A DNA stretch of 64,000 bases from Ignavibacteriota bacterium (GCA_963727825.1 CAVSHO010000009.1:736001-800000), one strand, 5' to 3'. Positions 1-64,000 are shown, counted from the stretch's first letter. The notes: generated by a model from the sequence alone, not told the origin. Numbers and translations are program-made.

Positions 1-123
1 ATAGACTAGATAGAGAATAAATAGATCTGGAAGATACCCACTTAAAGAAATAAATGGGAGAAAAGTGGTTTGGAGCAGCAATAATCCGATGACGACAAGA
101 GCAGAGCGTATGTAAGGTTGCAT
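1..123 (-). CDS. mreD: Rod shape-determining protein MreD, 5' part (runs off the window edge)
   Basis: Not in the ORF track. Manual translation from the ATG at 123 gives MQPYIRSALVVIGLLLLQTTFLPFISLSGYLPDLFILYLVY, matching the MreD N-terminus (LQ..., PDL). Confidence 0.7.
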   Translation of the reverse strand, partial: MQPYIRSALVVIGLLLLQTTFLPFISLSGYLPDLFILYLVY

Positions 124-145
124 TTTTTTCCGTAGAATAATTGAA

Positions 146-174
146 AAAGTACCGAGAAAAGGAGAGAGAAGCAA
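146..174 (-). promoter_or_regulatory. Putative sigma70-type promoter for mreD
   Basis: Minus strand TTGCTT-N17-TACTTT, ending 22 nt upstream of the ATG. Confidence 0.45.
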
Positions 175-232
175 GAACGAGTACAGTAAGAAAATCGCTT
201 ATGATTTATAGCATGGGTGTGGATTACTAAAG

Positions 233-265
233 CACAAAAGCCAGGTCCACCGGCCTGGCTTTGTG
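233..265 (-). terminator. Intrinsic terminator after the Spy/CpxP-like gene
   Basis: Inverted repeat AAAGCCAGG/CCTGGCTTT followed on the minus strand by a T-rich tail. Confidence 0.65.
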
Positions 266-298
266 TTGACATTGCGGCTGTGTACTTTCTCTACCGCA

Positions 299-673
299 TT
301 ATTGTGTCGGTCGTCCCATACGTGCCCGGCGCTCTTGGACCATTTTATCGTACTCTTTAGCTTGGTCTTCCGTGAGAACTGCTTTGATTTTGTCGTCTGA
401 CTTCTTCATAAGTTCTTGCATGGCCGAGCGCATTGCATCACGGTCGCCTTGATTCTCGCTCATTGCCGTGGTCATTTCTTCACGTTGATCTTCTAAAATT
501 TTTGTGATTTTTGCGCTTTGTTCCTCGCTCAGCTTCAAACTATCGCTCAGCATTTTGACACGATCTTCTACCGACATTCGCTGTGGCTGGGCTTGCGCGA
601 GAGTAGAAAATAGCATTACGATACCAAGAACGACTACGAGTCCCATAGTCTTTCGCATCACTGTTGTTGACAT
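299..673 (-). CDS. Secreted helical Spy/CpxP-like (LTXXQ) protein
   Basis: Signal peptide ending AQA, two LTXXQ-like motifs (LSEEQ, LTEDQ), Met/Arg/Glu-rich helices. Confidence 0.7.
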   Translation of the reverse strand: MSTTVMRKTMGLVVVLGIVMLFSTLAQAQPQRMSVEDRVKMLSDSLKLSEEQSAKITKILEDQREEMTTAMSENQGDRDAMRSAMQELMKKSDDKIKAVLTEDQAKEYDKMVQERRARMGRPTQ

Positions 674-746
674 AGGTCCATCCTTTCTTTTTTTAACGCT
701 TTTGATTATGTATCTCTGGATCCTTTGACCGTCTGGCCTGTATTTA

Positions 747-772
747 AAACGCTGAAAGCACGGAAATGTTTC
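747..772 (-). promoter_or_regulatory. Putative ECF sigma promoter
   Basis: Minus strand GAAAC-N16-CGTTT; same geometry as the motif at 7966-7991. Confidence 0.55.
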
Positions 773-1038
773 TATATGGAATGTCTTTTAATATCATGAT
801 ATTAGACTCTTTAATGGGGTGATTGGTTGAATGAGAAACAAATTTTTTTAGGGAATATTGATCAACACGGCGAACGCCGAAGACCTTGCTGAATAGTCAA
901 ATCAGGAATATGGTTCCCGTGTAATCTCGTTCGGTCGCGCATATACCTTTAGGGCGCTGTCAAAAAATCCAAGGTTGAATCGCTGAAATATGATAATGAA
1001 TTGTAGTAAGGACTCAATATATTGAATCCCTTCCTAAA

Positions 1039-2115
1039 TCATTTCAATATCCACAGCAGATATCCATATCCCTCTTTTTCCATCTCTTCTTTTGGAATAA
1101 ATTTTAGTGAAGCAGAATTGATACAATATCGTAAATGCGTTGGAGTCGGTCCATCATCAAAGACATGTCCCAAATGTGAATCGCCCGACTTGCTGCGTAC
1201 TTCAATTCTTTCCATATATGCAGATGAATCTTTTTTCTTTACGATGTAGCGCGAGTCAATCGGCTTTGTAAAGCTTGGCCAACCGGTTCCCGACTCAAAC
1301 TTATCGGTCGAACTAAACAGCGGTTCGCCGGATACAATATCAACATAGATTCCAACTTTTTTATTGTTCCAATACGCATTATGAAAAGCCGGTTCTGTTC
1401 CGCATTGTGCAGTGACCTCGTATTGTTCATCTGTCAGTTTCTTTTTTAATTCTTCTTTTGGCGGTTTTTGAAACTTCGACAGGCCGACATCGCCCCATAC
1501 CGCTTTAATAAATTGATCTCTCCCTGAAGCGCTTCTATAACTGTAATATCGAACAGGATTCTTTTTACAATATTGCTGATGGTAATCCTCGGCTGGATAA
1601 AATGTAGTGAATGGAATAATTTTCGCAGCTATGGGTTTATCAAAGATCCCGGATTTTCCCAATTCGGCTTTTGATGATTCGGCTATCTTTTTTTGTACAT
1701 CATTGTGATAGAAAATAGCTGAGAGATATTGTGATCCTCTGTCTACAAAGGAGCCTCCTGAATCTGTAGGATCGATTTGTCTCCAAAATATGTCAACCAA
1801 TTCAGCATAACTAATGAGCTGCGGATCAAAGATAATCTGAACGGATTCAAGGTGGCCTGTTGTACCAGTGCAAACTTCCTCGTATGTAGGATTCTTAACG
1901 TGCCCGCCTGCATAACCGGATATAACTTTCTTGACGCCGTCTAAATCTTCAAAAGCTGTTTCCATACACCAAAAACAACCGCCTGCAAAAGTTGCGGTTT
2001 CCAATCCTTGTTCATCCTTTTGTATAAATCGTGTATTCATATCTTTTGAATCCGTTTTTGTACAACTCGAAATGATAAGAACGCTTATCAGTAATAAAAT
2101 TGATTTAAAATTCAT
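1039..2115 (-). CDS. msrAB: Bifunctional methionine sulfoxide reductase MsrA-MsrB, lipoprotein
   Basis: MsrA motifs GGCFWC and FYPAEDYHQ; MsrB motifs GTGWPSF, HLGHVF, RYCINS; lipobox IISSC. Confidence 0.95.
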
Positions 2116-2255
2116 ACATTCCTCTTAATGTTCTATTTAATAACAGAACATTTATAAAGCTATTAAAGTTTCAAAATATTGAAAAAGTAAATTGAATTTT
2201 ATCTGGAAAACTCAGATCTATTAAACTAGAGAAGAGGAAATTCAACTTGGTCGAT

Positions 2256-2981
2256 TTATAATTTAAGTTGTATTCCTATATAACCCCATAGATTCGTGTC
2301 ATCATTCTTCTGATGAAGACTTTTTCCGATTGAGCCTAAAAATGAGATAGATTCTGAATATTCCCATATTATACCAACGTTGATCATAGGCTCACATATA
2401 TCGAATGGAGCTTCTTGCAAATTGGAGTGGTATTCAACAAGAACATCGGTATGATTTAAGAATAATGCGGCAGCGATACCACCTCTCCAGCCGGCTGAAT
2501 GTCCTTGTATCCAATCATGCCCAAGCTCGGCGGTTAATCCAAAGGACGACCATTCTTTGTTCAATTCGACAGGCAAGAAAAATTCTGCCTTGTCTTCAAA
2601 TTTTAGCGGGATCTGAATTTGTGGGTAGCTTGAAATATTCGATCCAAACGATTCTGCGTCCAGAAATCTGTACTTAATACCAAATTTTATTTCGTCAAAA
2701 CCATTCCATAAATAACTATTGTTTTCTTTTTCAATCATAAAAGGAGATTCAACCTTCAGTTGCATATGTTCTCCTACTCCATAATTGATATCGATGAATG
2801 GCATTTGCCACGCTGCTACAAGAGATGAGCGTTCAACTGCCGCTGCAATGTTGATTTCCCAATTACCGGGTCCAGGAGTTAATGGATCGTCGGTTATCAA
2901 GGGTGGACCTCCTTGGGCGAAAGATACAAATGGGAAAATTAATGGAAAGAAAATGGAAACATTAATCAAAAATGTTTTCAT
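2256..2981 (-). CDS. Putative outer-membrane beta-barrel protein of unknown function
   Basis: Signal peptide, then GGPPLITDDPLTPG, amphipathic strands and C-terminal YIGIQLKL. Confidence 0.6.
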   Translation of the reverse strand: MKTFLINVSIFFPLIFPFVSFAQGGPPLITDDPLTPGPGNWEINIAAAVERSSLVAAWQMPFIDINYGVGEHMQLKVESPFMIEKENNSYLWNGFDEIKFGIKYRFLDAESFGSNISSYPQIQIPLKFEDKAEFFLPVELNKEWSSFGLTAELGHDWIQGHSAGWRGGIAAALFLNHTDVLVEYHSNLQEAPFDICEPMINVGIIWEYSESISFLGSIGKSLHQKNDDTNLWGYIGIQLKL

Positions 2982-3011
2982 AAAGAACTTTTAGTAAAAA
3001 TAGAAGAATAG

Positions 3012-4037
3012 CTATTTTTGTATTTTCAACACAATGAAAGTGTTGGGCAAAATAGCCGGACGCGGATGTGGACGTTCATCTGTTGGGACCGGCGCAGGAC
3101 CAAATTCTGCCGTGGGAATGTACACTGTATGTGTTACAGGATCAACTGTTATCGTACGCCCTCCAATCTGCGTTTTTACTGTTTCCAGCACAGAAAATTT
3201 CGACGGCGATTCTTCGCGTACGATTGTTATTGTTCCTTCGCCGTTTGCTGAAAATACTAATTCTGTTCCCGGATCAAATGCACATCCATCGACCCTCTCC
3301 CCGATGGGAAGTGTAGTGATAACATTTCCGTTATCTGCATTTATGACAACCATCAATTTATTGCCACACACAGAAAATAGACGATTGTGTTTGACATCAA
3401 TAGTCAACCCGGAAGGTTCTTCACCCGGTTTTATCGGCCAGCGAGAGAGAATTTTCATTTCTTTTGCATCGATAACCACAATTTCATTTTTATCCTCGAT
3501 ATTTACAAAGACATGACCTTTGCCATCGGTGGCAGAAAACTCAGGTTTGCCTTCAAGCGGCAATGTTGAGAGAACAGCCCCTTTTTTAGCATCAAGAATC
3601 GAAGCATCATTGCTTCGACCGTTGAAAACAAAAACGCGCTTGGAAAAATGATCATAGAGAATTGCATCGGGATTTTTTCCGACCGAAACCGTATCGATGA
3701 GCTTCAGGGTTTTCAAATCGACAATGCTGACCGTGGAAGCACGACCATTAGAGACGAAACAACGACCAAATTCGTTAGCCACCGCAATACCATGCACACC
3801 TTCTGTTTTAAGGATTTCGCCTGCCACTTTATCGGAATCGGTACTAATGACATCCACTTTAGTCCCGTGCGATGCAAACAATCGATGCGATTGAGCGTCG
3901 AATGAAATATAATCCCAGCCGCCTTCACCGCCAACAACAATCTTCTTTACAACATGATACCCCGAAGAAGATTGTGCAATGCTAATGAGCGAAAAGATTA
4001 TAAGAAGAATTGCGACATTCCGAATAATTTTTAACAT
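3012..4037 (-). CDS. YncE/YVTN-type secreted beta-propeller protein
   Basis: Signal peptide and repeated blades (GGWDY, GVHGIA, VGKNPDAI, GKPEF, GEEPSGL). Confidence 0.85.
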   Translation of the reverse strand: MLKIIRNVAILLIIFSLISIAQSSSGYHVVKKIVVGGEGGWDYISFDAQSHRLFASHGTKVDVISTDSDKVAGEILKTEGVHGIAVANEFGRCFVSNGRASTVSIVDLKTLKLIDTVSVGKNPDAILYDHFSKRVFVFNGRSNDASILDAKKGAVLSTLPLEGKPEFSATDGKGHVFVNIEDKNEIVVIDAKEMKILSRWPIKPGEEPSGLTIDVKHNRLFSVCGNKLMVVINADNGNVITTLPIGERVDGCAFDPGTELVFSANGEGTITIVREESPSKFSVLETVKTQIGGRTITVDPVTHTVYIPTAEFGPAPVPTDERPHPRPAILPNTFIVLKIQK

Positions 4038-4269
4038 GGTGTTCTCCTAATATATGATTGGTTTAAAAACAATATTCTCTAGTCACGTGAACATAAAGAC
4101 AAACATATATTCGACTAAAGTGAATCACCTCCATAGGTTTATCAATTAATATACAAGAAATATAGATGCAGATAATTTGGAATAGTCTTCTATAAGAAGT
4201 ACGCATATAGATTGCTCTATATGTAGAGTACCAAAAAAGATGAAATGGGGCGAAAACTTTTAGGAAAGT

Positions 4270-4317
4270 GAAGTCCATCTTCTTTCTTGTCGGAAAGATA
4301 TGCAGAAGATGGACTTC
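4270..4317 (-). terminator. Hairpin after the MacAB-like operon
   Basis: 14-bp perfect inverted repeat GAAGTCCATCTTCT/AGAAGATGGACTTC just after the permease stop. Confidence 0.55.
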
Positions 4318-4328
4318 GTTCTTGTGTG

Positions 4329-5546
4329 TTATTCATATCTTAAAGCATCAATGGGATTCAGCATTGCTGCTTTTCTAGCTGGATAAAACCCAAAGAATAT
4401 TCCGATAGCAATAGAAAATCCGAATGAAAGGATAATCGAGAATGCCGTAACAATAGTCGGCCACTTCGCAAGACTTGATATGACCGATGAACCGACAACA
4501 CCGAGTATAATTCCAATAATACCGCCTAATAAACTTAGCACAAGCGCTTCGATAAGAAATTGTGTAAGTATGTCTCTGCTTCTGGCACCAATGGACATAC
4601 GAATTCCGATTTCGCGAGTTCGCTCTGTGACAGACACAAGCATAATGTTCATAATGCCGATGCCGCCGACAAGTAGCGAGACCGATGCAATGCTTGCCAG
4701 AAGGATTGTGAGAATATCTGTGGTCGCTGTTGCTGTTGCCGCAAGATCGGTTTGATTGCGAATTGTGAAGTCGTCCGAATCGTATGGCTGAATTTTATGC
4801 CTCATTCGCAGAAGTTCGGAGATCTGTGTTTGCGCAACACTAATATCTTTCAAACTTGTAGCGGAAACAAGGATAAACCTTAAATTGGGCCAATGAGAGA
4901 GTCTTAGTATTACAGTTGTATATGGCGCAAGGATAACATCGTCTTGATCCTGCCCCATTGCGTTTTGCCCTTTTTTCGTAAGTACGCCGACGACTTTAAA
5001 CGGGACACTTCGTATACGAATGGTTTGATCAACCGGACTTGATTCAGGAAAAAGATTGTCAGCAACTGTTCTTCCTAATATACAGACTTTTGCCGCAGCC
5101 TTAATATCTTGATCGGTGAAGAATTCTCCATATTCAATCGGCCATTGACGTATTTCAAGATAGTCGGTACCGACACCTTGAATACCGGTCGACCAATTAA
5201 GATTGCCGGCAATAATCTGACCTCCGGCCATGGACCCTGGAGAAATATACTGAACCGCTGGGCATTCTTTTGAAATTGCGAGAGCATCGTCCTCCGTTAG
5301 AGTAGTCGCCGCTCCTGCCGCACTCCGAACTCCTGCTTGCTGTTGGGCGCCTGGATAGACCATAAGTACATTTGTGCCCAAAGATGCTATCTGTTCCTTC
5401 ACTGAATACTCCGCACCCTGACCGATGGCAAGCATCGCTATAACAGCCCCAACGCCGATAATAATTCCAAGCATGGTAAGAAATGAGCGCATCTTATTGC
5501 GCTGCAAAGCTCTGAATGCTGAAAGAAGAATATTCAAAATCTTCAT
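4329..5546 (-). CDS. MacB-family ABC transporter permease
   Basis: RSFLTMLGIIIGV, GGIGIMNIMLVSVTERTREIGIR, PIDALRYE. Confidence 0.95.
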   Translation of the reverse strand: MKILNILLSAFRALQRNKMRSFLTMLGIIIGVGAVIAMLAIGQGAEYSVKEQIASLGTNVLMVYPGAQQQAGVRSAAGAATTLTEDDALAISKECPAVQYISPGSMAGGQIIAGNLNWSTGIQGVGTDYLEIRQWPIEYGEFFTDQDIKAAAKVCILGRTVADNLFPESSPVDQTIRIRSVPFKVVGVLTKKGQNAMGQDQDDVILAPYTTVILRLSHWPNLRFILVSATSLKDISVAQTQISELLRMRHKIQPYDSDDFTIRNQTDLAATATATTDILTILLASIASVSLLVGGIGIMNIMLVSVTERTREIGIRMSIGARSRDILTQFLIEALVLSLLGGIIGIILGVVGSSVISSLAKWPTIVTAFSIILSFGFSIAIGIFFGFYPARKAAMLNPIDALRYE

Positions 5547-6334
5547 ATAGTCTCCTCCTCTTCATCATCGATTGTCGGCATTTCTTTAATTACTTCGGAA
5601 GCGACCTTGGGACTGCTATTGATCCTATCTGTTTTAATCTTACCATCTCGAAAAACGATGTGTCGATTCGCAAACGTTGCAACGTCCGGTTCATGGGTTA
5701 CAAGAATGACCGTAATGCCGTTATTGTTAAGCTCTTGAAATATGCCCATAACCTCAACGCTTGTCCGGCTATCCAGATTACCTGTTGGTTCATCAGCAAG
5801 AATAATACTAGGATCATTTACCAGTGCTCTTGCAATTGCTACACGTTGTTGTTGACCACCGGAGAGTTGGTTGGGATAATGATGGATCCTATCCCCGAGT
5901 CCTACACGCTCGATTGCTTCAATGGCTTTCGCTTTACGCAATTTTGTCGATGTTGGACCATAGAATAATGGGAGTTCTACGTTCTCCAACGCTGAAGTGC
6001 GTGAAAGCAAATTAAATCCCTGGAATACGAAACCGATTTTCTTATTCCGTATCGCTGCAAGTTCATCTCTGGATAATTTTCCGACATCGATCCCTTCAAG
6101 CACGTATGATCCTTTCGTTGGCTTGTCGAGACATCCCAAAATGTTCATAAATGTAGATTTACCAGAACCGGAAGCTCCCATAATGGCAACGAACTCACCT
6201 TTTGATACGTTAACCGATACACCACGTAGAGCATGTACGTCAATCTCTCCAAGTTGATAGATTTTAACTAAGTGCTCAATCTGGATAAGAGTTCCATTAA
6301 CATCTATTGGTGCAGTGTGAACATCGGCGATCAT
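5543..6334 (-). CDS. MacB/LolD-family ABC transporter ATP-binding protein
   Basis: Walker A GASGSGKS, signature [17 protein letters not shown]. Confidence 0.95.
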
Positions 6335-7911
6335 CGGAAGCCACCTCCGCCGCCAGGAGGTCGCTGACTTTGACTGGTGAGAGGACTTTGAACCTGCGTG
6401 GAGGCATCGCTGTTGTTAGATGTTGCACCGAGCACTATTTGATCACCCGGTTTCAATCTCGACGAATTGATCTCTGTGTATCTCCCATCATTCAATCCGG
6501 TTCTTACAAAAACCGATTCAAGCAATCCATTTGATTTTAGAATCCAGACTCTTCCTCTTCCAGATTGATGAGAAGGTATATATGCACCCTTCTGATACTC
6601 AGGATAATTTGAAACAATACCGAAGTTTTCTGCACCTCCGGACATTTTGGTTTTTGGTTTATTTAAAGTGGCTGGCACATTTTTCTGGGAGGCTCTTCTC
6701 GCGAACATTTTTTGCATTTCGGCACGGAAATCCTCTGAACTTAATTTACCGCCATGTGCAGATTGAATAGAGTCCCTGATTGCTCGGAAACGCGCCATGT
6801 CTGTCGCTGATGGTTGAAAGTTTTCATACTGTCCAGCACCCTCATTTTGTCCGTTCTGACCAAATGACTTTTGATTATCTGATGATTTGTTGTCTTTAGC
6901 TAAGGAAGGGCGGCCCGACTTTGAAGAGTCTGTTATGTTTTCTCCTCTTCCCATGAAACCGTTTCGCATTGAACCAATACCTGTTGTATCAATAATATCT
7001 GCTGATGGTTGAAATCGTAAGGCCATATTAGAGACTTTCAAAACATTGCTTGCGCTGGCAACGAAAATTTTAACATTTGCTGTAAGGCCTGGCATAAGTT
7101 TCAGTTGATCATTTTGAACGTCTATAACAACAATATAATTTACAACGTTTTGTATGGATTGCGGGGCAAGCCTAATTTGTGATACCGTGCCTGTGAATTT
7201 ATCATCAGGATACGCATCAACAGTGAATGTTGCTTCTTGTCCAATGCTAATTCTTCCAATATCCGTTTCATCAACAGTTGTCTCGACCTGCATTTTCTTC
7301 AGATCATTTGCAATTGTAAATAATGTTGGGGAGGAGAAACTCGCTGCTACTGTCTGGCCGATGTTAACAGCACGGTTGATCACTACGCCATCCATCGGAG
7401 CATAAATCGTTGCGTAAGCTAAATTGATTTTTGCCCTATCGAGTGCGGCTTCTGCAGATTTTAAGTTGGCTTCATTTGATTCGTTCGTTGTTAATGCCGC
7501 ATCATAATTGATCTGCGAATCGAGCCCGCGATCAAGCAGTGCTTTCTCCCTGTCAAGGTTCCTTTTGCTGTCTGCGTACTGCGCTTTTGCCTTGTCGAGA
7601 CTTGCTTCGGCATCAACAACTGATTGATAAAGAAATGTGGAATCGATCTGCGCAATGATTTGCCCTTTTTTAACAACAGAGTTAAAGTCTGCATAAAGTT
7701 TAGCAATGATTCCCGAAACCTGTGTGCCGACATCAACACTAATAACAGCGTTAATAGTGCCGGTCGCCGTTACAAAGACTGTCATGTCTCCTTGCGTAAC
7801 TTTATCAAACCGGAAACTGTAGCCTTGACTTCTATTTCTTGCAAAGAATAGAATTACTCCAATAATTATTACGACGATAACTGAACCATAAATAAGGAAC
7901 GACTTCTTCAT
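6331..7911 (-). CDS. MacA-like efflux periplasmic adaptor subunit
   Basis: N-terminal TM, VGTQVSG, alpha hairpin, IYAPMDGVV, GQTVAASF; stop/start overlap with the ATPase. Confidence 0.92.
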   Translation of the reverse strand: MKKSFLIYGSVIVVIIIGVILFFARNRSQGYSFRFDKVTQGDMTVFVTATGTINAVISVDVGTQVSGIIAKLYADFNSVVKKGQIIAQIDSTFLYQSVVDAEASLDKAKAQYADSKRNLDREKALLDRGLDSQINYDAALTTNESNEANLKSAEAALDRAKINLAYATIYAPMDGVVINRAVNIGQTVAASFSSPTLFTIANDLKKMQVETTVDETDIGRISIGQEATFTVDAYPDDKFTGTVSQIRLAPQSIQNVVNYIVVIDVQNDQLKLMPGLTANVKIFVASASNVLKVSNMALRFQPSADIIDTTGIGSMRNGFMGRGENITDSSKSGRPSLAKDNKSSDNQKSFGQNGQNEGAGQYENFQPSATDMARFRAIRDSIQSAHGGKLSSEDFRAEMQKMFARRASQKNVPATLNKPKTKMSGGAENFGIVSNYPEYQKGAYIPSHQSGRGRVWILKSNGLLESVFVRTGLNDGRYTEINSSRLKPGDQIVLGATSNNSDASTQVQSPLTSQSQRPPGGGGGFR

Positions 7912-7965
7912 AATGAACTCCTAAGGAACCATTGATATAGGACATACACGTTGTCTGTAAATATT

Positions 7966-7991
7966 AGACGAATCTTGACAGGAAAAGTTTT
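7966..7991 (-). promoter_or_regulatory. Putative ECF sigma promoter of the MacAB-like operon
   Basis: Minus strand AAAAC-N16-CGTCT. Confidence 0.55.
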
Positions 7992-8320
7992 TCAATCTGG
8001 GCCGGAATTAATTAATGTTTTTTCATTTCAGGCTATGATATAGAAATACGTACCCATACGGAAAACCTTACAAATATATAATCGAAACGCGCAGATTAAC
8101 TTTCTTTTGGCATCGATGAATCTGATATAACTATTATTGTGGTGGCGTTTTAATTAGTTCAGTTTGTTTTGATAAATATTTTGGATACATTTCTCCCTGT
8201 GTAGATATTAAAACGCCCGAAATATCGCGGAATACGCACTTTCAGGAAAGCAGCATTAAAAATTTTCGCATAACTGAAAAGCAGGGGGCGGTTTTATGCT
8301 AAAGCAATCATATCACAGAT

Positions 8321-8336
8321 CGGTACATTTATTGCC
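8321..8336 (+). promoter_or_regulatory. Putative sigma54 (-24/-12) promoter of hyp/hox
   Basis: CGGTACATTTATTGCC has GG-N10-GC spacing and TTGC at -12; 36 nt before the hypA ATG. Confidence 0.5.
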
Positions 8337-8372
8337 TATTAAGTGATAGATTTATCAAGAAACTGTCATGTC

Positions 8373-8735
8373 ATGCATGAACTTTCTATTGCACAAAACA
8401 TTATAGAGATAATTCAGCAACATGTTCCTGAATTGGAATGGGAACGCGTCACTGTGGTGCGCTTAAAAATCGGTGCAGTTGCCGGTATAGTACCTGAGTC
8501 GCTGGAGTTTTCATTTCGGGCAATTACGGCAGAATCTTTACTTAGTCACACTCGGTTAGAAATTGAATCTGTTCCATTTCGCATTCATTGTAATGCTTGC
8601 GATACGACAACAGAAAACGAAGATGGATTTGCATTGTGCGGTAATTGTGGAAGCACGGACACGAAAATGCTATCGGGATCAGAGCTGAACATCAGTGAAA
8701 TTGAGATAGCGGAACCAGAAGTGGAATTGCTATGA
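8373..8735 (+). CDS. hypA: Hydrogenase nickel metallochaperone HypA
   Basis: MHELSIA start (ATG at 8373), two CxxC pairs (CNAC, CGNC), GSEL. Confidence 0.95.
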   Translation: MHELSIAQNIIEIIQQHVPELEWERVTVVRLKIGAVAGIVPESLEFSFRAITAESLLSHTRLEIESVPFRIHCNACDTTTENEDGFALCGNCGSTDTKMLSGSELNISEIEIAEPEVELL

Positions 8736-9391
8736 GTATTCTTACTGTCGAACGAAAAGTGTTAGAGAAGAATGACGAGCTTGCAGCAAAAAACCGTAAA
8801 CTCTTTCAACACCATGGTACGTTCGTATTAAATATTGTTAGCTCTCCGGGTTCTGGTAAAACAAGTATTTTAGAACGAACACTAGAGCTCCTGAAAGACA
8901 ATCTCCGCATCGCGGTTATTGAAGGCGATGTACAAACGGATTTTGACGCGCAGCGTGTGGCAAAGTTCGGCGTACCGGTTGTTCAAATTATCACAAATGG
9001 AGGATGCCATCTTGACGCAAAATTGGTGCAGGATGCGCTTGGTAATATTGACTTGAAAGGAATTCAACTGCTCGTCATCGAAAATGTAGGCAATCTGGTA
9101 TGCCCCGCTAACTACGATCTGGGGGAACACGTAAAAGTTGTAGTGGCGAGTACAACAGAAGGAGACGATAAACCATTGAAGTATCCGTCAATGTTCCGAA
9201 ACGCTTCTGTTCTTCTTGTTAATAAAATTGATTTGATACCATACATAAATTGTAATATTAATGAGTTAAAAAACAATGCTCTCCGGATCAATCCAGCATT
9301 AAATGTATTTGAAACATCATGCACAACAAAACAAGGTATTGATTTGTGGTGCGCCTGGTTAGAAAAACAGGTAAAGAGCATTTCATCATGA
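8732..9391 (+). CDS. hypB: Hydrogenase nickel incorporation GTPase HypB
   Basis: SSPGSGKT, GGCHLDA, ENVGNLVCP, DKPLKYP, NKID. Confidence 0.97.
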   Translation: MSILTVERKVLEKNDELAAKNRKLFQHHGTFVLNIVSSPGSGKTSILERTLELLKDNLRIAVIEGDVQTDFDAQRVAKFGVPVVQIITNGGCHLDAKLVQDALGNIDLKGIQLLVIENVGNLVCPANYDLGEHVKVVVASTTEGDDKPLKYPSMFRNASVLLVNKIDLIPYINCNINELKNNALRINPALNVFETSCTTKQGIDLWCAWLEKQVKSISS

Positions 9392-9444
9392 ACAAATTAT
9401 CCCTCAAGTAATATGGGACTCAAACAACAGGCAATGAATTAAGA

Positions 9445-9975
9445 ATGAAAATTATGGCACAATTAGAAACAAAAACAGCAAATCATCCAAGCGGTGATAA
9501 TCGGTTTAAGCTGCTCGACCGAGCAATCACCAAGTATCATGGAAGTGGTTATGCATTAATTGAGATTTTGCATGTAGCGCAGGGCATTTTTGGATTTATT
9601 GAAAATGATCTGATGGTGTATATTGCCAATGCACTGAAGCTTCCACTCAGCCGTGTGTACGGTGTAGCAACATTTTATCATTTCTTCCGCTTAAAACCAC
9701 AAGGTGAACATACCTTCGTACTTTGCACTGGTACAGCATGTTATGTGAAGGGTGCAAACGAAATTCAAAAAGCTGTTGAACATCACTGCAAATGTAAGTT
9801 CGGCGAGACAACAAAGGACAACAAAGTTTCGCTCATCTCGGCGCGCTGTGTCGGTTCGTGCGGATTGGCTCCGGTTTCTGTACTCGATGATTCTGTAGCC
9901 GGCAAAGTGACGCCCGATGAAGCTGTGAAACGCATAAAGCATTGGCAGGAAGAAAAAAAGGAGGTTGCAGCATGA
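9445..9975 (+). CDS. hoxE: Bidirectional hydrogenase subunit HoxE (NuoE-like)
   Basis: [11 protein letters not shown]; 2Fe-2S ligands CTGTAC and CVGSC. Confidence 0.92.
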
Positions 9976-11633
9976 CAATAGAAGATCTCCGTGAGTTAGC
10001 AGAAAAGGAACAAACACGGCAGGCACAATTTGAACACCGTATTTTGTTTTGTTCGTCTGCCGGTTGTGTTTCAAGTGGATGCGACGCAGTGAAAGCCGAG
10101 ATGAAGAAAACAATTGAAGAGTTAGGGTTGACTAAGAAATGCGAATTGATCGGAACTGGCTGTCTTGGTCTCTGCGGTGAAGGTCCCCTGGTGTTTGTGC
10201 ATTCCGATCCGACACTCTATCAGCATGTAGATGCGAAAGTGGCGCGTCGTATCGTGGAAGAACATATTGGCCAGGGAAAGAAAGTAAAAGAGAACGAGAT
10301 TGATTTAAATGATTCATTCTTTTCTTCGCAGAAGAAAATTGTGCTGGAAAACATGGGCAAGATCAATGCCGAGAGCATCGAAGAGTACATCGCGGCAGGC
10401 GGATACGAAGCACTTGCCAAGGTGCTCACCGAATTGACACCGGAAGAAGTAATCGGCGAAGTTCGCAAGGCCGGATTACGCGGAAGAGGCGGTGCAGGTT
10501 ACCCAACAGGATTAAAATGGGATATAGTCCGCAAAGGTGTAGCAGATCAAAAGTATGTTATTTGCAATGCCGATGAAGGAGACCCTGGTGCATTTATGGA
10601 TCGCAGCGTTCTCGAAGGTGATCCGCATCGCGTGTTGGAAGGCATGGCTATTGCCGGATATGCGGTTGGTGCAAGCCAGGGATTCATATATGTACGGGCA
10701 GAATACCCACTTGCTATCGAACGGCTAAAGACAGCAATCAAGCAAGCCGAACGACTTGGACTGCTTGGAAATAGAATTTTTGAATCGCAATTCAACTTCC
10801 GTATTGATATTCGCATTGGCGCTGGTGCATTTGTTTGTGGTGAAGAAACAGCTTTAATGCGATCTATTATGGGGCGCCGCGGCCGTCCGAAAGTGCGGCC
10901 ACCGTATCCGTCGGAAAAAGGATTGTGGGACAAACCCACGCTAATTAATAATGTCGAAACGTATGCCAATATTACGCCAATTCTTGCACGCGGAAGCGCT
11001 TGGTTCACAGGAATTGGTACTCCAAAAAGCCCCGGCACAAAAGTTTTTGCGCTTGCGGGAAAAATTAACCGTAATGGCCTTGTTGAAGTACCGATGGGCA
11101 TTCCACTGAGAAAAATTATTTTCGACATCGGCGGAGGAACTCCGGAAGGAACTGAATTTAAAGCAGCGCAAACCGGCGGACCTTCCGGCGGCTGTATTCC
11201 GAAAGAACATCTCGACCTACCAGTTGATTATGAATCGCTCCAAGCAGTTGGTTCGATCATGGGCAGCGGTGGAATGATCATTATGGATGACACTTCTGAC
11301 ATGGTAGATGTAGCTAAATATTTTATGGATTTTTGTATGGACGAATCGTGCGGCAAGTGTATTCCTTGCCGCGTTGGGACAAAACATATCTATATGCTAC
11401 TCGACAAGATTGTCAACCGTAAAGCGACGCAAGAAGAATTTGAATTATTGAAAGAACTTTGTGTTATGGTAAAAGAGACAAGTCTCTGCGGTCTTGGCCA
11501 AGCAGCGCCGAACCCTGTCCTTTCCACCATTCGATTCTTCAAAGAAGAATATATATCCAAACTGAAAGCTGCGACAGAATTTAATGCAAATGACAGCGAT
11601 CACTCGCCAGCATCTGCCGCGAAGGAGGCATAA
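9972..11633 (+). CDS. hoxF: Bidirectional hydrogenase diaphorase subunit HoxF (NuoF-like)
   Basis: ATG at 9972 overlaps the hoxE stop; N-terminal Trx-like 2Fe-2S domain, [41 protein letters not shown]. Confidence 0.93.
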
Positions 11634-11636
11634 CAC

Positions 11637-12371
11637 ATGTCAGTTATTACATTTGTCATAGATGAAGAACACTATAGTGCTCAAGAAGGAGATACAATAC
11701 TTCAGGTTGCACGTGATAATAAAATTCATATTCCCACCTTGTGTTATCTTGATGGTTTGTCCACTATTGGCGCTTGTCGATTATGTGTAGTAGAAATCGA
11801 AGGATCGCCAAAATTGTTTCCTGCGTGTACGACAAAACCCACTGAAGGCATCATCGTTCACACTAATACTGAACGGCTGAAAAAATATCGACGGATGATT
11901 GTAGAACTTTTGGCATCTGAAGGAAACCATGAATGTGCTGTTTGTGTGGTCAATGGGCATTGTGAGTTGCAAAATTTGGCATACGAAGTCGGCCTCGACC
12001 ACGTGCGCTTCACCTATCTATTTCCACATAAATCTCTCGATGCCACACACAAAGAATTTGTGCTGGATAGAAATCGCTGCGTCTTGTGTACGCGCTGCGT
12101 GCGTGTCTGCCATGAAGTTGAAGGTGCGCACGTTTGGGATATTGCTGGCAGGGGAATCGATTGTGAAATCATTGCTGAACTTAATCAGCCATGGGGAACA
12201 TCGGAAAGCTGTACCTCTTGTGGTAAATGCGTTCGTGTCTGCCCGACAGGCGCGTTATTTGAGAAAGGCGCTTCAATTGGCGAGATGCAAAAAGAACGTG
12301 GATTTATTAAGTATATCGTAAATGCGCGCAATAAGCGCGAGTGGGTACACACAGCTCAAGAAGATGAATAA
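11637..12371 (+). CDS. hoxU: Bidirectional hydrogenase subunit HoxU
   Basis: IPTLC, GACRLC, HECAVC, CVLCTRC, CTSCGKC..CP. Confidence 0.93.
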
Positions 12372-12449
12372 GATCGATGTAAAATAAATAATTGTTGAAT
12401 AAAAAAATGTAGTGAAAACGGAAACTGAAAACTCTCAACGAGAATAATT

Positions 12450-12986
12450 ATGAAACCAAGAGTAGCAACAGTATGGCTTGGAGGATGTTCCGGCTGTCAT
12501 ATGTCGTTTCTCGATTTAGACGAACGGCTTATTGAGCTTGCAGACAAGATTGAACTTGTCTATTCTCCATTTGCTGATGTGAAAGAATTTCCACAGAATG
12601 TTGATGTCGCACTCGTTGAAGGCGCAATTGCAAACATCGAAAACGAAGAGTTGGCGCATATCGTTCGGAAAAATTCTCGCATTATTATGGCATTCGGTGA
12701 CTGTGCAACGACCGGCAATGTAACTGCAATGAGGAATCCGATACCACTTGAAGAAGTTGAGCGGCGCTCATACATTGAACTTGCAGACAAGAATCCGCAA
12801 ATACCCGATGAATATACAACTATTGCCCAGCTTCTAAAAACAGCGCGGCCGTTGCACGAAGTTATCAAAGTAGACGTATGGCTGCATGGTTGTCCGCCAA
12901 CCGCCGATCAAATTTGGTTCGCTGTGAATGAATTACTGCAAGGTAAAATTCCTGTGTTGCCGCCGGCATATTTACGGTACGGATAA
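12450..12986 (+). CDS. hoxY: NiFe hydrogenase small subunit HoxY
   Basis: GCSGCHMS, GDCA, GCPP; short single-cluster small subunit. Confidence 0.93.
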   Translation: MKPRVATVWLGGCSGCHMSFLDLDERLIELADKIELVYSPFADVKEFPQNVDVALVEGAIANIENEELAHIVRKNSRIIMAFGDCATTGNVTAMRNPIPLEEVERRSYIELADKNPQIPDEYTTIAQLLKTARPLHEVIKVDVWLHGCPPTADQIWFAVNELLQGKIPVLPPAYLRYG

Positions 12987-13059
12987 TCGGATATCTAGAG
13001 CACGTTCCTTTATGAAATTTATAAAGGCAAAAATATTAATTGATTGAACTGAGAAAAAT

Positions 13060-14493
13060 ATGTCAAAAACAATAACATTAGCGCCTGTGACTCGCATCGA
13101 GGGTCACGCAAAGATCACTATTCAGTTGGATGATAACAGCGATGTCTTAGATGCTAAATTTCATGTAAATGAATTTCGGGGATTCGAAAAGTTCACGGAA
13201 GGCAGATTACTCTGGGAAATGCCGGGTATTACATCGCGAATTTGTGGTATCTGTCCGGCCAGCCATCTTTTAACATCGGCAAAAGCCGGTGATGATATTC
13301 TTGCGGTAGAAATTCCGGAGACCGCCGAGAAATTACGCCGCCTGCTAACGCTCGCACAGTGGCTGCAATCTCACGCGCTCAGTTTTTTCCATCTTTCTGC
13401 ACCGGATTTTCTGCTGGGCTTCGATTCCAATCCGGCAACGAGAAATGTGTTCGGCCTTATCGCTGCCGATAAAGAATTTGCAAAGCGTGGTATTCGTTTG
13501 CGAAAGTTTGGTCAGGAAATCATCGAGATTCTTGGCAGCCGCCGCATCCATACACCGTGGACGGTTCCGGGCGGTGTTCGCGAACCGCTCGATCCTGCAA
13601 AGAAAGATTATATGCTCGGCTGGATTCCTGAAGCGAAAGAAACTGTCGGGCTTGCTTTGGATGCGGTAAAGAAAATACATAAGAAGTTTGCAAAAGAAAT
13701 TCCAGAGTTCGGTAATTTCCGCTCACTACTTGTCGGACTTGTTTCTAAAGATGGCGGACTTGAGTACTATGACGGTTTTCTTCGCATTATGGATGGAAAT
13801 GGAAATACAATTGCCGACAAATTAGATCCAAAGAAGTTTTTTGAATACTTTGGTGAAGCAGTAGAGCCGTGGTCCTATTTGAAATTCCCGTACTATAAGC
13901 CGTTCGATTATCCAAAAGGAATGTACCGGGTTGGCCCATTGGCACGCTTGAACATTTGCGATTACATAGAAACACCGCTGGCAGAAGCTGAACGAAAGGT
14001 CTTTAAAAAGCTTGGCGGGAACGTTGGTGTTGTGAATAACTCATTCTATTATCATTATGCCCGCTGCATTGAAATGCTCTTTGCGGTAGAGAAAATAGAA
14101 ATGCTGCTAAACGATCCTGCAATTCTTGGTACAAATATTCGCTCTATGGCATCCATAAATAGGAGCGAGGGTGTCGGTTGTACCGAAGCGCCTCGCGGCA
14201 TCTTGTTCCACCATTACCACGTAAATAAAGACGGTGTTATCCAGAAAGCAAATCTTGTCATTGCGACAGCGCAGAATAATATAGCAATGAATCGTACTGT
14301 CCGCCAGATTGCGACGCATTTTATCGACGGCAAGAAAGGAAAAATTACAGAAGGCATTTTGAATCGTGTTGAAGCTGGAATCCGCTGTTACGATCCTTGC
14401 TTATCGTGTTCAACGCATGCGCTTGGCCAGATGCCGTTGCATGTAGAATTGGTAAATGCAAATGGAAAGGTACCTGACGAAGTTCGGCGATGA
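13060..14493 (+). CDS. hoxH: NiFe hydrogenase large subunit HoxH (group 3d)
   Basis: TRIEGH, L1 [11 protein letters not shown]2 [10 protein letters not shown] plus a cleavable C-terminal tail. Confidence 0.95.
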
Positions 14494-14924
14494 GCAAAAT
14501 ACTCGTCATCGGTTATGGCAACACGCTTCGTGGCGACGATGCGGCGGGCGTTCATGCCGCCGAGTTGATTGCAAAACACCATCCTGAAATCATCTGTGTT
14601 TGTGTGCACCAGCTTATGCCTGAATTAGCGGAACAGATAGCTGAATGCAACATTGTCTTCTTTATCGATGCGCAAAAAGATATCACTGAAACGAATGTAC
14701 GGCTTGTTACGCCCAATGTCGAGGCAGATCAGCCGCGCACTCATTTTATCTCGCCAGAATCTCTTCTTGCTCTGACTCAACAATTATACCAGCATTTACC
14801 AGCCAAGACATACGTGGTCGGTATCCCCGCATCACAGTTTGAATTCAGCGAAAAGCTTTCCGCACAAACAGATCAAGCAATGCATGAATGTGTTAGTTTA
14901 GTAGAAAAATACTTGACGCTATAA
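14490..14924 (+). CDS. hoxW: Hydrogenase maturation protease HoxW
   Basis: [14 protein letters not shown]; overlaps the hoxH stop. Confidence 0.88.
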
Positions 14925-15068
14925 ATAAAAACGGTCATCGTATTTCTACGACAACCATTTTTCTATTCAAGAGATATGTGTTTTTCCGGAAAAATTATTT
15001 CTTCGACATAATTAATAGAAGTGCGATCGCAACATAACTATGATTAGACTTCACCCTTTGTGTGTATG

Positions 15069-18000
15069 CTATCTCGCTATCAATTTAACTTGGGTAATTT
15101 GATTTATTCCTTCTCTGGAAAATGTTACTTCAACTATATCCCCCGGTTGGAAATTCTTCAAAGCATCTGAGTATTCACGTAAATTTGTTACTTCGTACTT
15201 GTCAATTTTCAAAATGACATCGCCTTTTTGCAGGCCTGCTTTCGCTGCCGGAGAATCCGGCGAACGATCCGCGATCCGAACTCCTGTGCCAGAATATTCA
15301 AAATCCGGCATACTACCTGTCGTGACTTTTCTCTCGCTATTGGTTTGAGGCTTCTTCGCTTCTGTCACCACCTGGCCTTGAAACGTAAGCGCACCTTCTC
15401 GATCAGCGAGATAGAGAATTGCTTCGCGAGCAACAGTTGCAACCTTCACTAACCCGGCTCCGTCAATCTTATCGGGAGTATCTGTGGGCTTGTGGTAATC
15501 CTCGTATGCACCGGCAAAGAATTGAACGCCAGGAACTCCGACGGCTATGAAGCTTCGTTCATCGCTCGCATCAAGATCCTGTGTCACCATTTCTGATTCC
15601 ACTCCCGTGGCATAGCCCGCTCCCATAAAGATAAATTTCCATTCACGAGCACTATTACTGCTTAATATGAGGAGTTTCTTGGCACCTAACCGGCCTACTG
15701 CATCAAAGTTCAAAACTCCGACAGCCTTCTTTGCAGGGAATCGTTTCATAGTGTTGACATAATATTTTGATCCGACACGTCCTTCTTCTTCATTTGTAAA
15801 GGCAATAAAGACAATCGTCCGTTGCGGATTCAAAGTTTTTCCGAGCAATCCAGCGATTTCCAGCATAACCGCGACACCACTCGCATTATCATCTGCACCG
15901 GGATGAATCTTTCCCACGTTCCCAGCACTTCCTCCCGGCCATCCAAGACCGAGATGATCGTAGTGTGCACAGATCACAACCGATTCATCACTCAATTTTT
16001 GATTCACACCGGGAATAATGCCTATAATGTTTTTGACTGGCGACTTTGTTCCTTTTTGATCGACTACATCGTCCCAAGTTTGAGTGTAACTCCCATCATC
16101 TGAGCCTGGCTGCAATCCAGCTTGCTTGAATTTCTCCACAATATAATCGGCTGCTTTTGCTATGCCTGCAGAACCAGGTGCTCTACCAGCCAATTCTGGA
16201 CTTGCAAGAAAATTCACCGTGTTCAGCATTCTCTCTGCAGAAAAAACAGGAGCCAGTACTGCAAGAGCTTTGCGCGCAGGAAGTTCCGTATATACATGCT
16301 TCTCCTCCGGTGCAATTCGTGCAACTAACGGAGAATTGGATGATTCCCACTCCCCCTTTTCTATATTCGTCGGTTCGTTTCCTTCAAACACGAGATAGCT
16401 ATACTTGCCATAATGTGGCAGTTTCTTGGCAAGCCCTTGAGCAGCTTCCTTACTGTCGGTTGATAACAGGACCAGAACTGCCGATGGGTTCTTCGGATTT
16501 CGAACAGAAATGATATAACTATTCATATTCCTCTTGTAAGTAGCATTCCCAAGCCGTACAGATTCAGCTGTTATTTCTGCATGATACTCCTTGAGCCCTT
16601 CTTTCACAGTTGACGCATATATATTTTCCATTCCAAAGATCCAAACATTTTCGTCCGCTGGAAGTTTGGGAAGTTCACGATCTAATAAAATCCGGATTCT
16701 TTTCGTAGAGTCGTTTGCCCAGGCTTTTGCCAATCCCCGATAATATTCCAGACTCCGCTGATCCGCTTTCGATGGCAAAAGGATCAGTAACTCTTCTGAT
16801 CCAAAAATCTTAGACAGCGAAGGTGGAATTTCATTATAATGCAGTTTACGGAATATGTCAAACTGAGGATCAATCCGTACGAGCAACGGATTTTCCGGAA
16901 GATCCAACTCGAACGTCTGTTCCTTCTGCGTCATCGCCACATTCTTGATCTCGGCTTTTTTTTCATAAGAGATTACAACCGGGATGTCAAGTATAAAAGC
17001 ATCGTCGTTTTGGACTTGCTTGAGAGTAAACTGAAGGTGATAGCTATTTTTGCTTTCCATACACTGAACATTTGAGAGATTGAGTTCAGGTGCTCCTTTT
17101 CGTTCTACCCATTGATCAAAGAATGGTTTTAGATCTTTGCCAGTTACACCTTCAAACGCGAGGCGGATGCTGTTAAAGGATGCTGCCTTGAACTTGTTAT
17201 CTCGATTGAATTTTTGAAAACCCTTCACAAAAGATTCGTCTCCTACCAAAACACGCAACATGTCCCACATCATCATGCTTTTTCCATATCCAATAGCTTC
17301 GGACGATGAATTGCTTCGCGATGTGAATTTATTCAATGGAAAATCGTTGGTTGGATTAACATAATCCGTGTAATTCTGGAGTGCCGTGCGCCGATATTCT
17401 GCTCCTTGCCCGCGCTGTTCTGCGATTAAATGATCAGCCATATACACCGTAAGACCTTCACACCAGTTCCCAGAATTGAAATCGACATACACACTATTGC
17501 CCCAGTAATTATGCAGAAGTTCATGCGGATAAGAAGAATTCAGGATGAAGGGGAAGCGAATGATTTGCTCTCCGAGAAGCGTGAATGATGGCATGCCGTA
17601 GCCTGTTTCCCAAAAGTTCTCTACGAGCGCAAACTTGGTAAACGGATATGGGCCTATGAGCTTTCGATACATTTCGAGATACTGGGCTGTCGTTTCGAGG
17701 TACTTGTTCGCAAGCGCTTCATCAGGGGTACGCAGGAATGCCATGACATCGGTCGCGCCGGCGGAGAGTGCATATTCCTTGAAACGAGCCGCAATCAGAT
17801 ACGCTTCTTCCATCAGCTCCGGTGAATCCCATCTGGAAACACGAACACCATTTTTTATTTCATGGAAAATCCTTTTCCCTTGGCTGACAACCTCCCAAGG
17901 ATCTGACATTGTCGTTGTCAATTCGAAAGTGATCAACTCTTTATTGAACCACGGAATCCAATATGTCGATCCCGCAAGATAGACGCCCTTTGCATCAATT

Positions 18001-18497
18001 ATTCCCGGCGTTTGACTGAACCCTCTTGCGTACTCTTCACCCACCTGCCTAATAGGATAGTTGATTACACCACTGAACTTGAGGGTGAACGTGACAGTGT
18101 TCACACTCTGCTCCTTGAAGGTCAAAGAATATTTATTCAGAATATAATTTTCAGTCGTAGTGAAATCCTCGCGATCCATCCCTAGACCTTCTGCTTTCAC
18201 ACCGGCCTGATCCAACGCGATAACAACCCCTGGAGTCTCAGAGATTACTGTCAGATTCGAATTGAGAATGAAGTGCATAAGCGGCTTTGTCTGTTCCGCT
18301 GGGATGGTAATCTGATCTGTTACTTCGATGAAATGATTTTCAGGATTCACCGTTGCATTAAGCTTATGATGGATTCCGTTATCTGCATAAGCAAGAGACA
18401 TGGAAAAGAAGAGGACAAGCATTCGTGTACATATTCGAAGCATATTTTTTCTCCGTAAGTAATTTTCTTGATTCACCTTTTTTATCCTATTATTCAT
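15069..18497 (-). CDS. Secreted multidomain peptidase: M1-like + M28 + PDZ (probable start near 18443)
   Basis: M1 HELLH with downstream EGL; M28 AHYDHLG, GADDNASG, EEEG, YHKPTD; PDZ SPAAKAGLQKGDVI. Confidence 0.85.
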   Translation of the reverse strand: MNNRIKKVNQENYLRRKNMLRICTRMLVLFFSMSLAYADNGIHHKLNATVNPENHFIEVTDQITIPAEQTKPLMHFILNSNLTVISETPGVVIALDQAGVKAEGLGMDREDFTTTENYILNKYSLTFKEQSVNTVTFTLKFSGVINYPIRQVGEEYARGFSQTPGIIDAKGVYLAGSTYWIPWFNKELITFELTTTMSDPWEVVSQGKRIFHEIKNGVRVSRWDSPELMEEAYLIAARFKEYALSAGATDVMAFLRTPDEALANKYLETTAQYLEMYRKLIGPYPFTKFALVENFWETGYGMPSFTLLGEQIIRFPFILNSSYPHELLHNYWGNSVYVDFNSGNWCEGLTVYMADHLIAEQRGQGAEYRRTALQNYTDYVNPTNDFPLNKFTSRSNSSSEAIGYGKSMMMWDMLRVLVGDESFVKGFQKFNRDNKFKAASFNSIRLAFEGVTGKDLKPFFDQWVERKGAPELNLSNVQCMESKNSYHLQFTLKQVQNDDAFILDIPVVISYEKKAEIKNVAMTQKEQTFELDLPENPLLVRIDPQFDIFRKLHYNEIPPSLSKIFGSEELLILLPSKADQRSLEYYRGLAKAWANDSTKRIRILLDRELPKLPADENVWIFGMENIYASTVKEGLKEYHAEITAESVRLGNATYKRNMNSYIISVRNPKNPSAVLVLLSTDSKEAAQGLAKKLPHYGKYSYLVFEGNEPTNIEKGEWESSNSPLVARIAPEEKHVYTELPARKALAVLAPVFSAERMLNTVNFLASPELAGRAPGSAGIAKAADYIVEKFKQAGLQPGSDDGSYTQTWDDVVDQKGTKSPVKNIIGIIPGVNQKLSDESVVICAHYDHLGLGWPGGSAGNVGKIHPGADDNASGVAVMLEIAGLLGKTLNPQRTIVFIAFTNEEEGRVGSKYYVNTMKRFPAKKAVGVLNFDAVGRLGAKKLLILSSNSAREWKFIFMGAGYATGVESEMVTQDLDASDERSFIAVGVPGVQFFAGAYEDYHKPTDTPDKIDGAGLVKVATVAREAILYLADREGALTFQGQVVTEAKKPQTNSERKVTTGSMPDFEYSGTGVRIADRSPDSPAAKAGLQKGDVILKIDKYEVTNLREYSDALKNFQPGDIVEVTFSREGINQITQVKLIAR

Positions 18498-18575
18498 ATT
18501 AAAATAAATCAGTGCAAATCCATTCTCTCACTCTTTCCTGTCTTGCGATAAGAAGGAGAAGATTCGATAAATACC

Positions 18576-19377
18576 TTACTTCATTTTTGAATAATCAAGC
18601 TCGGAACCGAGCAGACTGTGTGGAATGAGGAAAGCAATAAGTGTAATGAGTGCAGCACCGAGAATCCATCGTTTTGGATTTGGAGATCTCTTTAATGCAA
18701 TTGCGGCTGACAATCCAACTGAGAATCGCAACCGCCAATTTATTATCTGTCAGGTCAGTACCAAATGGCCAGCCAGTCCAATAAACATCGAACGCGTACT
18801 TCTGAACAACTGGCCCAAGAACCATTCCGCCCACGAAGAGTAATGTAACGGTCCAATAAGTAAAAGCTGTGTAATGTGGCTCTTTGGCGAATATTTCTAT
18901 TCCAGTGCGCGTAGAAAATAGCATTGCGCCAAAAATGACAATGATATGAAAAATAAGCACCGCATTTGGTACCGCGCCTTTAAATCGAATGATGATTGAT
19001 CCATCTGCGGGGAGCACAACAGTCCGGATTGAATCTTGAAGATATACCCGATACTGAAGTTTTCCTGCCGGCGGCTGCAAAGGAATTTCGGCAGAGAGCA
19101 ATCCATTTTCGTAGTTCATATCGACGCGTGTCCATTCATCGTTTGTCTTGTTCCGTTTCCATTGAGCGAATCCGTGAATACTCGGATCACCTGTACGAAT
19201 TTGTATTCTGTGGTTTCTGATGCTTTCTTCACTTTTTTTCAACTTATAGAGAATTTCCTTTCCGTTCATCGACACGCTTCCGGTTACAGGGTGTGTTGGC
19301 CCGGTCATTCGTTGATAAATTGCCGAGACAGCTGTAATGAGGAATGCGAGAATCCAGAAAAGAAAAGAACGTTTCAT
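18576..19377 (-). CDS. Hypothetical membrane protein with a +1 frameshift near 18708
   Basis: Removing one base restores a TM C-terminus WIVAAIALKRSPNPKRWILGAALITLIAFLIPHSLLGSELDYSKMK* (266 aa); contains WTGWPFGTDLTDNK. Confidence 0.7.
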
Positions 19378-19832
19378 ATATTATTCCAATAAATTATTTA
19401 AGTGTATTTCAAACCGCGATAACTTTCTGCCGAAATCTTCAATATCGTCTGCTAGTCATTATTAAAACAATTTATGCAAAGTGTTTCGGGAAAAAAATCT
19501 CAAAGAATCAATTTTGACAGTAACTTCAGCTTAACAATCATAAACCGATTTAATCTACCCCTAATAAATGTTTCAATAATAAGTTAGTGATCTCCTTCGG
19601 TATCAGCAAGTTTAAAAGGATAAGAAGTTTTATTTGAGATCAACAACAATTAACGGACATGACATTATTTACTTGATTTTCATATCTCCTTCTAAGTAGA
19701 TCTGAGGGGAATAGACAGATTAGAAGATTTGACCTTTAAAAATAATATTGGGGATATTTTGAATAAAAATTAAAATGTTACTTTATTTAGTTACACAATC
19801 TTGGTAACTTTTTCCCAACTAGGAACGGTGAC

Positions 19833-20195
19833 ATGAATAATAATATACAGAATGCGCGTTTTGATTTCATCGAGTTTCCGGTTAAATTTCTTACTGATCT
19901 ATTAAAGACAAAATCCTTTTATTCAACTGTATTTGGATGGTCATATAAAGATTGGGGCGATGATTATTCGGACACGAAGGACAGTGGATTAGGAAGTGGT
20001 TTGAATGCCGATCCATCACATAAATCTAAAAATCCTCTTGCAGTGATTTATGTAGATGCAATTGAGGTGTCAAAAGAAGCCGTTATTTCTGCAGGTGGGC
20101 AGATTACTCGCGATATATTTTCATTTCCAGGAGGTCGTCGCTTTCATTTTATCGACCCAGCAGGAAATGAACTTGCTGTTTGGTCTGAAAAGTAA
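19833..20195 (+). CDS. VOC/glyoxalase-family protein
   Basis: FIEFPV, FYSTVFGW, FPGGRRFHFIDPAGNELAVW. Confidence 0.88.
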   Translation: MNNNIQNARFDFIEFPVKFLTDLLKTKSFYSTVFGWSYKDWGDDYSDTKDSGLGSGLNADPSHKSKNPLAVIYVDAIEVSKEAVISAGGQITRDIFSFPGGRRFHFIDPAGNELAVWSEK

Positions 20196-20377
20196 AGATC
20201 ATAACTGTTATATGGCTTTGATTCAAATTAACGTTTTTATTGTTAAATTTGGATTTTGCAAATCATATGCTGATAGATATATTTAAAACGGATTCTTACA
20301 ATCGTACCGAAGCATGTGATGCCGGCGAAACAACGATTGGTTATTAAACAATAATCATAACAAAGGAGGACATAGTT

Positions 20378-20848
20378 ATGAAGGGCAACGATAAACTTCT
20401 CACAACATTGAACGAACTTTTAGCAGAAGAACTTACTGCTATTAGCCAGTATATGGTGCACTCGGAAATGTACGACAACTGGGGTTATGCAAAACTGCAC
20501 AAGTCGATTGAGAAACAGGCCGTCGATGAAATGAAACATGCTGAATGGCTAATCGGGCGTATTCTTTTCTTAGAAGGCATACCGATTATGTCCAAGCTCA
20601 ATCAAATCAAAATTGGTGCCGATATTCCTGCTATGCTATTGAACGATAGCAATGGAGAACAGACCGCAGTTCAGTTATATAACAAAGCTATCAATCTAGC
20701 GCGCGAAGTTTCTGATGCGGGGACAGCCGATTTATTTACAAAGATTCTTCTTATGGAAGAAGGACACGGCGATTGGCTGGGACAGCAACGTGATCAAATA
20801 GCACAAATTGGAATACAAAATTACTTGGCGAACCAGACGGGTGAATAA
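20378..20848 (+). CDS. bfr: Bacterioferritin
   Basis: MKG start, ELTAISQY, DEMKHA (ferroxidase residues and heme Met), RILFLEG, EEGH; RBS AAGGAGGA. Confidence 0.93.
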   Translation: MKGNDKLLTTLNELLAEELTAISQYMVHSEMYDNWGYAKLHKSIEKQAVDEMKHAEWLIGRILFLEGIPIMSKLNQIKIGADIPAMLLNDSNGEQTAVQLYNKAINLAREVSDAGTADLFTKILLMEEGHGDWLGQQRDQIAQIGIQNYLANQTGE

Positions 20849-20882
20849 CAACATGCGGATCTTGTTTCGACAATAGAATTTA

Positions 20883-20920
20883 AAAGCGAGTATGGGAGAT
20901 TCTGTGCTCGCTTTATTTTG
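20883..20920 (+). terminator. Intrinsic terminator after bfr
   Basis: AAAGCGAG...CTCGCTTT stem followed by ATTTTG. Confidence 0.7.
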
Positions 20921-20972
20921 TGCAAGAAAAAACCATTCACCTGTTCACTTTATGAGATAAACTAAATATCCT

Positions 20973-22058
20973 GTGAAACTCTTTACTCCTGATATGAAAA
21001 TGGCTGATGTTATTCACGGAAATTATTTATTAATGCCCGTAATCAATCGTTTTGGTGTATCACTGGGTGTCGGTGAGAAGACGGTGCGTGCAGTTTGTCG
21101 ACAACATAAAATTGATGTCGACTTCTTTTTAACAATTATCAATGCATATTCTCAAGAACATTATTTTCAGGAAAAGAAACTTCAGACGTTCAATGTACTA
21201 ATGATTGTCGATTATCTGCAAAAAACGCATCGATATTATATCGAAGCACAAGTTCCACTAATAGAAAAGCTGCTTAACAACCTGCTCCGCAAAGGCTCTG
21301 TCGATGTAAAGCGGCTTAGGCTCATCAAGAAATTTTTTCTGGAGTATAAGCAAGAGTTATTAAGCCATTTGGAACGGGAAGATGTCACGACCTTTCCTTA
21401 TGTTCGGAAAGTATATCGCCTGTTCAATACTCTTCGTCCCACTGCACAAGAAAAAAGGGCCCTCTCAAAATATTCCATGCACGTATATGAAGAGGAACAT
21501 AATAACGTTGATGAAAAACTCTACGACTTAAAAAATATCCTTATCAAATATATTCACGGCGATTCGATGGAACGGTTGTATCAAGAGGTAATCTTTGAGC
21601 TTTTCCGTCTTGAGAAAGACATTCTCGATCACACACGCATCGAGGATAATATTTTACTCCCGCTTGTGGCTGAAATGGAAGATGCATTGTTTTATCCAGA
21701 GGAACATTCAAAACGTACTGCGGGGAAAAACGCACTTACACAAAAGGCGACAAAAACGCTTGTGACACCCGAAGTAAAACCAAGCGAATCGCCGCAAGCA
21801 TTATATCGGATACCCTCTCATATTTCTAAAACAGGAACACAACAGTTTGAAGAACTCACTAAACGAGAACTTGAAGTTCTTCAACTTGTAGCATGTGGTT
21901 TTTTGAATAAACAAATTGCAGATAAACTTTCCATTAGCCTTCATACTGTTATTTCTCATAGAAAAAATATTACACGTAAACTCCAAATTAAAACTATCGC
22001 CGGGTTGACTGTGTACGCTTTGCTCAATGGATTGATTTCTCCAAAAAACATCACCTGA
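20973..22058 (+). CDS. Hemerythrin-like (ScdA/RIC-type) domain fused to a C-terminal LuxR HTH
   Basis: YLQKTHRYY, HLERED, EEEH, HTRIEDNILLP; C-terminal LTKRELEVL..NKQIADKLSISLHTVISHRKNI. Confidence 0.85.
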   Translation: MKLFTPDMKMADVIHGNYLLMPVINRFGVSLGVGEKTVRAVCRQHKIDVDFFLTIINAYSQEHYFQEKKLQTFNVLMIVDYLQKTHRYYIEAQVPLIEKLLNNLLRKGSVDVKRLRLIKKFFLEYKQELLSHLEREDVTTFPYVRKVYRLFNTLRPTAQEKRALSKYSMHVYEEEHNNVDEKLYDLKNILIKYIHGDSMERLYQEVIFELFRLEKDILDHTRIEDNILLPLVAEMEDALFYPEEHSKRTAGKNALTQKATKTLVTPEVKPSESPQALYRIPSHISKTGTQQFEELTKRELEVLQLVACGFLNKQIADKLSISLHTVISHRKNITRKLQIKTIAGLTVYALLNGLISPKNIT

Positions 22059-22120
22059 TTATCCTCGCTCTAATTTTGAATTTTAACATCCCACTCTGAT
22101 TCCTTCTAGGGTATTTATAA

Positions 22121-22140
22121 AATCCCTACTAATGGGGATT
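22121..22140. promoter_or_regulatory. Palindrome, candidate operator for the LuxR fusion protein
   Basis: AATCCCTACTAATGGGGATT (AATCCC-N8-GGGATT) between the regulator and the methyltransferase-feoAB genes. Confidence 0.5.
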
Positions 22141-22226
22141 GTTTACTTTTCCCCTTCCTTTATCTTACCATGGTGATCTTGGGATAAATTAGATGGCTAT
22201 GCAAATATTAAAAGGGGAATAGAACA

Positions 22227-22814
22227 ATGTCTCGGCTATCAAGAGCAGAATTTCAAGCGATGAATAGTCTTCCCAGAAGGCTATTACAAAAACATTATGA
22301 GCTTCCACGCTTAAAACACATGGGTGCTTGTTTCAATGGAAAAGATATTTTAGAAATCGGATGTGGCTCAGGATACGGAGCTATTTTGATACTGAGGGAT
22401 AAACCACTAAGTTATATCGGAATCGATGTAATGGAAGAACAAATAGCGTTAGCGCAAAAGAGAGAAATCCAAGGTGCAGAATTTCGAATTGAAGATGCAA
22501 CAAATATGCAATCCATCGAAGATGCAAGCAAAGATTTAATTGTGATTTTTGGAGCATTGCATCATATACCAGAATGGCCCGTTGCATTATCGGAGTGTCA
22601 TCGGGTTCTTCGATCTGATGGAGAAATATACTTGGAGGAACCTACTGGGAAATTGTTGGAATTATTTGATGGCAGATGGCTGCATTGGTATCATCCCAAG
22701 GAGGGCCACTTCTCACTTCAAGAATTGACTAGAAGCCTAACGAATACATGTTTTAGAACTCTTAACTTGTCATCATTTTTTGGCATCGGTTTTTATAAGG
22801 CACAACGAATATAA
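22227..22814 (+). CDS. Class I SAM-dependent methyltransferase
   Basis: ILEIGCGSG, ALHHIP, RVLRSDG. Confidence 0.88.
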   Translation: MSRLSRAEFQAMNSLPRRLLQKHYELPRLKHMGACFNGKDILEIGCGSGYGAILILRDKPLSYIGIDVMEEQIALAQKREIQGAEFRIEDATNMQSIEDASKDLIVIFGALHHIPEWPVALSECHRVLRSDGEIYLEEPTGKLLELFDGRWLHWYHPKEGHFSLQELTRSLTNTCFRTLNLSSFFGIGFYKAQRI

Positions 22815-22877
22815 GAGAATATTTTTGCCATTATTTCACGAAAACGTATTTTTCACAGAATGTTGGGGTAGGCAGAG

Positions 22878-25169
22878 ATGTTGAAACGCAGAAATCCTAT
22901 TGAGTTACCCGAATCCTTCACCGGAGAATCACATGGGGAAACAACTACATTCCCGGTACTAAGTGATCTCGTACCCGGAACACACAGCGTCGTACGTGGA
23001 TTGCGTGGGGGTCAAAAATTCATTAGCCGAATGGCTGCACTTGGTTTTACGTTGAAAGCCGAGGTAGATATTATCCAGAACCTCGGTCATGCAATCATCG
23101 TCGGTGTGCGCGGAACACAAATCGCACTTGGACGCGGTGAAGCTGCTAAAGTATATGTCAATGTACAGAAGGCAACTACTCAAAATAAACCGGTTGCACC
23201 ACCGGGTACAATCCGAGTAGCACTCACAGGGCAGCCGAACGCAGGCAAGTCCACTCTATTCAATTCATTGACCGGACTTACACAGCATGTTGGCAACTGG
23301 CCAGGCAAAACCATTGAGCAAAAGAGCGGCATCTATCAGCATGGGAATATTACGCTACAATTAGTTGACTTACCTGGAACCTACAGCCTGACAGCCAACT
23401 CGTTAGAAGAGCGGATTACACGAGACTATATTCTGACCGAACAACCGGATGTTGTGGTGGATATAGTAGATGCATCTGCACTTGAACGAAATTTGTACTT
23501 GCTTTCCGAGCTGCTTGCGCTACCAACACCTGTTGTACTGGGACTAAACATGATGGATGTTGCGGAAAAGCATGGTATTAGGATAGAACCTCATGTTCTA
23601 GAAGCTGCTTTGGGTTTGCCGGTTGTACCATTGGTTGCCACGAGAAATCAAGGTATTCAAGAACTTGTCCAGGCGGTCAAACAGGTTGCGCGTCAAAAAC
23701 AAAGCTATTCCCCGCATCGCCCTGAAATCCGTCTCGATCACAAAGCGGTGCTCGTCCAGCTTCGCCAAATCATTGCAGACAAAACACCTGCACCTTATCC
23801 ACCTGATTGGGTAGCGCTCAAGCTTCTTGAAGGAGATGAACAGATCACGCAAATAGTGCGCGAAAGTCTTGGTAATGCTGACTGGGTGCAGGTGCATGAA
23901 ATTCTTAAAGCGCACGAAGATGCCGTGCTGGCCATTGCTGGTGGCAGGTACGAATGGATAGAACGCATGGTGCGTGCAGCCGTAACGCGGCCTCGCGCCG
24001 GACAAATCACGGTGACAGAGCGAGTGGACCGAATTGCAACTCATCCTGTGTGGGGGTTTATGTTACTTCTAGGAATATTAGGATTGATCTTCGGGTTCAC
24101 ATTTGGTGTTGGGGCACCGTTGCAGAGATGGATGAACGAAGACCTGATCCAAACTGGAGCGGCAGCCCTGCGCATGAAACTTTCCGGTGCTCCTTGGTGG
24201 GTTACAGGTCTGTTGACCGATGGCATTATTACAGGGGCAGGAATGGTTTTCACTTTTTTGCCGATTCTTTTAATTTTCTTTACTGCGCTCGGGTTTTTCG
24301 AAGATGTAGGATATATGGCGCGAGCCGCTTATGTTATGGATCGCTTTATGCATTGGATGGGGTTGCATGGTAAATCGTTCTTGCCGCTTTGCATTGGCTG
24401 CGGTTGCAACGTACCGGGCGTATTGTGCACTCGTATTATTGATTCATCCCGTGCTCGATTGTTAACTATTCTGTTAATGCCCCTAGTACCTTGCACAGCT
24501 CGCTTTACGCTACTGGCTGTGCTCACACCTTTATTCTTTGGTCCTGCAGCGGTGTGGGTATCTGTCGGTGTAATAGGATTAAATTTACTTTTATTGATAG
24601 GAATAGGTTATGCTCTCCATGAACTAGTGCTTGGAGGAGAACATGTCGCCTTCATCATGGAGATGCCTCTCTATCATTTGCCGAACATACGCACTATTAG
24701 TTTATCTGTTTGGCAACGCACGTTGGAGTTTTTAAAAAAGGCCGGGGGCATTATCGTTGTCGCCTCTATAGTAATCTGGATTTTTTCAATCCTACCCGAA
24801 GGTAATCTGGAATCAAGTTACTTAGCGAATATCGGAAGATTCCTTGCTCCATTCGGGTCATTGATGGGTTTAGATTGGCATATGATAGTAGCGCTACTAT
24901 CCAGCGTAGTCGCCAAAGAAAATACAATTGTGACATTGGGAATTCTCTATCATGGAACTGGCTTGAATGCTCTTGGCGCTATTATAACACCTGCGGCAGC
25001 TTTAGCTTTCCTGGTCATTCAGGTGACATTTATCCCGTGTGTGGCAACCATAACAGCGATACGTCAAGAGACGCGCTCGTGGCGTTGGACGGTATTCATC
25101 GTATCACTTTTACTTGTTATATCGTTGATGACAGGTGTGTTGGTATACCAGATAGGACGCTTGCTATAA
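22878..25169 (+). CDS. feoB: FeoA-FeoB fusion ferrous iron transporter
   Basis: N-terminal FeoA (RMAALGF...VRGTQIALGRGEA); G1 GQPNAGKS, VGNWPGKT, DLPG, NMMD; gate motifs GCNVP, PCTAR, FIMEMP, PCVAT. Confidence 0.93.
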   Translation: MLKRRNPIELPESFTGESHGETTTFPVLSDLVPGTHSVVRGLRGGQKFISRMAALGFTLKAEVDIIQNLGHAIIVGVRGTQIALGRGEAAKVYVNVQKATTQNKPVAPPGTIRVALTGQPNAGKSTLFNSLTGLTQHVGNWPGKTIEQKSGIYQHGNITLQLVDLPGTYSLTANSLEERITRDYILTEQPDVVVDIVDASALERNLYLLSELLALPTPVVLGLNMMDVAEKHGIRIEPHVLEAALGLPVVPLVATRNQGIQELVQAVKQVARQKQSYSPHRPEIRLDHKAVLVQLRQIIADKTPAPYPPDWVALKLLEGDEQITQIVRESLGNADWVQVHEILKAHEDAVLAIAGGRYEWIERMVRAAVTRPRAGQITVTERVDRIATHPVWGFMLLLGILGLIFGFTFGVGAPLQRWMNEDLIQTGAAALRMKLSGAPWWVTGLLTDGIITGAGMVFTFLPILLIFFTALGFFEDVGYMARAAYVMDRFMHWMGLHGKSFLPLCIGCGCNVPGVLCTRIIDSSRARLLTILLMPLVPCTARFTLLAVLTPLFFGPAAVWVSVGVIGLNLLLLIGIGYALHELVLGGEHVAFIMEMPLYHLPNIRTISLSVWQRTLEFLKKAGGIIVVASIVIWIFSILPEGNLESSYLANIGRFLAPFGSLMGLDWHMIVALLSSVVAKENTIVTLGILYHGTGLNALGAIITPAAALAFLVIQVTFIPCVATITAIRQETRSWRWTVFIVSLLLVISLMTGVLVYQIGRLL

Positions 25170-25372
25170 AATTGATCCTTCGAGAATGATTGTTGCTTTA
25201 GCTTTTAAACTTACGGCTAAAGCCAGTGGTGGGAGCAGTGAATATCCTCTCGAACAATTTGCTGATAGATTCTTTTTCGAAGCCCCACCATCAAATTCAG
25301 TATGCTATATTTCAAATCCTGCCTCAATTAGAACTGTACGAAGTTCATCTTCCATCGCAGCGTAAGCAACTC

Positions 25373-26095
25373 CTAATGAGGGATCTCGCTCAGTGATCTC
25401 GCAAAGAAATTACTAAGCAGACACTGTTCTGCATTTTTGCAATTTTGAAATTCACAAAGCTCGTTTCCGTATAAGACTAGAAAGCGGCTACAAGTACGAG
25501 ACGCAAATTCGACATCATGAGTCGCAATAACAATTGAAGATGCAACAGAGCGCAACAGATTTGCCAGTGACAATTTTCCGCGTGGGTCAAGCGCCGATGA
25601 CGGTTCATCAAGCAGCATCACCGAAGGATTGGTGACCAACGCACCTGCTAGTGCGATTCGCTGGCGCTGACCGTGGGAAAGTTGAAATGGTGAACACCCT
25701 GCGATGTCCGATACGCCCAATGCCGCAAGCACAGACATGGCTTTTTCATGCGCTATTTTCGACGGTGTTCCTTTACGAATCAGGCTATATGCAACGTCAT
25801 CAATTACACGGGGAAACAGAATTTGATCTTCGGGAATATTGAAAAGGAACCCTGTCCGGTCACGTGCTTCCTGAAGGCTCTTTTTTTCAATAGGAATCCC
25901 ATCGATGAAAATAGACCCGGTGAAGGGCACCAGCCCTACTGCAGCGAGCAGTAATGTCGTTTTCCCTGACCCGTTGAGACCGAATAACGCCACTCTTTCA
26001 TCGTGATGAACATGAAAGGAAACATTGCTGATAGTATTCTTAGAATTTCCAGGATATCGGATGGTCACTGATTTAAATTCAAGTACTGGGTTCAT
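25373..26095 (-). CDS. ECF transporter ATPase (EcfA/CbiO-like)
   Basis: GLNGSGKT, PEDQIL, LSHGQRQR, LLDEPSSALDP. Confidence 0.9.
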   Translation of the reverse strand: MNPVLEFKSVTIRYPGNSKNTISNVSFHVHHDERVALFGLNGSGKTTLLLAAVGLVPFTGSIFIDGIPIEKKSLQEARDRTGFLFNIPEDQILFPRVIDDVAYSLIRKGTPSKIAHEKAMSVLAALGVSDIAGCSPFQLSHGQRQRIALAGALVTNPSVMLLDEPSSALDPRGKLSLANLLRSVASSIVIATHDVEFASRTCSRFLVLYGNELCEFQNCKNAEQCLLSNFFARSLSEIPH

Positions 26096-26847
26096 GCTAT
26101 AATTCTCAACCTCATAAGAATAGATGCTATGAGAACAACAGAAGCACAGATGATCGTCAGTACGTCGGCAATCGTCAATTTAATATTCTCACCTGAAGTT
26201 ACTGCCTCAACTCCATACCCTCGAACTGTCATTGCCGCTGCGGTTCGTTCTGCACGAAACATAATTCTCACCATCCACACAATTGGAAAAGAAAACAGAA
26301 CCCTTGTGCCTCGTACTCCTGATGCGCCTCTCAATCGAAGCACACCGATAATGCGCAACGTTTCTTCCATTAGAAGCATGGTTTGATTGATTAGCTGGAC
26401 TATTAAGATAATAAATGTCCTGGGAATTGGAATGTTTGCGAACCCCCGATGCACGTCTTGAATTGCAAGAATAGTAATCGTCGATGCGGCAATAAAAAGA
26501 ACGCATGTGCTGCGAAGTGCAATAGCTCCTGCCTGTGCAAAGCGGTCAACCATCGGTGCTGTCATAGACGAATCAACTGTCATCCAGGGGGTCAATAAAA
26601 AAAAGGGAAAGAAAAGAATGAGAGAGACAATAATACATCGGAAAAACATTTTTACCGGCATTGCCGCTAGCAAACACCAGCAGGTTGTGGAAATGATCAT
26701 GAGGGCTATACCAGTTATAGATTGCAACGGAATCAGTAAACAGCTACTGCCAAGCAGAATTCCCGAAAGAATTTTAATATGCGCGTACAGAGATTTCAGA
26801 GGACCCTTTCCACACCCCCAGAATGTAAAACCATCTTTCATAATCAA
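26092..26847 (-). CDS. ECF transporter T component (EcfT/CbiQ-like)
   Basis: Hydrophobic, with two Arg-Gly coupling motifs (LRLRG, MTVRG); coupled to the ATPase. Confidence 0.85.
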   Translation of the reverse strand: MIMKDGFTFWGCGKGPLKSLYAHIKILSGILLGSSCLLIPLQSITGIALMIISTTCWCLLAAMPVKMFFRCIIVSLILFFPFFLLTPWMTVDSSMTAPMVDRFAQAGAIALRSTCVLFIAASTITILAIQDVHRGFANIPIPRTFIILIVQLINQTMLLMEETLRIIGVLRLRGASGVRGTRVLFSFPIVWMVRIMFRAERTAAAMTVRGYGVEAVTSGENIKLTIADVLTIICASVVLIASILMRLRIIA

Positions 26848-27464
26848 ACCTTACGCGCTGATATTAGATATCCTGAATCATCGTCCAGTGTTTCTTCGAT
26901 GATAAAGCCGGATTGTTCAAGTAACACTGCAGTTAGAGATGCCGGTACTAGCATATGATTACTTATGACCTTGGAAGCTCCTGCGTGAGTCTTGTTTATT
27001 GTTTCACGTGATCTCAAATGCCAGATATGGAGTTTGCCGCTGGGTTTGAGCATACTCTGGAATAATTTTGCCGCTATTCCAGAATTTTCCAAGTGTGGCC
27101 AGACCGAATAGCAGATCACTCTATCAAATACATTTTTAAATGTAGTCATGTTCTCGACCGAATCACATACCCATTTAACGCGCAAATCATTTATTTTCGT
27201 TTGTGCAATTTCGATCATCCGGCTGGATATATCAACGGCAGTAATTCTGCCTGCTTGTGATAATTGACAAAGAATTGCAGCTGTTAAATTCCCGGTACCA
27301 CAGCCGACATCGAGTACATGCTCATCGGGACGAAGACCAAATCGCTTGAGTCCATTATCAAATTGAACTTCAAGCGAATTAAGATTTTCCCATGAATCCC
27401 ATTTCGGAGCGATAGAATCAAAATATGCGGCAATTGTTTGTTTAGAACTATCACACATCTTCAT
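26844..27464 (-). CDS. Class I SAM-dependent methyltransferase inside the ECF operon
   Basis: YFDSIAPKWD, VLDVGCGTG, VDISSRM, YSVWPH; overlaps both neighbours. Confidence 0.88.
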   Translation of the reverse strand: MKMCDSSKQTIAAYFDSIAPKWDSWENLNSLEVQFDNGLKRFGLRPDEHVLDVGCGTGNLTAAILCQLSQAGRITAVDISSRMIEIAQTKINDLRVKWVCDSVENMTTFKNVFDRVICYSVWPHLENSGIAAKLFQSMLKPSGKLHIWHLRSRETINKTHAGASKVISNHMLVPASLTAVLLEQSGFIIEETLDDDSGYLISARKV

Positions 27465-27984
27465 TTCCTGTTTGTATATTTGAATGGCCTACCGTACGAG
27501 AAATTCGAATGATTGCTGGAATAGCTACTATCATTAGAATGATTCCGGGCCATCCACTAAGAAGTGATACTCCGGCTATAAACTTAGCTGGCAATTTCAT
27601 GAGTAACGCCATAAGATAAATCAATCCTACGCCAATACATCTACCGACAAGTAGAATTGGAATAAAAATAATCAGCTCGTGAAGTTTTGGGAATAAAACG
27701 CGAACATAGGCGATGATTCCGCACATTGTTGCGAGTTCAATGCTCATAATAAATGCTATCGGAGGATAAAACGGCGGCATGCCGGTGATTGCACCGGAAA
27801 GCAGCGGCAACAGAAGCGCAGTCAGCATGGCAGGTATCGGCCCAACAAAAAAGGAAAGCGTCACCAAAGGTAAATACATAGGCATAAACATCGATCCAAT
27901 GTGAAAAACATGAAATATCACCGGCAGTAGCATCGCGGCCGCCCCGAAGACCGCACAATAAGCAATATCGCGTGGTTTAAGCAT
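27451..27984 (-). CDS. ECF transporter S component (vitamin-type, not NikM/CbiM)
   Basis: 177 aa, about 6 TM segments, GSMFMPMYLP, LSGAITGMPP, GWPGIIL; no N-terminal MH motif. Confidence 0.78.
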   Translation of the reverse strand: MLKPRDIAYCAVFGAAAMLLPVIFHVFHIGSMFMPMYLPLVTLSFFVGPIPAMLTALLLPLLSGAITGMPPFYPPIAFIMSIELATMCGIIAYVRVLFPKLHELIIFIPILLVGRCIGVGLIYLMALLMKLPAKFIAGVSLLSGWPGIILMIVAIPAIIRISRTVGHSNIQTGNEDV

Positions 27985-28090
27985 GGTTATTCCTTAAATG
28001 TCAGGCCGGTAAGAATGTCGGACTAAACATCAGATAATATAAAACAGATTCCTCACAATAAATAATATGACTTGATCTCGGCCCCTCTCA

Positions 28091-29917
28091 CTAGAGAGAC
28101 GCCCGCATTCCAACATTCACGGTTCTTCCCGGCATTGGATAACCGTAGATTGTTTGGTACGATTCATTTAAAACATTACGGCTTCCGATAGAAAGAGAAA
28201 TCTTTTCTGTTACTTGAGCTGCTACTCGAATTTCCATGTTTGTATAATCGGGTAATTGTTTCAAAGTATAGTCTGTTTCATCGGTTCCATAAATCGTATT
28301 GACATATTGTGCTGAGAGCAAAAAGGTTAATACATTCCAGCGGTATTCTCCGCCGAGATATGCTTTGTGTTTCGGTACGGCTTGGGCAACGTCGGGTTTA
28401 TCTGCAAAGGAATAATTTGCATTGATGGTAAAGTTATAAAAAGGAAGCAATTGTGCGGAGCATTCCACTCCGTCACGATGAAATCCGCCTGTGTTCCATG
28501 ATTTCATTCCGTACCAACTATCGACAATAGTGTTTTGTGCATCAATAAGATAACCGGCAATATCAATTGATGCATAATGGCTAAATACGTGAGAGATTCC
28601 GATTTCATAATTCCATAGGTTTTCCGGCTGTAATGTTCCATCCCTTGGAGTCAATTGATAGATTTCAAAAATCTGAGGTGCACGGTATCCTCGTCCAACC
28701 GATGCGCGGATGTTTGTTTCTTCTGTAAGTTTATATGTGATACCTGCCTGCGGTACGGCAATATCTCCAAAGTACGTATTATATGTATATCGAATACCGG
28801 CATTTGCCAGTAACCGATCACAGAATATCTGCTGCACGCTGATATATCCGGCATAATCTTCAATCGTATGCGTTCCCAAATCACCATATGCGTTCGATCC
28901 GTGTCCGCCGTTTTGTTGTACATCAATACCTGCACTAATTGTACTGCCGGTAGATAATTTAAATGATTGATAAGCTGTTGCAATAATCTGATGGTCGTCG
29001 GAAGTCCAACCTGCGTTATAAACCGGATCGAGTTCATTATGCCCTAAATTATACACAATATTAATACCGCCTTTTGATACCCAAAATCATTTTCAACGGA
29101 TGCACCAATATATCCACGCTGAATGTGCATCCAATCATTAGTATCAGGTTGTGTAATTTGTCCTGGATCAAATGTATTAAATTGAGTATAGCTTCCATCT
29201 ACAGAGAACCTATATTGTTCATTCAATTGATATGAAGTTTTAAGATAACCGCTGTTGGCAGTATATTCCGACCAAGGCCGTGAACCGTCGGTATGTTCAT
29301 GCGTAAAGGAACCTAATATATTCCAATTGTTTTCTTGATATCCAAGATGCAAGCCATATTGTTGTGCATCATCAGTGCCATATGAAATAGAGGCATTACC
29401 CAACATTCCATCTTGCTGCGTTCTATGAGTAATAATGTTAATTACACCGCCCATTGCATTGGAGCCGTACAACATCGATGCCGGACCGCGAATGACTTCA
29501 ATCCGTTCAGTATTCGTCGAGAGATAACTGTCGTTAATCGGATGTCCATACCATCCCATATATTGCGGGCGGCCATCAATGAGCGTGAGTACTTCGTTGT
29601 TAGGACTTCCGCCGATTCCCCGGATATTGATCTGACCGGAGGGCGAGTTCACACCAAATCCAAGAACATCCCGCTCAGCAATAAACACGCCAGGTACTTC
29701 TTGACTGATGAGTGAAAAAATAGATTTTTCTGGATTAGCACTTATTACATCGGCTGAAATGACGCTGATCGACGGCGATACCAAACTGCGAGAAGTTTCC
29801 GTCTTTGTTGCCGTTACTGTTACCGGATTTAGAATTGTACATCCGTGTCGTATCTATCTGCGCAAAGAGGATTATAGGAATAAATAATAAATAAATTATG
29901 CGAATAATTGTTTTCAT
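28091..29917 (-). CDS. TonB-dependent receptor split by two single-base frameshifts (about 29834 and 29081)
   Basis: Repaired reading: signal peptide, NPVTVTATK TonB box, plug (INIRG, LIDGRP, ERIEVIRGPASMLYGSNAMGGVINIIT), barrel ending YPMPGRTVNVGMRASL; 608 aa after repair. Confidence 0.88.
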
Positions 29918-29929
29918 AATGCTGATTCC

Positions 29930-29986
29930 TTTCTTTGTAATCTGAGATATTTCGTTAATATGTTTAGTAGACCGATTACAAAGAAA
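29930..29986 (-). promoter_or_regulatory. Leader hairpin overlapping the receptor ribosome-binding site
   Basis: 13-bp perfect inverted repeat TTTCTTTGTAATC/GATTACAAAGAAA; the 3' arm on the mRNA runs into AAGAAAGGA, 12 nt before the ATG. Confidence 0.5.
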
Positions 29987-30054
29987 CGGAGTGATAGGAA
30001 GTCCAAATAATAGTATTTACACCTATCATGATAGAACGTGCAAATTGATAAGGA

Positions 30055-30483
30055 TTATTTCCCATGATGATGACCTTGCAATGCCATTGTCAGCGTAAGC
30101 TTTCCATGTTTCACACCTTTGAAGCTTATAAGTTTTTCTGCGATGGTTTTTAGTACTACAGCTTTTCCTTTTAGCAGGACGACCTCCATGCAATGATCAT
30201 GATCAACGTGGACATGAGATGTCGATATAATATTCTCATAATAATCATGCTGAAGATTGGACAGAGATTTTTCCAGTTCCCGCTTATGGTGATCATATAT
30301 AAAAACCAATGCACCATAGACGATACCGTCGGGCGTTTTCACGCTTTCTTCAACAAGCGCATCACGCACAATATCGCGGACTGCTTCTGATCTGTTTGTA
30401 TATCCTTTTTGCTCAATGAGGCAATCGAATTGGTGGAGTAAATCCTCCTCCATCGACACGCTAAATCGGACAAGTTGTTCCAT
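30055..30483 (-). CDS. nikR: Nickel-responsive regulator NikR
   Basis: RHH N-terminus RFSVSM...YTNRSEAVRD; YDHH; HVHVDHDHCME; GVKHGKL. Confidence 0.96.
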   Translation of the reverse strand: MEQLVRFSVSMEEDLLHQFDCLIEQKGYTNRSEAVRDIVRDALVEESVKTPDGIVYGALVFIYDHHKRELEKSLSNLQHDYYENIISTSHVHVDHDHCMEVVLLKGKAVVLKTIAEKLISFKGVKHGKLTLTMALQGHHHGK

Positions 30484-30493
30484 GACATTCTCC

Positions 30494-30520
30494 GTGTTAC
30501 AATTATAATAATTGTAACAC
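30494..30520. promoter_or_regulatory. Putative NikR operator
   Basis: GTGTTACAATTAT-A-ATAATTGTAACAC, perfect 13-bp arms, 10 nt upstream of the nikR ATG. Confidence 0.8.
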
Positions 30521-30539
30521 TTTTTGGGGAAGAAATCAA
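30511..30539 (-). promoter_or_regulatory. sigma70 promoter of nikR, overlapped by the operator
   Basis: Minus strand TTGATT-N17-TACAAT with an extended -10 TG. Confidence 0.65.
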
Positions 30540-30707
30540 GATGCGTTTTTGTGTTTGTTTATATTGAGAGGAACTTAGTCCGACATCTCCACAGTGCAGT
30601 TCAAATTCAATGAAGTTTTTTTGCACAAACAGATATTGCAATGCATGAATGTGTTAAGCTCGTGAATAGTGTGATTCATGAGGCATAAAAGAGCGTGAAA
30701 ACCGGGC

Positions 30708-31460
30708 TTACTTGTCAGAAGGAAGTAATGAAATAATTTTAAACGCTGCTGCTGCCGCTCCAACACCATTATCGATATTGACAACCGAAACGCCCGGAGC
30801 GCAACTCGTTAGCATCGCAAAGAGCGCAGTGAACCCCGAAAGCGCAGTGCCATACCCGACGCTTGTTGGAATTGCAATGATTGGCTGCGGATAAAGTCCT
30901 GCGATGACGCTTGGGAGCGCGCCTTCCATCCCGGCTGCAACAATAAGGACATCACAATCACGCAGCTTCATATCGTTTGCAAACAGACGATGAATTCCAG
31001 CAACACCCACATCAAAAACTCTTTGAACTTCTACACCGAGACTTTCTAAAACAAGTGCCGCTTCTTCGCACGCTGTAATATCAGTGGTTCCGGCGGAAAC
31101 AATACCAATTCGTCTCCCGGAAACTTGCGGCAGCGGTTTCCCGATACGGAAGGAACGCGCATCTTTTAAAAACAATCCCTGTGGAAAAGCTTTTCTTAAT
31201 TGCGGGAAAAATTCCTTCGGGCAGCGTGTACCAATCACAAGTTTTTGTTTTGCATAAAGCGCTTTTGAAATTGCAATAATGCGCTCAACTGATTTATTTT
31301 CACAGTAAATCACCTCAGGAATCGAAGTTCGATCGCGGCGTGACATATCGAGCTTTGCATATTCTTCAATAGCGTGCAACGATGATGAATGAAGTTGTGC
31401 TTTGTTGTGAGTGAATTTACGATTTTGATGGATTGCTGAACGGGACTTTCTATTTTGCAT
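30708..31460 (-). CDS. larB: Nickel-pincer cofactor biosynthesis protein LarB
   Basis: PEVIYCENK, SAGTTD, DVGVAGIHRL, AGMEGALPSV, PTSVGYG, VNIDNG; ATG at 31460 overlaps the larE end. Confidence 0.92.
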   Translation of the reverse strand: MQNRKSRSAIHQNRKFTHNKAQLHSSSLHAIEEYAKLDMSRRDRTSIPEVIYCENKSVERIIAISKALYAKQKLVIGTRCPKEFFPQLRKAFPQGLFLKDARSFRIGKPLPQVSGRRIGIVSAGTTDITACEEAALVLESLGVEVQRVFDVGVAGIHRLFANDMKLRDCDVLIVAAGMEGALPSVIAGLYPQPIIAIPTSVGYGTALSGFTALFAMLTSCAPGVSVVNIDNGVGAAAAAFKIISLLPSDK

Positions 31461-32253
31461 TCTGTAGAATCTCCCGATTGAGCTTGCCGGATTTAAACCC
31501 TTCTTCATCTATAAGCACTTCTTTGTATCCTAACGATTTCAGAAACCCCTGAACATCGTCAAATATTACCGTAAGTTTTGTAATCGCCCAGGAATCCACC
31601 TCGATTTTTGCAGTTGTTTGAAAGTGTCGAACGCGCACATTTGTAAATCCTTTTTCCCGAATGTAGCGTTCAGCTTGTGCAATCATACTGATAGAAGTTC
31701 TATCGATCATTGTTCCATAAGGAATACGTGAAGAAAGGCATGGCGCAGACGGTTTATCGTGATTCGGCAAACCATATAATAGAGCAGCATCTCGGACATC
31801 CTGCTTGGTAAATTTGGCTTCAATCAATGGAGAGCGAATTTGATATTCTTTTGCGGCAATTCTTCCGGGACGATAATCCCCGATATCATCTAAGTTTGCA
31901 CCATCAAGCATGAACGGGATATTCTCTTTCCCTGCGATTTCGCCAAGCTGCCGATAGAGTTCTTGCTTGCAGAAATAACACCGATTAATAGGATTTGCTG
32001 CATAATTTTTTATCTCAAGTTCGTTGTATGCAATTTCCCGAAAATTGAAGTGATGCATTTCCACTATTGTCCGTGCAAGATCGATATCTTCCGTTGTAAT
32101 AGTATCTGTTACCGCAAGAACAATGAGTGCATTCTTGCCAAGCACTTTATTGGCGACAAAAGCAACTAGCGTCGAATCCACTCCTCCGGAATATCCAACG
32201 ATCACCTTTCCCCAATTTTGAATAAGAGCCTCAAGCTGCTCTGTTTTTTGCAT
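31450..32253 (-). CDS. larE: ATP-dependent sulfur transferase LarE
   Basis: PP-loop SGGVDS, RCYFCK, DYRPG, PCLSSRIPYG, RVRH, GFKSG. Confidence 0.93.
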   Translation of the reverse strand: MQKTEQLEALIQNWGKVIVGYSGGVDSTLVAFVANKVLGKNALIVLAVTDTITTEDIDLARTIVEMHHFNFREIAYNELEIKNYAANPINRCYFCKQELYRQLGEIAGKENIPFMLDGANLDDIGDYRPGRIAAKEYQIRSPLIEAKFTKQDVRDAALLYGLPNHDKPSAPCLSSRIPYGTMIDRTSISMIAQAERYIREKGFTNVRVRHFQTTAKIEVDSWAITKLTVIFDDVQGFLKSLGYKEVLIDEEGFKSGKLNREILQNAK

Positions 32254-32634
32254 GAAGAACCTTTCTGTTTCTGAAATAATCTACGTAAAAAAGTTGAAAC
32301 CTGCTTATGAATATCCCGCGATTTCTTGATGTTTGTGTCGTCATACCAGTCGCAACAATATCGGGAGGAATTAATAATGTTAGGTCCAGCTTTCACAAGG
32401 GCGACAAAATATCTTGCATTTAGAATACGGATTAAATAGATTGATCGGTGAAAAGGTAAGAAAAATATGGACGGGCTGTTGGGGATTCTATCGAGAGGAA
32501 TATATGGCCAACAACTAACGGCACGCCCCTTTTTAATTAACCGCAGAGTAGGCAATCCATATAATACAATACGCACATATTAGGATAAAATCAGCGGTCT
32601 AATCATGGTTGGCTGGTGCGAGAAGAAAGAACCG

Positions 32635-33075
32635 ATGAAACATATCTTTACATTTATACTTTCGTTTATTTTACTTTCTTGTTCACAGAAGCAGGATTCA
32701 TCTAATTCCAAGAAGATACCACAATCAAGTGCCGATACGACGTATGGTTATCTTATTGATATTAATCGTAGTGATTCCGGTTATGTTCATAACATTTTAA
32801 CTTCAATGTACACCGGCTTTACGATTTCTGATGGTGAACTAACAGACTACGATGCGGATGAATTGTTCTTTGGATATAATAAAACCATAATACGCATAAA
32901 TAATTTATATGTAATTCCCATTCGGGTCGGTGTCACAAAATTATTCTTGAGGAACCCTAACAATCTTGATTTAATTTCAGACTCTGTTACAGTTTCTGTT
33001 TTTGAAAAGAATGGAATATTAGAATTACAAACGCAGCGCACGCCAGCGAACCAGTCACCAAGACCGATGGAATAA
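32635..33075 (+). CDS. Hypothetical lipoprotein (cassette 1)
   Basis: MKHIFTFILSFILLSC lipobox; the C-terminal NQSPRPME is encoded by the attC-like sequence. Confidence 0.65.
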   Translation: MKHIFTFILSFILLSCSQKQDSSNSKKIPQSSADTTYGYLIDINRSDSGYVHNILTSMYTGFTISDGELTDYDADELFFGYNKTIIRINNLYVIPIRVGVTKLFLRNPNNLDLISDSVTVSVFEKNGILELQTQRTPANQSPRPME

Positions 33076-33161
33076 GCGTACTGCAAATTACATTGTAAGC
33101 AAAGATTCTATTAAAAATTCTAATCGCACTACGGAAAGTAATCTTTATTAAAATATTAGGA
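33045..33161 (+). repeat. Degenerate attC-like site 1
   Basis: AGCGAAC CAGTCA...GAATAAGCGTACTGCAAATT...ATTAGGA; aligns with the site at 34508. Confidence 0.5.
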
Positions 33162-33166
33162 ACGAT

Positions 33167-33622
33167 ATGTCTATAGATGCAAAATATGTTCATACAAATT
33201 TAATCGCGCGTGATTGGCAAAAGTTGTCTTTGTTTTATCAAGAAGTATTCGGCTTCAAGCCGGTTCTGCCTGAGCGACATTATAAAGGTACCGATCTTGA
33301 ACGCGGCACAGGTGTCAGGGGATCGGAACTTCATGGTATTCACTTGCGGATGCCAGGATATGATGACGGCGGCCCAACATTGGAAATATACACATACACA
33401 ATCCCGGAAGAAGGATCGGTTCCTGCTGTTAATCGTCCTGGATTTGGACATATTGCCTTGTCCGTTACAGAAGTAAGGGATGCTCAAGAAATAGTTCTGC
33501 AAGCCGGTGGAAAAGCTGTCGGAGAAATCGTAACTTTACATACATCTACGGGAGCTAAGGTAACTTGGTGCTACGTAACAGATCCTGAAGGCAATATCAT
33601 CGAATTACAATCATGGTCATAA
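33167..33622 (+). CDS. VOC/glyoxalase-family protein (cassette 2)
   Basis: YVHTNL, GFGHIAL, YVTDPEGNIIELQ. Confidence 0.88.
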   Translation: MSIDAKYVHTNLIARDWQKLSLFYQEVFGFKPVLPERHYKGTDLERGTGVRGSELHGIHLRMPGYDDGGPTLEIYTYTIPEEGSVPAVNRPGFGHIALSVTEVRDAQEIVLQAGGKAVGEIVTLHTSTGAKVTWCYVTDPEGNIIELQSWS

Positions 33623-33677
33623 CAAAGAAAATCGAATACATAAAATATTAATCGCACAGCTTAATCAGGCGTTATCA
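33617..33677 (+). repeat. Degenerate attC-like site 2 (61 bp)
   Basis: TCATAAC containing the stop codon ... GCTTAATCAGGC GTTATCA; the end boxes pair at 6 of 7 positions. Confidence 0.6.
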
Positions 33678-33702
33678 GATATTTATTATTGGATATGAAT
33701 AA

Positions 33703-34047
33703 ATGAAATACAAATATCACCATATTGGCATTCCGACACAAAAACCGTTCAACGGAGAAAAATATCTCAAAGATTACAAGATTTATCATGGTGGATTTGA
33801 AGAGAGCGAATTTGGTATAGAATGGATGCGGTATGAAGAAGGCTGTAATCTTCCAGAAATTGTGAAAACAATCCCACACATTGCATTTGAGGTAGACAAC
33901 ATTTACGAAGCAATAAAAGGTCACAAGGTAATCATTGCACCAAACAGTCCGTCAGAAGGTAATGTAGTTGCATTTATAGAAGAGAATGGCGCTCCGATAG
34001 AATTTATACAAATAAAAAATAGCGCTTTACCAGATGCTACTCTATAG
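33703..34047 (+). CDS. VOC-like small protein (cassette 3)
   Basis: YHHIGIPT, PHIAFEVD, AFIEENGAPIEF. Confidence 0.78.
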   Translation: MKYKYHHIGIPTQKPFNGEKYLKDYKIYHGGFEESEFGIEWMRYEEGCNLPEIVKTIPHIAFEVDNIYEAIKGHKVIIAPNSPSEGNVVAFIEENGAPIEFIQIKNSALPDATL

Positions 34048-34151
34048 CCATCCAGAACAACTATTCAGTCGGGCGGTAGTGCAGCGGGAATTGTCATCCA
34101 TTGGATAGTATAAGATTTTTATCCCTTTACACTATAGACAGGTTGTTATAT

Positions 34152-34487
34152 ATGATCGATAAGACTGTTGCGGAACAATACAAATGGGGTCAAAATTGCA
34201 GTGGCTGGCATCTTGTCAAGTCAGATTCTCTAAGTGTTATTCAGGAGTCGATGCCGCCGCATACATCGGAGTCCCGTCACAAGCATTCCAAATCACGTCA
34301 ATTCTTTTTCATCCTGTCAGGTGAAGCAACATTTGAGATAGATGGCAAGAAACAAATTCTTCAATCAGAACAAGGATTTGAAATTGCTCCTGGCGTTGTG
34401 CATCAAGTTCTTAACAACTCAAACATAGATTTGCAGTTTCTAGTTATTTCCTGTCCCCCAAGTCATAGCGACCGGATTAATATTTAG
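34152..34487 (+). CDS. Cupin domain protein (cassette 4)
   Basis: ATG at 34152; YKWGQNCSGWHLV, HKH..QFFFILSG, PGVVHQ, PSHSDR. Confidence 0.85.
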   Translation: MIDKTVAEQYKWGQNCSGWHLVKSDSLSVIQESMPPHTSESRHKHSKSRQFFFILSGEATFEIDGKKQILQSEQGFEIAPGVVHQVLNNSNIDLQFLVISCPPSHSDRINI

Positions 34488-34507
34488 AAAATATTTCATC
34501 TTGCACC

Positions 34508-34709
34508 GCCAGACCAGTCATTCAAGCTGAAAGAATGGGCCTGCCGACCAGCCCGCTGCGTGTACTGGCGGGAAAGAAGGCAGGCAAGCGCACTGCATAT
34601 TTATAGCTTACAGAAGTTATGTTTTAATTTGAAAGTAATTACAATGAACTATAGAATTGGAAATTTCGCATAATGGGACTACATTATATTAGCTTGTTGG
34701 CTGTTAGGT
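34508..34709 (+). repeat. Degenerate long attC-like site with a 49-bp insertion
   Basis: GCCAGAC CAGTC ATTCAAGCT ... AGCTTG TTGGCT GTTAGGT; outer arms pair and the right box fits GTTRRRY. Confidence 0.65.
34537..34585. repeat. GC-rich nested palindromic insertion
   Basis: Outer arms GCCTGCC/GGCAGGC, inner arms CCCGC/GCGGG; absent from the homologous site at 33045. Confidence 0.6.
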
Positions 34710-34742
34710 TGCGTTGCTCAATTTTTCAAGAGGCATTTCAAT

Positions 34743-34961
34743 ATGGAAAAAATCTCCCCGGAAATTGATGCATTAATTACAACAATCGTTTATTTGAATT
34801 GTCGAGTGGAAGCTATCGTAAGGCTTCTTGAAGAAAAAGGTATTTCGCTTGACTCAAAAGAGATTGACACTCAAATGCGTAGAATCAATTCGATTCAAGG
34901 CAGTGTCATGCGTTATCAAATATCTTGTCGTATAAAAGATCCAAATTTTGATCTTAAATAG
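34743..34961 (+). CDS. Hypothetical 72-aa protein (cassette 5)
   Basis: ORF with GAGG upstream, bounded by attC-like sites. Confidence 0.55.
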   Translation: MEKISPEIDALITTIVYLNCRVEAIVRLLEEKGISLDSKEIDTQMRRINSIQGSVMRYQISCRIKDPNFDLK

Positions 34962-34982
34962 ATCAAAATATTGTTAAATGCC

Positions 34983-35061
34983 GTCTAACCAAGTCGCTCT
35001 CCGTCGGAATGCATGATGGGCAAATCTGCTGGAAAGCAATAGAAGTTGCCATGTGTTAGGT
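34983..35061 (+). repeat. attC-like site (79 bp)
   Basis: GTCTAAC fits RYYYAAC and GTTAGGT fits GTTRRRY; the interior is degenerate. Confidence 0.6.
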
Positions 35062-35087
35062 GGGCATAAAAATATTTGCAACATTAG

Positions 35088-35762
35088 ATGAAAAAAATTA
35101 AACAACCAAGTTTAGATGCTGGTAGATTCTCAATCTGGCTCCGAAATATCCGAAACGTCTTGGCGGTTGAGAATTGCGGAATAAATGTTCCCTGCGGCAA
35201 ATGCCATGCTTGCTGCAGATCTTCCTTTTTTATTCACATTAAACCAGAAGAAACTCGCACTCTTTGCCGAATACCGAAAGAACTCTTGTTTCCTGCTCCT
35301 TTTCTACCTAAAGGTCATATGGTTTTGGGTTACAACGAGCATGGTTGTTGCCCAATGTTTATCGGGAATAAGTGCTCAATTTACAGATTCCGTCCAGCTA
35401 CTTGTCGTAGTTTTGATTGTCGAATTCTTGCCTCAAGTGGAATTATACCTAAGAACCACAATCTAATCGCTCAGCATGTTCGGCGTTGGAAGTTCAGTTA
35501 TCCCAATGAGAGAGACCGCGATCTTCTTTCGGCAGTTCAGACGGCGGCAATATTTTTGAAAAATCATCCTGAATGCATCCGAGGTAAATTAACTTCGAGA
35601 GGCGAAATTCAATTGGCGGTTAACGCAATTAAAGTATATGATGTTTTTTTCAATAATAATATCACGACCGCTAACGTTGCCCAAGCAACTTACGATTCCA
35701 AGATCGTTAGGAAAGTGATGAGGTCGTACAAAATGTTTGAAATGCGTAAATGTGCTGCCTAA
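35088..35762 (+). CDS. YkgJ-family CxxCxxCC cysteine-cluster protein (cassette 6)
   Basis: CGKCHACC, CPMF...CSIYRFRPATCRSFDC; the stop lies in GCCTAAT (R''-like). Confidence 0.82.
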   Translation: MKKIKQPSLDAGRFSIWLRNIRNVLAVENCGINVPCGKCHACCRSSFFIHIKPEETRTLCRIPKELLFPAPFLPKGHMVLGYNEHGCCPMFIGNKCSIYRFRPATCRSFDCRILASSGIIPKNHNLIAQHVRRWKFSYPNERDRDLLSAVQTAAIFLKNHPECIRGKLTSRGEIQLAVNAIKVYDVFFNNNITTANVAQATYDSKIVRKVMRSYKMFEMRKCAA

Positions 35763-35906
35763 TCAAGTGCTCGCCGCCGTTCAAAGAACTTATGCGAGCT
35801 TGCCAATCTAATAAAAATCAGTGCCGAGATAAAAACTGGAGTAATAAAATTCTAGTAATCCTCAATACCAATAGAGCTTTATACCGTTTAATCGGAAAGA
35901 AAAAAA

Positions 35907-36617
35907 TCATATAAGAGCGTGGCTTACTGCCACTATCGCAGCTGTTTCTGTCCGCAGACGGCGCGTGCCAAGCGAGATGGATTTGAATCCAAGATGTACT
36001 GCACAGGCTGTTTCCTCTTCTGTAAAACCACCTTCGGGCCCGACTACAATGAGCAGCGAGTGAATATCCTCATGTAATTTCAATTCAGATGTGATGGTAC
36101 GCGAGGAATCGGTTTTTTCATGAAAAATAAATTTCAACTGATAGTGCGAGGAATTATCGATTAACGATTTTAAATTTTGCAGCGGTTGAATCCGAGGAAG
36201 CCAACTGCGTCCACATTGTTTCATTGCTGAAAGAGCGATCTTTTCCAGGCGTTCATGTTTCTCGCCGTGGGATATGGTGCGCTCACAAGAAATCGGAAGA
36301 ATCGTCCGCACGCCAAGTTCTGTAGTTTTTTCTATTAAATAATCAAACCTTGCGGGATTTTTTAATAACGAGACAGCAAGCGTGACGTCAATTAATGGTT
36401 CGTTGTACTTACGATGCATTGCAGCAATAGTGCAGCGTGTATCTGTTTTTCCTATCTCTGTAATTACTGCTTGATACATCATCTCATTGCCGTCGGTCAC
36501 AAAGATGCGGTCGCCAATATTCTTTCTCAACACTCGGACAAGATGCTTAGATTCGTCACCGCGTAGTGTTAGCCCGTGGCTTGTTACATCTTCCGGTTTG
36601 ACGTAGAAGTATTCCAT
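35907..36617 (-). CDS. rsmE: 16S rRNA m3U1498 methyltransferase
   Basis: HLVRVLR, EKTTELGV, AMKQCGR, VGPEGGF, RRLRTETA; start taken as MEYFYV. Confidence 0.95.
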   Translation of the reverse strand: MEYFYVKPEDVTSHGLTLRGDESKHLVRVLRKNIGDRIFVTDGNEMMYQAVITEIGKTDTRCTIAAMHRKYNEPLIDVTLAVSLLKNPARFDYLIEKTTELGVRTILPISCERTISHGEKHERLEKIALSAMKQCGRSWLPRIQPLQNLKSLIDNSSHYQLKFIFHEKTDSSRTITSELKLHEDIHSLLIVVGPEGGFTEEETACAVHLGFKSISLGTRRLRTETAAIVAVSHALI

Positions 36618-36668
36618 AGTAAAAAATGTGTTTAGATTCCTCAACTGCGAGGAAAATTGAACAGGAAG

Positions 36669-38057
36669 TCAAAATGATACATCAAAGTCAAGAATATAAT
36701 CCATCTTGCTTACGTTGTTTACGGCTGCTTCTGTACGAATTGTGTATCCATATGGCAAAAGAAATTGCAAGCCCGCTCCATATCCGGAGTACCATGGCTG
36801 TTCCGATACAACTTGATTGCGTGACCATGCGATTCCTGCATCAGCAAATAATCCGAAATAAATACCGTAGCGAAGTTTTTGGAATTCCGGCACTTTCAGC
36901 CATTCAATTTCTAAATATCGCGGCAATAGAATCGGCAAGCGCAGTTCAACATTTGCCCCGATTCTATCTTCTGCTTCAATAATTTTACGAAAATACCCGC
37001 GAATACGTTCATCATATCCGAAGAAGACATGCCTATACGAAGGAATCGGTCCGCCCCATGTGAACGACCCATCCGTTCGTAACCCTAATGCACTACCTTC
37101 GTTAAATCCAAAAAATTTTCGCAAGTCGTAACTCGCTGTAGCAATGTTTACATCTGATTCTCCAAATCCGTTTTTTGCGACAGCAAGAGAAATAAGCGTG
37201 CCGTTCGTAGTATATTCATTATTGTCCCTTGTATCAAACCTGTAGGAAAGCGATAACACGAGGAACGCATCACGTCCCGATGAAGATAACGTACTATTTA
37301 ATCGGGGATCACTGACTTGCCAAATTTCATACCCAAAAGTACTTGAGAGCGTTTGATACATGCCAAATCGCTTACCGACTGTTTCGCGCAGGAAAAGGTT
37401 AGAATTCATATATTCTTCAGAATTGCTGCTCAAGTTGTGTAGTTTTTGAAGTGTAAGTGCTGTTCCTATAAAGATATCGTCGTCATCTGTTATTTTAGGA
37501 TTTTGATAGTTGATCATAAATAGTTTATCGTACCCAAAATAAAATAATGTAAAGAGCTTCTCGTTTCGCCCGCGAAAATTTTCATGCATCATCCCTGCAC
37601 CGTAATAAAGTTTTGACAAGTCTCCATATTTCATGCCAAGAACTGGAAATGGAATAAAGTACCACCGTTCCGACACTGTAACGATAACCGTCGCCTGATT
37701 TTGATACACAGAATCTTCAATATCAACTTTATTAAAGAGTCGAAGATTATAGATATTGTTACGGTCGAGGTCTTTCGCTTGCTGTGTAAGTGTATCACCT
37801 ATTTTTAACGACATCTCGCGGAAAATGACTTGTTCCTTTGTTGTACTATTGCCTCGAATTTGAATGTCTTTGATAATAATGGCAGAATCGGTCGCGGTCT
37901 GCGACTGAAGTGGCATATTGAAGAGTGAAATAAAGACGAGAAGCATCAGATTTTTTATCACATAACTCCAAATAGAAGACTTTCTGGGTAAAATAATAAT
38001 TAATATTGTGCGGCATCTTAATGACAGCTGATATTTCCAGAGCAGGTCTCTATTCAC
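36669..38057 (-). CDS. Omp85/BamA-TamA family protein with one POTRA domain (true start probably downstream)
   Basis: POTRA IQIRGNSTTKEQVIFRE, NFRGRNE, IRGY, GYGAGL, C-terminal F. Confidence 0.8.
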   Translation of the reverse strand: MNRDLLWKYQLSLRCRTILIIILPRKSSIWSYVIKNLMLLVFISLFNMPLQSQTATDSAIIIKDIQIRGNSTTKEQVIFREMSLKIGDTLTQQAKDLDRNNIYNLRLFNKVDIEDSVYQNQATVIVTVSERWYFIPFPVLGMKYGDLSKLYYGAGMMHENFRGRNEKLFTLFYFGYDKLFMINYQNPKITDDDDIFIGTALTLQKLHNLSSNSEEYMNSNLFLRETVGKRFGMYQTLSSTFGYEIWQVSDPRLNSTLSSSGRDAFLVLSLSYRFDTRDNNEYTTNGTLISLAVAKNGFGESDVNIATASYDLRKFFGFNEGSALGLRTDGSFTWGGPIPSYRHVFFGYDERIRGYFRKIIEAEDRIGANVELRLPILLPRYLEIEWLKVPEFQKLRYGIYFGLFADAGIAWSRNQVVSEQPWYSGYGAGLQFLLPYGYTIRTEAAVNNVSKMDYILDFDVSF

Positions 38058-38072
38058 AAGAAATATATTGAT

Positions 38073-40962
38073 TTATTTAAATTCTTCCATTGGTGGGCAT
38101 GTGCAGAAAATATTCCGATCACCATAAGTGTTGTTAATTCGACCGACAGCAGGCCAAAATTTATTTTTTTTGAGAGAGGAAACTGGGAATGCTGCTTGTT
38201 CGCGCGAATATTTGTGATTCCACAAATCGCTTGTCACTATCAAAGAAGTATGTGGCGCATTCTTCAAAGGATTATCAATTCTATCAAGCTTCCCATCAAT
38301 GATGCCCTGTATCTCATTCCTGATGGCGAGCATTGCATCGATGAAGCGATCAAGTTCTGCTTTTGGTTCGCTTTCGGTTGGTTCAATCATCATTGTGTCA
38401 TGAACAGGAAACGATATCGTCGGGGCATGGAAACCATAATCCATAAGACGTTTCGCAATATCATCTACTTCAATCCCAGCCTGTTCTTTGAAGGAATTCA
38501 TGTTTAAAATAAATTCATGCCCCACTCTTCCATTTTTGCCTTGATAGAGAACCGAAAAATGACTTTCTAGTTTTGATTTCAGATAATTAGCATTGAGAAT
38601 AGCGGTTTTTGTGACCTCTTTTAATCCTTCCGTGCCAAGCATTTTGATATACGCATAAGAGATAAGTAAAATACTCGCGCTACCCCACGGAGTAGAAGCA
38701 ACTGCGTGTATGGCTTTTTCACCACCGACTTTCAAAATCGAATGTCCGGGCAAGTACGGCGTAAGATTCTGAGTTACACAAATGGGCCCCATTCCAGGAC
38801 CGCCACCGCCATGCGGAATTGCAAAAGTTTTATGTAAATTGATATGGCAAACATCTGCGCCAATTTCTGCGGGAGTTGTAAGTCCAATTTGCGCGTTTAA
38901 ATTTGCACCATCCATATAAACCAAACCGCCATTTTGGTGGATGATATCGCATATTTCTTTAATGCGCTCTTCAAACACACCGTGTGTGGATGGATACGTT
39001 ACCATCAAAGCGGCAAGCGTGTCCTTGTATTGTGTTGCCTTTGCCTGCACGTCGTCCACATCAATATTGCCATTCGAATCGCAATTCACGACGACAACTT
39101 TCATTCCGGCCATCACGGCACTGGCAGGATTAGTGCCATGCGCGGATGATGGAATAAGTGTAACGTTACGTTTTGATTGTTCGTGATCCAGATGAAAAGC
39201 GCGAATCACCAGCAAGCCGGTTAGCTCTCCCTGAGCGCCGGAATTCGGCTGAAGCGAGGCCGCTGAAAAACCGGTAGTCTTACAAAGCGAATTTTCCAAT
39301 TCCTGAAATATCTTGAAATATCCTATTGATTGATCGGCTGGTGCAAACGGATGAATGTTAGCAAATTCCGGCCACGTTAACGGAAGTAATTCTGTCGCAG
39401 CATTCAATTTCATTGTACAAGAACCGAGTGGAATCATCGATGCCGTAAGCGAGAGATCTTTGTTCTCCAAACTCTTAATATAACGCATCATTGCCGTTTC
39501 AGAATGATAGGAGTTGAACACTGGATGCCTGAGAAAAGAACTCATTCTTTGAAATGGAAACGGATATAAAACAGCCGTCGATCCAAATGAAGTGTTGAAT
39601 GATCCTTTATTGACAGCGGCGCCTTTCACTTTTGCAAAGACATTTACCATTGCTTCGATATCTTCAGATGAAGTTGTTTCATCAAGTGAAATGCCGATGT
39701 ATTTATCTTCAATGAAACGAAGGTTATAACCTGCTTCGACAGCAAGTTGAAGAATATGCATCGCTTGTTTTTCGTCCTTCATTTCAATTTTCAGCGTATC
39801 AAAATAAATTTCATTTAGTTGTCTGAAGCCTCGTTTTATTAGTTCCGTATCTAACAATTTAGTCAAGCGATGAATGCGGGTCGCTATATTCTTGATACCC
39901 TCGGGTCCGTGATAAACTGCATACATCCCGGACATTATTGCTAATAGGGCTTGCGCTGTGCATATGTTTGATGTTGCTTTCTCGCGGCGGATGTGCTGTT
40001 CACGGGTTTGAAGTGCTAGGCGATATGCAGTATTGTTTTGTGCATCAATTGAAACACCGATGATCCGGCCGGGCATGTTGCGAATGTATTCATCTTTAGT
40101 CGCAAAGAACGCCGCATGCGGACCACCATAACCGAGTGGAATTCCAAATCGCTGAGAGTTACCGATAACAATATCTGCGCCAAATTCACCCGGAGGGGTT
40201 AACAGTGCTAACGCCATTAAATCAGTTGCGACAATAGCAATTGCGCCTGAGTCATGCACTTTCTTGATAAATCCACGCCGGTCAATTACCGCACCATCTT
40301 CACAAGGATATTGAATTAACGCTCCGAAGAATGATTTATCAAACTCCACTGTATTAGGATTACCAACGACAACTTCGATATTATGTGGAGTGGCGCGTGT
40401 AAGAACAACATCAATAGTCTGGCGGTAACATCGAGCAGAAATAAAAAATTTATTTGCCGGTTTTTCTAGGGATCTGTTGACAATACCATACGCCATCGCC
40501 ATTGCTTCTGCCGCAGCAGTGCCTTCATCTAACAACGAGGCGTTCGCAATAGGCATTTCTGTAAAGTCTGAAACCATTGTCTGGAAGTTGATAAGCGCCT
40601 CGAGCCGGCCCTGCGAAATCTCTGGTTGATATGGTGTGTACCTGCGTGTACCAACCTGGATTCTCAAAAATATTTCGCCGAATAACACTTGGAGTAATGC
40701 AATTATAATATCCCTGACCTAGAAACGACTTAAGCACGATATTATTCTTTGCAATCTCTCGAAGTTCATTCAGTATCTCGTACTCTGTAACCGCGGGATC
40801 CATTTGGATTTGCTGCTTACTACGGATGGTTTCTGGAATTGTTTGATCGATCAATTCATCGATCGAACTAACGCCGACAGCATTGAGCATCTCGGGAATT
40901 TCATGCTCACGGGGGCCGAGATGTCTAGAGAGAAATTCATTTTTAGGTTGCACTGTTTTCAT
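38073..40962 (-). CDS. gcvP: Glycine dehydrogenase (decarboxylating), with a +1 frameshift at about 40641
   Basis: RHLGP; removing one G restores [18 protein letters not shown]; [12 protein letters not shown]; PLP motif HINLHKTF; 962 aa after repair. Confidence 0.95.
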
Positions 40963-41782
40963 TCTCAGCCTTAGAAGGTAAAGGATTTAGTTGGATGTGC
41001 TTAAGCGCTTGCGCTGCAGCAGCCTGTTCAGCTTCTTTCTTGCTTCTGCCAAAACCACTACCATAAAACTGTGTGCCAATTAAAACTTCTATGGTAAAGC
41101 GCCTATCATGTTCGGGCCCTTCTTCATGTATAACAGAATAACGTGGAATACCCAGCGAGCGTGCTTGCGCATATTCAAGCAGTGTGCTTTTATAGTTGTC
41201 ATCTGTTATAGCAGAATTGAACACTTTGGTGTTTTTCAATAGTGTCGCATAAATAAATTTTCGCGATGCTTCCAATCCGCCGTCCAAATATATAGCTCCG
41301 ATAACAGATTCGACAGCATCCGCAATAATTGACTCTGAGCCGTTATCAATAGATTGCGCTGCGCTTGAGCTCAACAGCATATAATCTGATAAGTGTAAAT
41401 CTTTTGCCCGTTGTGCCAGAATTTTCCTGTTGACTAACCGCGAACGTAATTTTGTCAGTTCCCCCTCTTCCATCTCAGGGTAAATTACGAAGAGGTGCTC
41501 CGCTACTACAAAATTCAAAATTGCATCGCCTAAAAATTCCAGTCGTTCATTGGAATTCCACTGATCTTCGAGAAACTGAAGATAGGAACGATGAAGCAGT
41601 GCTTGCAGGAAAAGTTTCCAATTGTGCGGATAGTACTGAATGGCTTCTGTGAATCGTACAAAATCAAATTTTGTAGAGTGGAGTTTCTCTATAAGTAATT
41701 GGAACTGCTCGTCCCGTGAGTAACGAGAAAACCATTGTATTCGAAGTCGGCAACAAAGCCGACGGAGTACGTTATTCAACAC
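40943..41782 (-). CDS. rnc: Ribonuclease III
   Basis: NERLEFLGDA, EGELTKLRS, dsRBD GRSKKEAEQ. Confidence 0.96.
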   Translation of the reverse strand: MLNNVLRRLCCRLRIQWFSRYSRDEQFQLLIEKLHSTKFDFVRFTEAIQYYPHNWKLFLQALLHRSYLQFLEDQWNSNERLEFLGDAILNFVVAEHLFVIYPEMEEGELTKLRSRLVNRKILAQRAKDLHLSDYMLLSSSAAQSIDNGSESIIADAVESVIGAIYLDGGLEASRKFIYATLLKNTKVFNSAITDDNYKSTLLEYAQARSLGIPRYSVIHEEGPEHDRRFTIEVLIGTQFYGSGFGRSKKEAEQAAAAQALKHIQLNPLPSKAENENSAT

Positions 41783-41818
41783 AACTCCTTTAGTCCCACT
41801 GAAAACACATGGGGAGGA

Positions 41819-43084
41819 TTAGTGTTCTTCTTGATACCTTCTAAACAGAAGGGAGGCGTTATGTCCGCCAAATCCAAACGTGTTACTGATCGCTACACTG
41901 ACATTCCAATCCTGTGCTTTATTTGGAATGTAATTCAAATCGCATTCAGGATCAGGAGTCTCATAGTTAATTGTTGGGTGTACTTTGTTATTCTGAATCG
42001 CTAAGATGGTTGCTACAGATTCGATCGCACCTGCCGCGCCAAGAAGATGACCTGTCATAGATTTTGTTGAATTGACGGCAATATTTTTGGCGTGTGCACC
42101 AAAAACTGTTTTAATTGCGGCTGTTTCAGATTTATCCCCCGGCGGTGTTGATGTACCATGAGAGTTCACATGGTCAATGTCATCTGGAGTTAATCCTGCA
42201 TCGTGGATAGCAATACGCATTGCACGCACTGCACCTTCTCCTCCGGGAGCCGGCTCGGTGATATGATGTGCGTCTGCAGAAAAGCCAATGCCACAAATTT
42301 CTGCATAAATTTTTGCATCGCGTTTTATAGCATGACCAAGTTCTTCCAAGATGAGAATACCACCGCCCTCGCCCATCACAAAACCGTCTCGATTTTTATC
42401 GAATGGGCGGCTAGCTTTTTGAGGATCATCGTTACGCGTTGAAAGAGCTTTTAATGCATTGAATCCGCTGACACCCATTGGACAAATACTCGCCTCGCCT
42501 CCACCTGTAACCATAACATCAGCATCACCGCGTTGAATATGAATAAACGAATTACCAATAGAATGAGACGATGTTGCACATGCAGAAACCGTTGCGTAAT
42601 TAACACCTTTTAGGCCATAAATCATTGAAATACGTCCCGCAGCAATATCGGGAATCAACATTGGAATAAAGAATGGACTGATAAGGCGCGGGCCTTTTCC
42701 TTCTATAAAATTCATAAATTGCTTATGGTACGTCCACATGCCTCCAATACCTGAACCGTAAATCACGCCAATACGTTCACGATCTTCTTTCTCGAGATTC
42801 AGTTCTGAATCTTTCATTGCTTCATGGCAGGCGGCAATTCCGTACAATGTAAATAAATCGGCACGCTGCGCAAGCTTTCGATCCATATATTTCAGAGGGT
42901 CGAATCCCTTTACTTCGCAGGCAAATTTTGTTTCGTATGCGCTGGCATCAAAGAGTGTAATCGGGCCTGCACCGCTTTTTCCATCAATCAACGCTTGCCA
43001 ATAATCCTGCACAGTATTACCCAGGGGTGTAATGACTCCCATTCCTGTCACAACTACCCGTCGTTTGTTTGCATCAAACGCCAT
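41819..43084 (-). CDS. fabF: 3-oxoacyl-ACP synthase II
   Basis: RRVVVTGMG, SACAT, HGTST, KSMTGHLLGAAG, FGFGGHN. Confidence 0.97.
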   Translation of the reverse strand: MAFDANKRRVVVTGMGVITPLGNTVQDYWQALIDGKSGAGPITLFDASAYETKFACEVKGFDPLKYMDRKLAQRADLFTLYGIAACHEAMKDSELNLEKEDRERIGVIYGSGIGGMWTYHKQFMNFIEGKGPRLISPFFIPMLIPDIAAGRISMIYGLKGVNYATVSACATSSHSIGNSFIHIQRGDADVMVTGGGEASICPMGVSGFNALKALSTRNDDPQKASRPFDKNRDGFVMGEGGGILILEELGHAIKRDAKIYAEICGIGFSADAHHITEPAPGGEGAVRAMRIAIHDAGLTPDDIDHVNSHGTSTPPGDKSETAAIKTVFGAHAKNIAVNSTKSMTGHLLGAAGAIESVATILAIQNNKVHPTINYETPDPECDLNYIPNKAQDWNVSVAISNTFGFGGHNASLLFRRYQEEH

Positions 43085-43222
43085 TGTTTTTTTCCCTTGT
43101 CAAAATACAACAATGCCAAGCGTCGTACGTATCTGCACGACTCACAAAACCATCTTATTTTATTGAAGAGAGCAAAGCCTGTTAAACCAGCTATACTCTT
43201 TCCATCTCGTTACCAAGAATTA

Positions 43223-43459
43223 TTAGATACCCTTTGTTTTTAAATAGTTGAGTACATCGTTAACATTTGTGATTTTTTCTGCATCTTCATCCGGAATTTG
43301 GATGTTGAATGCTTTTTCGAATTCCATAACTAACTCAACAGTATCGAGGGAATCAGCACCGAGATCATTTGTAAATGACGCTTCTGGTGTTACCTGAGCA
43401 GCATCAACGCCTAATTTTGATACGATAATTTCTTTTACTTTTTCAGCAGTATCCGCCAT
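43223..43459 (-). CDS. acpP: Acyl carrier protein
   Basis: [14 protein letters not shown]. Confidence 0.98.
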
Positions 43460-43510
43460 TTTATTACTCCTTGGTTTATTGATAGAATATTACTTGAATT
43501 ATTTATTCAT

Positions 43511-44257
43511 TTACATAACAAGTCCGCCGTCCACATTTAATACTTGGCCGGTAATATAGCTTGCAGCCGGAGATGCAAGGAAGACGACGACATTTGCAAT
43601 TTCTTCCGGCTTTGCAATTCGTTTCATCGGAATCACATTTATCAATGTCTCTCGCTGTTGAGGCGTGAGCTTCTGCGTCATCTCAGTATCGATGAATCCC
43701 GGTGCAACCGCATTCACTTGAATATTGCGAGATGCAAATTCTTTTGCAAGTGTTTTCGTAATACCGATAACACCCGCTTTTGAAGCAGAATAATTCACTT
43801 GACCTGCGTTGCCCATTATCCCAACTACTGAAGCGATATTGACAATTTTTCCTTGTCTTTGACTAAGCATTTGCCTTGATGCGGCTTTACAAAAATTAAA
43901 CGTGCCTTTCAAATTAATAGCGATTACAGAGTCCCATTCGTCTTCTGACATGCGCATTATCAAGTTGTCCCGTGTAATGCCTGCATTGTTAACAAGAATA
44001 TCGATGTGTTGGTATTCCTTTACCACGGCATCTACCGTGCTTTGTGCTTCAGCAAGATTGCGGACATCGGATTGAATCGCTGTTGAACGAACGCCTTTAG
44101 CGTGGATTAAGTTGATCACCTCGTCCGCCGCTACTTCCAAACGTATATCGGTAAATGCTACATGCGCACCTTCTGAGGCAAGCTTCAGAGCAATTTCCCG
44201 ACCTATACCACGCGCACCGCCGGTCACCAGCGCTACTTTATTATCAAGAACGCCCAT
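43511..44257 (-). CDS. fabG: 3-oxoacyl-ACP reductase
   Basis: TGGARGIG, NNAGITRD, YSASK. Confidence 0.96.
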   Translation of the reverse strand: MGVLDNKVALVTGGARGIGREIALKLASEGAHVAFTDIRLEVAADEVINLIHAKGVRSTAIQSDVRNLAEAQSTVDAVVKEYQHIDILVNNAGITRDNLIMRMSEDEWDSVIAINLKGTFNFCKAASRQMLSQRQGKIVNIASVVGIMGNAGQVNYSASKAGVIGITKTLAKEFASRNIQVNAVAPGFIDTEMTQKLTPQQRETLINVIPMKRIAKPEEIANVVVFLASPAASYITGQVLNVDGGLVM

Positions 44258-44316
44258 ATAACACCTTTAAAATAACACTAAGAAAACTGTTATACTTTGA
44301 CTTTATCAACCGATCT

Positions 44317-45231
44317 CTATTTTGTATTAGTGATGTTGCTCAATTTTTCAAGTCCGATAATTTTTACATTTCCATCAATCCGTTTCACCAGTCCTTGAAG
44401 TACTTTGCCAGGACCTATCTCGACAAACGTTGCGGCACCATCGGCGATCATGTTTACGATGCTTTCTTCCCATTTTACTGGACTGACAAGTTGCCGGATT
44501 AATAGATTACGTATATCATCCGCAAAATGCATCGGTCGAGCCGTGACATTTGCATAGATAGGAACTGCAGCATCGTAAATTTTTATTTTATCCAAGGCTG
44601 CTTTTAATCCAGCCCGCGCGGACTCCATTAGCGGAGAATGAAACGCACCGCTTACTGGAAGCTCTTTTACAATCCTTGCGCCACGTGTCTTTGCAAGTTC
44701 CATTGCCTTTCGTACACCAGCGAATGAACCTGAAACTACAATTTGTCCAGGCGAGTTGAAATTTGCTGCTTGCACAATTCCAGCTACCGAGGCTTCACCA
44801 CACAATTCGTTGACAATCTTTGAATCAATGCCAACAATGGCAGCCATTGTACCTTGACGCTCGACACCAGCTTGCTGCATTAATTCACCGCGCAGCCGAA
44901 CAAGTTTTAACCCATCTTCAAATGTCAATGCACCAGCCGCAACTAACGCAGAATATTCACCAAGCGAATGTCCTGCAGTCATTTCAAACTGTGCTTTATC
45001 TATAAGATGAAAAAGAACAATACTGTGCAAAAAAATTGCTGGCTGCGTGTTTTTTGTTTGTTTCAGTTCTTCTTCCGGACCTTCAAAACATACTTTGCTG
45101 ATGGAGAACCCGAGTATTTCATTTGCTTTGTCAAAGAGAGCTTTCGCTTCTGAGCTCCCTTCATAAATGTCTTTGCCCATACCGACATATTGTGAACCCT
45201 GTCCCGGAAAAATAAATGCTGTTTTCGCCAT
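44317..45231 (-). CDS. fabD: Malonyl-CoA-ACP transacylase
   Basis: FPGQGSQ, GHSLGEY, VSGAFHS. Confidence 0.97.
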   Translation of the reverse strand: MAKTAFIFPGQGSQYVGMGKDIYEGSSEAKALFDKANEILGFSISKVCFEGPEEELKQTKNTQPAIFLHSIVLFHLIDKAQFEMTAGHSLGEYSALVAAGALTFEDGLKLVRLRGELMQQAGVERQGTMAAIVGIDSKIVNELCGEASVAGIVQAANFNSPGQIVVSGSFAGVRKAMELAKTRGARIVKELPVSGAFHSPLMESARAGLKAALDKIKIYDAAVPIYANVTARPMHFADDIRNLLIRQLVSPVKWEESIVNMIADGAATFVEIGPGKVLQGLVKRIDGNVKIIGLEKLSNITNTK

Positions 45232-45234
45232 TGA

Positions 45235-46245
45235 TTATAATTTTTCTGGGTTCATCAGCGACCATTTTACTAACATGGAGCCCCAAGTATAACCTGCACC
45301 AAATGAAGCAAGAACAATATTTTGTCCGCGCTGCAATTTACCGGCTTGCCACCATTCTGATAAGCAAAGAGGAATTGTTGCCGCTGTTGTATTACCAAAC
45401 CGATCGATATTAATCATTACTTTGCTGTTGTTAATTCCCATCCGTTGCGCTGTTGCCTCAACAATTCGGAGATTTGCTTGATGAGGTACAAGCCATGCGA
45501 TATCACTGCTCTTCAGATGGTTTCGTTTCATAATTTCTTCTGAGACATCCGCCATACAAACAACAGCGCTCTTGAATACAGCTTTTCCATCTTGAAATAC
45601 ATAGTGCATCTTTTTATCAATCGTTTCATGGGTTGGCGGGTTAAGACTTCCCCCTCCTTTTATGTTCAGAAAAACTCCGCCGGAACCGTCACTATACATA
45701 CATTGGTCAATAATGCCATAATCTTTTTCGTCTGTAGGTTCAAGCAGTGCTGCCCCCGCAGCATCGCCAAATAAAATGCAAGTGTTACGATCTGTATAAT
45801 CGGTGATAGAGCTCATCTTGTCCGCGCCGACGACAACAACTTTAGAATGCAATCCAGTTTCGATGAAGCGCGCGCCAACGCTTAGCGCAAACAGAAAGCC
45901 AGAACATGCTGCATTCAAATCAAAACCCCATGCTTTGCTGGCACCGATTTTTTCTTGCACCACGTATGCCGTTGCTGGCAGCATCATATCCGGTGTTATG
46001 GTCGCAACGATTATCAAATCAATTTCTTCGGCGGTGATACCGCGACGAGACAGCATTTGCTGAATCGCCTTCACAGCTAAATCTGAGGTTGCCCCGTGTT
46101 CAAGAATACGCCGCTCACGAATACCTGTTCGTGTGCGAATCCATTCATCGTTGGTGTCAACCATTTTTTCAAGATCAGCATTCGTAAGAATCTTTTCTGG
46201 AACATAGTGGCCAACTGCTGTAATTGCTGCTCGTCGTAATTCCAT
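45235..46245 (-). CDS. fabH: 3-oxoacyl-ACP synthase III
   Basis: AACSGF, PHQANLRI, GNTTAA. Confidence 0.96.
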   Translation of the reverse strand: MELRRAAITAVGHYVPEKILTNADLEKMVDTNDEWIRTRTGIRERRILEHGATSDLAVKAIQQMLSRRGITAEEIDLIIVATITPDMMLPATAYVVQEKIGASKAWGFDLNAACSGFLFALSVGARFIETGLHSKVVVVGADKMSSITDYTDRNTCILFGDAAGAALLEPTDEKDYGIIDQCMYSDGSGGVFLNIKGGGSLNPPTHETIDKKMHYVFQDGKAVFKSAVVCMADVSEEIMKRNHLKSSDIAWLVPHQANLRIVEATAQRMGINNSKVMINIDRFGNTTAATIPLCLSEWWQAGKLQRGQNIVLASFGAGYTWGSMLVKWSLMNPEKL

Positions 46246-46252
46246 CGTTATC

Positions 46253-47275
46253 TTATTGAAACCCTTTCTCTGCCAAAGCCGTTTCGATTTGCCGATTTAC
46301 TTGACTCTGTGCCACTTCTGAAGCACGGAGAATCATATTCTTAATACCTTTTGCCGTTGAATTCCCATGACCAATAATTACTACACCATTCACTCCCAAT
46401 ACCGGCACACCGCCTTCTTCGTTTGGATCCATATCTTGAAGTGATGCTTTTAGAGGCCACAATGACATACCTACAGCGATTTTGCTGAACATACCACGTT
46501 TGGAGAACTTTTTCAATCGGTATTTTAAGAATGAGGGTACACTTTCGCCGAACTTCAAAACAATATTCCCTACAAAGCCATCGCACACAACAATATCTGC
46601 TTTTGATTTGAGGATATCGCCGCCTTCTACATTTCCGATAAAATTGTATTTACTTGCTGAAAGAAGTTTATAAGCTTCGAACACTGCTTCACTGCCTTTT
46701 GATTTTTCTTCTCCTACATTGAGCAGGGCTATTGAAGGGCGCTCTTTCTTCCTCAGAAGTTGAACATAAACACTTCCCATTACTGCAAATTCATACAGAT
46801 GCTGCGCGCGGCAATCGACGTTGGCGCCGGCATCGACCAATAAACAACTACCATGCTCTGCAGGAATAAACGTACCAATCGTCGGGCGGCTGACATGTTT
46901 AATACGCCCCAAAATAAGTGTCGCAGCTGAAAGTACAGCGCCGGTATTTCCAGTACTGACACACGCATCAACATTTCCTTCTTTTTGAAGACGTATCCCG
47001 ACGGATAGGGAAGAGTCTTTCTTTTGTTTGAGGGCGGCGGTTGGGGAATCTTCCATAGTGATGACTTGTGAAGCATGTATTACTACAAATGGAAGATGCT
47101 CTACTTTTTGCAATGCAAGTTGATGGTGAATAGCTTGCTCGTCTCCCACAAGAACAATTTCAAACTGATCACGAGATACCCGGAGTGCCTCTACTGCACC
47201 TGCAACTTCACGCTCAGGTGCATAGTCTCCACCCATAGCATCAAGGGCAATACGTAATTTCTTGGGAGATTCCAT
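46253..47275 (-). CDS. plsX: Phosphate acyltransferase PlsX
   Basis: DAMGGDYAP, GNTGA, DGFVGN. Confidence 0.96.
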   Translation of the reverse strand: MESPKKLRIALDAMGGDYAPEREVAGAVEALRVSRDQFEIVLVGDEQAIHHQLALQKVEHLPFVVIHASQVITMEDSPTAALKQKKDSSLSVGIRLQKEGNVDACVSTGNTGAVLSAATLILGRIKHVSRPTIGTFIPAEHGSCLLVDAGANVDCRAQHLYEFAVMGSVYVQLLRKKERPSIALLNVGEEKSKGSEAVFEAYKLLSASKYNFIGNVEGGDILKSKADIVVCDGFVGNIVLKFGESVPSFLKYRLKKFSKRGMFSKIAVGMSLWPLKASLQDMDPNEEGGVPVLGVNGVVIIGHGNSTAKGIKNMILRASEVAQSQVNRQIETALAEKGFQ

Positions 47276-47325
47276 GAAATTCGCTTCTGATACCTATCTT
47301 CCGGTACCGAGGCGTATCCTACTAA

Positions 47326-47508
47326 TTAGGCTTCCTTTGGAGTGACTATAGAGCGGCCATTATAGAATCCGCAGTGGGGACATGCCCTGTGCTGCAGTTT
47401 TTGTTCGTGGCAATTCGGACATTCTTGCGTTGATGGTATTGTTGCCTTGTAATGTGTTCGGCGTTTACGACCACGCGTTTTAGAATGTCTTCGTTTAGGA
47501 TTAGGCAT
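47326..47508 (-). CDS. rpmF: 50S ribosomal protein L32
   Basis: MPNPKRRHSK, CPNC..HRACPHCG. Confidence 0.97.
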   Translation of the reverse strand: MPNPKRRHSKTRGRKRRTHYKATIPSTQECPNCHEQKLQHRACPHCGFYNGRSIVTPKEA

Positions 47509-47532
47509 AATATACTTCCTTAAATAATATAC

Positions 47533-48051
47533 TCAATTATGGGATAGTTTCTTTAGCTCATCCCAACGCGAGTCTACCTCTTGATCATCGCAAGAGCAAC
47601 TCGCAAGATTTTTATTCACTCCGCATGTAGGGCAAAATCCCTGACATTCTTCACTACATAAAAGCTTTTGTGGGACTGTCAACAAAAGGTATTGCCGTAC
47701 ATCATCATCAAGGTCGACATAGTTCATATCAGCCGTGAGGATTTGTATTTCTTCCTCTTTAGCCATATCGGCTGTGGAACGGGCACCTTGAACATACACC
47801 ATTGAATAAGCTGTATTTAATTCTTGATGAAAATTTTCAAGGCATCGGTCACAGAAAAAACTTCCTTCAGCCAGTATTTTTGCTCGAAAAAAGATTTGAC
47901 CTATGTTTTTATCAAGATTAACTTCAACTTCAATGATACTGCAAAAACGCTCGTCCAGGCCAATCTTTGAAGGCTCCGCCTCAAAGTGATACTCGTGAAT
48001 TCCTTCCGAGAGGTTTGAGATATTAATCCGAAATTCAGCCACTGGACCCAT
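47533..48051 (-). CDS. DUF177/YceD family protein
   Basis: CDRCL, CSEECQGFCPTCG, DSRWDEL; directly upstream of rpmF. Confidence 0.9.
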   Translation of the reverse strand: MGPVAEFRINISNLSEGIHEYHFEAEPSKIGLDERFCSIIEVEVNLDKNIGQIFFRAKILAEGSFFCDRCLENFHQELNTAYSMVYVQGARSTADMAKEEEIQILTADMNYVDLDDDVRQYLLLTVPQKLLCSEECQGFCPTCGVNKNLASCSCDDQEVDSRWDELKKLSHN

Positions 48052-48380
48052 AACGTGAACCCCGGTTTAACCGGAAGCCATAGAAATTGGCAAAAAATGA
48101 ACATACTTTGCAAAAAACGTTTGTAAATATACCTAATTCTATGAATTGAATCAAGAAAAAAGTCTCGAACGCGAGAAAGGAACCGACATATAATCTATTG
48201 GTTGGACGACTGAGTCGGTAAGATTTATATGTTTAAGCAATATCTTTCAACTATTGGCAAATAGTTGTTGAGGATAATTCTATAATTATTTTTTTATTTG
48301 ATGATTGACTGATTCGTGTGGCGGGTTATTATTTGATTTCAATTCTTCCTTTTTCAATGTTTTTTAAATACACTAAACAA

Positions 48381-49031
48381 TCAAACTCCAAATTTATTTA
48401 AAATAAAATCAATTTTACCTCTCAATCCTAATCCATATCCAAAACGAGATGCTGTACCGCGCCAACGATGTTTAATAAATTTTTCAATAGGAAATGGTTT
48501 CAACAAATATCCTCTTTGTTGAGCTACAATGAAATTCTTCAAGACCGGTTGCCCATGATGCTCAAATGGTGGAAGTGTAAAATACAAACTTCGATGTAAC
48601 ATCATATAGGCCGGGGCAAGAATTATCGCTCCTTTTTCTACTTGGAAGCCGCGTTTATTAACCATTACTTGTTGTCCAATTCCGTAAATGTTTGTCGATG
48701 TTTCAAGTTCTGTTTGCATTTGTTCTAGAAAACCACATTCTTTCGTTTCTGTGTCTGAATCAAGGAAAAAAACATACTTTTTGTTTATTGCACTCATCAC
48801 TCGATGCATTGCGGGGCCGTGATAAATGTTTTTTTTAAAGAACACTGTTCTCGTCTTTTTTGGGGACAGCTTTTCAAGTTCACATATAACTTCCAGCGAA
48901 TTGTCTTTTGAACCATTGTCTACAATAAGCAAATCAATTTGTGGGTAGTAATATCGGAATGATTCAACTGCAACTTTCAAAAGATCCGGTGTCTGGAAGT
49001 TAATAATAACAGTGGAAATAGAATCATTCAT
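48381..49031 (-). CDS. Glycosyltransferase family 2
   Basis: IVDNGSKD, FLDSD. Confidence 0.82.
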   Translation of the reverse strand: MNDSISTVIINFQTPDLLKVAVESFRYYYPQIDLLIVDNGSKDNSLEVICELEKLSPKKTRTVFFKKNIYHGPAMHRVMSAINKKYVFFLDSDTETKECGFLEQMQTELETSTNIYGIGQQVMVNKRGFQVEKGAIILAPAYMMLHRSLYFTLPPFEHHGQPVLKNFIVAQQRGYLLKPFPIEKFIKHRWRGTASRFGYGLGLRGKIDFILNKFGV

Positions 49032-49150
49032 TTAGATTTCTTATACTAGATTATATTACTGCTAAAAAGGGGTAAAAATAGGTGATATTGTTAAATCTGT
49101 GCTTTTAATTCCCAGAAAATTTTTAATAAAGTAATAAATAATAGTTGTCA

Positions 49151-51436
49151 TTAATGGCGAACGACCGCCACTTTTCCAGTCACAGTCTGTAATCCATTCT
49201 CGGTGTATGCAAAAATAAAATAGATACCGGACGCAACAAGAGCACCATTCTTATCTCGTCCATCCCAAAATGCCCTGCCGCCTCCCTGTGCATCAAATTG
49301 TTTAACTACAGAACCGCTCACAGTCACTATTTTAATTGTGCTATTAGCAACTAAGTTGCGGATGGTCAGAGGCTGGTCACTTGGCAAAATAAACGGATTA
49401 GGACCGCACTCTATTGAAGAATATGCTCGGTTTATCTGCACGGCTGGAATCGCCAAACTTGACAGACCTTGTTCCGTCCCGAAATAGGCAATGCCGCGTT
49501 TCTGATCAATGGCAATTGATCGTACGTTGTTAGACAGCATGACATTTATTTGTTGAAGCCACACTATAACTTGCAGTAGTTGCGTGCCGTCTGCGTTAAC
49601 AACAAAGACCCCTTCTCTCGTTCCAATCCATTTATTATTTACTGCGTCAACTGCAATCGATTGGATAACTTGTTCTCTTAGCGAAAATGATGTGCTAAAC
49701 GATTTTGGATTGAGTGGATCGAGATTAATAACAACGCCAAGGCCCGTCCCGACCCAAACTTCCCCATCAAGATCAATCGCTACCGAAAGTACAACGTTAC
49801 TGAGAAGACCATCGTCTGTGGATAATTTCATCCAGCCGTTTTGGTCTGTCCCTGTGACGTTTTTATTTTCATTAAAGATAATCAAGTACTGTTCGTCCAT
49901 ATGCCAAGGTACAGTAGTGGCGATCCACTTTGTATTATTAGGATCGATGACGATATCATGAAAATTAGTGTACGGGCCTTGAAAAAATGTTCCTACTGTA
50001 TCTGCATCACTATCGAGTCGAAGAAGGCTGGTTGCCGTAAGATTCGACCTCGTTGTAATCCAAGTCTTTCCTTGTCCATCTACTGCAACACCACCAACAA
50101 CAACATAGTCAAAAAGGTCGCCTGTACCAGCTCCGAGAAGTCTTGGCGCAGAATAATAATTTAGCTTACGCCGAATTGTATCTGCAACAATTTCAACCAG
50201 ACCATCGCCCCATGAACATGCCCAGACAGAACCATTCGCACCAAGCGAAACCTTATAGTAAAAATCAAACGGCTGGTAATTGTTTTGTTGACTATTATAT
50301 TGCCACATTATATGATTGTTCGCACTAGTAAAGTTTTTCCATTGCTTATTATCGGGGAAAGAAGCATTGTACCTATAAAAACCAGCTGGCGAAGTTTCAC
50401 CAGATCCACACCAAAGTACTCCATTTTGATCAATAACCAGACTATTAAAAAAATTAGAATTAGGTCCGTTCGGATATAAATATTTCCAGCCGGCACCTGT
50501 CAATTGAGCAAATCCGGAATCCGCTGTCCCTATCCGAAGTGAAGAAGTTGGAATGATATAGACTCCCTGGACACTAGAATTTGAAGTTATATTCTGCGGA
50601 ACATCAAGTATAGAAGCAAGTGTCTCTATTGTAAAATTTGAACCGGAACTAGAAAGTACGTATAGTTTGCCATTAATAACTCGAAGATCAATAATAGGTA
50701 TACTATTTAATAATGGAACAGCTTTAGGTGTGGTATCGTTGAGGGCAAAATATGCAGCGCCATTTGCGGTTCCAATAACTAATGCATCATTGAATACGGC
50801 AAGTGCTGTTACCGCGCTCGAGGCAATTCCCGGGAACGATGTAAACTGAGCCCACAGACCTGATCCTAAGTAAGAGCTTGCAAGCCCTTTGTCAGTTCCA
50901 ATCCACATTCGGTTTTGTTGAAGAGCCATGCAAGAAACTTGCGGCGATATAAATCCCAAATTTTGATATGTATCTTCAAATTCCCAGCGTGATTTTTTAA
51001 AGATTGAAACGCCAAATTCAGTGACAATGAAAACTGTATCTCCTTTAAAACTAAAGGATTGAATTCCCTTGTTAATAGATCCTGTACTATTCGCTATGTC
51101 TGCAATTGTTTGCCACTGTTGTGTGTTAATATCATAGACATTCACCCATCCACCCTCTCCGCCAACCCAGATGTAATGTGTGCCATCAAAATTAATAGCG
51201 CGAACATTATTCGTATCTAAACCATCAATATTGGTGTATTTGGTAAACAAACCGCTCGTCGTATCAAAGGCAAATACGCCGCCACCTGTTGCCGCCCAGA
51301 TGCTGTTTCCAACCAGCACTGCGCTGCGCACCGACTTCATATCTGTAAATGATTTCCACTCTCCAACATGCTGTTGACTTTGTGCATAAATTATAAGAAA
51401 GAGAAAAGCGAAGATAAATAAAGAAGTGCGATTCAT
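49151..51436 (-). CDS. PorZ-like beta-propeller protein with a C-terminal Ig/FlgD-like domain
   Basis: Signal peptide, VGEWKSF, repeated WxGT blades, IAVDAVNNKWIGT, GPNP...WDGRDKNG...SGIYF. Confidence 0.72.
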   Translation of the reverse strand: MNRTSLFIFAFLFLIIYAQSQQHVGEWKSFTDMKSVRSAVLVGNSIWAATGGGVFAFDTTSGLFTKYTNIDGLDTNNVRAINFDGTHYIWVGGEGGWVNVYDINTQQWQTIADIANSTGSINKGIQSFSFKGDTVFIVTEFGVSIFKKSRWEFEDTYQNLGFISPQVSCMALQQNRMWIGTDKGLASSYLGSGLWAQFTSFPGIASSAVTALAVFNDALVIGTANGAAYFALNDTTPKAVPLLNSIPIIDLRVINGKLYVLSSSGSNFTIETLASILDVPQNITSNSSVQGVYIIPTSSLRIGTADSGFAQLTGAGWKYLYPNGPNSNFFNSLVIDQNGVLWCGSGETSPAGFYRYNASFPDNKQWKNFTSANNHIMWQYNSQQNNYQPFDFYYKVSLGANGSVWACSWGDGLVEIVADTIRRKLNYYSAPRLLGAGTGDLFDYVVVGGVAVDGQGKTWITTRSNLTATSLLRLDSDADTVGTFFQGPYTNFHDIVIDPNNTKWIATTVPWHMDEQYLIIFNENKNVTGTDQNGWMKLSTDDGLLSNVVLSVAIDLDGEVWVGTGLGVVINLDPLNPKSFSTSFSLREQVIQSIAVDAVNNKWIGTREGVFVVNADGTQLLQVIVWLQQINVMLSNNVRSIAIDQKRGIAYFGTEQGLSSLAIPAVQINRAYSSIECGPNPFILPSDQPLTIRNLVANSTIKIVTVSGSVVKQFDAQGGGRAFWDGRDKNGALVASGIYFIFAYTENGLQTVTGKVAVVRH

Positions 51437-51443
51437 AAGATAC

Positions 51444-51935
51444 CTACCGTGAGCTGCGTTTCAGCATTTTGAAGAGAGTAGCCATTTCGAGAGCTGTCAA
51501 AGCTGCGTCCCATCCTTTATGTCCTTGCGCTCCACCGACACGATCCAGCGCCTGCCGTTCGTTGTCAGTTGTCAACACACCAAACACTACCGGAAGGGAA
51601 TAACGTAAAGCCACATCTTGAATGCCACGAGCTGTTTCAGCAGAGATATATTCAAAGTGCGGAGTATCGCCGCGAATAATAGCGCCAAGGCAAACAATTG
51701 CGTCCCATTTTTTTTGAATAGCTAACTTATTGGCAACTTGTGGCAATTCAAATGCCCCCGGACAGAAAATCACTTTACGATTTTTCTCCGTCACTCCGTA
51801 TTTACGTAGACAGCGTTCTGCGCCTTCCAACAATTTTGAGGTGACATGGTAATTAAATCGGCTAACAACAATAGCAAACCGTAACTTAGCCGCGGATCCT
51901 TGAAATGACTTTGATAAGTATTTTTTTGAATTCAT
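51444..51935 (-). CDS. ribH: 6,7-dimethyl-8-ribityllumazine synthase
   Basis: VSRFN, PGAFELP, IRGDTPHFEY, FGVLTTD. Confidence 0.96.
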   Translation of the reverse strand: MNSKKYLSKSFQGSAAKLRFAIVVSRFNYHVTSKLLEGAERCLRKYGVTEKNRKVIFCPGAFELPQVANKLAIQKKWDAIVCLGAIIRGDTPHFEYISAETARGIQDVALRYSLPVVFGVLTTDNERQALDRVGGAQGHKGWDAALTALEMATLFKMLKRSSR

Positions 51936-51941
51936 AAAATT

Positions 51942-52823
51942 TTATGAAAAAAGACGAGTGCGCATATCTTCAACAATTTGCAGCGGTACGGTATAGGTGC
52001 CGAGCATTTGGTCGTCATTCTTCCTACCGCCATGGTAATCAGAACCACCGCATTCTAATAAAAAATATTGATGAACAACACCGCGATAAAATTCTTGACG
52101 CGCTTCATTATGCGATGGGTGGACAACTTCAATCCCATCCAATCCAGCTTGAATGAGCGCCGATAGCTCAAGATCCGTAGTATATTTACCGGGATGCGCG
52201 AGGAATGTAAGTCCACCGGCTTGAGCAATAAGTTGTGTTGCTTCAAGTGGAGATAATTGGTACTTCTTTTCGTACGCCGGAGCACCAACGCCGATATATT
52301 TTAAGAATGCTTCGTGATACGTATCAATCAATCCTTCTTCCAATAAAGCGCTGGCAATATGTGGCCTGCCAACAGAACCAATTCCTGCTTGATCGAGCAC
52401 TGCATCCATTTTAAGTGAAACATTGATATCGTTCAATTTCTGGACGATACGTTCAGCGCGTTTCAATCGTTCATAACGGAAAAAGGCAAGGTAATCTTGA
52501 AGTTTTTGGTTGTTATAATCAAAGAAGTACGCAAGCAGGTGAATATCTTTTTCATTCAGCGCAACACTCAACTCTACACCGGGCACAATTTCTACACCTA
52601 AGCTTCTCCCGGTTTCGATCGCCTCATTAATACCGCCGACATTATCATGATCGGTAATTGAAACAATGGAAAGCTCGACCGCGCGTGCACGTTGAATAAG
52701 CGTTTCTGGCGAGAGTGCTCCATCGGAGTATGTTGTATGCAGATGGAGATCTGCTCGAGAATTGTTTGAACGATCTATTTGTTTGGTTAGTCCATTCTCC
52801 ATCTCAGCCATAAATACCTGCAA
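51942..52823 (-). CDS. PHP-domain phosphoesterase (TrpH/YciV-like)
   Basis: DLHLHTTYSDG, ITDHD, GRPHIA, AHP, GGSDYHG. Confidence 0.9.
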   Translation of the reverse strand: MQVFMAEMENGLTKQIDRSNNSRADLHLHTTYSDGALSPETLIQRARAVELSIVSITDHDNVGGINEAIETGRSLGVEIVPGVELSVALNEKDIHLLAYFFDYNNQKLQDYLAFFRYERLKRAERIVQKLNDINVSLKMDAVLDQAGIGSVGRPHIASALLEEGLIDTYHEAFLKYIGVGAPAYEKKYQLSPLEATQLIAQAGGLTFLAHPGKYTTDLELSALIQAGLDGIEVVHPSHNEARQEFYRGVVHQYFLLECGGSDYHGGRKNDDQMLGTYTVPLQIVEDMRTRLFS

Positions 52824-52894
52824 ACAACTTTGTTCGTATACTCATAGAAGTAAATATCCAGCGCTTTAGTTTATTACAAAGCAAAAAGGATATT

Positions 52895-53581
52895 TCATAA
52901 ATATTTTTTACGGAACGCTTCATAATCGTTGATAATTAGCTTATTTCCTTTTATCTGTATTTCTTCACAACCGATAAAAAAATGAATCATACGTGAAACT
53001 GTCTCGCGAGATGTACCTGCCATATTAGCTATGTCTTGTTGAAGCGGTAAGTCATCAATTTCAACTTTTCCTTTTCGAAATACTCCAACATCGTCAGCGA
53101 GAATCAATAAAACATTAGCAACACGTCCAGCCGCATCTTTAAGAGACAAACTTTTTATTTGCATATCGGCTTTTCGAAGCCGCATTGCAAGTTCGGCCAG
53201 CAGGGAAATCGCCACCTGAGGAAACTCATGAAGCAATTCTAAAAAATCCCGCCGATGAATCATAAACAATTCAGATTTCACGGTTGCTACAACGCTCGCA
53301 GAGCGCGCTTGTCCGTCTAGCAGCGACATTTCGCCGAAAAATTCGCCTGGTCTAAACATTGAAAGAATGACTTCGCGTCCATCTTCATCCATCCGCACTA
53401 CTTTTACTTTTCCAGAGACTATAACGAAGAGCGCCGCACCGCTTTCCTGCTCAAGCAAAACGATATTGCCCTTCTTATATTTTTGCCGAGTGCCAAGTTT
53501 GACAATCTTCTTTAAATCCTTTTCTTCAAGGTCGGCGAAGATAGGTACATTACGGAGAAAAATAATCTCTTCCTGAGGCAT
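52895..53581 (-). CDS. Crp/Fnr family transcriptional regulator
   Basis: FFGEMSLLDGQARSAS (cNMP pocket), HTH GTSRETVSR. Confidence 0.93.
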   Translation of the reverse strand: MPQEEIIFLRNVPIFADLEEKDLKKIVKLGTRQKYKKGNIVLLEQESGAALFVIVSGKVKVVRMDEDGREVILSMFRPGEFFGEMSLLDGQARSASVVATVKSELFMIHRRDFLELLHEFPQVAISLLAELAMRLRKADMQIKSLSLKDAAGRVANVLLILADDVGVFRKGKVEIDDLPLQQDIANMAGTSRETVSRMIHFFIGCEEIQIKGNKLIINDYEAFRKKYL

Positions 53582-53846
53582 TGTGGTCCGCGCTGCGTGT
53601 TTAGGTTCAGATACCTATTGAATTAGGAACTTCCGTTCGTACGTACCACGAACTTTTATAATATATCTTCCCGTGCGGTGAAATGCAAGGTTTTTATAGA
53701 GAATCAAGCATTTCATAAAATCCAATAAATTTGATACGAAAAAATAATTTTGTGCTTTTCCCCGTTGATCGACAAGGTTTCGATCATTAATAATTTAGTA
53801 CTTCAGAAATATATTAGGCATTCACTCTATATATAACAATTACTAA

Positions 53847-54902
53847 TTAAATCTTCGCTTTACTCAACTCGCTCTTCAGATAATCGATAATAGAAACAGG
53901 TTCCGGATCTATATTATTTAGAATTGCAAGATACAGCGAAACCCAATCGCCAAAGTAAATCAAGGAAAACATCCTCGCCAATAGACTTTTACCTTCGCTT
54001 GCTATTTCTGTTACTCCCCCAGCGTACTGCGACACGATTTGTTTCGTAATTCTTTCGCGGATTGCTACTCGCTTGTATGTGCTAATGTCCTTTAAGAAAA
54101 CGACATGCATTTGCTTCATTAATACGGGAAGCACTTTCCACCCTACCAATTCGTTATGGTTCATTTCCGGAAGCACATGGCCGGAAGAAAGTTGTTTAGC
54201 GTTTTCAGCAATTTGTCCACGCCAGCGAATGTTCACAGCGTCAAGATGCTCGACTGGAGAATAAATTACCGGCAGTTTGCCTTTTATTTTTTCCGCTAGC
54301 TTGAGCGGTGCATTTTCCGTTAGTTCTGGGTTACTAAATAGTACAGATTCCTTTTTTAAGAGTTGAATTGTCTCTTTGATATCTTTGTCTTTTGATTTGA
54401 TAAAGCCAAGTCTGCCAAGTACAACCAGCAGCGGAAAAAAGGAATAGCCTAGTGCCGCACGCGGGGAAAGCCCTGGTGGAATTTGTATACATTGCTGTTT
54501 AAGTTTTTTCGCAATCTTTGCTATCTCTCCGCCTGTGCTGATGCAAAGAATTCGAGATTTTCGCCTAATTGCATCTTTATATGCAGATATTGTTTCCTCG
54601 GTATTTCCAGAATAACTGGAAACGATAACAAGCGTTTTTTTTCCAACGAATTCCGGAAGAGTATAATATCTGTTCACAGTAAACGAAACGGTTAATTCCT
54701 CGGCAAGATAAGAGCGAAGGAGGTCGCCTCCGATAGCCGAACCGCCCAATCCTGTCAGAACAATGTTTTGAACACCATTCACATTAAGTTTAATTTTTGC
54801 TTCTTTTCCAATTCGAATTGCTTCTTCGATCTGTTTTGGAAAATCCGCAATCCAAGTATACATACCTTTTGGGTCTATTCTGTTGATATCATCTATTGTC
54901 AT
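53847..54902 (-). CDS. Bifunctional phosphoglucose/phosphomannose isomerase
   Basis: GLGGSAIGG, SYSGNTEET, ENAK, PEMNHNE. Confidence 0.92.
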   Translation of the reverse strand: MTIDDINRIDPKGMYTWIADFPKQIEEAIRIGKEAKIKLNVNGVQNIVLTGLGGSAIGGDLLRSYLAEELTVSFTVNRYYTLPEFVGKKTLVIVSSYSGNTEETISAYKDAIRRKSRILCISTGGEIAKIAKKLKQQCIQIPPGLSPRAALGYSFFPLLVVLGRLGFIKSKDKDIKETIQLLKKESVLFSNPELTENAPLKLAEKIKGKLPVIYSPVEHLDAVNIRWRGQIAENAKQLSSGHVLPEMNHNELVGWKVLPVLMKQMHVVFLKDISTYKRVAIRERITKQIVSQYAGGVTEIASEGKSLLARMFSLIYFGDWVSLYLAILNNIDPEPVSIIDYLKSELSKAKI

Positions 54903-55018
54903 GAATGTTCTCCTAATGGCAATTTGTGGTTAGTGGTAAATTGCCAATTGCTTCTTTTCATATACTGACTTCCGTATGAACTCTATTGTTTCTTTAGTCT
55001 AAAAATCTTAATCTGATT

Positions 55019-56773
55019 TTATCCAATCGGGATATCTGGAAACTTATGCTTCATTAAATGTTTAAGGAATGCTTTAATTTCATCTTCGGACTGCATTGTT
55101 AAAACTCGTTCGGCAACGTGTTGTGCTTCTGTATAATGTATAGAACGGATAATTTTTTTAATTTCAGGCAAAACATTTGGAACCACACTGAATTCATCCA
55201 ATCCAAGCCCGACAAGTAAAATAGTTGCCAGCGGATTACCCGCCATTTGTCCGCACATACCAACCCAAGCGTGTTCTTGCTTACCGCGCTCAATTATACG
55301 TCTTAGAAAGCGGATAACCGCCGGATGAAATTCCTGAAAAATATCCGACACAATATCGTTCCCGCGATCAACGGCAAGTAAATACTGAATAAGATCGTTT
55401 GTACCAATACTCAGGAAGCTCACTTCCCGCGCAAGGTGATCCGCAATGATTGCTGCAGCAGGCACTTCGATCATAACACCAAGCCTAATATTTTCATCAA
55501 ATGGAATTTTATGTGCGTGTAAATCATCCTTTGCCTGTGCAATAAGTTGTTTGCCAAGTTTTACTTCCTTAATGCTCGTAACCATTGGCAACATAATAGC
55601 AAGGTTTTTCAAAGTACTTGCCCGCAGCATAGCACGCAACTGATCAAGAAAAATCTGCGGTTTATCCAGCATAACACGAATTCCCCGCCAGCCAAGAAAT
55701 GGATTATTTTCTTTCATTGCTTGCATCATAAATTTGTCGCCGCCAATATCAAATGTACGTATAATAGCATGTTTAGGAAAAACCGCCTCAGCGATACGGT
55801 GATAAACTTCATACTGTTCTTCTTCACTCGGAAAAACTTCCTTACCAATCAGCAAGCTTTCTGTTCGGTAAAGTCCAATGCCGTCGGCACCCTGCAGTTT
55901 GATAAATTCAAGTTCTTCTTCCAACTCTACATTTGCTGCAAGTTTGACGTGATGCCCATCAAGTGTTTCAGCAGGAAGATCGCGCAACGGGGAAAGTGCT
56001 TCTTCAAACGTTTGGTACTGTGCTTTCTTCTTCTCGTAAAATCGCAAGGTCTCTGAATTCGGATGCAATACAATCGTACCGCTGTACGCATCAACAATAA
56101 TCTGATCATTGGTCTGTGCCAGCGATAACAATTGGTGGATGCCGACAATGGCTGGAATTTTTAATGCACGCGCCAGTAACGCCATGTGGGATGTTGCGCC
56201 GCCTAATTCTGTCACATACGCCAGTACATCGTTACGGCTAAATATCAGCGTATCAGCAGCTGCGAGATTATGCGAAACAATAACGTGCGAACCATCAATT
56301 TTCGAGACAAGTTTTTGTTCTTCGAGATTTCGGAGAATACGGTTTTCAACATCGAGCAGATCGTCAGCACGCGCACGGGCATATTCATCTTTAGATGTCA
56401 TCATCAATTGGTGATACTTCTCCATCTCGTCCTTAAGAAGATATTCTGCGTTTTTCTGCTCGTTCCTTAATCTTTTATATACTGCTTTAAAGAGGATAAT
56501 ATCTTCAAGAATTAAAAGTTGTGCTTCGAAAATTTTTGACTGCTCGGTTCCTAATTTTTGTTCGGCAAATTCAAATACCTTGGTAAGTTCCTTCTTGGAG
56601 CGCGCTACAGCATTTTGAAGCCGTTCGATTTCCTGCTCAACTTCGCTTGCAGCTATTGTGCGAATCAAGATTATTGGTTCATGTTTTCGGAACAGGAAAA
56701 TGGGTCCGATGGCGATTCCTGGAGATGCTGGAATTCCCTTTAGCTTAATTTCTTGTTTGAGAATCTGATCCAT
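55019..56773 (-). CDS. ptsI: PTS enzyme I
   Basis: GGATSHMA (phospho-His), GIGLYRTE, NPFLGWRG, SIGTNDL. Confidence 0.95.
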   Translation of the reverse strand: MDQILKQEIKLKGIPASPGIAIGPIFLFRKHEPIILIRTIAASEVEQEIERLQNAVARSKKELTKVFEFAEQKLGTEQSKIFEAQLLILEDIILFKAVYKRLRNEQKNAEYLLKDEMEKYHQLMMTSKDEYARARADDLLDVENRILRNLEEQKLVSKIDGSHVIVSHNLAAADTLIFSRNDVLAYVTELGGATSHMALLARALKIPAIVGIHQLLSLAQTNDQIIVDAYSGTIVLHPNSETLRFYEKKKAQYQTFEEALSPLRDLPAETLDGHHVKLAANVELEEELEFIKLQGADGIGLYRTESLLIGKEVFPSEEEQYEVYHRIAEAVFPKHAIIRTFDIGGDKFMMQAMKENNPFLGWRGIRVMLDKPQIFLDQLRAMLRASTLKNLAIMLPMVTSIKEVKLGKQLIAQAKDDLHAHKIPFDENIRLGVMIEVPAAAIIADHLAREVSFLSIGTNDLIQYLLAVDRGNDIVSDIFQEFHPAVIRFLRRIIERGKQEHAWVGMCGQMAGNPLATILLVGLGLDEFSVVPNVLPEIKKIIRSIHYTEAQHVAERVLTMQSEDEIKAFLKHLMKHKFPDIPIG

Positions 56774-56805
56774 TTTTCTTTCCGTTTATCATTAACGGCT
56801 TGCGC

Positions 56806-57084
56806 TTATATTGGCTCGCCAAAACCGCTCTCAAATAATTCTGACATTGCTTGATATGCTTCTTTTTCATCGGGTCCATCAAAACGCACTCGAAGTTTGG
56901 ACCCTTGTTCTGCGGCTAATGTCATTACACCGATAATACTTTTTCCATTAATTTGGAAATTATCTTTTTCGATGAAGAACTCAGATTTAAATTTTGCTGC
57001 CAGTTTTACTATCGCAGCAGCCGGGCGTGTATGCAGCCCCGCTCGATTCCGAATCGTTACTTCTTGTTCAATCATTCCTTCCAC
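56806..57084 (-). CDS. ptsH: Phosphocarrier protein HPr
   Basis: GLHTRPA (His15) and GKSIIG (Ser46). Confidence 0.95.
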   Translation of the reverse strand: MEGMIEQEVTIRNRAGLHTRPAAAIVKLAAKFKSEFFIEKDNFQINGKSIIGVMTLAAEQGSKLRVRFDGPDEKEAYQAMSELFESGFGEPI

Positions 57085-57090
57085 ATCTCG

Positions 57091-58068
57091 TTAGAATTTT
57101 CTATTCAATAATTTATCTGTCATCCACCGAAGCGTTTCACGAGCTGCGGAAGCTGGCAGTGTCGAAAGTTGGTTTTTCGCTTCAGTGATATCGTTTTCAA
57201 TTCTTTTCTTAGCAGAATCAATTGCACCTGTTTCTTCATAGATGCGACGAAATGCTGGCACCTGCTTTCGCGATACACTGCCATTTGTAAATATCAGTTG
57301 AAGCATTTTTTTCTGTTCTCCCTTTGCACGCCGTAGTGCCTCAAGAAGCAAAAATGTTTTTTTACCTTCTACTAAATCACCGCCAATAGTTTTGCCAAGT
57401 TCTTTTTCATCAGCAATAATATCCAATAAATCATCCTGAATTTGAAATGCCCGCCCGACATATTCACCATATCTCCGTAGCGCTTCCATGTCTGCAACTG
57501 TAGCATTTCCAATAAGCGCACCCAACTGTGCCGCTATCGAAACTAATTTTCCGGTCTTCTTTTCTATCATCATCAAGTATTCATTCACATGCACACGGTG
57601 GCGTGTTTCAAATTCTTTATCCATCGCCTGGCCTTCGCAAATTGTAACAATAGCTTCAGTGAATATTTTACTGATTTCCTGAATGCGTGTTGATTTTGTT
57701 CTGAGCAAAGCACGGTATGCAAATGCAAGCAGGGCGTCACCGGAAAGAAGCGCAACATTTTCATCCCATTTTTTATGGACTGTAAGTCGTCCTCGACGTG
57801 TTTCCGCATGATCCATTATATCATCATGGACGAGCGTAAAATTATGAAGGATTTCAATTCCGGCTCCCGCATGCAGCGCATTGTTTGATTCGCCGCCAAC
57901 AGCTTCGCAGGCAAGCAGTGTAATTACGGGACGAATACGTTTGCCGCCAGCCGCGAGAACATATTTTGCTGGATGGTACAATGTCTGTGGTTTGTGTTCG
58001 GTGACGAAGCTCCGAAGATACCGTTCCACCGACGATTTATGTCGTTCATATCGTTGTTCAGGATTCAT
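57091..58068 (-). CDS. Polyprenyl (probably GGPP) synthase
   Basis: GGKRIRP, HDDIMD...RRG, FQIQDDLLD. Confidence 0.9.
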   Translation of the reverse strand: MNPEQRYERHKSSVERYLRSFVTEHKPQTLYHPAKYVLAAGGKRIRPVITLLACEAVGGESNNALHAGAGIEILHNFTLVHDDIMDHAETRRGRLTVHKKWDENVALLSGDALLAFAYRALLRTKSTRIQEISKIFTEAIVTICEGQAMDKEFETRHRVHVNEYLMMIEKKTGKLVSIAAQLGALIGNATVADMEALRRYGEYVGRAFQIQDDLLDIIADEKELGKTIGGDLVEGKKTFLLLEALRRAKGEQKKMLQLIFTNGSVSRKQVPAFRRIYEETGAIDSAKKRIENDITEAKNQLSTLPASAARETLRWMTDKLLNRKF

Positions 58069-58082
58069 AATTCATTCTCGTC

Positions 58083-59171
58083 TCACACTCTTAAATTTAA
58101 TTTTTGTTTCTGAAGCTCAGCGATGGAACATGAACCGGTCAGAAACATTGCGCTTTTCAATTCCCATTCCCATTGATTAATAAGTTCTACAACAGCTTCT
58201 GTTCCACCACTCGCAAGCGCTTGGAGTATAGACATAGCAGATGCAATAAAATCAGCGCCTAATGCGATCGATTTTGCGCAATCAACACCATTCGAAATTC
58301 CACCGGAAGCTATAACCTTCAATGATGGCGATTCACTTTTTAAGAGAAACGCAGATTTCAGCGCATCTACGGTTGGAATTCCCCAATCCCAAAAAATTTC
58401 TGTGCATGCACTTTTTATTTTTTCTTTCCTTATTCTGTCTCCACGTTTTTTTTTCGCTCGTTCGTTTCTTCCTCTCAAAATCTCAACTCCTGCCCAACTC
58501 GTACCGCCAGCGCCTGCAATATCAATAATCTTTACTCCGACATCAACCAATCGCCGCGCAACATCAGCTGAAATACCTGCGCCGATTTCTTTCACAATTA
58601 TAGGAACAGGAAGCGACTTAGCTAGTAATTCGATACCATCAAGCACCCCTCGGAAATTTGTATTTCCCTCCACCTGAAGCAATTCCTGCAATGGATTGAG
58701 GTGCACTGCAAACCCATCTGCTTGAATTAAATCAATCAGCCGTGCAATTGGCGATATATCCCGCAGATTAGCAACTTCTGATGCTCCAATATTTCCGAAG
58801 ATCGGAATGTCTGGTCCAGTTTCACGCGCCACCAAAAATGAACGATGGTACTGCATATTTTCCAATGCTTGTCGTTGACTTCCAATTCCCATTGCAATTT
58901 TTTTTTGGACACAAACTTCAGCAAGTTGTCGATTGATCCGTTCTGCCTTTGCATATCCACCGGTCATGCTGGAGATGATAAACGGCAGAGCGATTTTCTT
59001 CCTTAAGAAAACTGTCGAAGAATCGATATCCGATAGATTTAGTTCTGGCAGAGCGTTGTGTGAAAAATCCCAACGATCAAATCCAGAAGATTTAGTATGA
59101 AACGCTACATCCCTGGTTAAACTAATGTTGACATGCTGTTGCTTGCGTGAGGATGTGCGTGTCATTTTCAT
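58083..59171 (-). CDS. fni: Type 2 isopentenyl-diphosphate isomerase
   Basis: RKQQH, SSMTGG, GSQR, HLNPLQE, KEIGAG, GAGGTSW; start moved to MKMTR. Confidence 0.93.
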   Translation of the reverse strand: MKMTRTSSRKQQHVNISLTRDVAFHTKSSGFDRWDFSHNALPELNLSDIDSSTVFLRKKIALPFIISSMTGGYAKAERINRQLAEVCVQKKIAMGIGSQRQALENMQYHRSFLVARETGPDIPIFGNIGASEVANLRDISPIARLIDLIQADGFAVHLNPLQELLQVEGNTNFRGVLDGIELLAKSLPVPIIVKEIGAGISADVARRLVDVGVKIIDIAGAGGTSWAGVEILRGRNERAKKKRGDRIRKEKIKSACTEIFWDWGIPTVDALKSAFLLKSESPSLKVIASGGISNGVDCAKSIALGADFIASAMSILQALASGGTEAVVELINQWEWELKSAMFLTGSCSIAELQKQKLNLRV

Positions 59172-59286
59172 ATATATAATCTCTTTAGAATAATAAAGAA
59201 ATCGATTTCGAGAAGCAAGGTAGCAATGGAAAGCATTTCTTGATTTTCCCTCAATTTTTCGGTATCTAATTTCATACGCAAACATC

Positions 59287-60051
59287 ATGAAGACAACCAA
59301 ACCCCGACAGCCGCAAAAATCACTTGTGCGGCAAAAAACATATTTCTTCTCAGACGCTCATCTCGGTCTCGGTTCAATAGAAGAGGATCGCCAGAAAGAA
59401 TTTCGGTTGGTACGCTTTTTAAATTTTATTCAGCGAGATGCCGCACAAATTTATATAGTGGGCGATTTATTTGATTATTGGTTTGAATACAAATCGGTCG
59501 TCCCAAAGAAATATTTCCGCCTCTTTGCAAAACTTGCAGAATTGACGGAACAAAACATTCGCATTTTCTTTATCGCTGGCAACCACGATTTCTGGGTAAA
59601 GAATTATTTCCATGATGAACTAGGCTTAGAAGTACATTTTAATCCTATCGAAACAATTATCGGCGACAAGCGCTTTCTCATCCACCATGGCGACGGTTTG
59701 CTTAAAGACGATCTTGGTTACAAGATTCTCAAAAAAATATTGCGCAGCAGAATTAATATTTTTCTGTTTTCGTTAATTCATCCGGATATTGCTGGATGGC
59801 TTGCTCGGTGGTCGTCGCGCACAAGCCGCCAGTACACAAGCAAAAGGTCGTACGAAAGCTCCGGTATGGTAGATTTTGCGGCAACCAAGTTAAAAGAAGG
59901 ATACGACTTTGTAGTGATGGGACACAATCACATTCCATCATGCCAGACAATTAACGGTGGTGTGTATGTCAATCTTGGCGACTGGATTTTTGAGAATACT
60001 TACGCGGTCTTCGATGGTAAAAAAATAAAACTGAAGAAGTGGATAGATTGA
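59287..60051 (+). CDS. lpxH: UDP-2,3-diacylglucosamine hydrolase (LpxH-like)
   Basis: SDAHLG, GDLFD, GNHD, HGD, GHNH, NLGDW. Confidence 0.82.
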   Translation: MKTTKPRQPQKSLVRQKTYFFSDAHLGLGSIEEDRQKEFRLVRFLNFIQRDAAQIYIVGDLFDYWFEYKSVVPKKYFRLFAKLAELTEQNIRIFFIAGNHDFWVKNYFHDELGLEVHFNPIETIIGDKRFLIHHGDGLLKDDLGYKILKKILRSRINIFLFSLIHPDIAGWLARWSSRTSRQYTSKRSYESSGMVDFAATKLKEGYDFVVMGHNHIPSCQTINGGVYVNLGDWIFENTYAVFDGKKIKLKKWID

Positions 60052-60079
60052 TTTATGTATTTAAAACAATTTAAATGCC

Positions 60080-62392
60080 ATGGCAAATAAAAAATTTAGT
60101 TCTGAAAAAATGGAGCGATACTTTAACGACCCGGAGTACCGTCATGGAAATATGAAACTCAATAAACGTTATTTCAATCGGAAGAACCTAATTCTTTTCG
60201 GCAGCATTTTTGTTGTTGTAGTATTAGTAACGTGGTACTCCGTATATATTTTAAACGGATTGCCAACGCTCGAACAATTGGAAAATCCAAAACCTGAACT
60301 CGCAACAAAAATTTTTTCTGCCGATGGCGAAGTGCTGGATCAATTTGCGTATAAAAACCGCACGCGCATTACACTCGATAAACTTCCACCAGGATTAATC
60401 AAAGGACTTGTCGCCACAGAGGACAAAGATTTCTACAATCATTGGGGTGTCAATTTGCCCCGTTTTATTCGCCAAATGGTAATCAATGTCGTTACATTTC
60501 GCCAGGCAGGAGCCAGCACTATTACACAGCAGCTTGCGCGGAATCTCTATAAACTTCAGATCAGGCACGAAACAATGTTTGATAAAATTACGCGGAAAAT
60601 CCGCGAGTTTTTCACATCAGTGCAGATCGAACGGCATTTTACAAAAAATGAAATCATGGAGTTTTATTTGAACGTTGCCTACTTCGGCAAGAACGCCTAC
60701 GGCATTGAATCTGCTGCCCAAATATATTTTGGCAAGTCTGCCTCTGAAATGACACCGCCGGAATATACATTGCTTATCGGCATGCTTAAAGGACCAAGTT
60801 ACTACGATCCTTTTTTGCACCCAGATCGTGCTTTCGGACGCCGCGACGTTGTGATTAACCAGATGGTAAAAGAAGGATTATTCACAGAAGAGACAGCGCA
60901 GCAAATGCGCGTTGATTCTTTGGATTTGAAATCGGTCGAATCAGAATTTCGTTCCGGCATTGCACCGCACTTTGTGGAATGGATTCGGCAACAACTTTTG
61001 AAAAAAGCTGAAGCACATGGTTATGACATTTATCGCGACGGCTTGCGTATATATACTTCGCTCGACAGCCGAATGCAGCGATACGCCATCTCGGCTATTG
61101 AAGAACATTTGAAGGATTACCAACAAACATTTGATGCAACATGGAATTGGAATGAACATCCGGAGATTATGAATGATGTCATCAGCAAGGCGATCCGAGA
61201 AAATGAATCGTATGGTAAATCGCGCAACTCCGATATGCGGGACAGCATTCGTAAAGAACTTCGCAACAACCGCACTTTTATCGACTCGGTTTTGAAAGCC
61301 GCACAGACAATCGAAGTCGGCTTTGTTGTTATTGACCCACATAATGGAAAAATTAAAGCAATGGTCGGTGGACGCAATTATCGTGCATTTAAGTATGGAT
61401 TAAACCACGTTACACAGATTCAACGCCAGCCAGGATCTGCATTCAAACCATTCGTCTATACCGTTGCGCTCGATAATGGATATCCGGCCTGTTATGAAGT
61501 GTTGAACCAACCAGTCACTATACCAATGCCTGATGGAACTCGCTGGACACCGGAAAATTTTGAGAGAGACATCGGCGGTAAATACACACTGCGCGAAGCG
61601 TTAAAACACTCTATTAATCTTGTAACTGTTCGTGTTATTTTGGAGATCGCTCCCCCAAAACAAGTTTCAGAGTATGCGCACCGAATGGGTATTACATCAC
61701 CTATACCCGCATACGAGTCTCTTGCGCTTGGTACGGCTGAAGTTTCACCATTGGAATTGACATCGGCATACGGCGTGTATGACAACGAAGGCGTACTTGT
61801 CTCACCTATCGCTATTACTCGTATTGAAGATAATGACGGTAATGTGATTGAAGAAAATTATCCGGAAAAGAAAGAAGTCTTGAGCAAAGAGACTGCATAC
61901 TTAATGACCGACTTGCTTAAGGGTGTAGTGAACAGCGGAACAGGAACGCGAGTGCGGTCTTACTTTACTGGTGCTTGCGCCGGTAAAACTGGAACTACGA
62001 ATGACTATGCCGATGCATGGTTTGTGGGCTATACTCCACAATTAGTTGCCGGGGCGTGGGTTGGTTTCGACGATGCACGCATTCGTTTTACCAATGAAGA
62101 TGGTCAGGGCGGCAGGGCGGCAGCACCGATCTTCGGATTGTTTATGCAGAAAACATATGAAGACCCCGATATCGGATTAACGCAGGAAATTTTTGTTCAA
62201 CCGGAAGGCATCATTACAGACACGATTTGTGTGGATACGAAGAAGAAAGCACGCGAGTGGTGTCCAAACAAGATGACAGAAATCTTCAATGCTAAATATC
62301 CAATTGGATTGTGCGATAAACATACGAGCGCGGATTGGAATCAAGGCAAAGAGGGCGAAGACACTCGAAAGAAAAGCAAAATAAATTGGTAG
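60080..62392 (+). CDS. Class A penicillin-binding protein 1A
   Basis: EDKDFYNH, GASTITQQL, GSAFK, SIN, KTGT. Confidence 0.93.
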   Translation: MANKKFSSEKMERYFNDPEYRHGNMKLNKRYFNRKNLILFGSIFVVVVLVTWYSVYILNGLPTLEQLENPKPELATKIFSADGEVLDQFAYKNRTRITLDKLPPGLIKGLVATEDKDFYNHWGVNLPRFIRQMVINVVTFRQAGASTITQQLARNLYKLQIRHETMFDKITRKIREFFTSVQIERHFTKNEIMEFYLNVAYFGKNAYGIESAAQIYFGKSASEMTPPEYTLLIGMLKGPSYYDPFLHPDRAFGRRDVVINQMVKEGLFTEETAQQMRVDSLDLKSVESEFRSGIAPHFVEWIRQQLLKKAEAHGYDIYRDGLRIYTSLDSRMQRYAISAIEEHLKDYQQTFDATWNWNEHPEIMNDVISKAIRENESYGKSRNSDMRDSIRKELRNNRTFIDSVLKAAQTIEVGFVVIDPHNGKIKAMVGGRNYRAFKYGLNHVTQIQRQPGSAFKPFVYTVALDNGYPACYEVLNQPVTIPMPDGTRWTPENFERDIGGKYTLREALKHSINLVTVRVILEIAPPKQVSEYAHRMGITSPIPAYESLALGTAEVSPLELTSAYGVYDNEGVLVSPIAITRIEDNDGNVIEENYPEKKEVLSKETAYLMTDLLKGVVNSGTGTRVRSYFTGACAGKTGTTNDYADAWFVGYTPQLVAGAWVGFDDARIRFTNEDGQGGRAAAPIFGLFMQKTYEDPDIGLTQEIFVQPEGIITDTICVDTKKKAREWCPNKMTEIFNAKYPIGLCDKHTSADWNQGKEGEDTRKKSKINW

Positions 62393-62405
62393 AGAGATAA
62401 TATGT

Positions 62406-63518
62406 TTATTTTTTAAGTACTTCTTTCACCGCTTTTTGAATAAGCGTTAGCGCCACATTATCAACTACTTTCACGTCTCCAATTTTTATTGGCAAAACGA
62501 AACGCAGTTTTGCGCCAATGTGTTTCTTATCGCGTCCTATAGCGCTTACAATGTCGGTAATTTTCAATAAAGAAAGTTTTATTTTCATGGGGACATGACG
62601 AATTAGCGAAACAATGCGCTCGAATGAATCCGCATCTAACAATTTCATTTCTTTAGCAATAAAGCTTTCAGCTATTATTCCGAGCAAAACCGCTTCACCA
62701 TGTTTCATAAGTTTGTAATGCCCGGCAAATTCTAATCCATGGCCAATTGTATGTCCGCAATTAAGAATGATGCGGATGCCAGATTCTTTTTCGTCCTGCG
62801 ATACAATTTCTGCTTTTATTGCCGCACAATGTTCCTGCACATATTTTATTGCTTCAGTATCGAGCCGGATAATTTTTTCCAGATGTGATTCAAGGAATCC
62901 AAACAATTCAGCATCTCGAATGATGCTATACTTCAATACTTCGCCAAGACCGCAGATAACCTCTCGCCGCGGCAATGTTTTGAGATAATCCGTATCCATC
63001 CATACAAACACAGGTTGGTGAAATGCGCCAATCATATTTTTCCCGAGCGGATGATTGACGCCAACCTTTCCGCCGATAGAACTATCCACTTGAGCAAGCA
63101 ATGTCGTCGGCACTTGCACCAATCTAATGCCGCGCTGATAAGTTGCCGCAACAAATCCGGCAAGGTCACCTATTACGCCACCGCCTATTGCAATAACAGT
63201 TGAATTACGCGGAATTCTTTTTTCCAACATTTTAGAGTAAATAGTATTTGCGCGGTGGAGACTTTTCTGCTTTTCTCCTGATGGAACGATAATGGTCGTC
63301 GGTTGAAATTTATAGTGGAAAAGGTTTCGCAAAAGCGGCTGAAGGTGGTACGATGCCACATTTCTATCAGTAACAATAACGATAGAATCAGAAATTCCGT
63401 GTTTACGGCACATTGGTGCGAACGATGAAACCATACCCTGACCTGTATAAATGGGATACGAGTGATCGCCAAGCGCAACATCAATTTGCCTTTGGATCAT
63501 AAATTCATTCCTTACCAA
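62406..63518 (-). CDS. aroB: 3-dehydroquinate synthase
   Basis: GGGVIGDLAGF, PTTLLAQVDSSIGGK, GHTIGH. Confidence 0.96.
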   Translation of the reverse strand: MVRNEFMIQRQIDVALGDHSYPIYTGQGMVSSFAPMCRKHGISDSIVIVTDRNVASYHLQPLLRNLFHYKFQPTTIIVPSGEKQKSLHRANTIYSKMLEKRIPRNSTVIAIGGGVIGDLAGFVAATYQRGIRLVQVPTTLLAQVDSSIGGKVGVNHPLGKNMIGAFHQPVFVWMDTDYLKTLPRREVICGLGEVLKYSIIRDAELFGFLESHLEKIIRLDTEAIKYVQEHCAAIKAEIVSQDEKESGIRIILNCGHTIGHGLEFAGHYKLMKHGEAVLLGIIAESFIAKEMKLLDADSFERIVSLIRHVPMKIKLSLLKITDIVSAIGRDKKHIGAKLRFVLPIKIGDVKVVDNVALTLIQKAVKEVLKK

Positions 63519-63999
63519 TCATAAAGTGAATGTTTTTCATAATTGTATCCACCGTCGCTCCTATGCGCATATTGTCGGCATTTATTACTACATTGGCGCG
63601 TGCGTAAAATTGTTCGCGGCGGTTCATTAGATCAAATACACGATTTTTTAATTCCGGTGGAGAAAGCTGGTTGCCATGTTCATCCTTTAGCATTGGACGA
63701 TCGCTCCGATGCTGTACACGCTCTATAATTTCTTCCGGTGAGAGTTTGAGATAAACGAGAATTCCTTTTCGGAGTACAAGCTGACAGTTTTCTTCGTTAG
63801 CAATTGTACCACCGCCAAGTGAAATGACACAATGATCACGTTCAGTCAGTTCTAGTAAAGCGTCCCGTTCCAAATCGCGGAATGCCTTTTCTCCTTCCGA
63901 GCTAAATATCTCAGTCACCCGTTTATTGGTTTTTCGTTCAATGTGCTGATCGACATCAAGATATTCAAAACCAAGAGTATTGGCGAGAATAGGACCAAT
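63505..63999 (-). CDS. aroK: Shikimate kinase (5' end outside the window)
   Basis: The frame is open to the edge: IGPILANTLGFEYLDVD..., GEKAFR, SLGGG, RPML. Confidence 0.92.
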   Translation of the reverse strand: MGPILANTLGFEYLDVDQHIERKTNKRVTEIFSSEGEKAFRDLERDALLELTERDHCVISLGGGTIANEENCQLVLRKGILVYLKLSPEEIIERVQHRSDRPMLKDEHGNQLSPPELKNRVFDLMNRREQFYARANVVINADNMRIGATVDTIMKNIHFMIGKE

Positions 64000-64000
64000 G

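Follow-up and report, generated by a model that had tools for sequence, protein, structure and literature searches.

A NikR-linked ECF transporter with a coupled methyltransferase as candidate nickel uptake system in an uncultured Ignavibacteriota bacterium

An uncultured, Ignavibacteria-like bacterium of the Ignavibacteriota carries the minus-strand gene run larE-larB-nikR-TonB receptor-S-methyltransferase-T-A, which was found by profile searches of a 64-kb window (the whole stretch of DNA analyzed here). The TonB-dependent receptor together with the S component, the methyltransferase and the T and A components of an ECF transporter form a conserved nickel-linked import unit; a nickel-related uptake role for these genes had been proposed in a sequence-only reading of this DNA. 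Taken alone, the assignment of the system to nickel-regulated uptake is regarded as highly probable. The more far-reaching proposal, in which nickel-repressed uptake across two membranes would bring in ligand-bound nickel and the methyltransferase would modify the ligand on arrival, might be right or wrong with about equal likelihood.

Every gene of the co-oriented run named in that reading is present, and the overlaps claimed for the last four genes were verified by the gene coordinates: 14 nt between S and the methyltransferase, 4 nt between the methyltransferase and T, and 4 nt between T and A. The ECF T component (26092-26847, 251 aa) reaches 25.5 bits with CbiQ (PF02361) at a cut-off of 25; a homologue in the related locus L023 scores 50.2 bits with the same Pfam model, and the alignment of the T family displays two invariant arginines. 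A single A gene (25373-26095, 240 aa) encodes an ABC ATPase (ABC_tran, 91.1 bits), probably of the ECF type, whose top NCBIfam matches all stay under their cut-offs (cbiO 148 versus 211.8 bits, ECF_ATPase_2 146.6 versus 330). The upstream neighbours larE (31450-32253; TIGR00268, 285.5 bits, cut-off 150) and larB (30708-31508; NF033503, 257.3 bits, cut-off 175), together spanning 30708-32253 on the same strand, belong to nickel-pincer nucleotide (NPN) biosynthesis and lie outside the conserved unit.

The nikR gene (30055-30483, minus strand; NF003381, 175.6 bits, cut-off 105) codes for a nickel-responsive ribbon-helix-helix repressor with RHH_1 (PF01402) and NikR_C (PF08753) domains. Its residues H79, H90, H92 and C98 align without gaps to His/His/His/Cys of E. 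coli NikR (1q5v), positions that we take to be the four high-affinity nickel ligands, i.e. three histidines and one cysteine. The perfect inverted repeat GTGTTAC-N13-GTAACAC (30494-30520) precedes the start of nikR by 11 nt and agrees with the delta-proteobacterial NikR consensus GTGTTAC-N13/14-GTAACAC (PMC545781); neither the window nor the genome of 3.12 Mb contains a second site without mismatches. A promoter-like site (30539-30511, minus strand) has its -10-like hexamer inside this NikR box, and nickel repression of the operon would be predicted from the position of the operator. A point against assuming repression is that NikR proteins in some bacteria can also activate genes.

The gene-neighbourhood search suggested earlier as a check for nickel linkage was run on 34 related loci from several phyla, all of them in metagenome-assembled genomes. 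The arrangement is far beyond chance, because it recurs in these 34 loci of other genomes. Of these loci, 28 contain the A gene and 25 the receptor; the latter is not obligatory, since it is absent from the locus in the other nine, and no further conserved neighbour of the unit was detected in the related loci. A NikR box with at most two mismatches precedes the cluster in 22/34 loci, ten times as a perfect match, at a chance expectation of about 1.4 such boxes (our own calculation for spacer 13 in 440,631 bases, with all four nucleotides taken as equally frequent). The nikR gene itself lies beside the cluster in 15/34 loci, and either nikR or the box occurs in 25/34, while neither was found in nine, among them all three loci from Spirochaetota whose flanks are complete (L009, L010, L018). 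In a sample of 201 genomes from the same class, the S profile matched 19, four of which represent another S family; nikR is present in 14 of the 15 genomes with the S family, in 12 of these on the same contig at a distance of at most 4 kb, and in 30 of the 182 genomes that the S profile did not match. According to the loci and the named database matches, hosts of the S family belong to Ignavibacteriota, Acidobacteriota/Aminicenantes and Spirochaetota, and labels of metagenome-assembled genomes add Verrucomicrobia, Lentisphaerae, Fibrobacterota-like, Latescibacteria and Kiritimatiellae. The family is broad, with 911 representative clusters (50% identity) matching at E <= 1e-10.

The S component (27451-27984, minus strand, 177 aa, six predicted helices) belongs to an unnamed family without a match in NCBIfam or in Pfam, the latter searched at E <= 0.01, and without a sequence match to any solved chain. 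Its assignment comes from Atlas neighbours that carry ECF S component names and from the predicted structure (AF2, pLDDT 88.2), for which the top PDB matches are all S components, namely RibU (TM 0.66), FolT, ThiT, BioY and PanT, with TM scores of 0.58-0.66 and Foldseek E-values that never fall below 1e-3. In the model, the fold is thus of the vitamin type and not that of NikM/CbiM, in agreement with the vitamin-type S component claimed before; an identity as CbiM/NikM (PF01891) was rejected, given the missing Pfam match at this threshold and the vitamin-type fold. The family alignment revealed H25, M36, M69, M80, E83, R115 and the motif TGMPPFYPP as invariant, and in the model these positions sit in predicted outward-facing loops and helix 4, where the two loops and the helix should form, as judged by analogy with S components of solved structure, an outward-facing binding pocket. 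The residues H25, M36, M69, M80 and E83 could equally coordinate an uncomplexed metal ion. An alternative would be uptake of free Ni2+ (or Co2+), with the histidine, methionine and glutamate side chains binding the ion and the methyltransferase serving as an accessory unrelated to the cargo, for example in regulation or in protein or lipid modification near the transporter. Control by NikR, via box and nikR, would fit such uptake, and all ECF nickel importers known to us carry the free ion. However, the S component displays the six-helix vitamin fold without any match to the CbiM family, and an obligatory, sometimes fused methyltransferase has no evident task on a bare ion, which makes free-ion import an unlikely explanation.

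The methyltransferase (26844-27464, minus strand, 206 aa; Methyltransf_25, 67.5 bits) shows the features of class I SAM-dependent enzymes, i.e. a Rossmann-like fold, motif I (GxGxG) and an acidic residue after strand 2 (D78). Invariant in the alignment are G54, G56 and G58 of SAM motif I, D78, P123-H124, H149 and H160. The model (AF2, pLDDT 95.7) has UbiG, phosphatidylethanolamine N-methyltransferase (PmtA), Coq5 and BioC as nearest folds, with E-values down to 6e-14. The database name UbiE/MenG was rejected, because the protein reaches 65.5 bits versus 216 with NF001244 and 58.1 versus 158.35 with TIGR01934. Its coupling to the S component is tight: the two genes are adjacent in 33/34 related loci, and the remaining locus ends after S. 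Moreover, 40 longer database proteins (329-427 aa) are S homologues, of which 39 carry precomputed methyltransferase Pfam domains, and among the best 150 S-family representatives 12 have at least 317 aa with the S part N-terminal. The one fusion protein examined residue by residue, P0248, is a true S-methyltransferase fusion, in which residues 5-176 correspond to S (56% identity) and 185-376 to the methyltransferase (48%). In 24 longer proteins the equivalents of S residues H25, M36, M69, M80, E83 and R115 and of methyltransferase D52, D78 and H124 are invariant, and at least 90% of these proteins retain those of H149 and H160. From these alignments, the order in other bacteria is a methyltransferase joined to the C-terminus of S. 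Because a small-molecule methyltransferase is obligatorily tied to the S component, the cargo would most likely be nickel with a small organic ligand; that such an organic nickel complex is methylated on arrival is possible, a little short of probable.

For the outer-membrane partner, the TonB-dependent receptor, the sequence-only reading needs correction, because the gene does not form one open frame. It (28091-29917, minus strand, approximately 608 aa) is split over three frames in this assembly, containing the signal peptide (29735-29917), the plug (29044-29784; Plug domain, 78.9 bits) and the barrel (28091-29056; 108.8 bits). An alignment with the intact gene of L006 placed the frame breaks near 29834-29871 and near 29079. 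They are probably assembly errors, because the gene is intact in relatives (600-620 aa), a frameshift near 40640 likewise disrupts gcvP in the same window, and a short-read contig (run X5, depth 2.5), which covers only one of the two receptor breaks, has one extra base behind 29079. The intact relatives reach no equivalog model, and an identity as BtuB was rejected, since they score 163-170 bits with the TonB-B12 (BtuB-type) model, far under its equivalog cut-off of 599.7. They nevertheless align with this model end to end, which, together with the vitamin-type S fold, could be taken as a hint towards import of a nickel tetrapyrrole or corrinoid-like cofactor, whose macrocycle would then be the substrate of the methyltransferase; a nickel tetrapyrrole had already been among the cargoes considered in the sequence-only reading. 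Several observations speak against such a cargo. For two other relatives, the general siderophore-receptor model gives the highest score with the receptor, riboswitches including the cobalamin type were found neither in the window nor in the nine of the 34 related loci examined, and the methyltransferase resembles UbiG, PmtA and BioC-type enzymes rather than tetrapyrrole methylases. Furthermore, we know of no nickel-tetrapyrrole enzyme in these phyla. Collectively, tetrapyrrole import appears highly improbable.

The genomic context provides nickel consumers but no match to other suppliers. The hypAB genes and a Hox-type Ni-Fe hydrogenase are located in the same window as larB and larE, larC lies elsewhere, and CbiM/NikM (PF01891), NiCoT, HupE/UreJ and NikA had no match anywhere in the 96.8% complete genome. 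These gene searches thus left the ECF unit, which lies near the hydrogenase maturation genes, as this organism's sole candidate for nickel import. In the class sample the S family and CbiM/NikM co-occur in one genome, compared to 19 x 12 / 201 = 1.1 expected; therefore, nothing indicates that the two substitute for each other. It might also be considered that the unit imports a nickel-free organic micronutrient under nickel shortage in a nickel-sparing response, with the methyltransferase trapping or activating the cargo. The vitamin-type S fold with its coupled small-molecule enzyme would be consistent with this explanation, and NikR regulons elsewhere do include genes other than nickel transporters, such as an Fe-only hydrogenase operon (PMC545781). 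However, the presence of nickel enzymes in a genome without a match to the other nickel importers searched argues against nickel sparing. So does the neighbourhood of receptor and regulator, since a TonB receptor adjoining nikR is the usual mark of metal acquisition, and we regard import of a nickel-free compound as improbable.

The adjacency of larB and larE in this one window could suggest that the unit works together with LarB and LarE by importing an NPN precursor or salvage form. This link to the importer was not borne out, because none of the 34 related loci, relatives with a 79-88% identical S component included, carries larB or larE at a distance of up to 8 kb from the S gene. The NikR box separates nikR from larB, and a promoter distinct from that of the lar genes is therefore suggested. 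Since larC is found about 210 kb away in the genome and a different contig holds a weak larA-like gene, the lar genes resemble a common NPN pathway with scattered genes; there is no indication that an NPN precursor is imported, and a joint function with LarB and LarE is considered extremely unlikely.

Regarding the preferred reading, uptake of ligand-bound nickel, the following sequence of events can be proposed. It builds on the observed gene content and its conservation, the operator, the folds, the fusions and the missing matches to other nickel importers in this genome, while nickel repression, transport direction, an organic cargo and the methylation target are inferred. When nickel becomes scarce, NikR would leave the 27-bp operator overlapping the promoter, permitting transcription of nikR together with the genes for receptor and ECF importer. 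The TonB-dependent receptor would carry the cargo, a complex of nickel with a small organic nickelophore, over the outer membrane, and a dedicated ECF importer composed of one S, one T and probably two copies of the one A protein would mediate passage across the inner membrane. There, the SAM-dependent small-molecule methyltransferase, separate in this organism and fused elsewhere, would be held at the cytoplasmic C-terminus of S and could methylate the cargo at its arrival. Ligand methylation might weaken the hold on nickel, or the ligand might be trapped or detoxified, and the released nickel would be passed to HypA/HypB and LarC. No nicotianamine-synthase-like gene was found in the genome; therefore, the ligand would come by another route or from other organisms.

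Literature searches found no description of such a system, in line with the earlier statement that no characterized system of this composition was known to the reader, and the known systems each share only some of its features. The Ni2+/Co2+ ECF transporters NikMNQO, NikKMLQO and CbiMNQO are alike in having a dedicated operon with a CbiQ-like T component and an A component that here is probably CbiO-like, and in serving nickel enzymes; in delta-proteobacteria, the NikMNQO type is controlled by NikR via the same operator (PMC545781). In contrast to the NikMNQO type, the S component described here has no CbiM/NikM match and a vitamin-like fold, NikN, NikK and NikL are lacking, a methyltransferase forms part of the unit, either embedded or fused, and in most cases a TonB receptor lies alongside. 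The vitamin S components RibU, FolT, ThiT, BioY and PanT have the six-helix fold in common with it, whereas nickel regulation, the attached enzyme and its own T and A proteins instead of a shared module set it apart. Helicobacter pylori FrpB4 and FecA3 are NikR-regulated TonB-dependent outer-membrane receptors for nickel, as proposed here, but they pair with NixA and other carriers without an attached ECF module or methyltransferase. Transport coupled to modification is known from PnuC with the NadR kinase, the PTS and the acetylation of ferrichrome after its uptake in E. coli, in which the cargo is modified during or after entry, leading to trapping or metal release; however, none of them involves an ECF transporter or methylation, or has an S component covalently fused to the enzyme.

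Outside model bacteria, it is poorly understood how the nickel in hydrogenases, CO dehydrogenase, urease and the nickel-pincer cofactor is acquired, and we know of no description of a natural nickelophore route via an ECF transporter. It is a tentative and somewhat doubtful idea that here, for the first time, an ECF importer contains an enzyme of its own, in which nickelophore-bound nickel, possibly from a community-made ligand, would be methylated at release in a manner resembling group translocation that strips off the metal, and that it might be a main nickel route for many uncultured anaerobes. An enzyme fused to the S component would bring a new principle to ECF transport, and the methyl acceptor of the S-linked enzyme would be a direct handle on the identity of the ligand. 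The operon points to a hitherto undescribed way of nickel acquisition.

Eight genes lie on the minus strand of the window between 32253 and 25373, namely larE (31450-32253; TIGR00268, 285.5 bits, cut-off 150), larB (30708-31508; NF033503, 257.3 bits, cut-off 175), nikR (30055-30483; NF003381, 175.6 bits, cut-off 105), a TonB-dependent receptor (28091-29917), a 177-aa membrane protein without Pfam or NCBIfam match, here called S (27451-27984), a class I SAM methyltransferase, MT (26844-27464), a CbiQ-type T component (26092-26847; 25.5 bits, cut-off 25) and an ABC ATPase (25373-26095) with cbiO and ECF ATPases as top matches. The genes overlap by 14 nt (S/MT) and 4 nt (MT/T and T/ATPase). The co-oriented run from larE to the ATPase that the sequence-only reading had described is complete in gene content, strand and overlaps, but its receptor is split over three frames, which hold a signal-peptide, a plug and a barrel ORF. 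Alignment with the intact receptor gene of the related locus L006 placed one break near 29079 in an A/G run and the other in a poorly alignable region within 29834-29871. These breaks are probably assembly errors, because gcvP (glycine dehydrogenase; 38073-40986, minus strand) is also frameshifted near 40640 with its first ~95 residues in another frame, a sign that the assembly contains indel errors, because two related long-read MAG loci show frameshift splits in MT (L002, 8522-9140) and S (L005, 8001-8521), and because a contig from the short-read run X5 (98.7% alike, depth 2.5) carries one extra base behind 29079. The short-read evidence concerns this break only; no contig covers 29824-30100, the region of the other break. 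Regarding the flanking genes, the larB ORF starts 52 residues ahead of the LarB model and shares 59 nt with the end of larE, and larB may actually begin further downstream. A glyoxalase/VOC-family protein is encoded on the opposite strand immediately upstream of the lar genes (33167-33622, plus strand); some members of the glyoxalase I group are nickel enzymes.

NikR of the window gives a gap-free alignment with E. coli NikR, in which three His and one Cys occupy the positions that we take to be the high-affinity nickel ligands of the latter. A perfect inverted repeat, GTGTTAC-N13-GTAACAC, is situated at 30494-30520, 11 nt upstream of nikR, and includes a promoter-like -10 hexamer. It is the sole perfect match in the window as well as in the 3.12 Mb genome, and it fits the NikR consensus GTGTTAC-[N13/14]-GTAACAC given for delta-proteobacteria (PMC545781). 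Another box with one mismatch on contig 7 was set aside, because it sits inside a long ORF. Riboswitch control of the cluster was rejected, since the Rfam search at gathering score gave no match in the window, and among nine of the 34 related loci described below the sole cis-regulatory match was a SAM riboswitch in locus L024 (1917-2033, minus strand), about 6 kb off the cluster, which precedes an archaeal-type SAM synthetase gene (537-1739, minus strand) instead. Four of the related loci form a group that shares such a SAM synthetase gene, ~6 kb upstream of the cluster.

A scan with one genome per species yielded 34 loci with a relative of S, all from MAGs, which are labelled Ignavibacteriota/Bacteroidota, Aminicenantes/Acidobacteria and Spirochaetota, some also Clostridia or Eubacteriales. 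Their gene content was determined by tblastn with the window proteins. S has MT as its direct neighbour in 33 of them, the remaining locus being cut after S. The ATPase was found in 28, the receptor in 25 and nikR in 15 of the 34. A NikR-type box with no more than two mismatches precedes the first cluster gene in 22/34 loci and is perfect in 10, compared to ~1.4 boxes expected by chance in the 440,631 bases at equal base frequencies and a spacer of 13. The gene neighbourhood thus bears out the proposed connection of S, MT and receptor with nickel, and nikR or the box occurs in 25/34 loci. Among 201 genomes sampled from the class of the window, 19 gave S-profile matches; nikR is present in 14 of the 15 genomes with S, 12 of which carry it on the S contig within 4 kb, and in 30 of the 182 genomes without S match, a count that leaves out four weak S-profile matches (G045, G128, G168 and G163). 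These four genomes were rejected as cluster carriers, because tblastn gave no match to any cluster protein, and the ORF scan of G128 found a different S family, PF12822, next to DUF362 and a ferredoxin. In locus L043 (5965-9076, plus strand) a PF12822 S component, of the family that comes closest to the S profile among other S families, precedes a DUF362 protein and a multi-cluster ferredoxin.

We regard the importer as very probably a nickel-regulated uptake system. Neither nikR nor the box was detected in nine of the 34 loci; some of these lie on short contigs, and three are Spirochaetota loci whose flanks are complete. These nine loci count against our best reading, NikR-repressed uptake of nickel carried by a small organic ligand, as does the receptor missing from nine loci. 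A nickel-free micronutrient as cargo appears rather improbable. The connection to larB and larE in the sequence-only reading, in which the importer would take up a precursor of the nickel-pincer nucleotide (NPN), builds on their position upstream of nikR in the window, but neither gene was found by tblastn in any of the 34 related loci, and this explanation is hardly tenable. Clustering of 458 ORFs from the 34 loci identified only six core genes as widely shared and no further neighbour; the lineage-specific neighbours comprise Fer4/CbiA, peptidases, ZnuA/ABC-3 and SAM synthetase. Nor do hypA, hypB, hoxH, feoAB, bacterioferritin or the window's second methyltransferase occur close to the cluster in the relatives. 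In the Spirochaetota locus L009 a tRNA-Sec gene (3319-3407, plus strand) lies ~2 kb from the divergently oriented receptor gene, and the weak NCBIfam matches of the receptor include selenocysteine-motif TonB receptors.

The S family comprises 911 representative clusters at E <= 1e-10. The AlphaFold model of S (pLDDT 88.2, pTM 0.82) displays the helix pattern of S components, and its top PDB matches are RibU (TM 0.66), FolT, ThiT, BioY and PanT, with every Foldseek E-value at least 1e-3, while its Atlas neighbours are named ECF S components. No match was obtained to CbiM/NikM, and the sequence search against solved structures gave a chance-level match only, with no relative. The earlier assignment of S to the vitamin type is hence upheld by its fold. 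In the alignment of 23 homologues the residues P21, F24, H25, F33, P35, M36, P39, P60, S63, T67, G68, M69, P70, P71, P74, P75, M80, E83, R115, P146, G147 and P156 are invariant. These residues seem to lie in the loops that follow helices 1 and 3 and where helix 4 begins, the place of substrate binding in solved S components, which suggests a similar binding place in S. A bare ion is a conceivable ligand of the conserved His, Met and Glu residues, and this too counts against our best reading. Import of free nickel ions with MT as an accessory enzyme is nevertheless unlikely in our view, given the vitamin-type fold and the close association of S with MT.

The MT model (pLDDT 95.7) resembles small-molecule methyltransferases such as UbiG, phosphatidylethanolamine N-methyltransferase, Coq5, BioC and RebM, and its sequence gave generic matches among solved chains. 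The database name UbiE was rejected, because the score of 65.5 bits is far below the cut-off of 216. Conserved are SAM motif I, the acidic residue after strand 2, P123-H124, H149 and H160. Furthermore, 40 S homologues have lengths of 329-427 aa, of which 39 carry precomputed methyltransferase domains, and 12 of the best 150 S representatives are at least 317 aa long with S being N-terminal. In the natural fusion protein P0248 (384 aa, 13 member sequences) S corresponds to residues 5-176 (56% identity) and MT to residues 185-376 (48%). The equivalents of S H25, M36, M69, M80, E83 and R115 and of MT D52, D78 and H124 are invariant in 24 of these longer proteins, and those of H149 and H160 are conserved in 90% or more. 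These fusions indicate that MT acts while attached to S at its cytoplasmic end. Our best reading, held tentatively, is that the cargo of the importer is nickel with a small organic ligand, which MT would methylate on arrival. A nickel tetrapyrrole as cargo, also proposed from the sequence, is very improbable in our view.

Other nickel-related genes are also present in the genome. A block at 8343-14924 (plus strand), ~10 kb from the importer, encodes HypA, HypB, HoxE, HoxF, HoxU, the small and large Ni-Fe hydrogenase subunits and a maturation protease, i.e. a bidirectional Hox-type hydrogenase, and no NikR box was found ahead of these genes. The larC gene is located at a distance of ~210 kb, and another contig carries a weak larA-like gene. 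The iron block at 20378-25169 (plus strand) contains bacterioferritin, a RIC-like di-iron protein fused to a LuxR-type DNA-binding end, the second class I methyltransferase (22227-22814), which is only 19% identical to MT, and, directly downstream, a FeoA-FeoB fusion. Whole-genome searches of the 96.8% complete assembly found no CbiM/NikM, NiCoT, HupE/UreJ or NikA and no nicotianamine-synthase-like gene. Since none of these transporters was found, the importer operon is the only candidate nickel importer detected, although their absence at this completeness is not proof. A replacement of NikM by the importer is unsupported, because S and CbiM/NikM co-occur at chance level in the 201 class genomes (1 observed, 1.1 expected), and this overlap also counts against our best reading.

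The literature search, which took in passages of the comparative-genomics papers PMC545781 and PMC2667541, found no description of such an importer, in line with the initial statement that no characterised system with this composition is known. Like NikMNQO/CbiMNQO, the importer is a dedicated, NikR-controlled ECF system; however, it is not a member of this group, because the defining CbiM/NikM subunit is missing. By its fold S resembles the vitamin-type S components, whereas it differs from them in its own module, the nickel control and the attached enzyme. In our best reading, NikR would repress a route across both membranes for organically liganded nickel, and the S-attached MT would methylate the small organic ligand as the cargo arrives.
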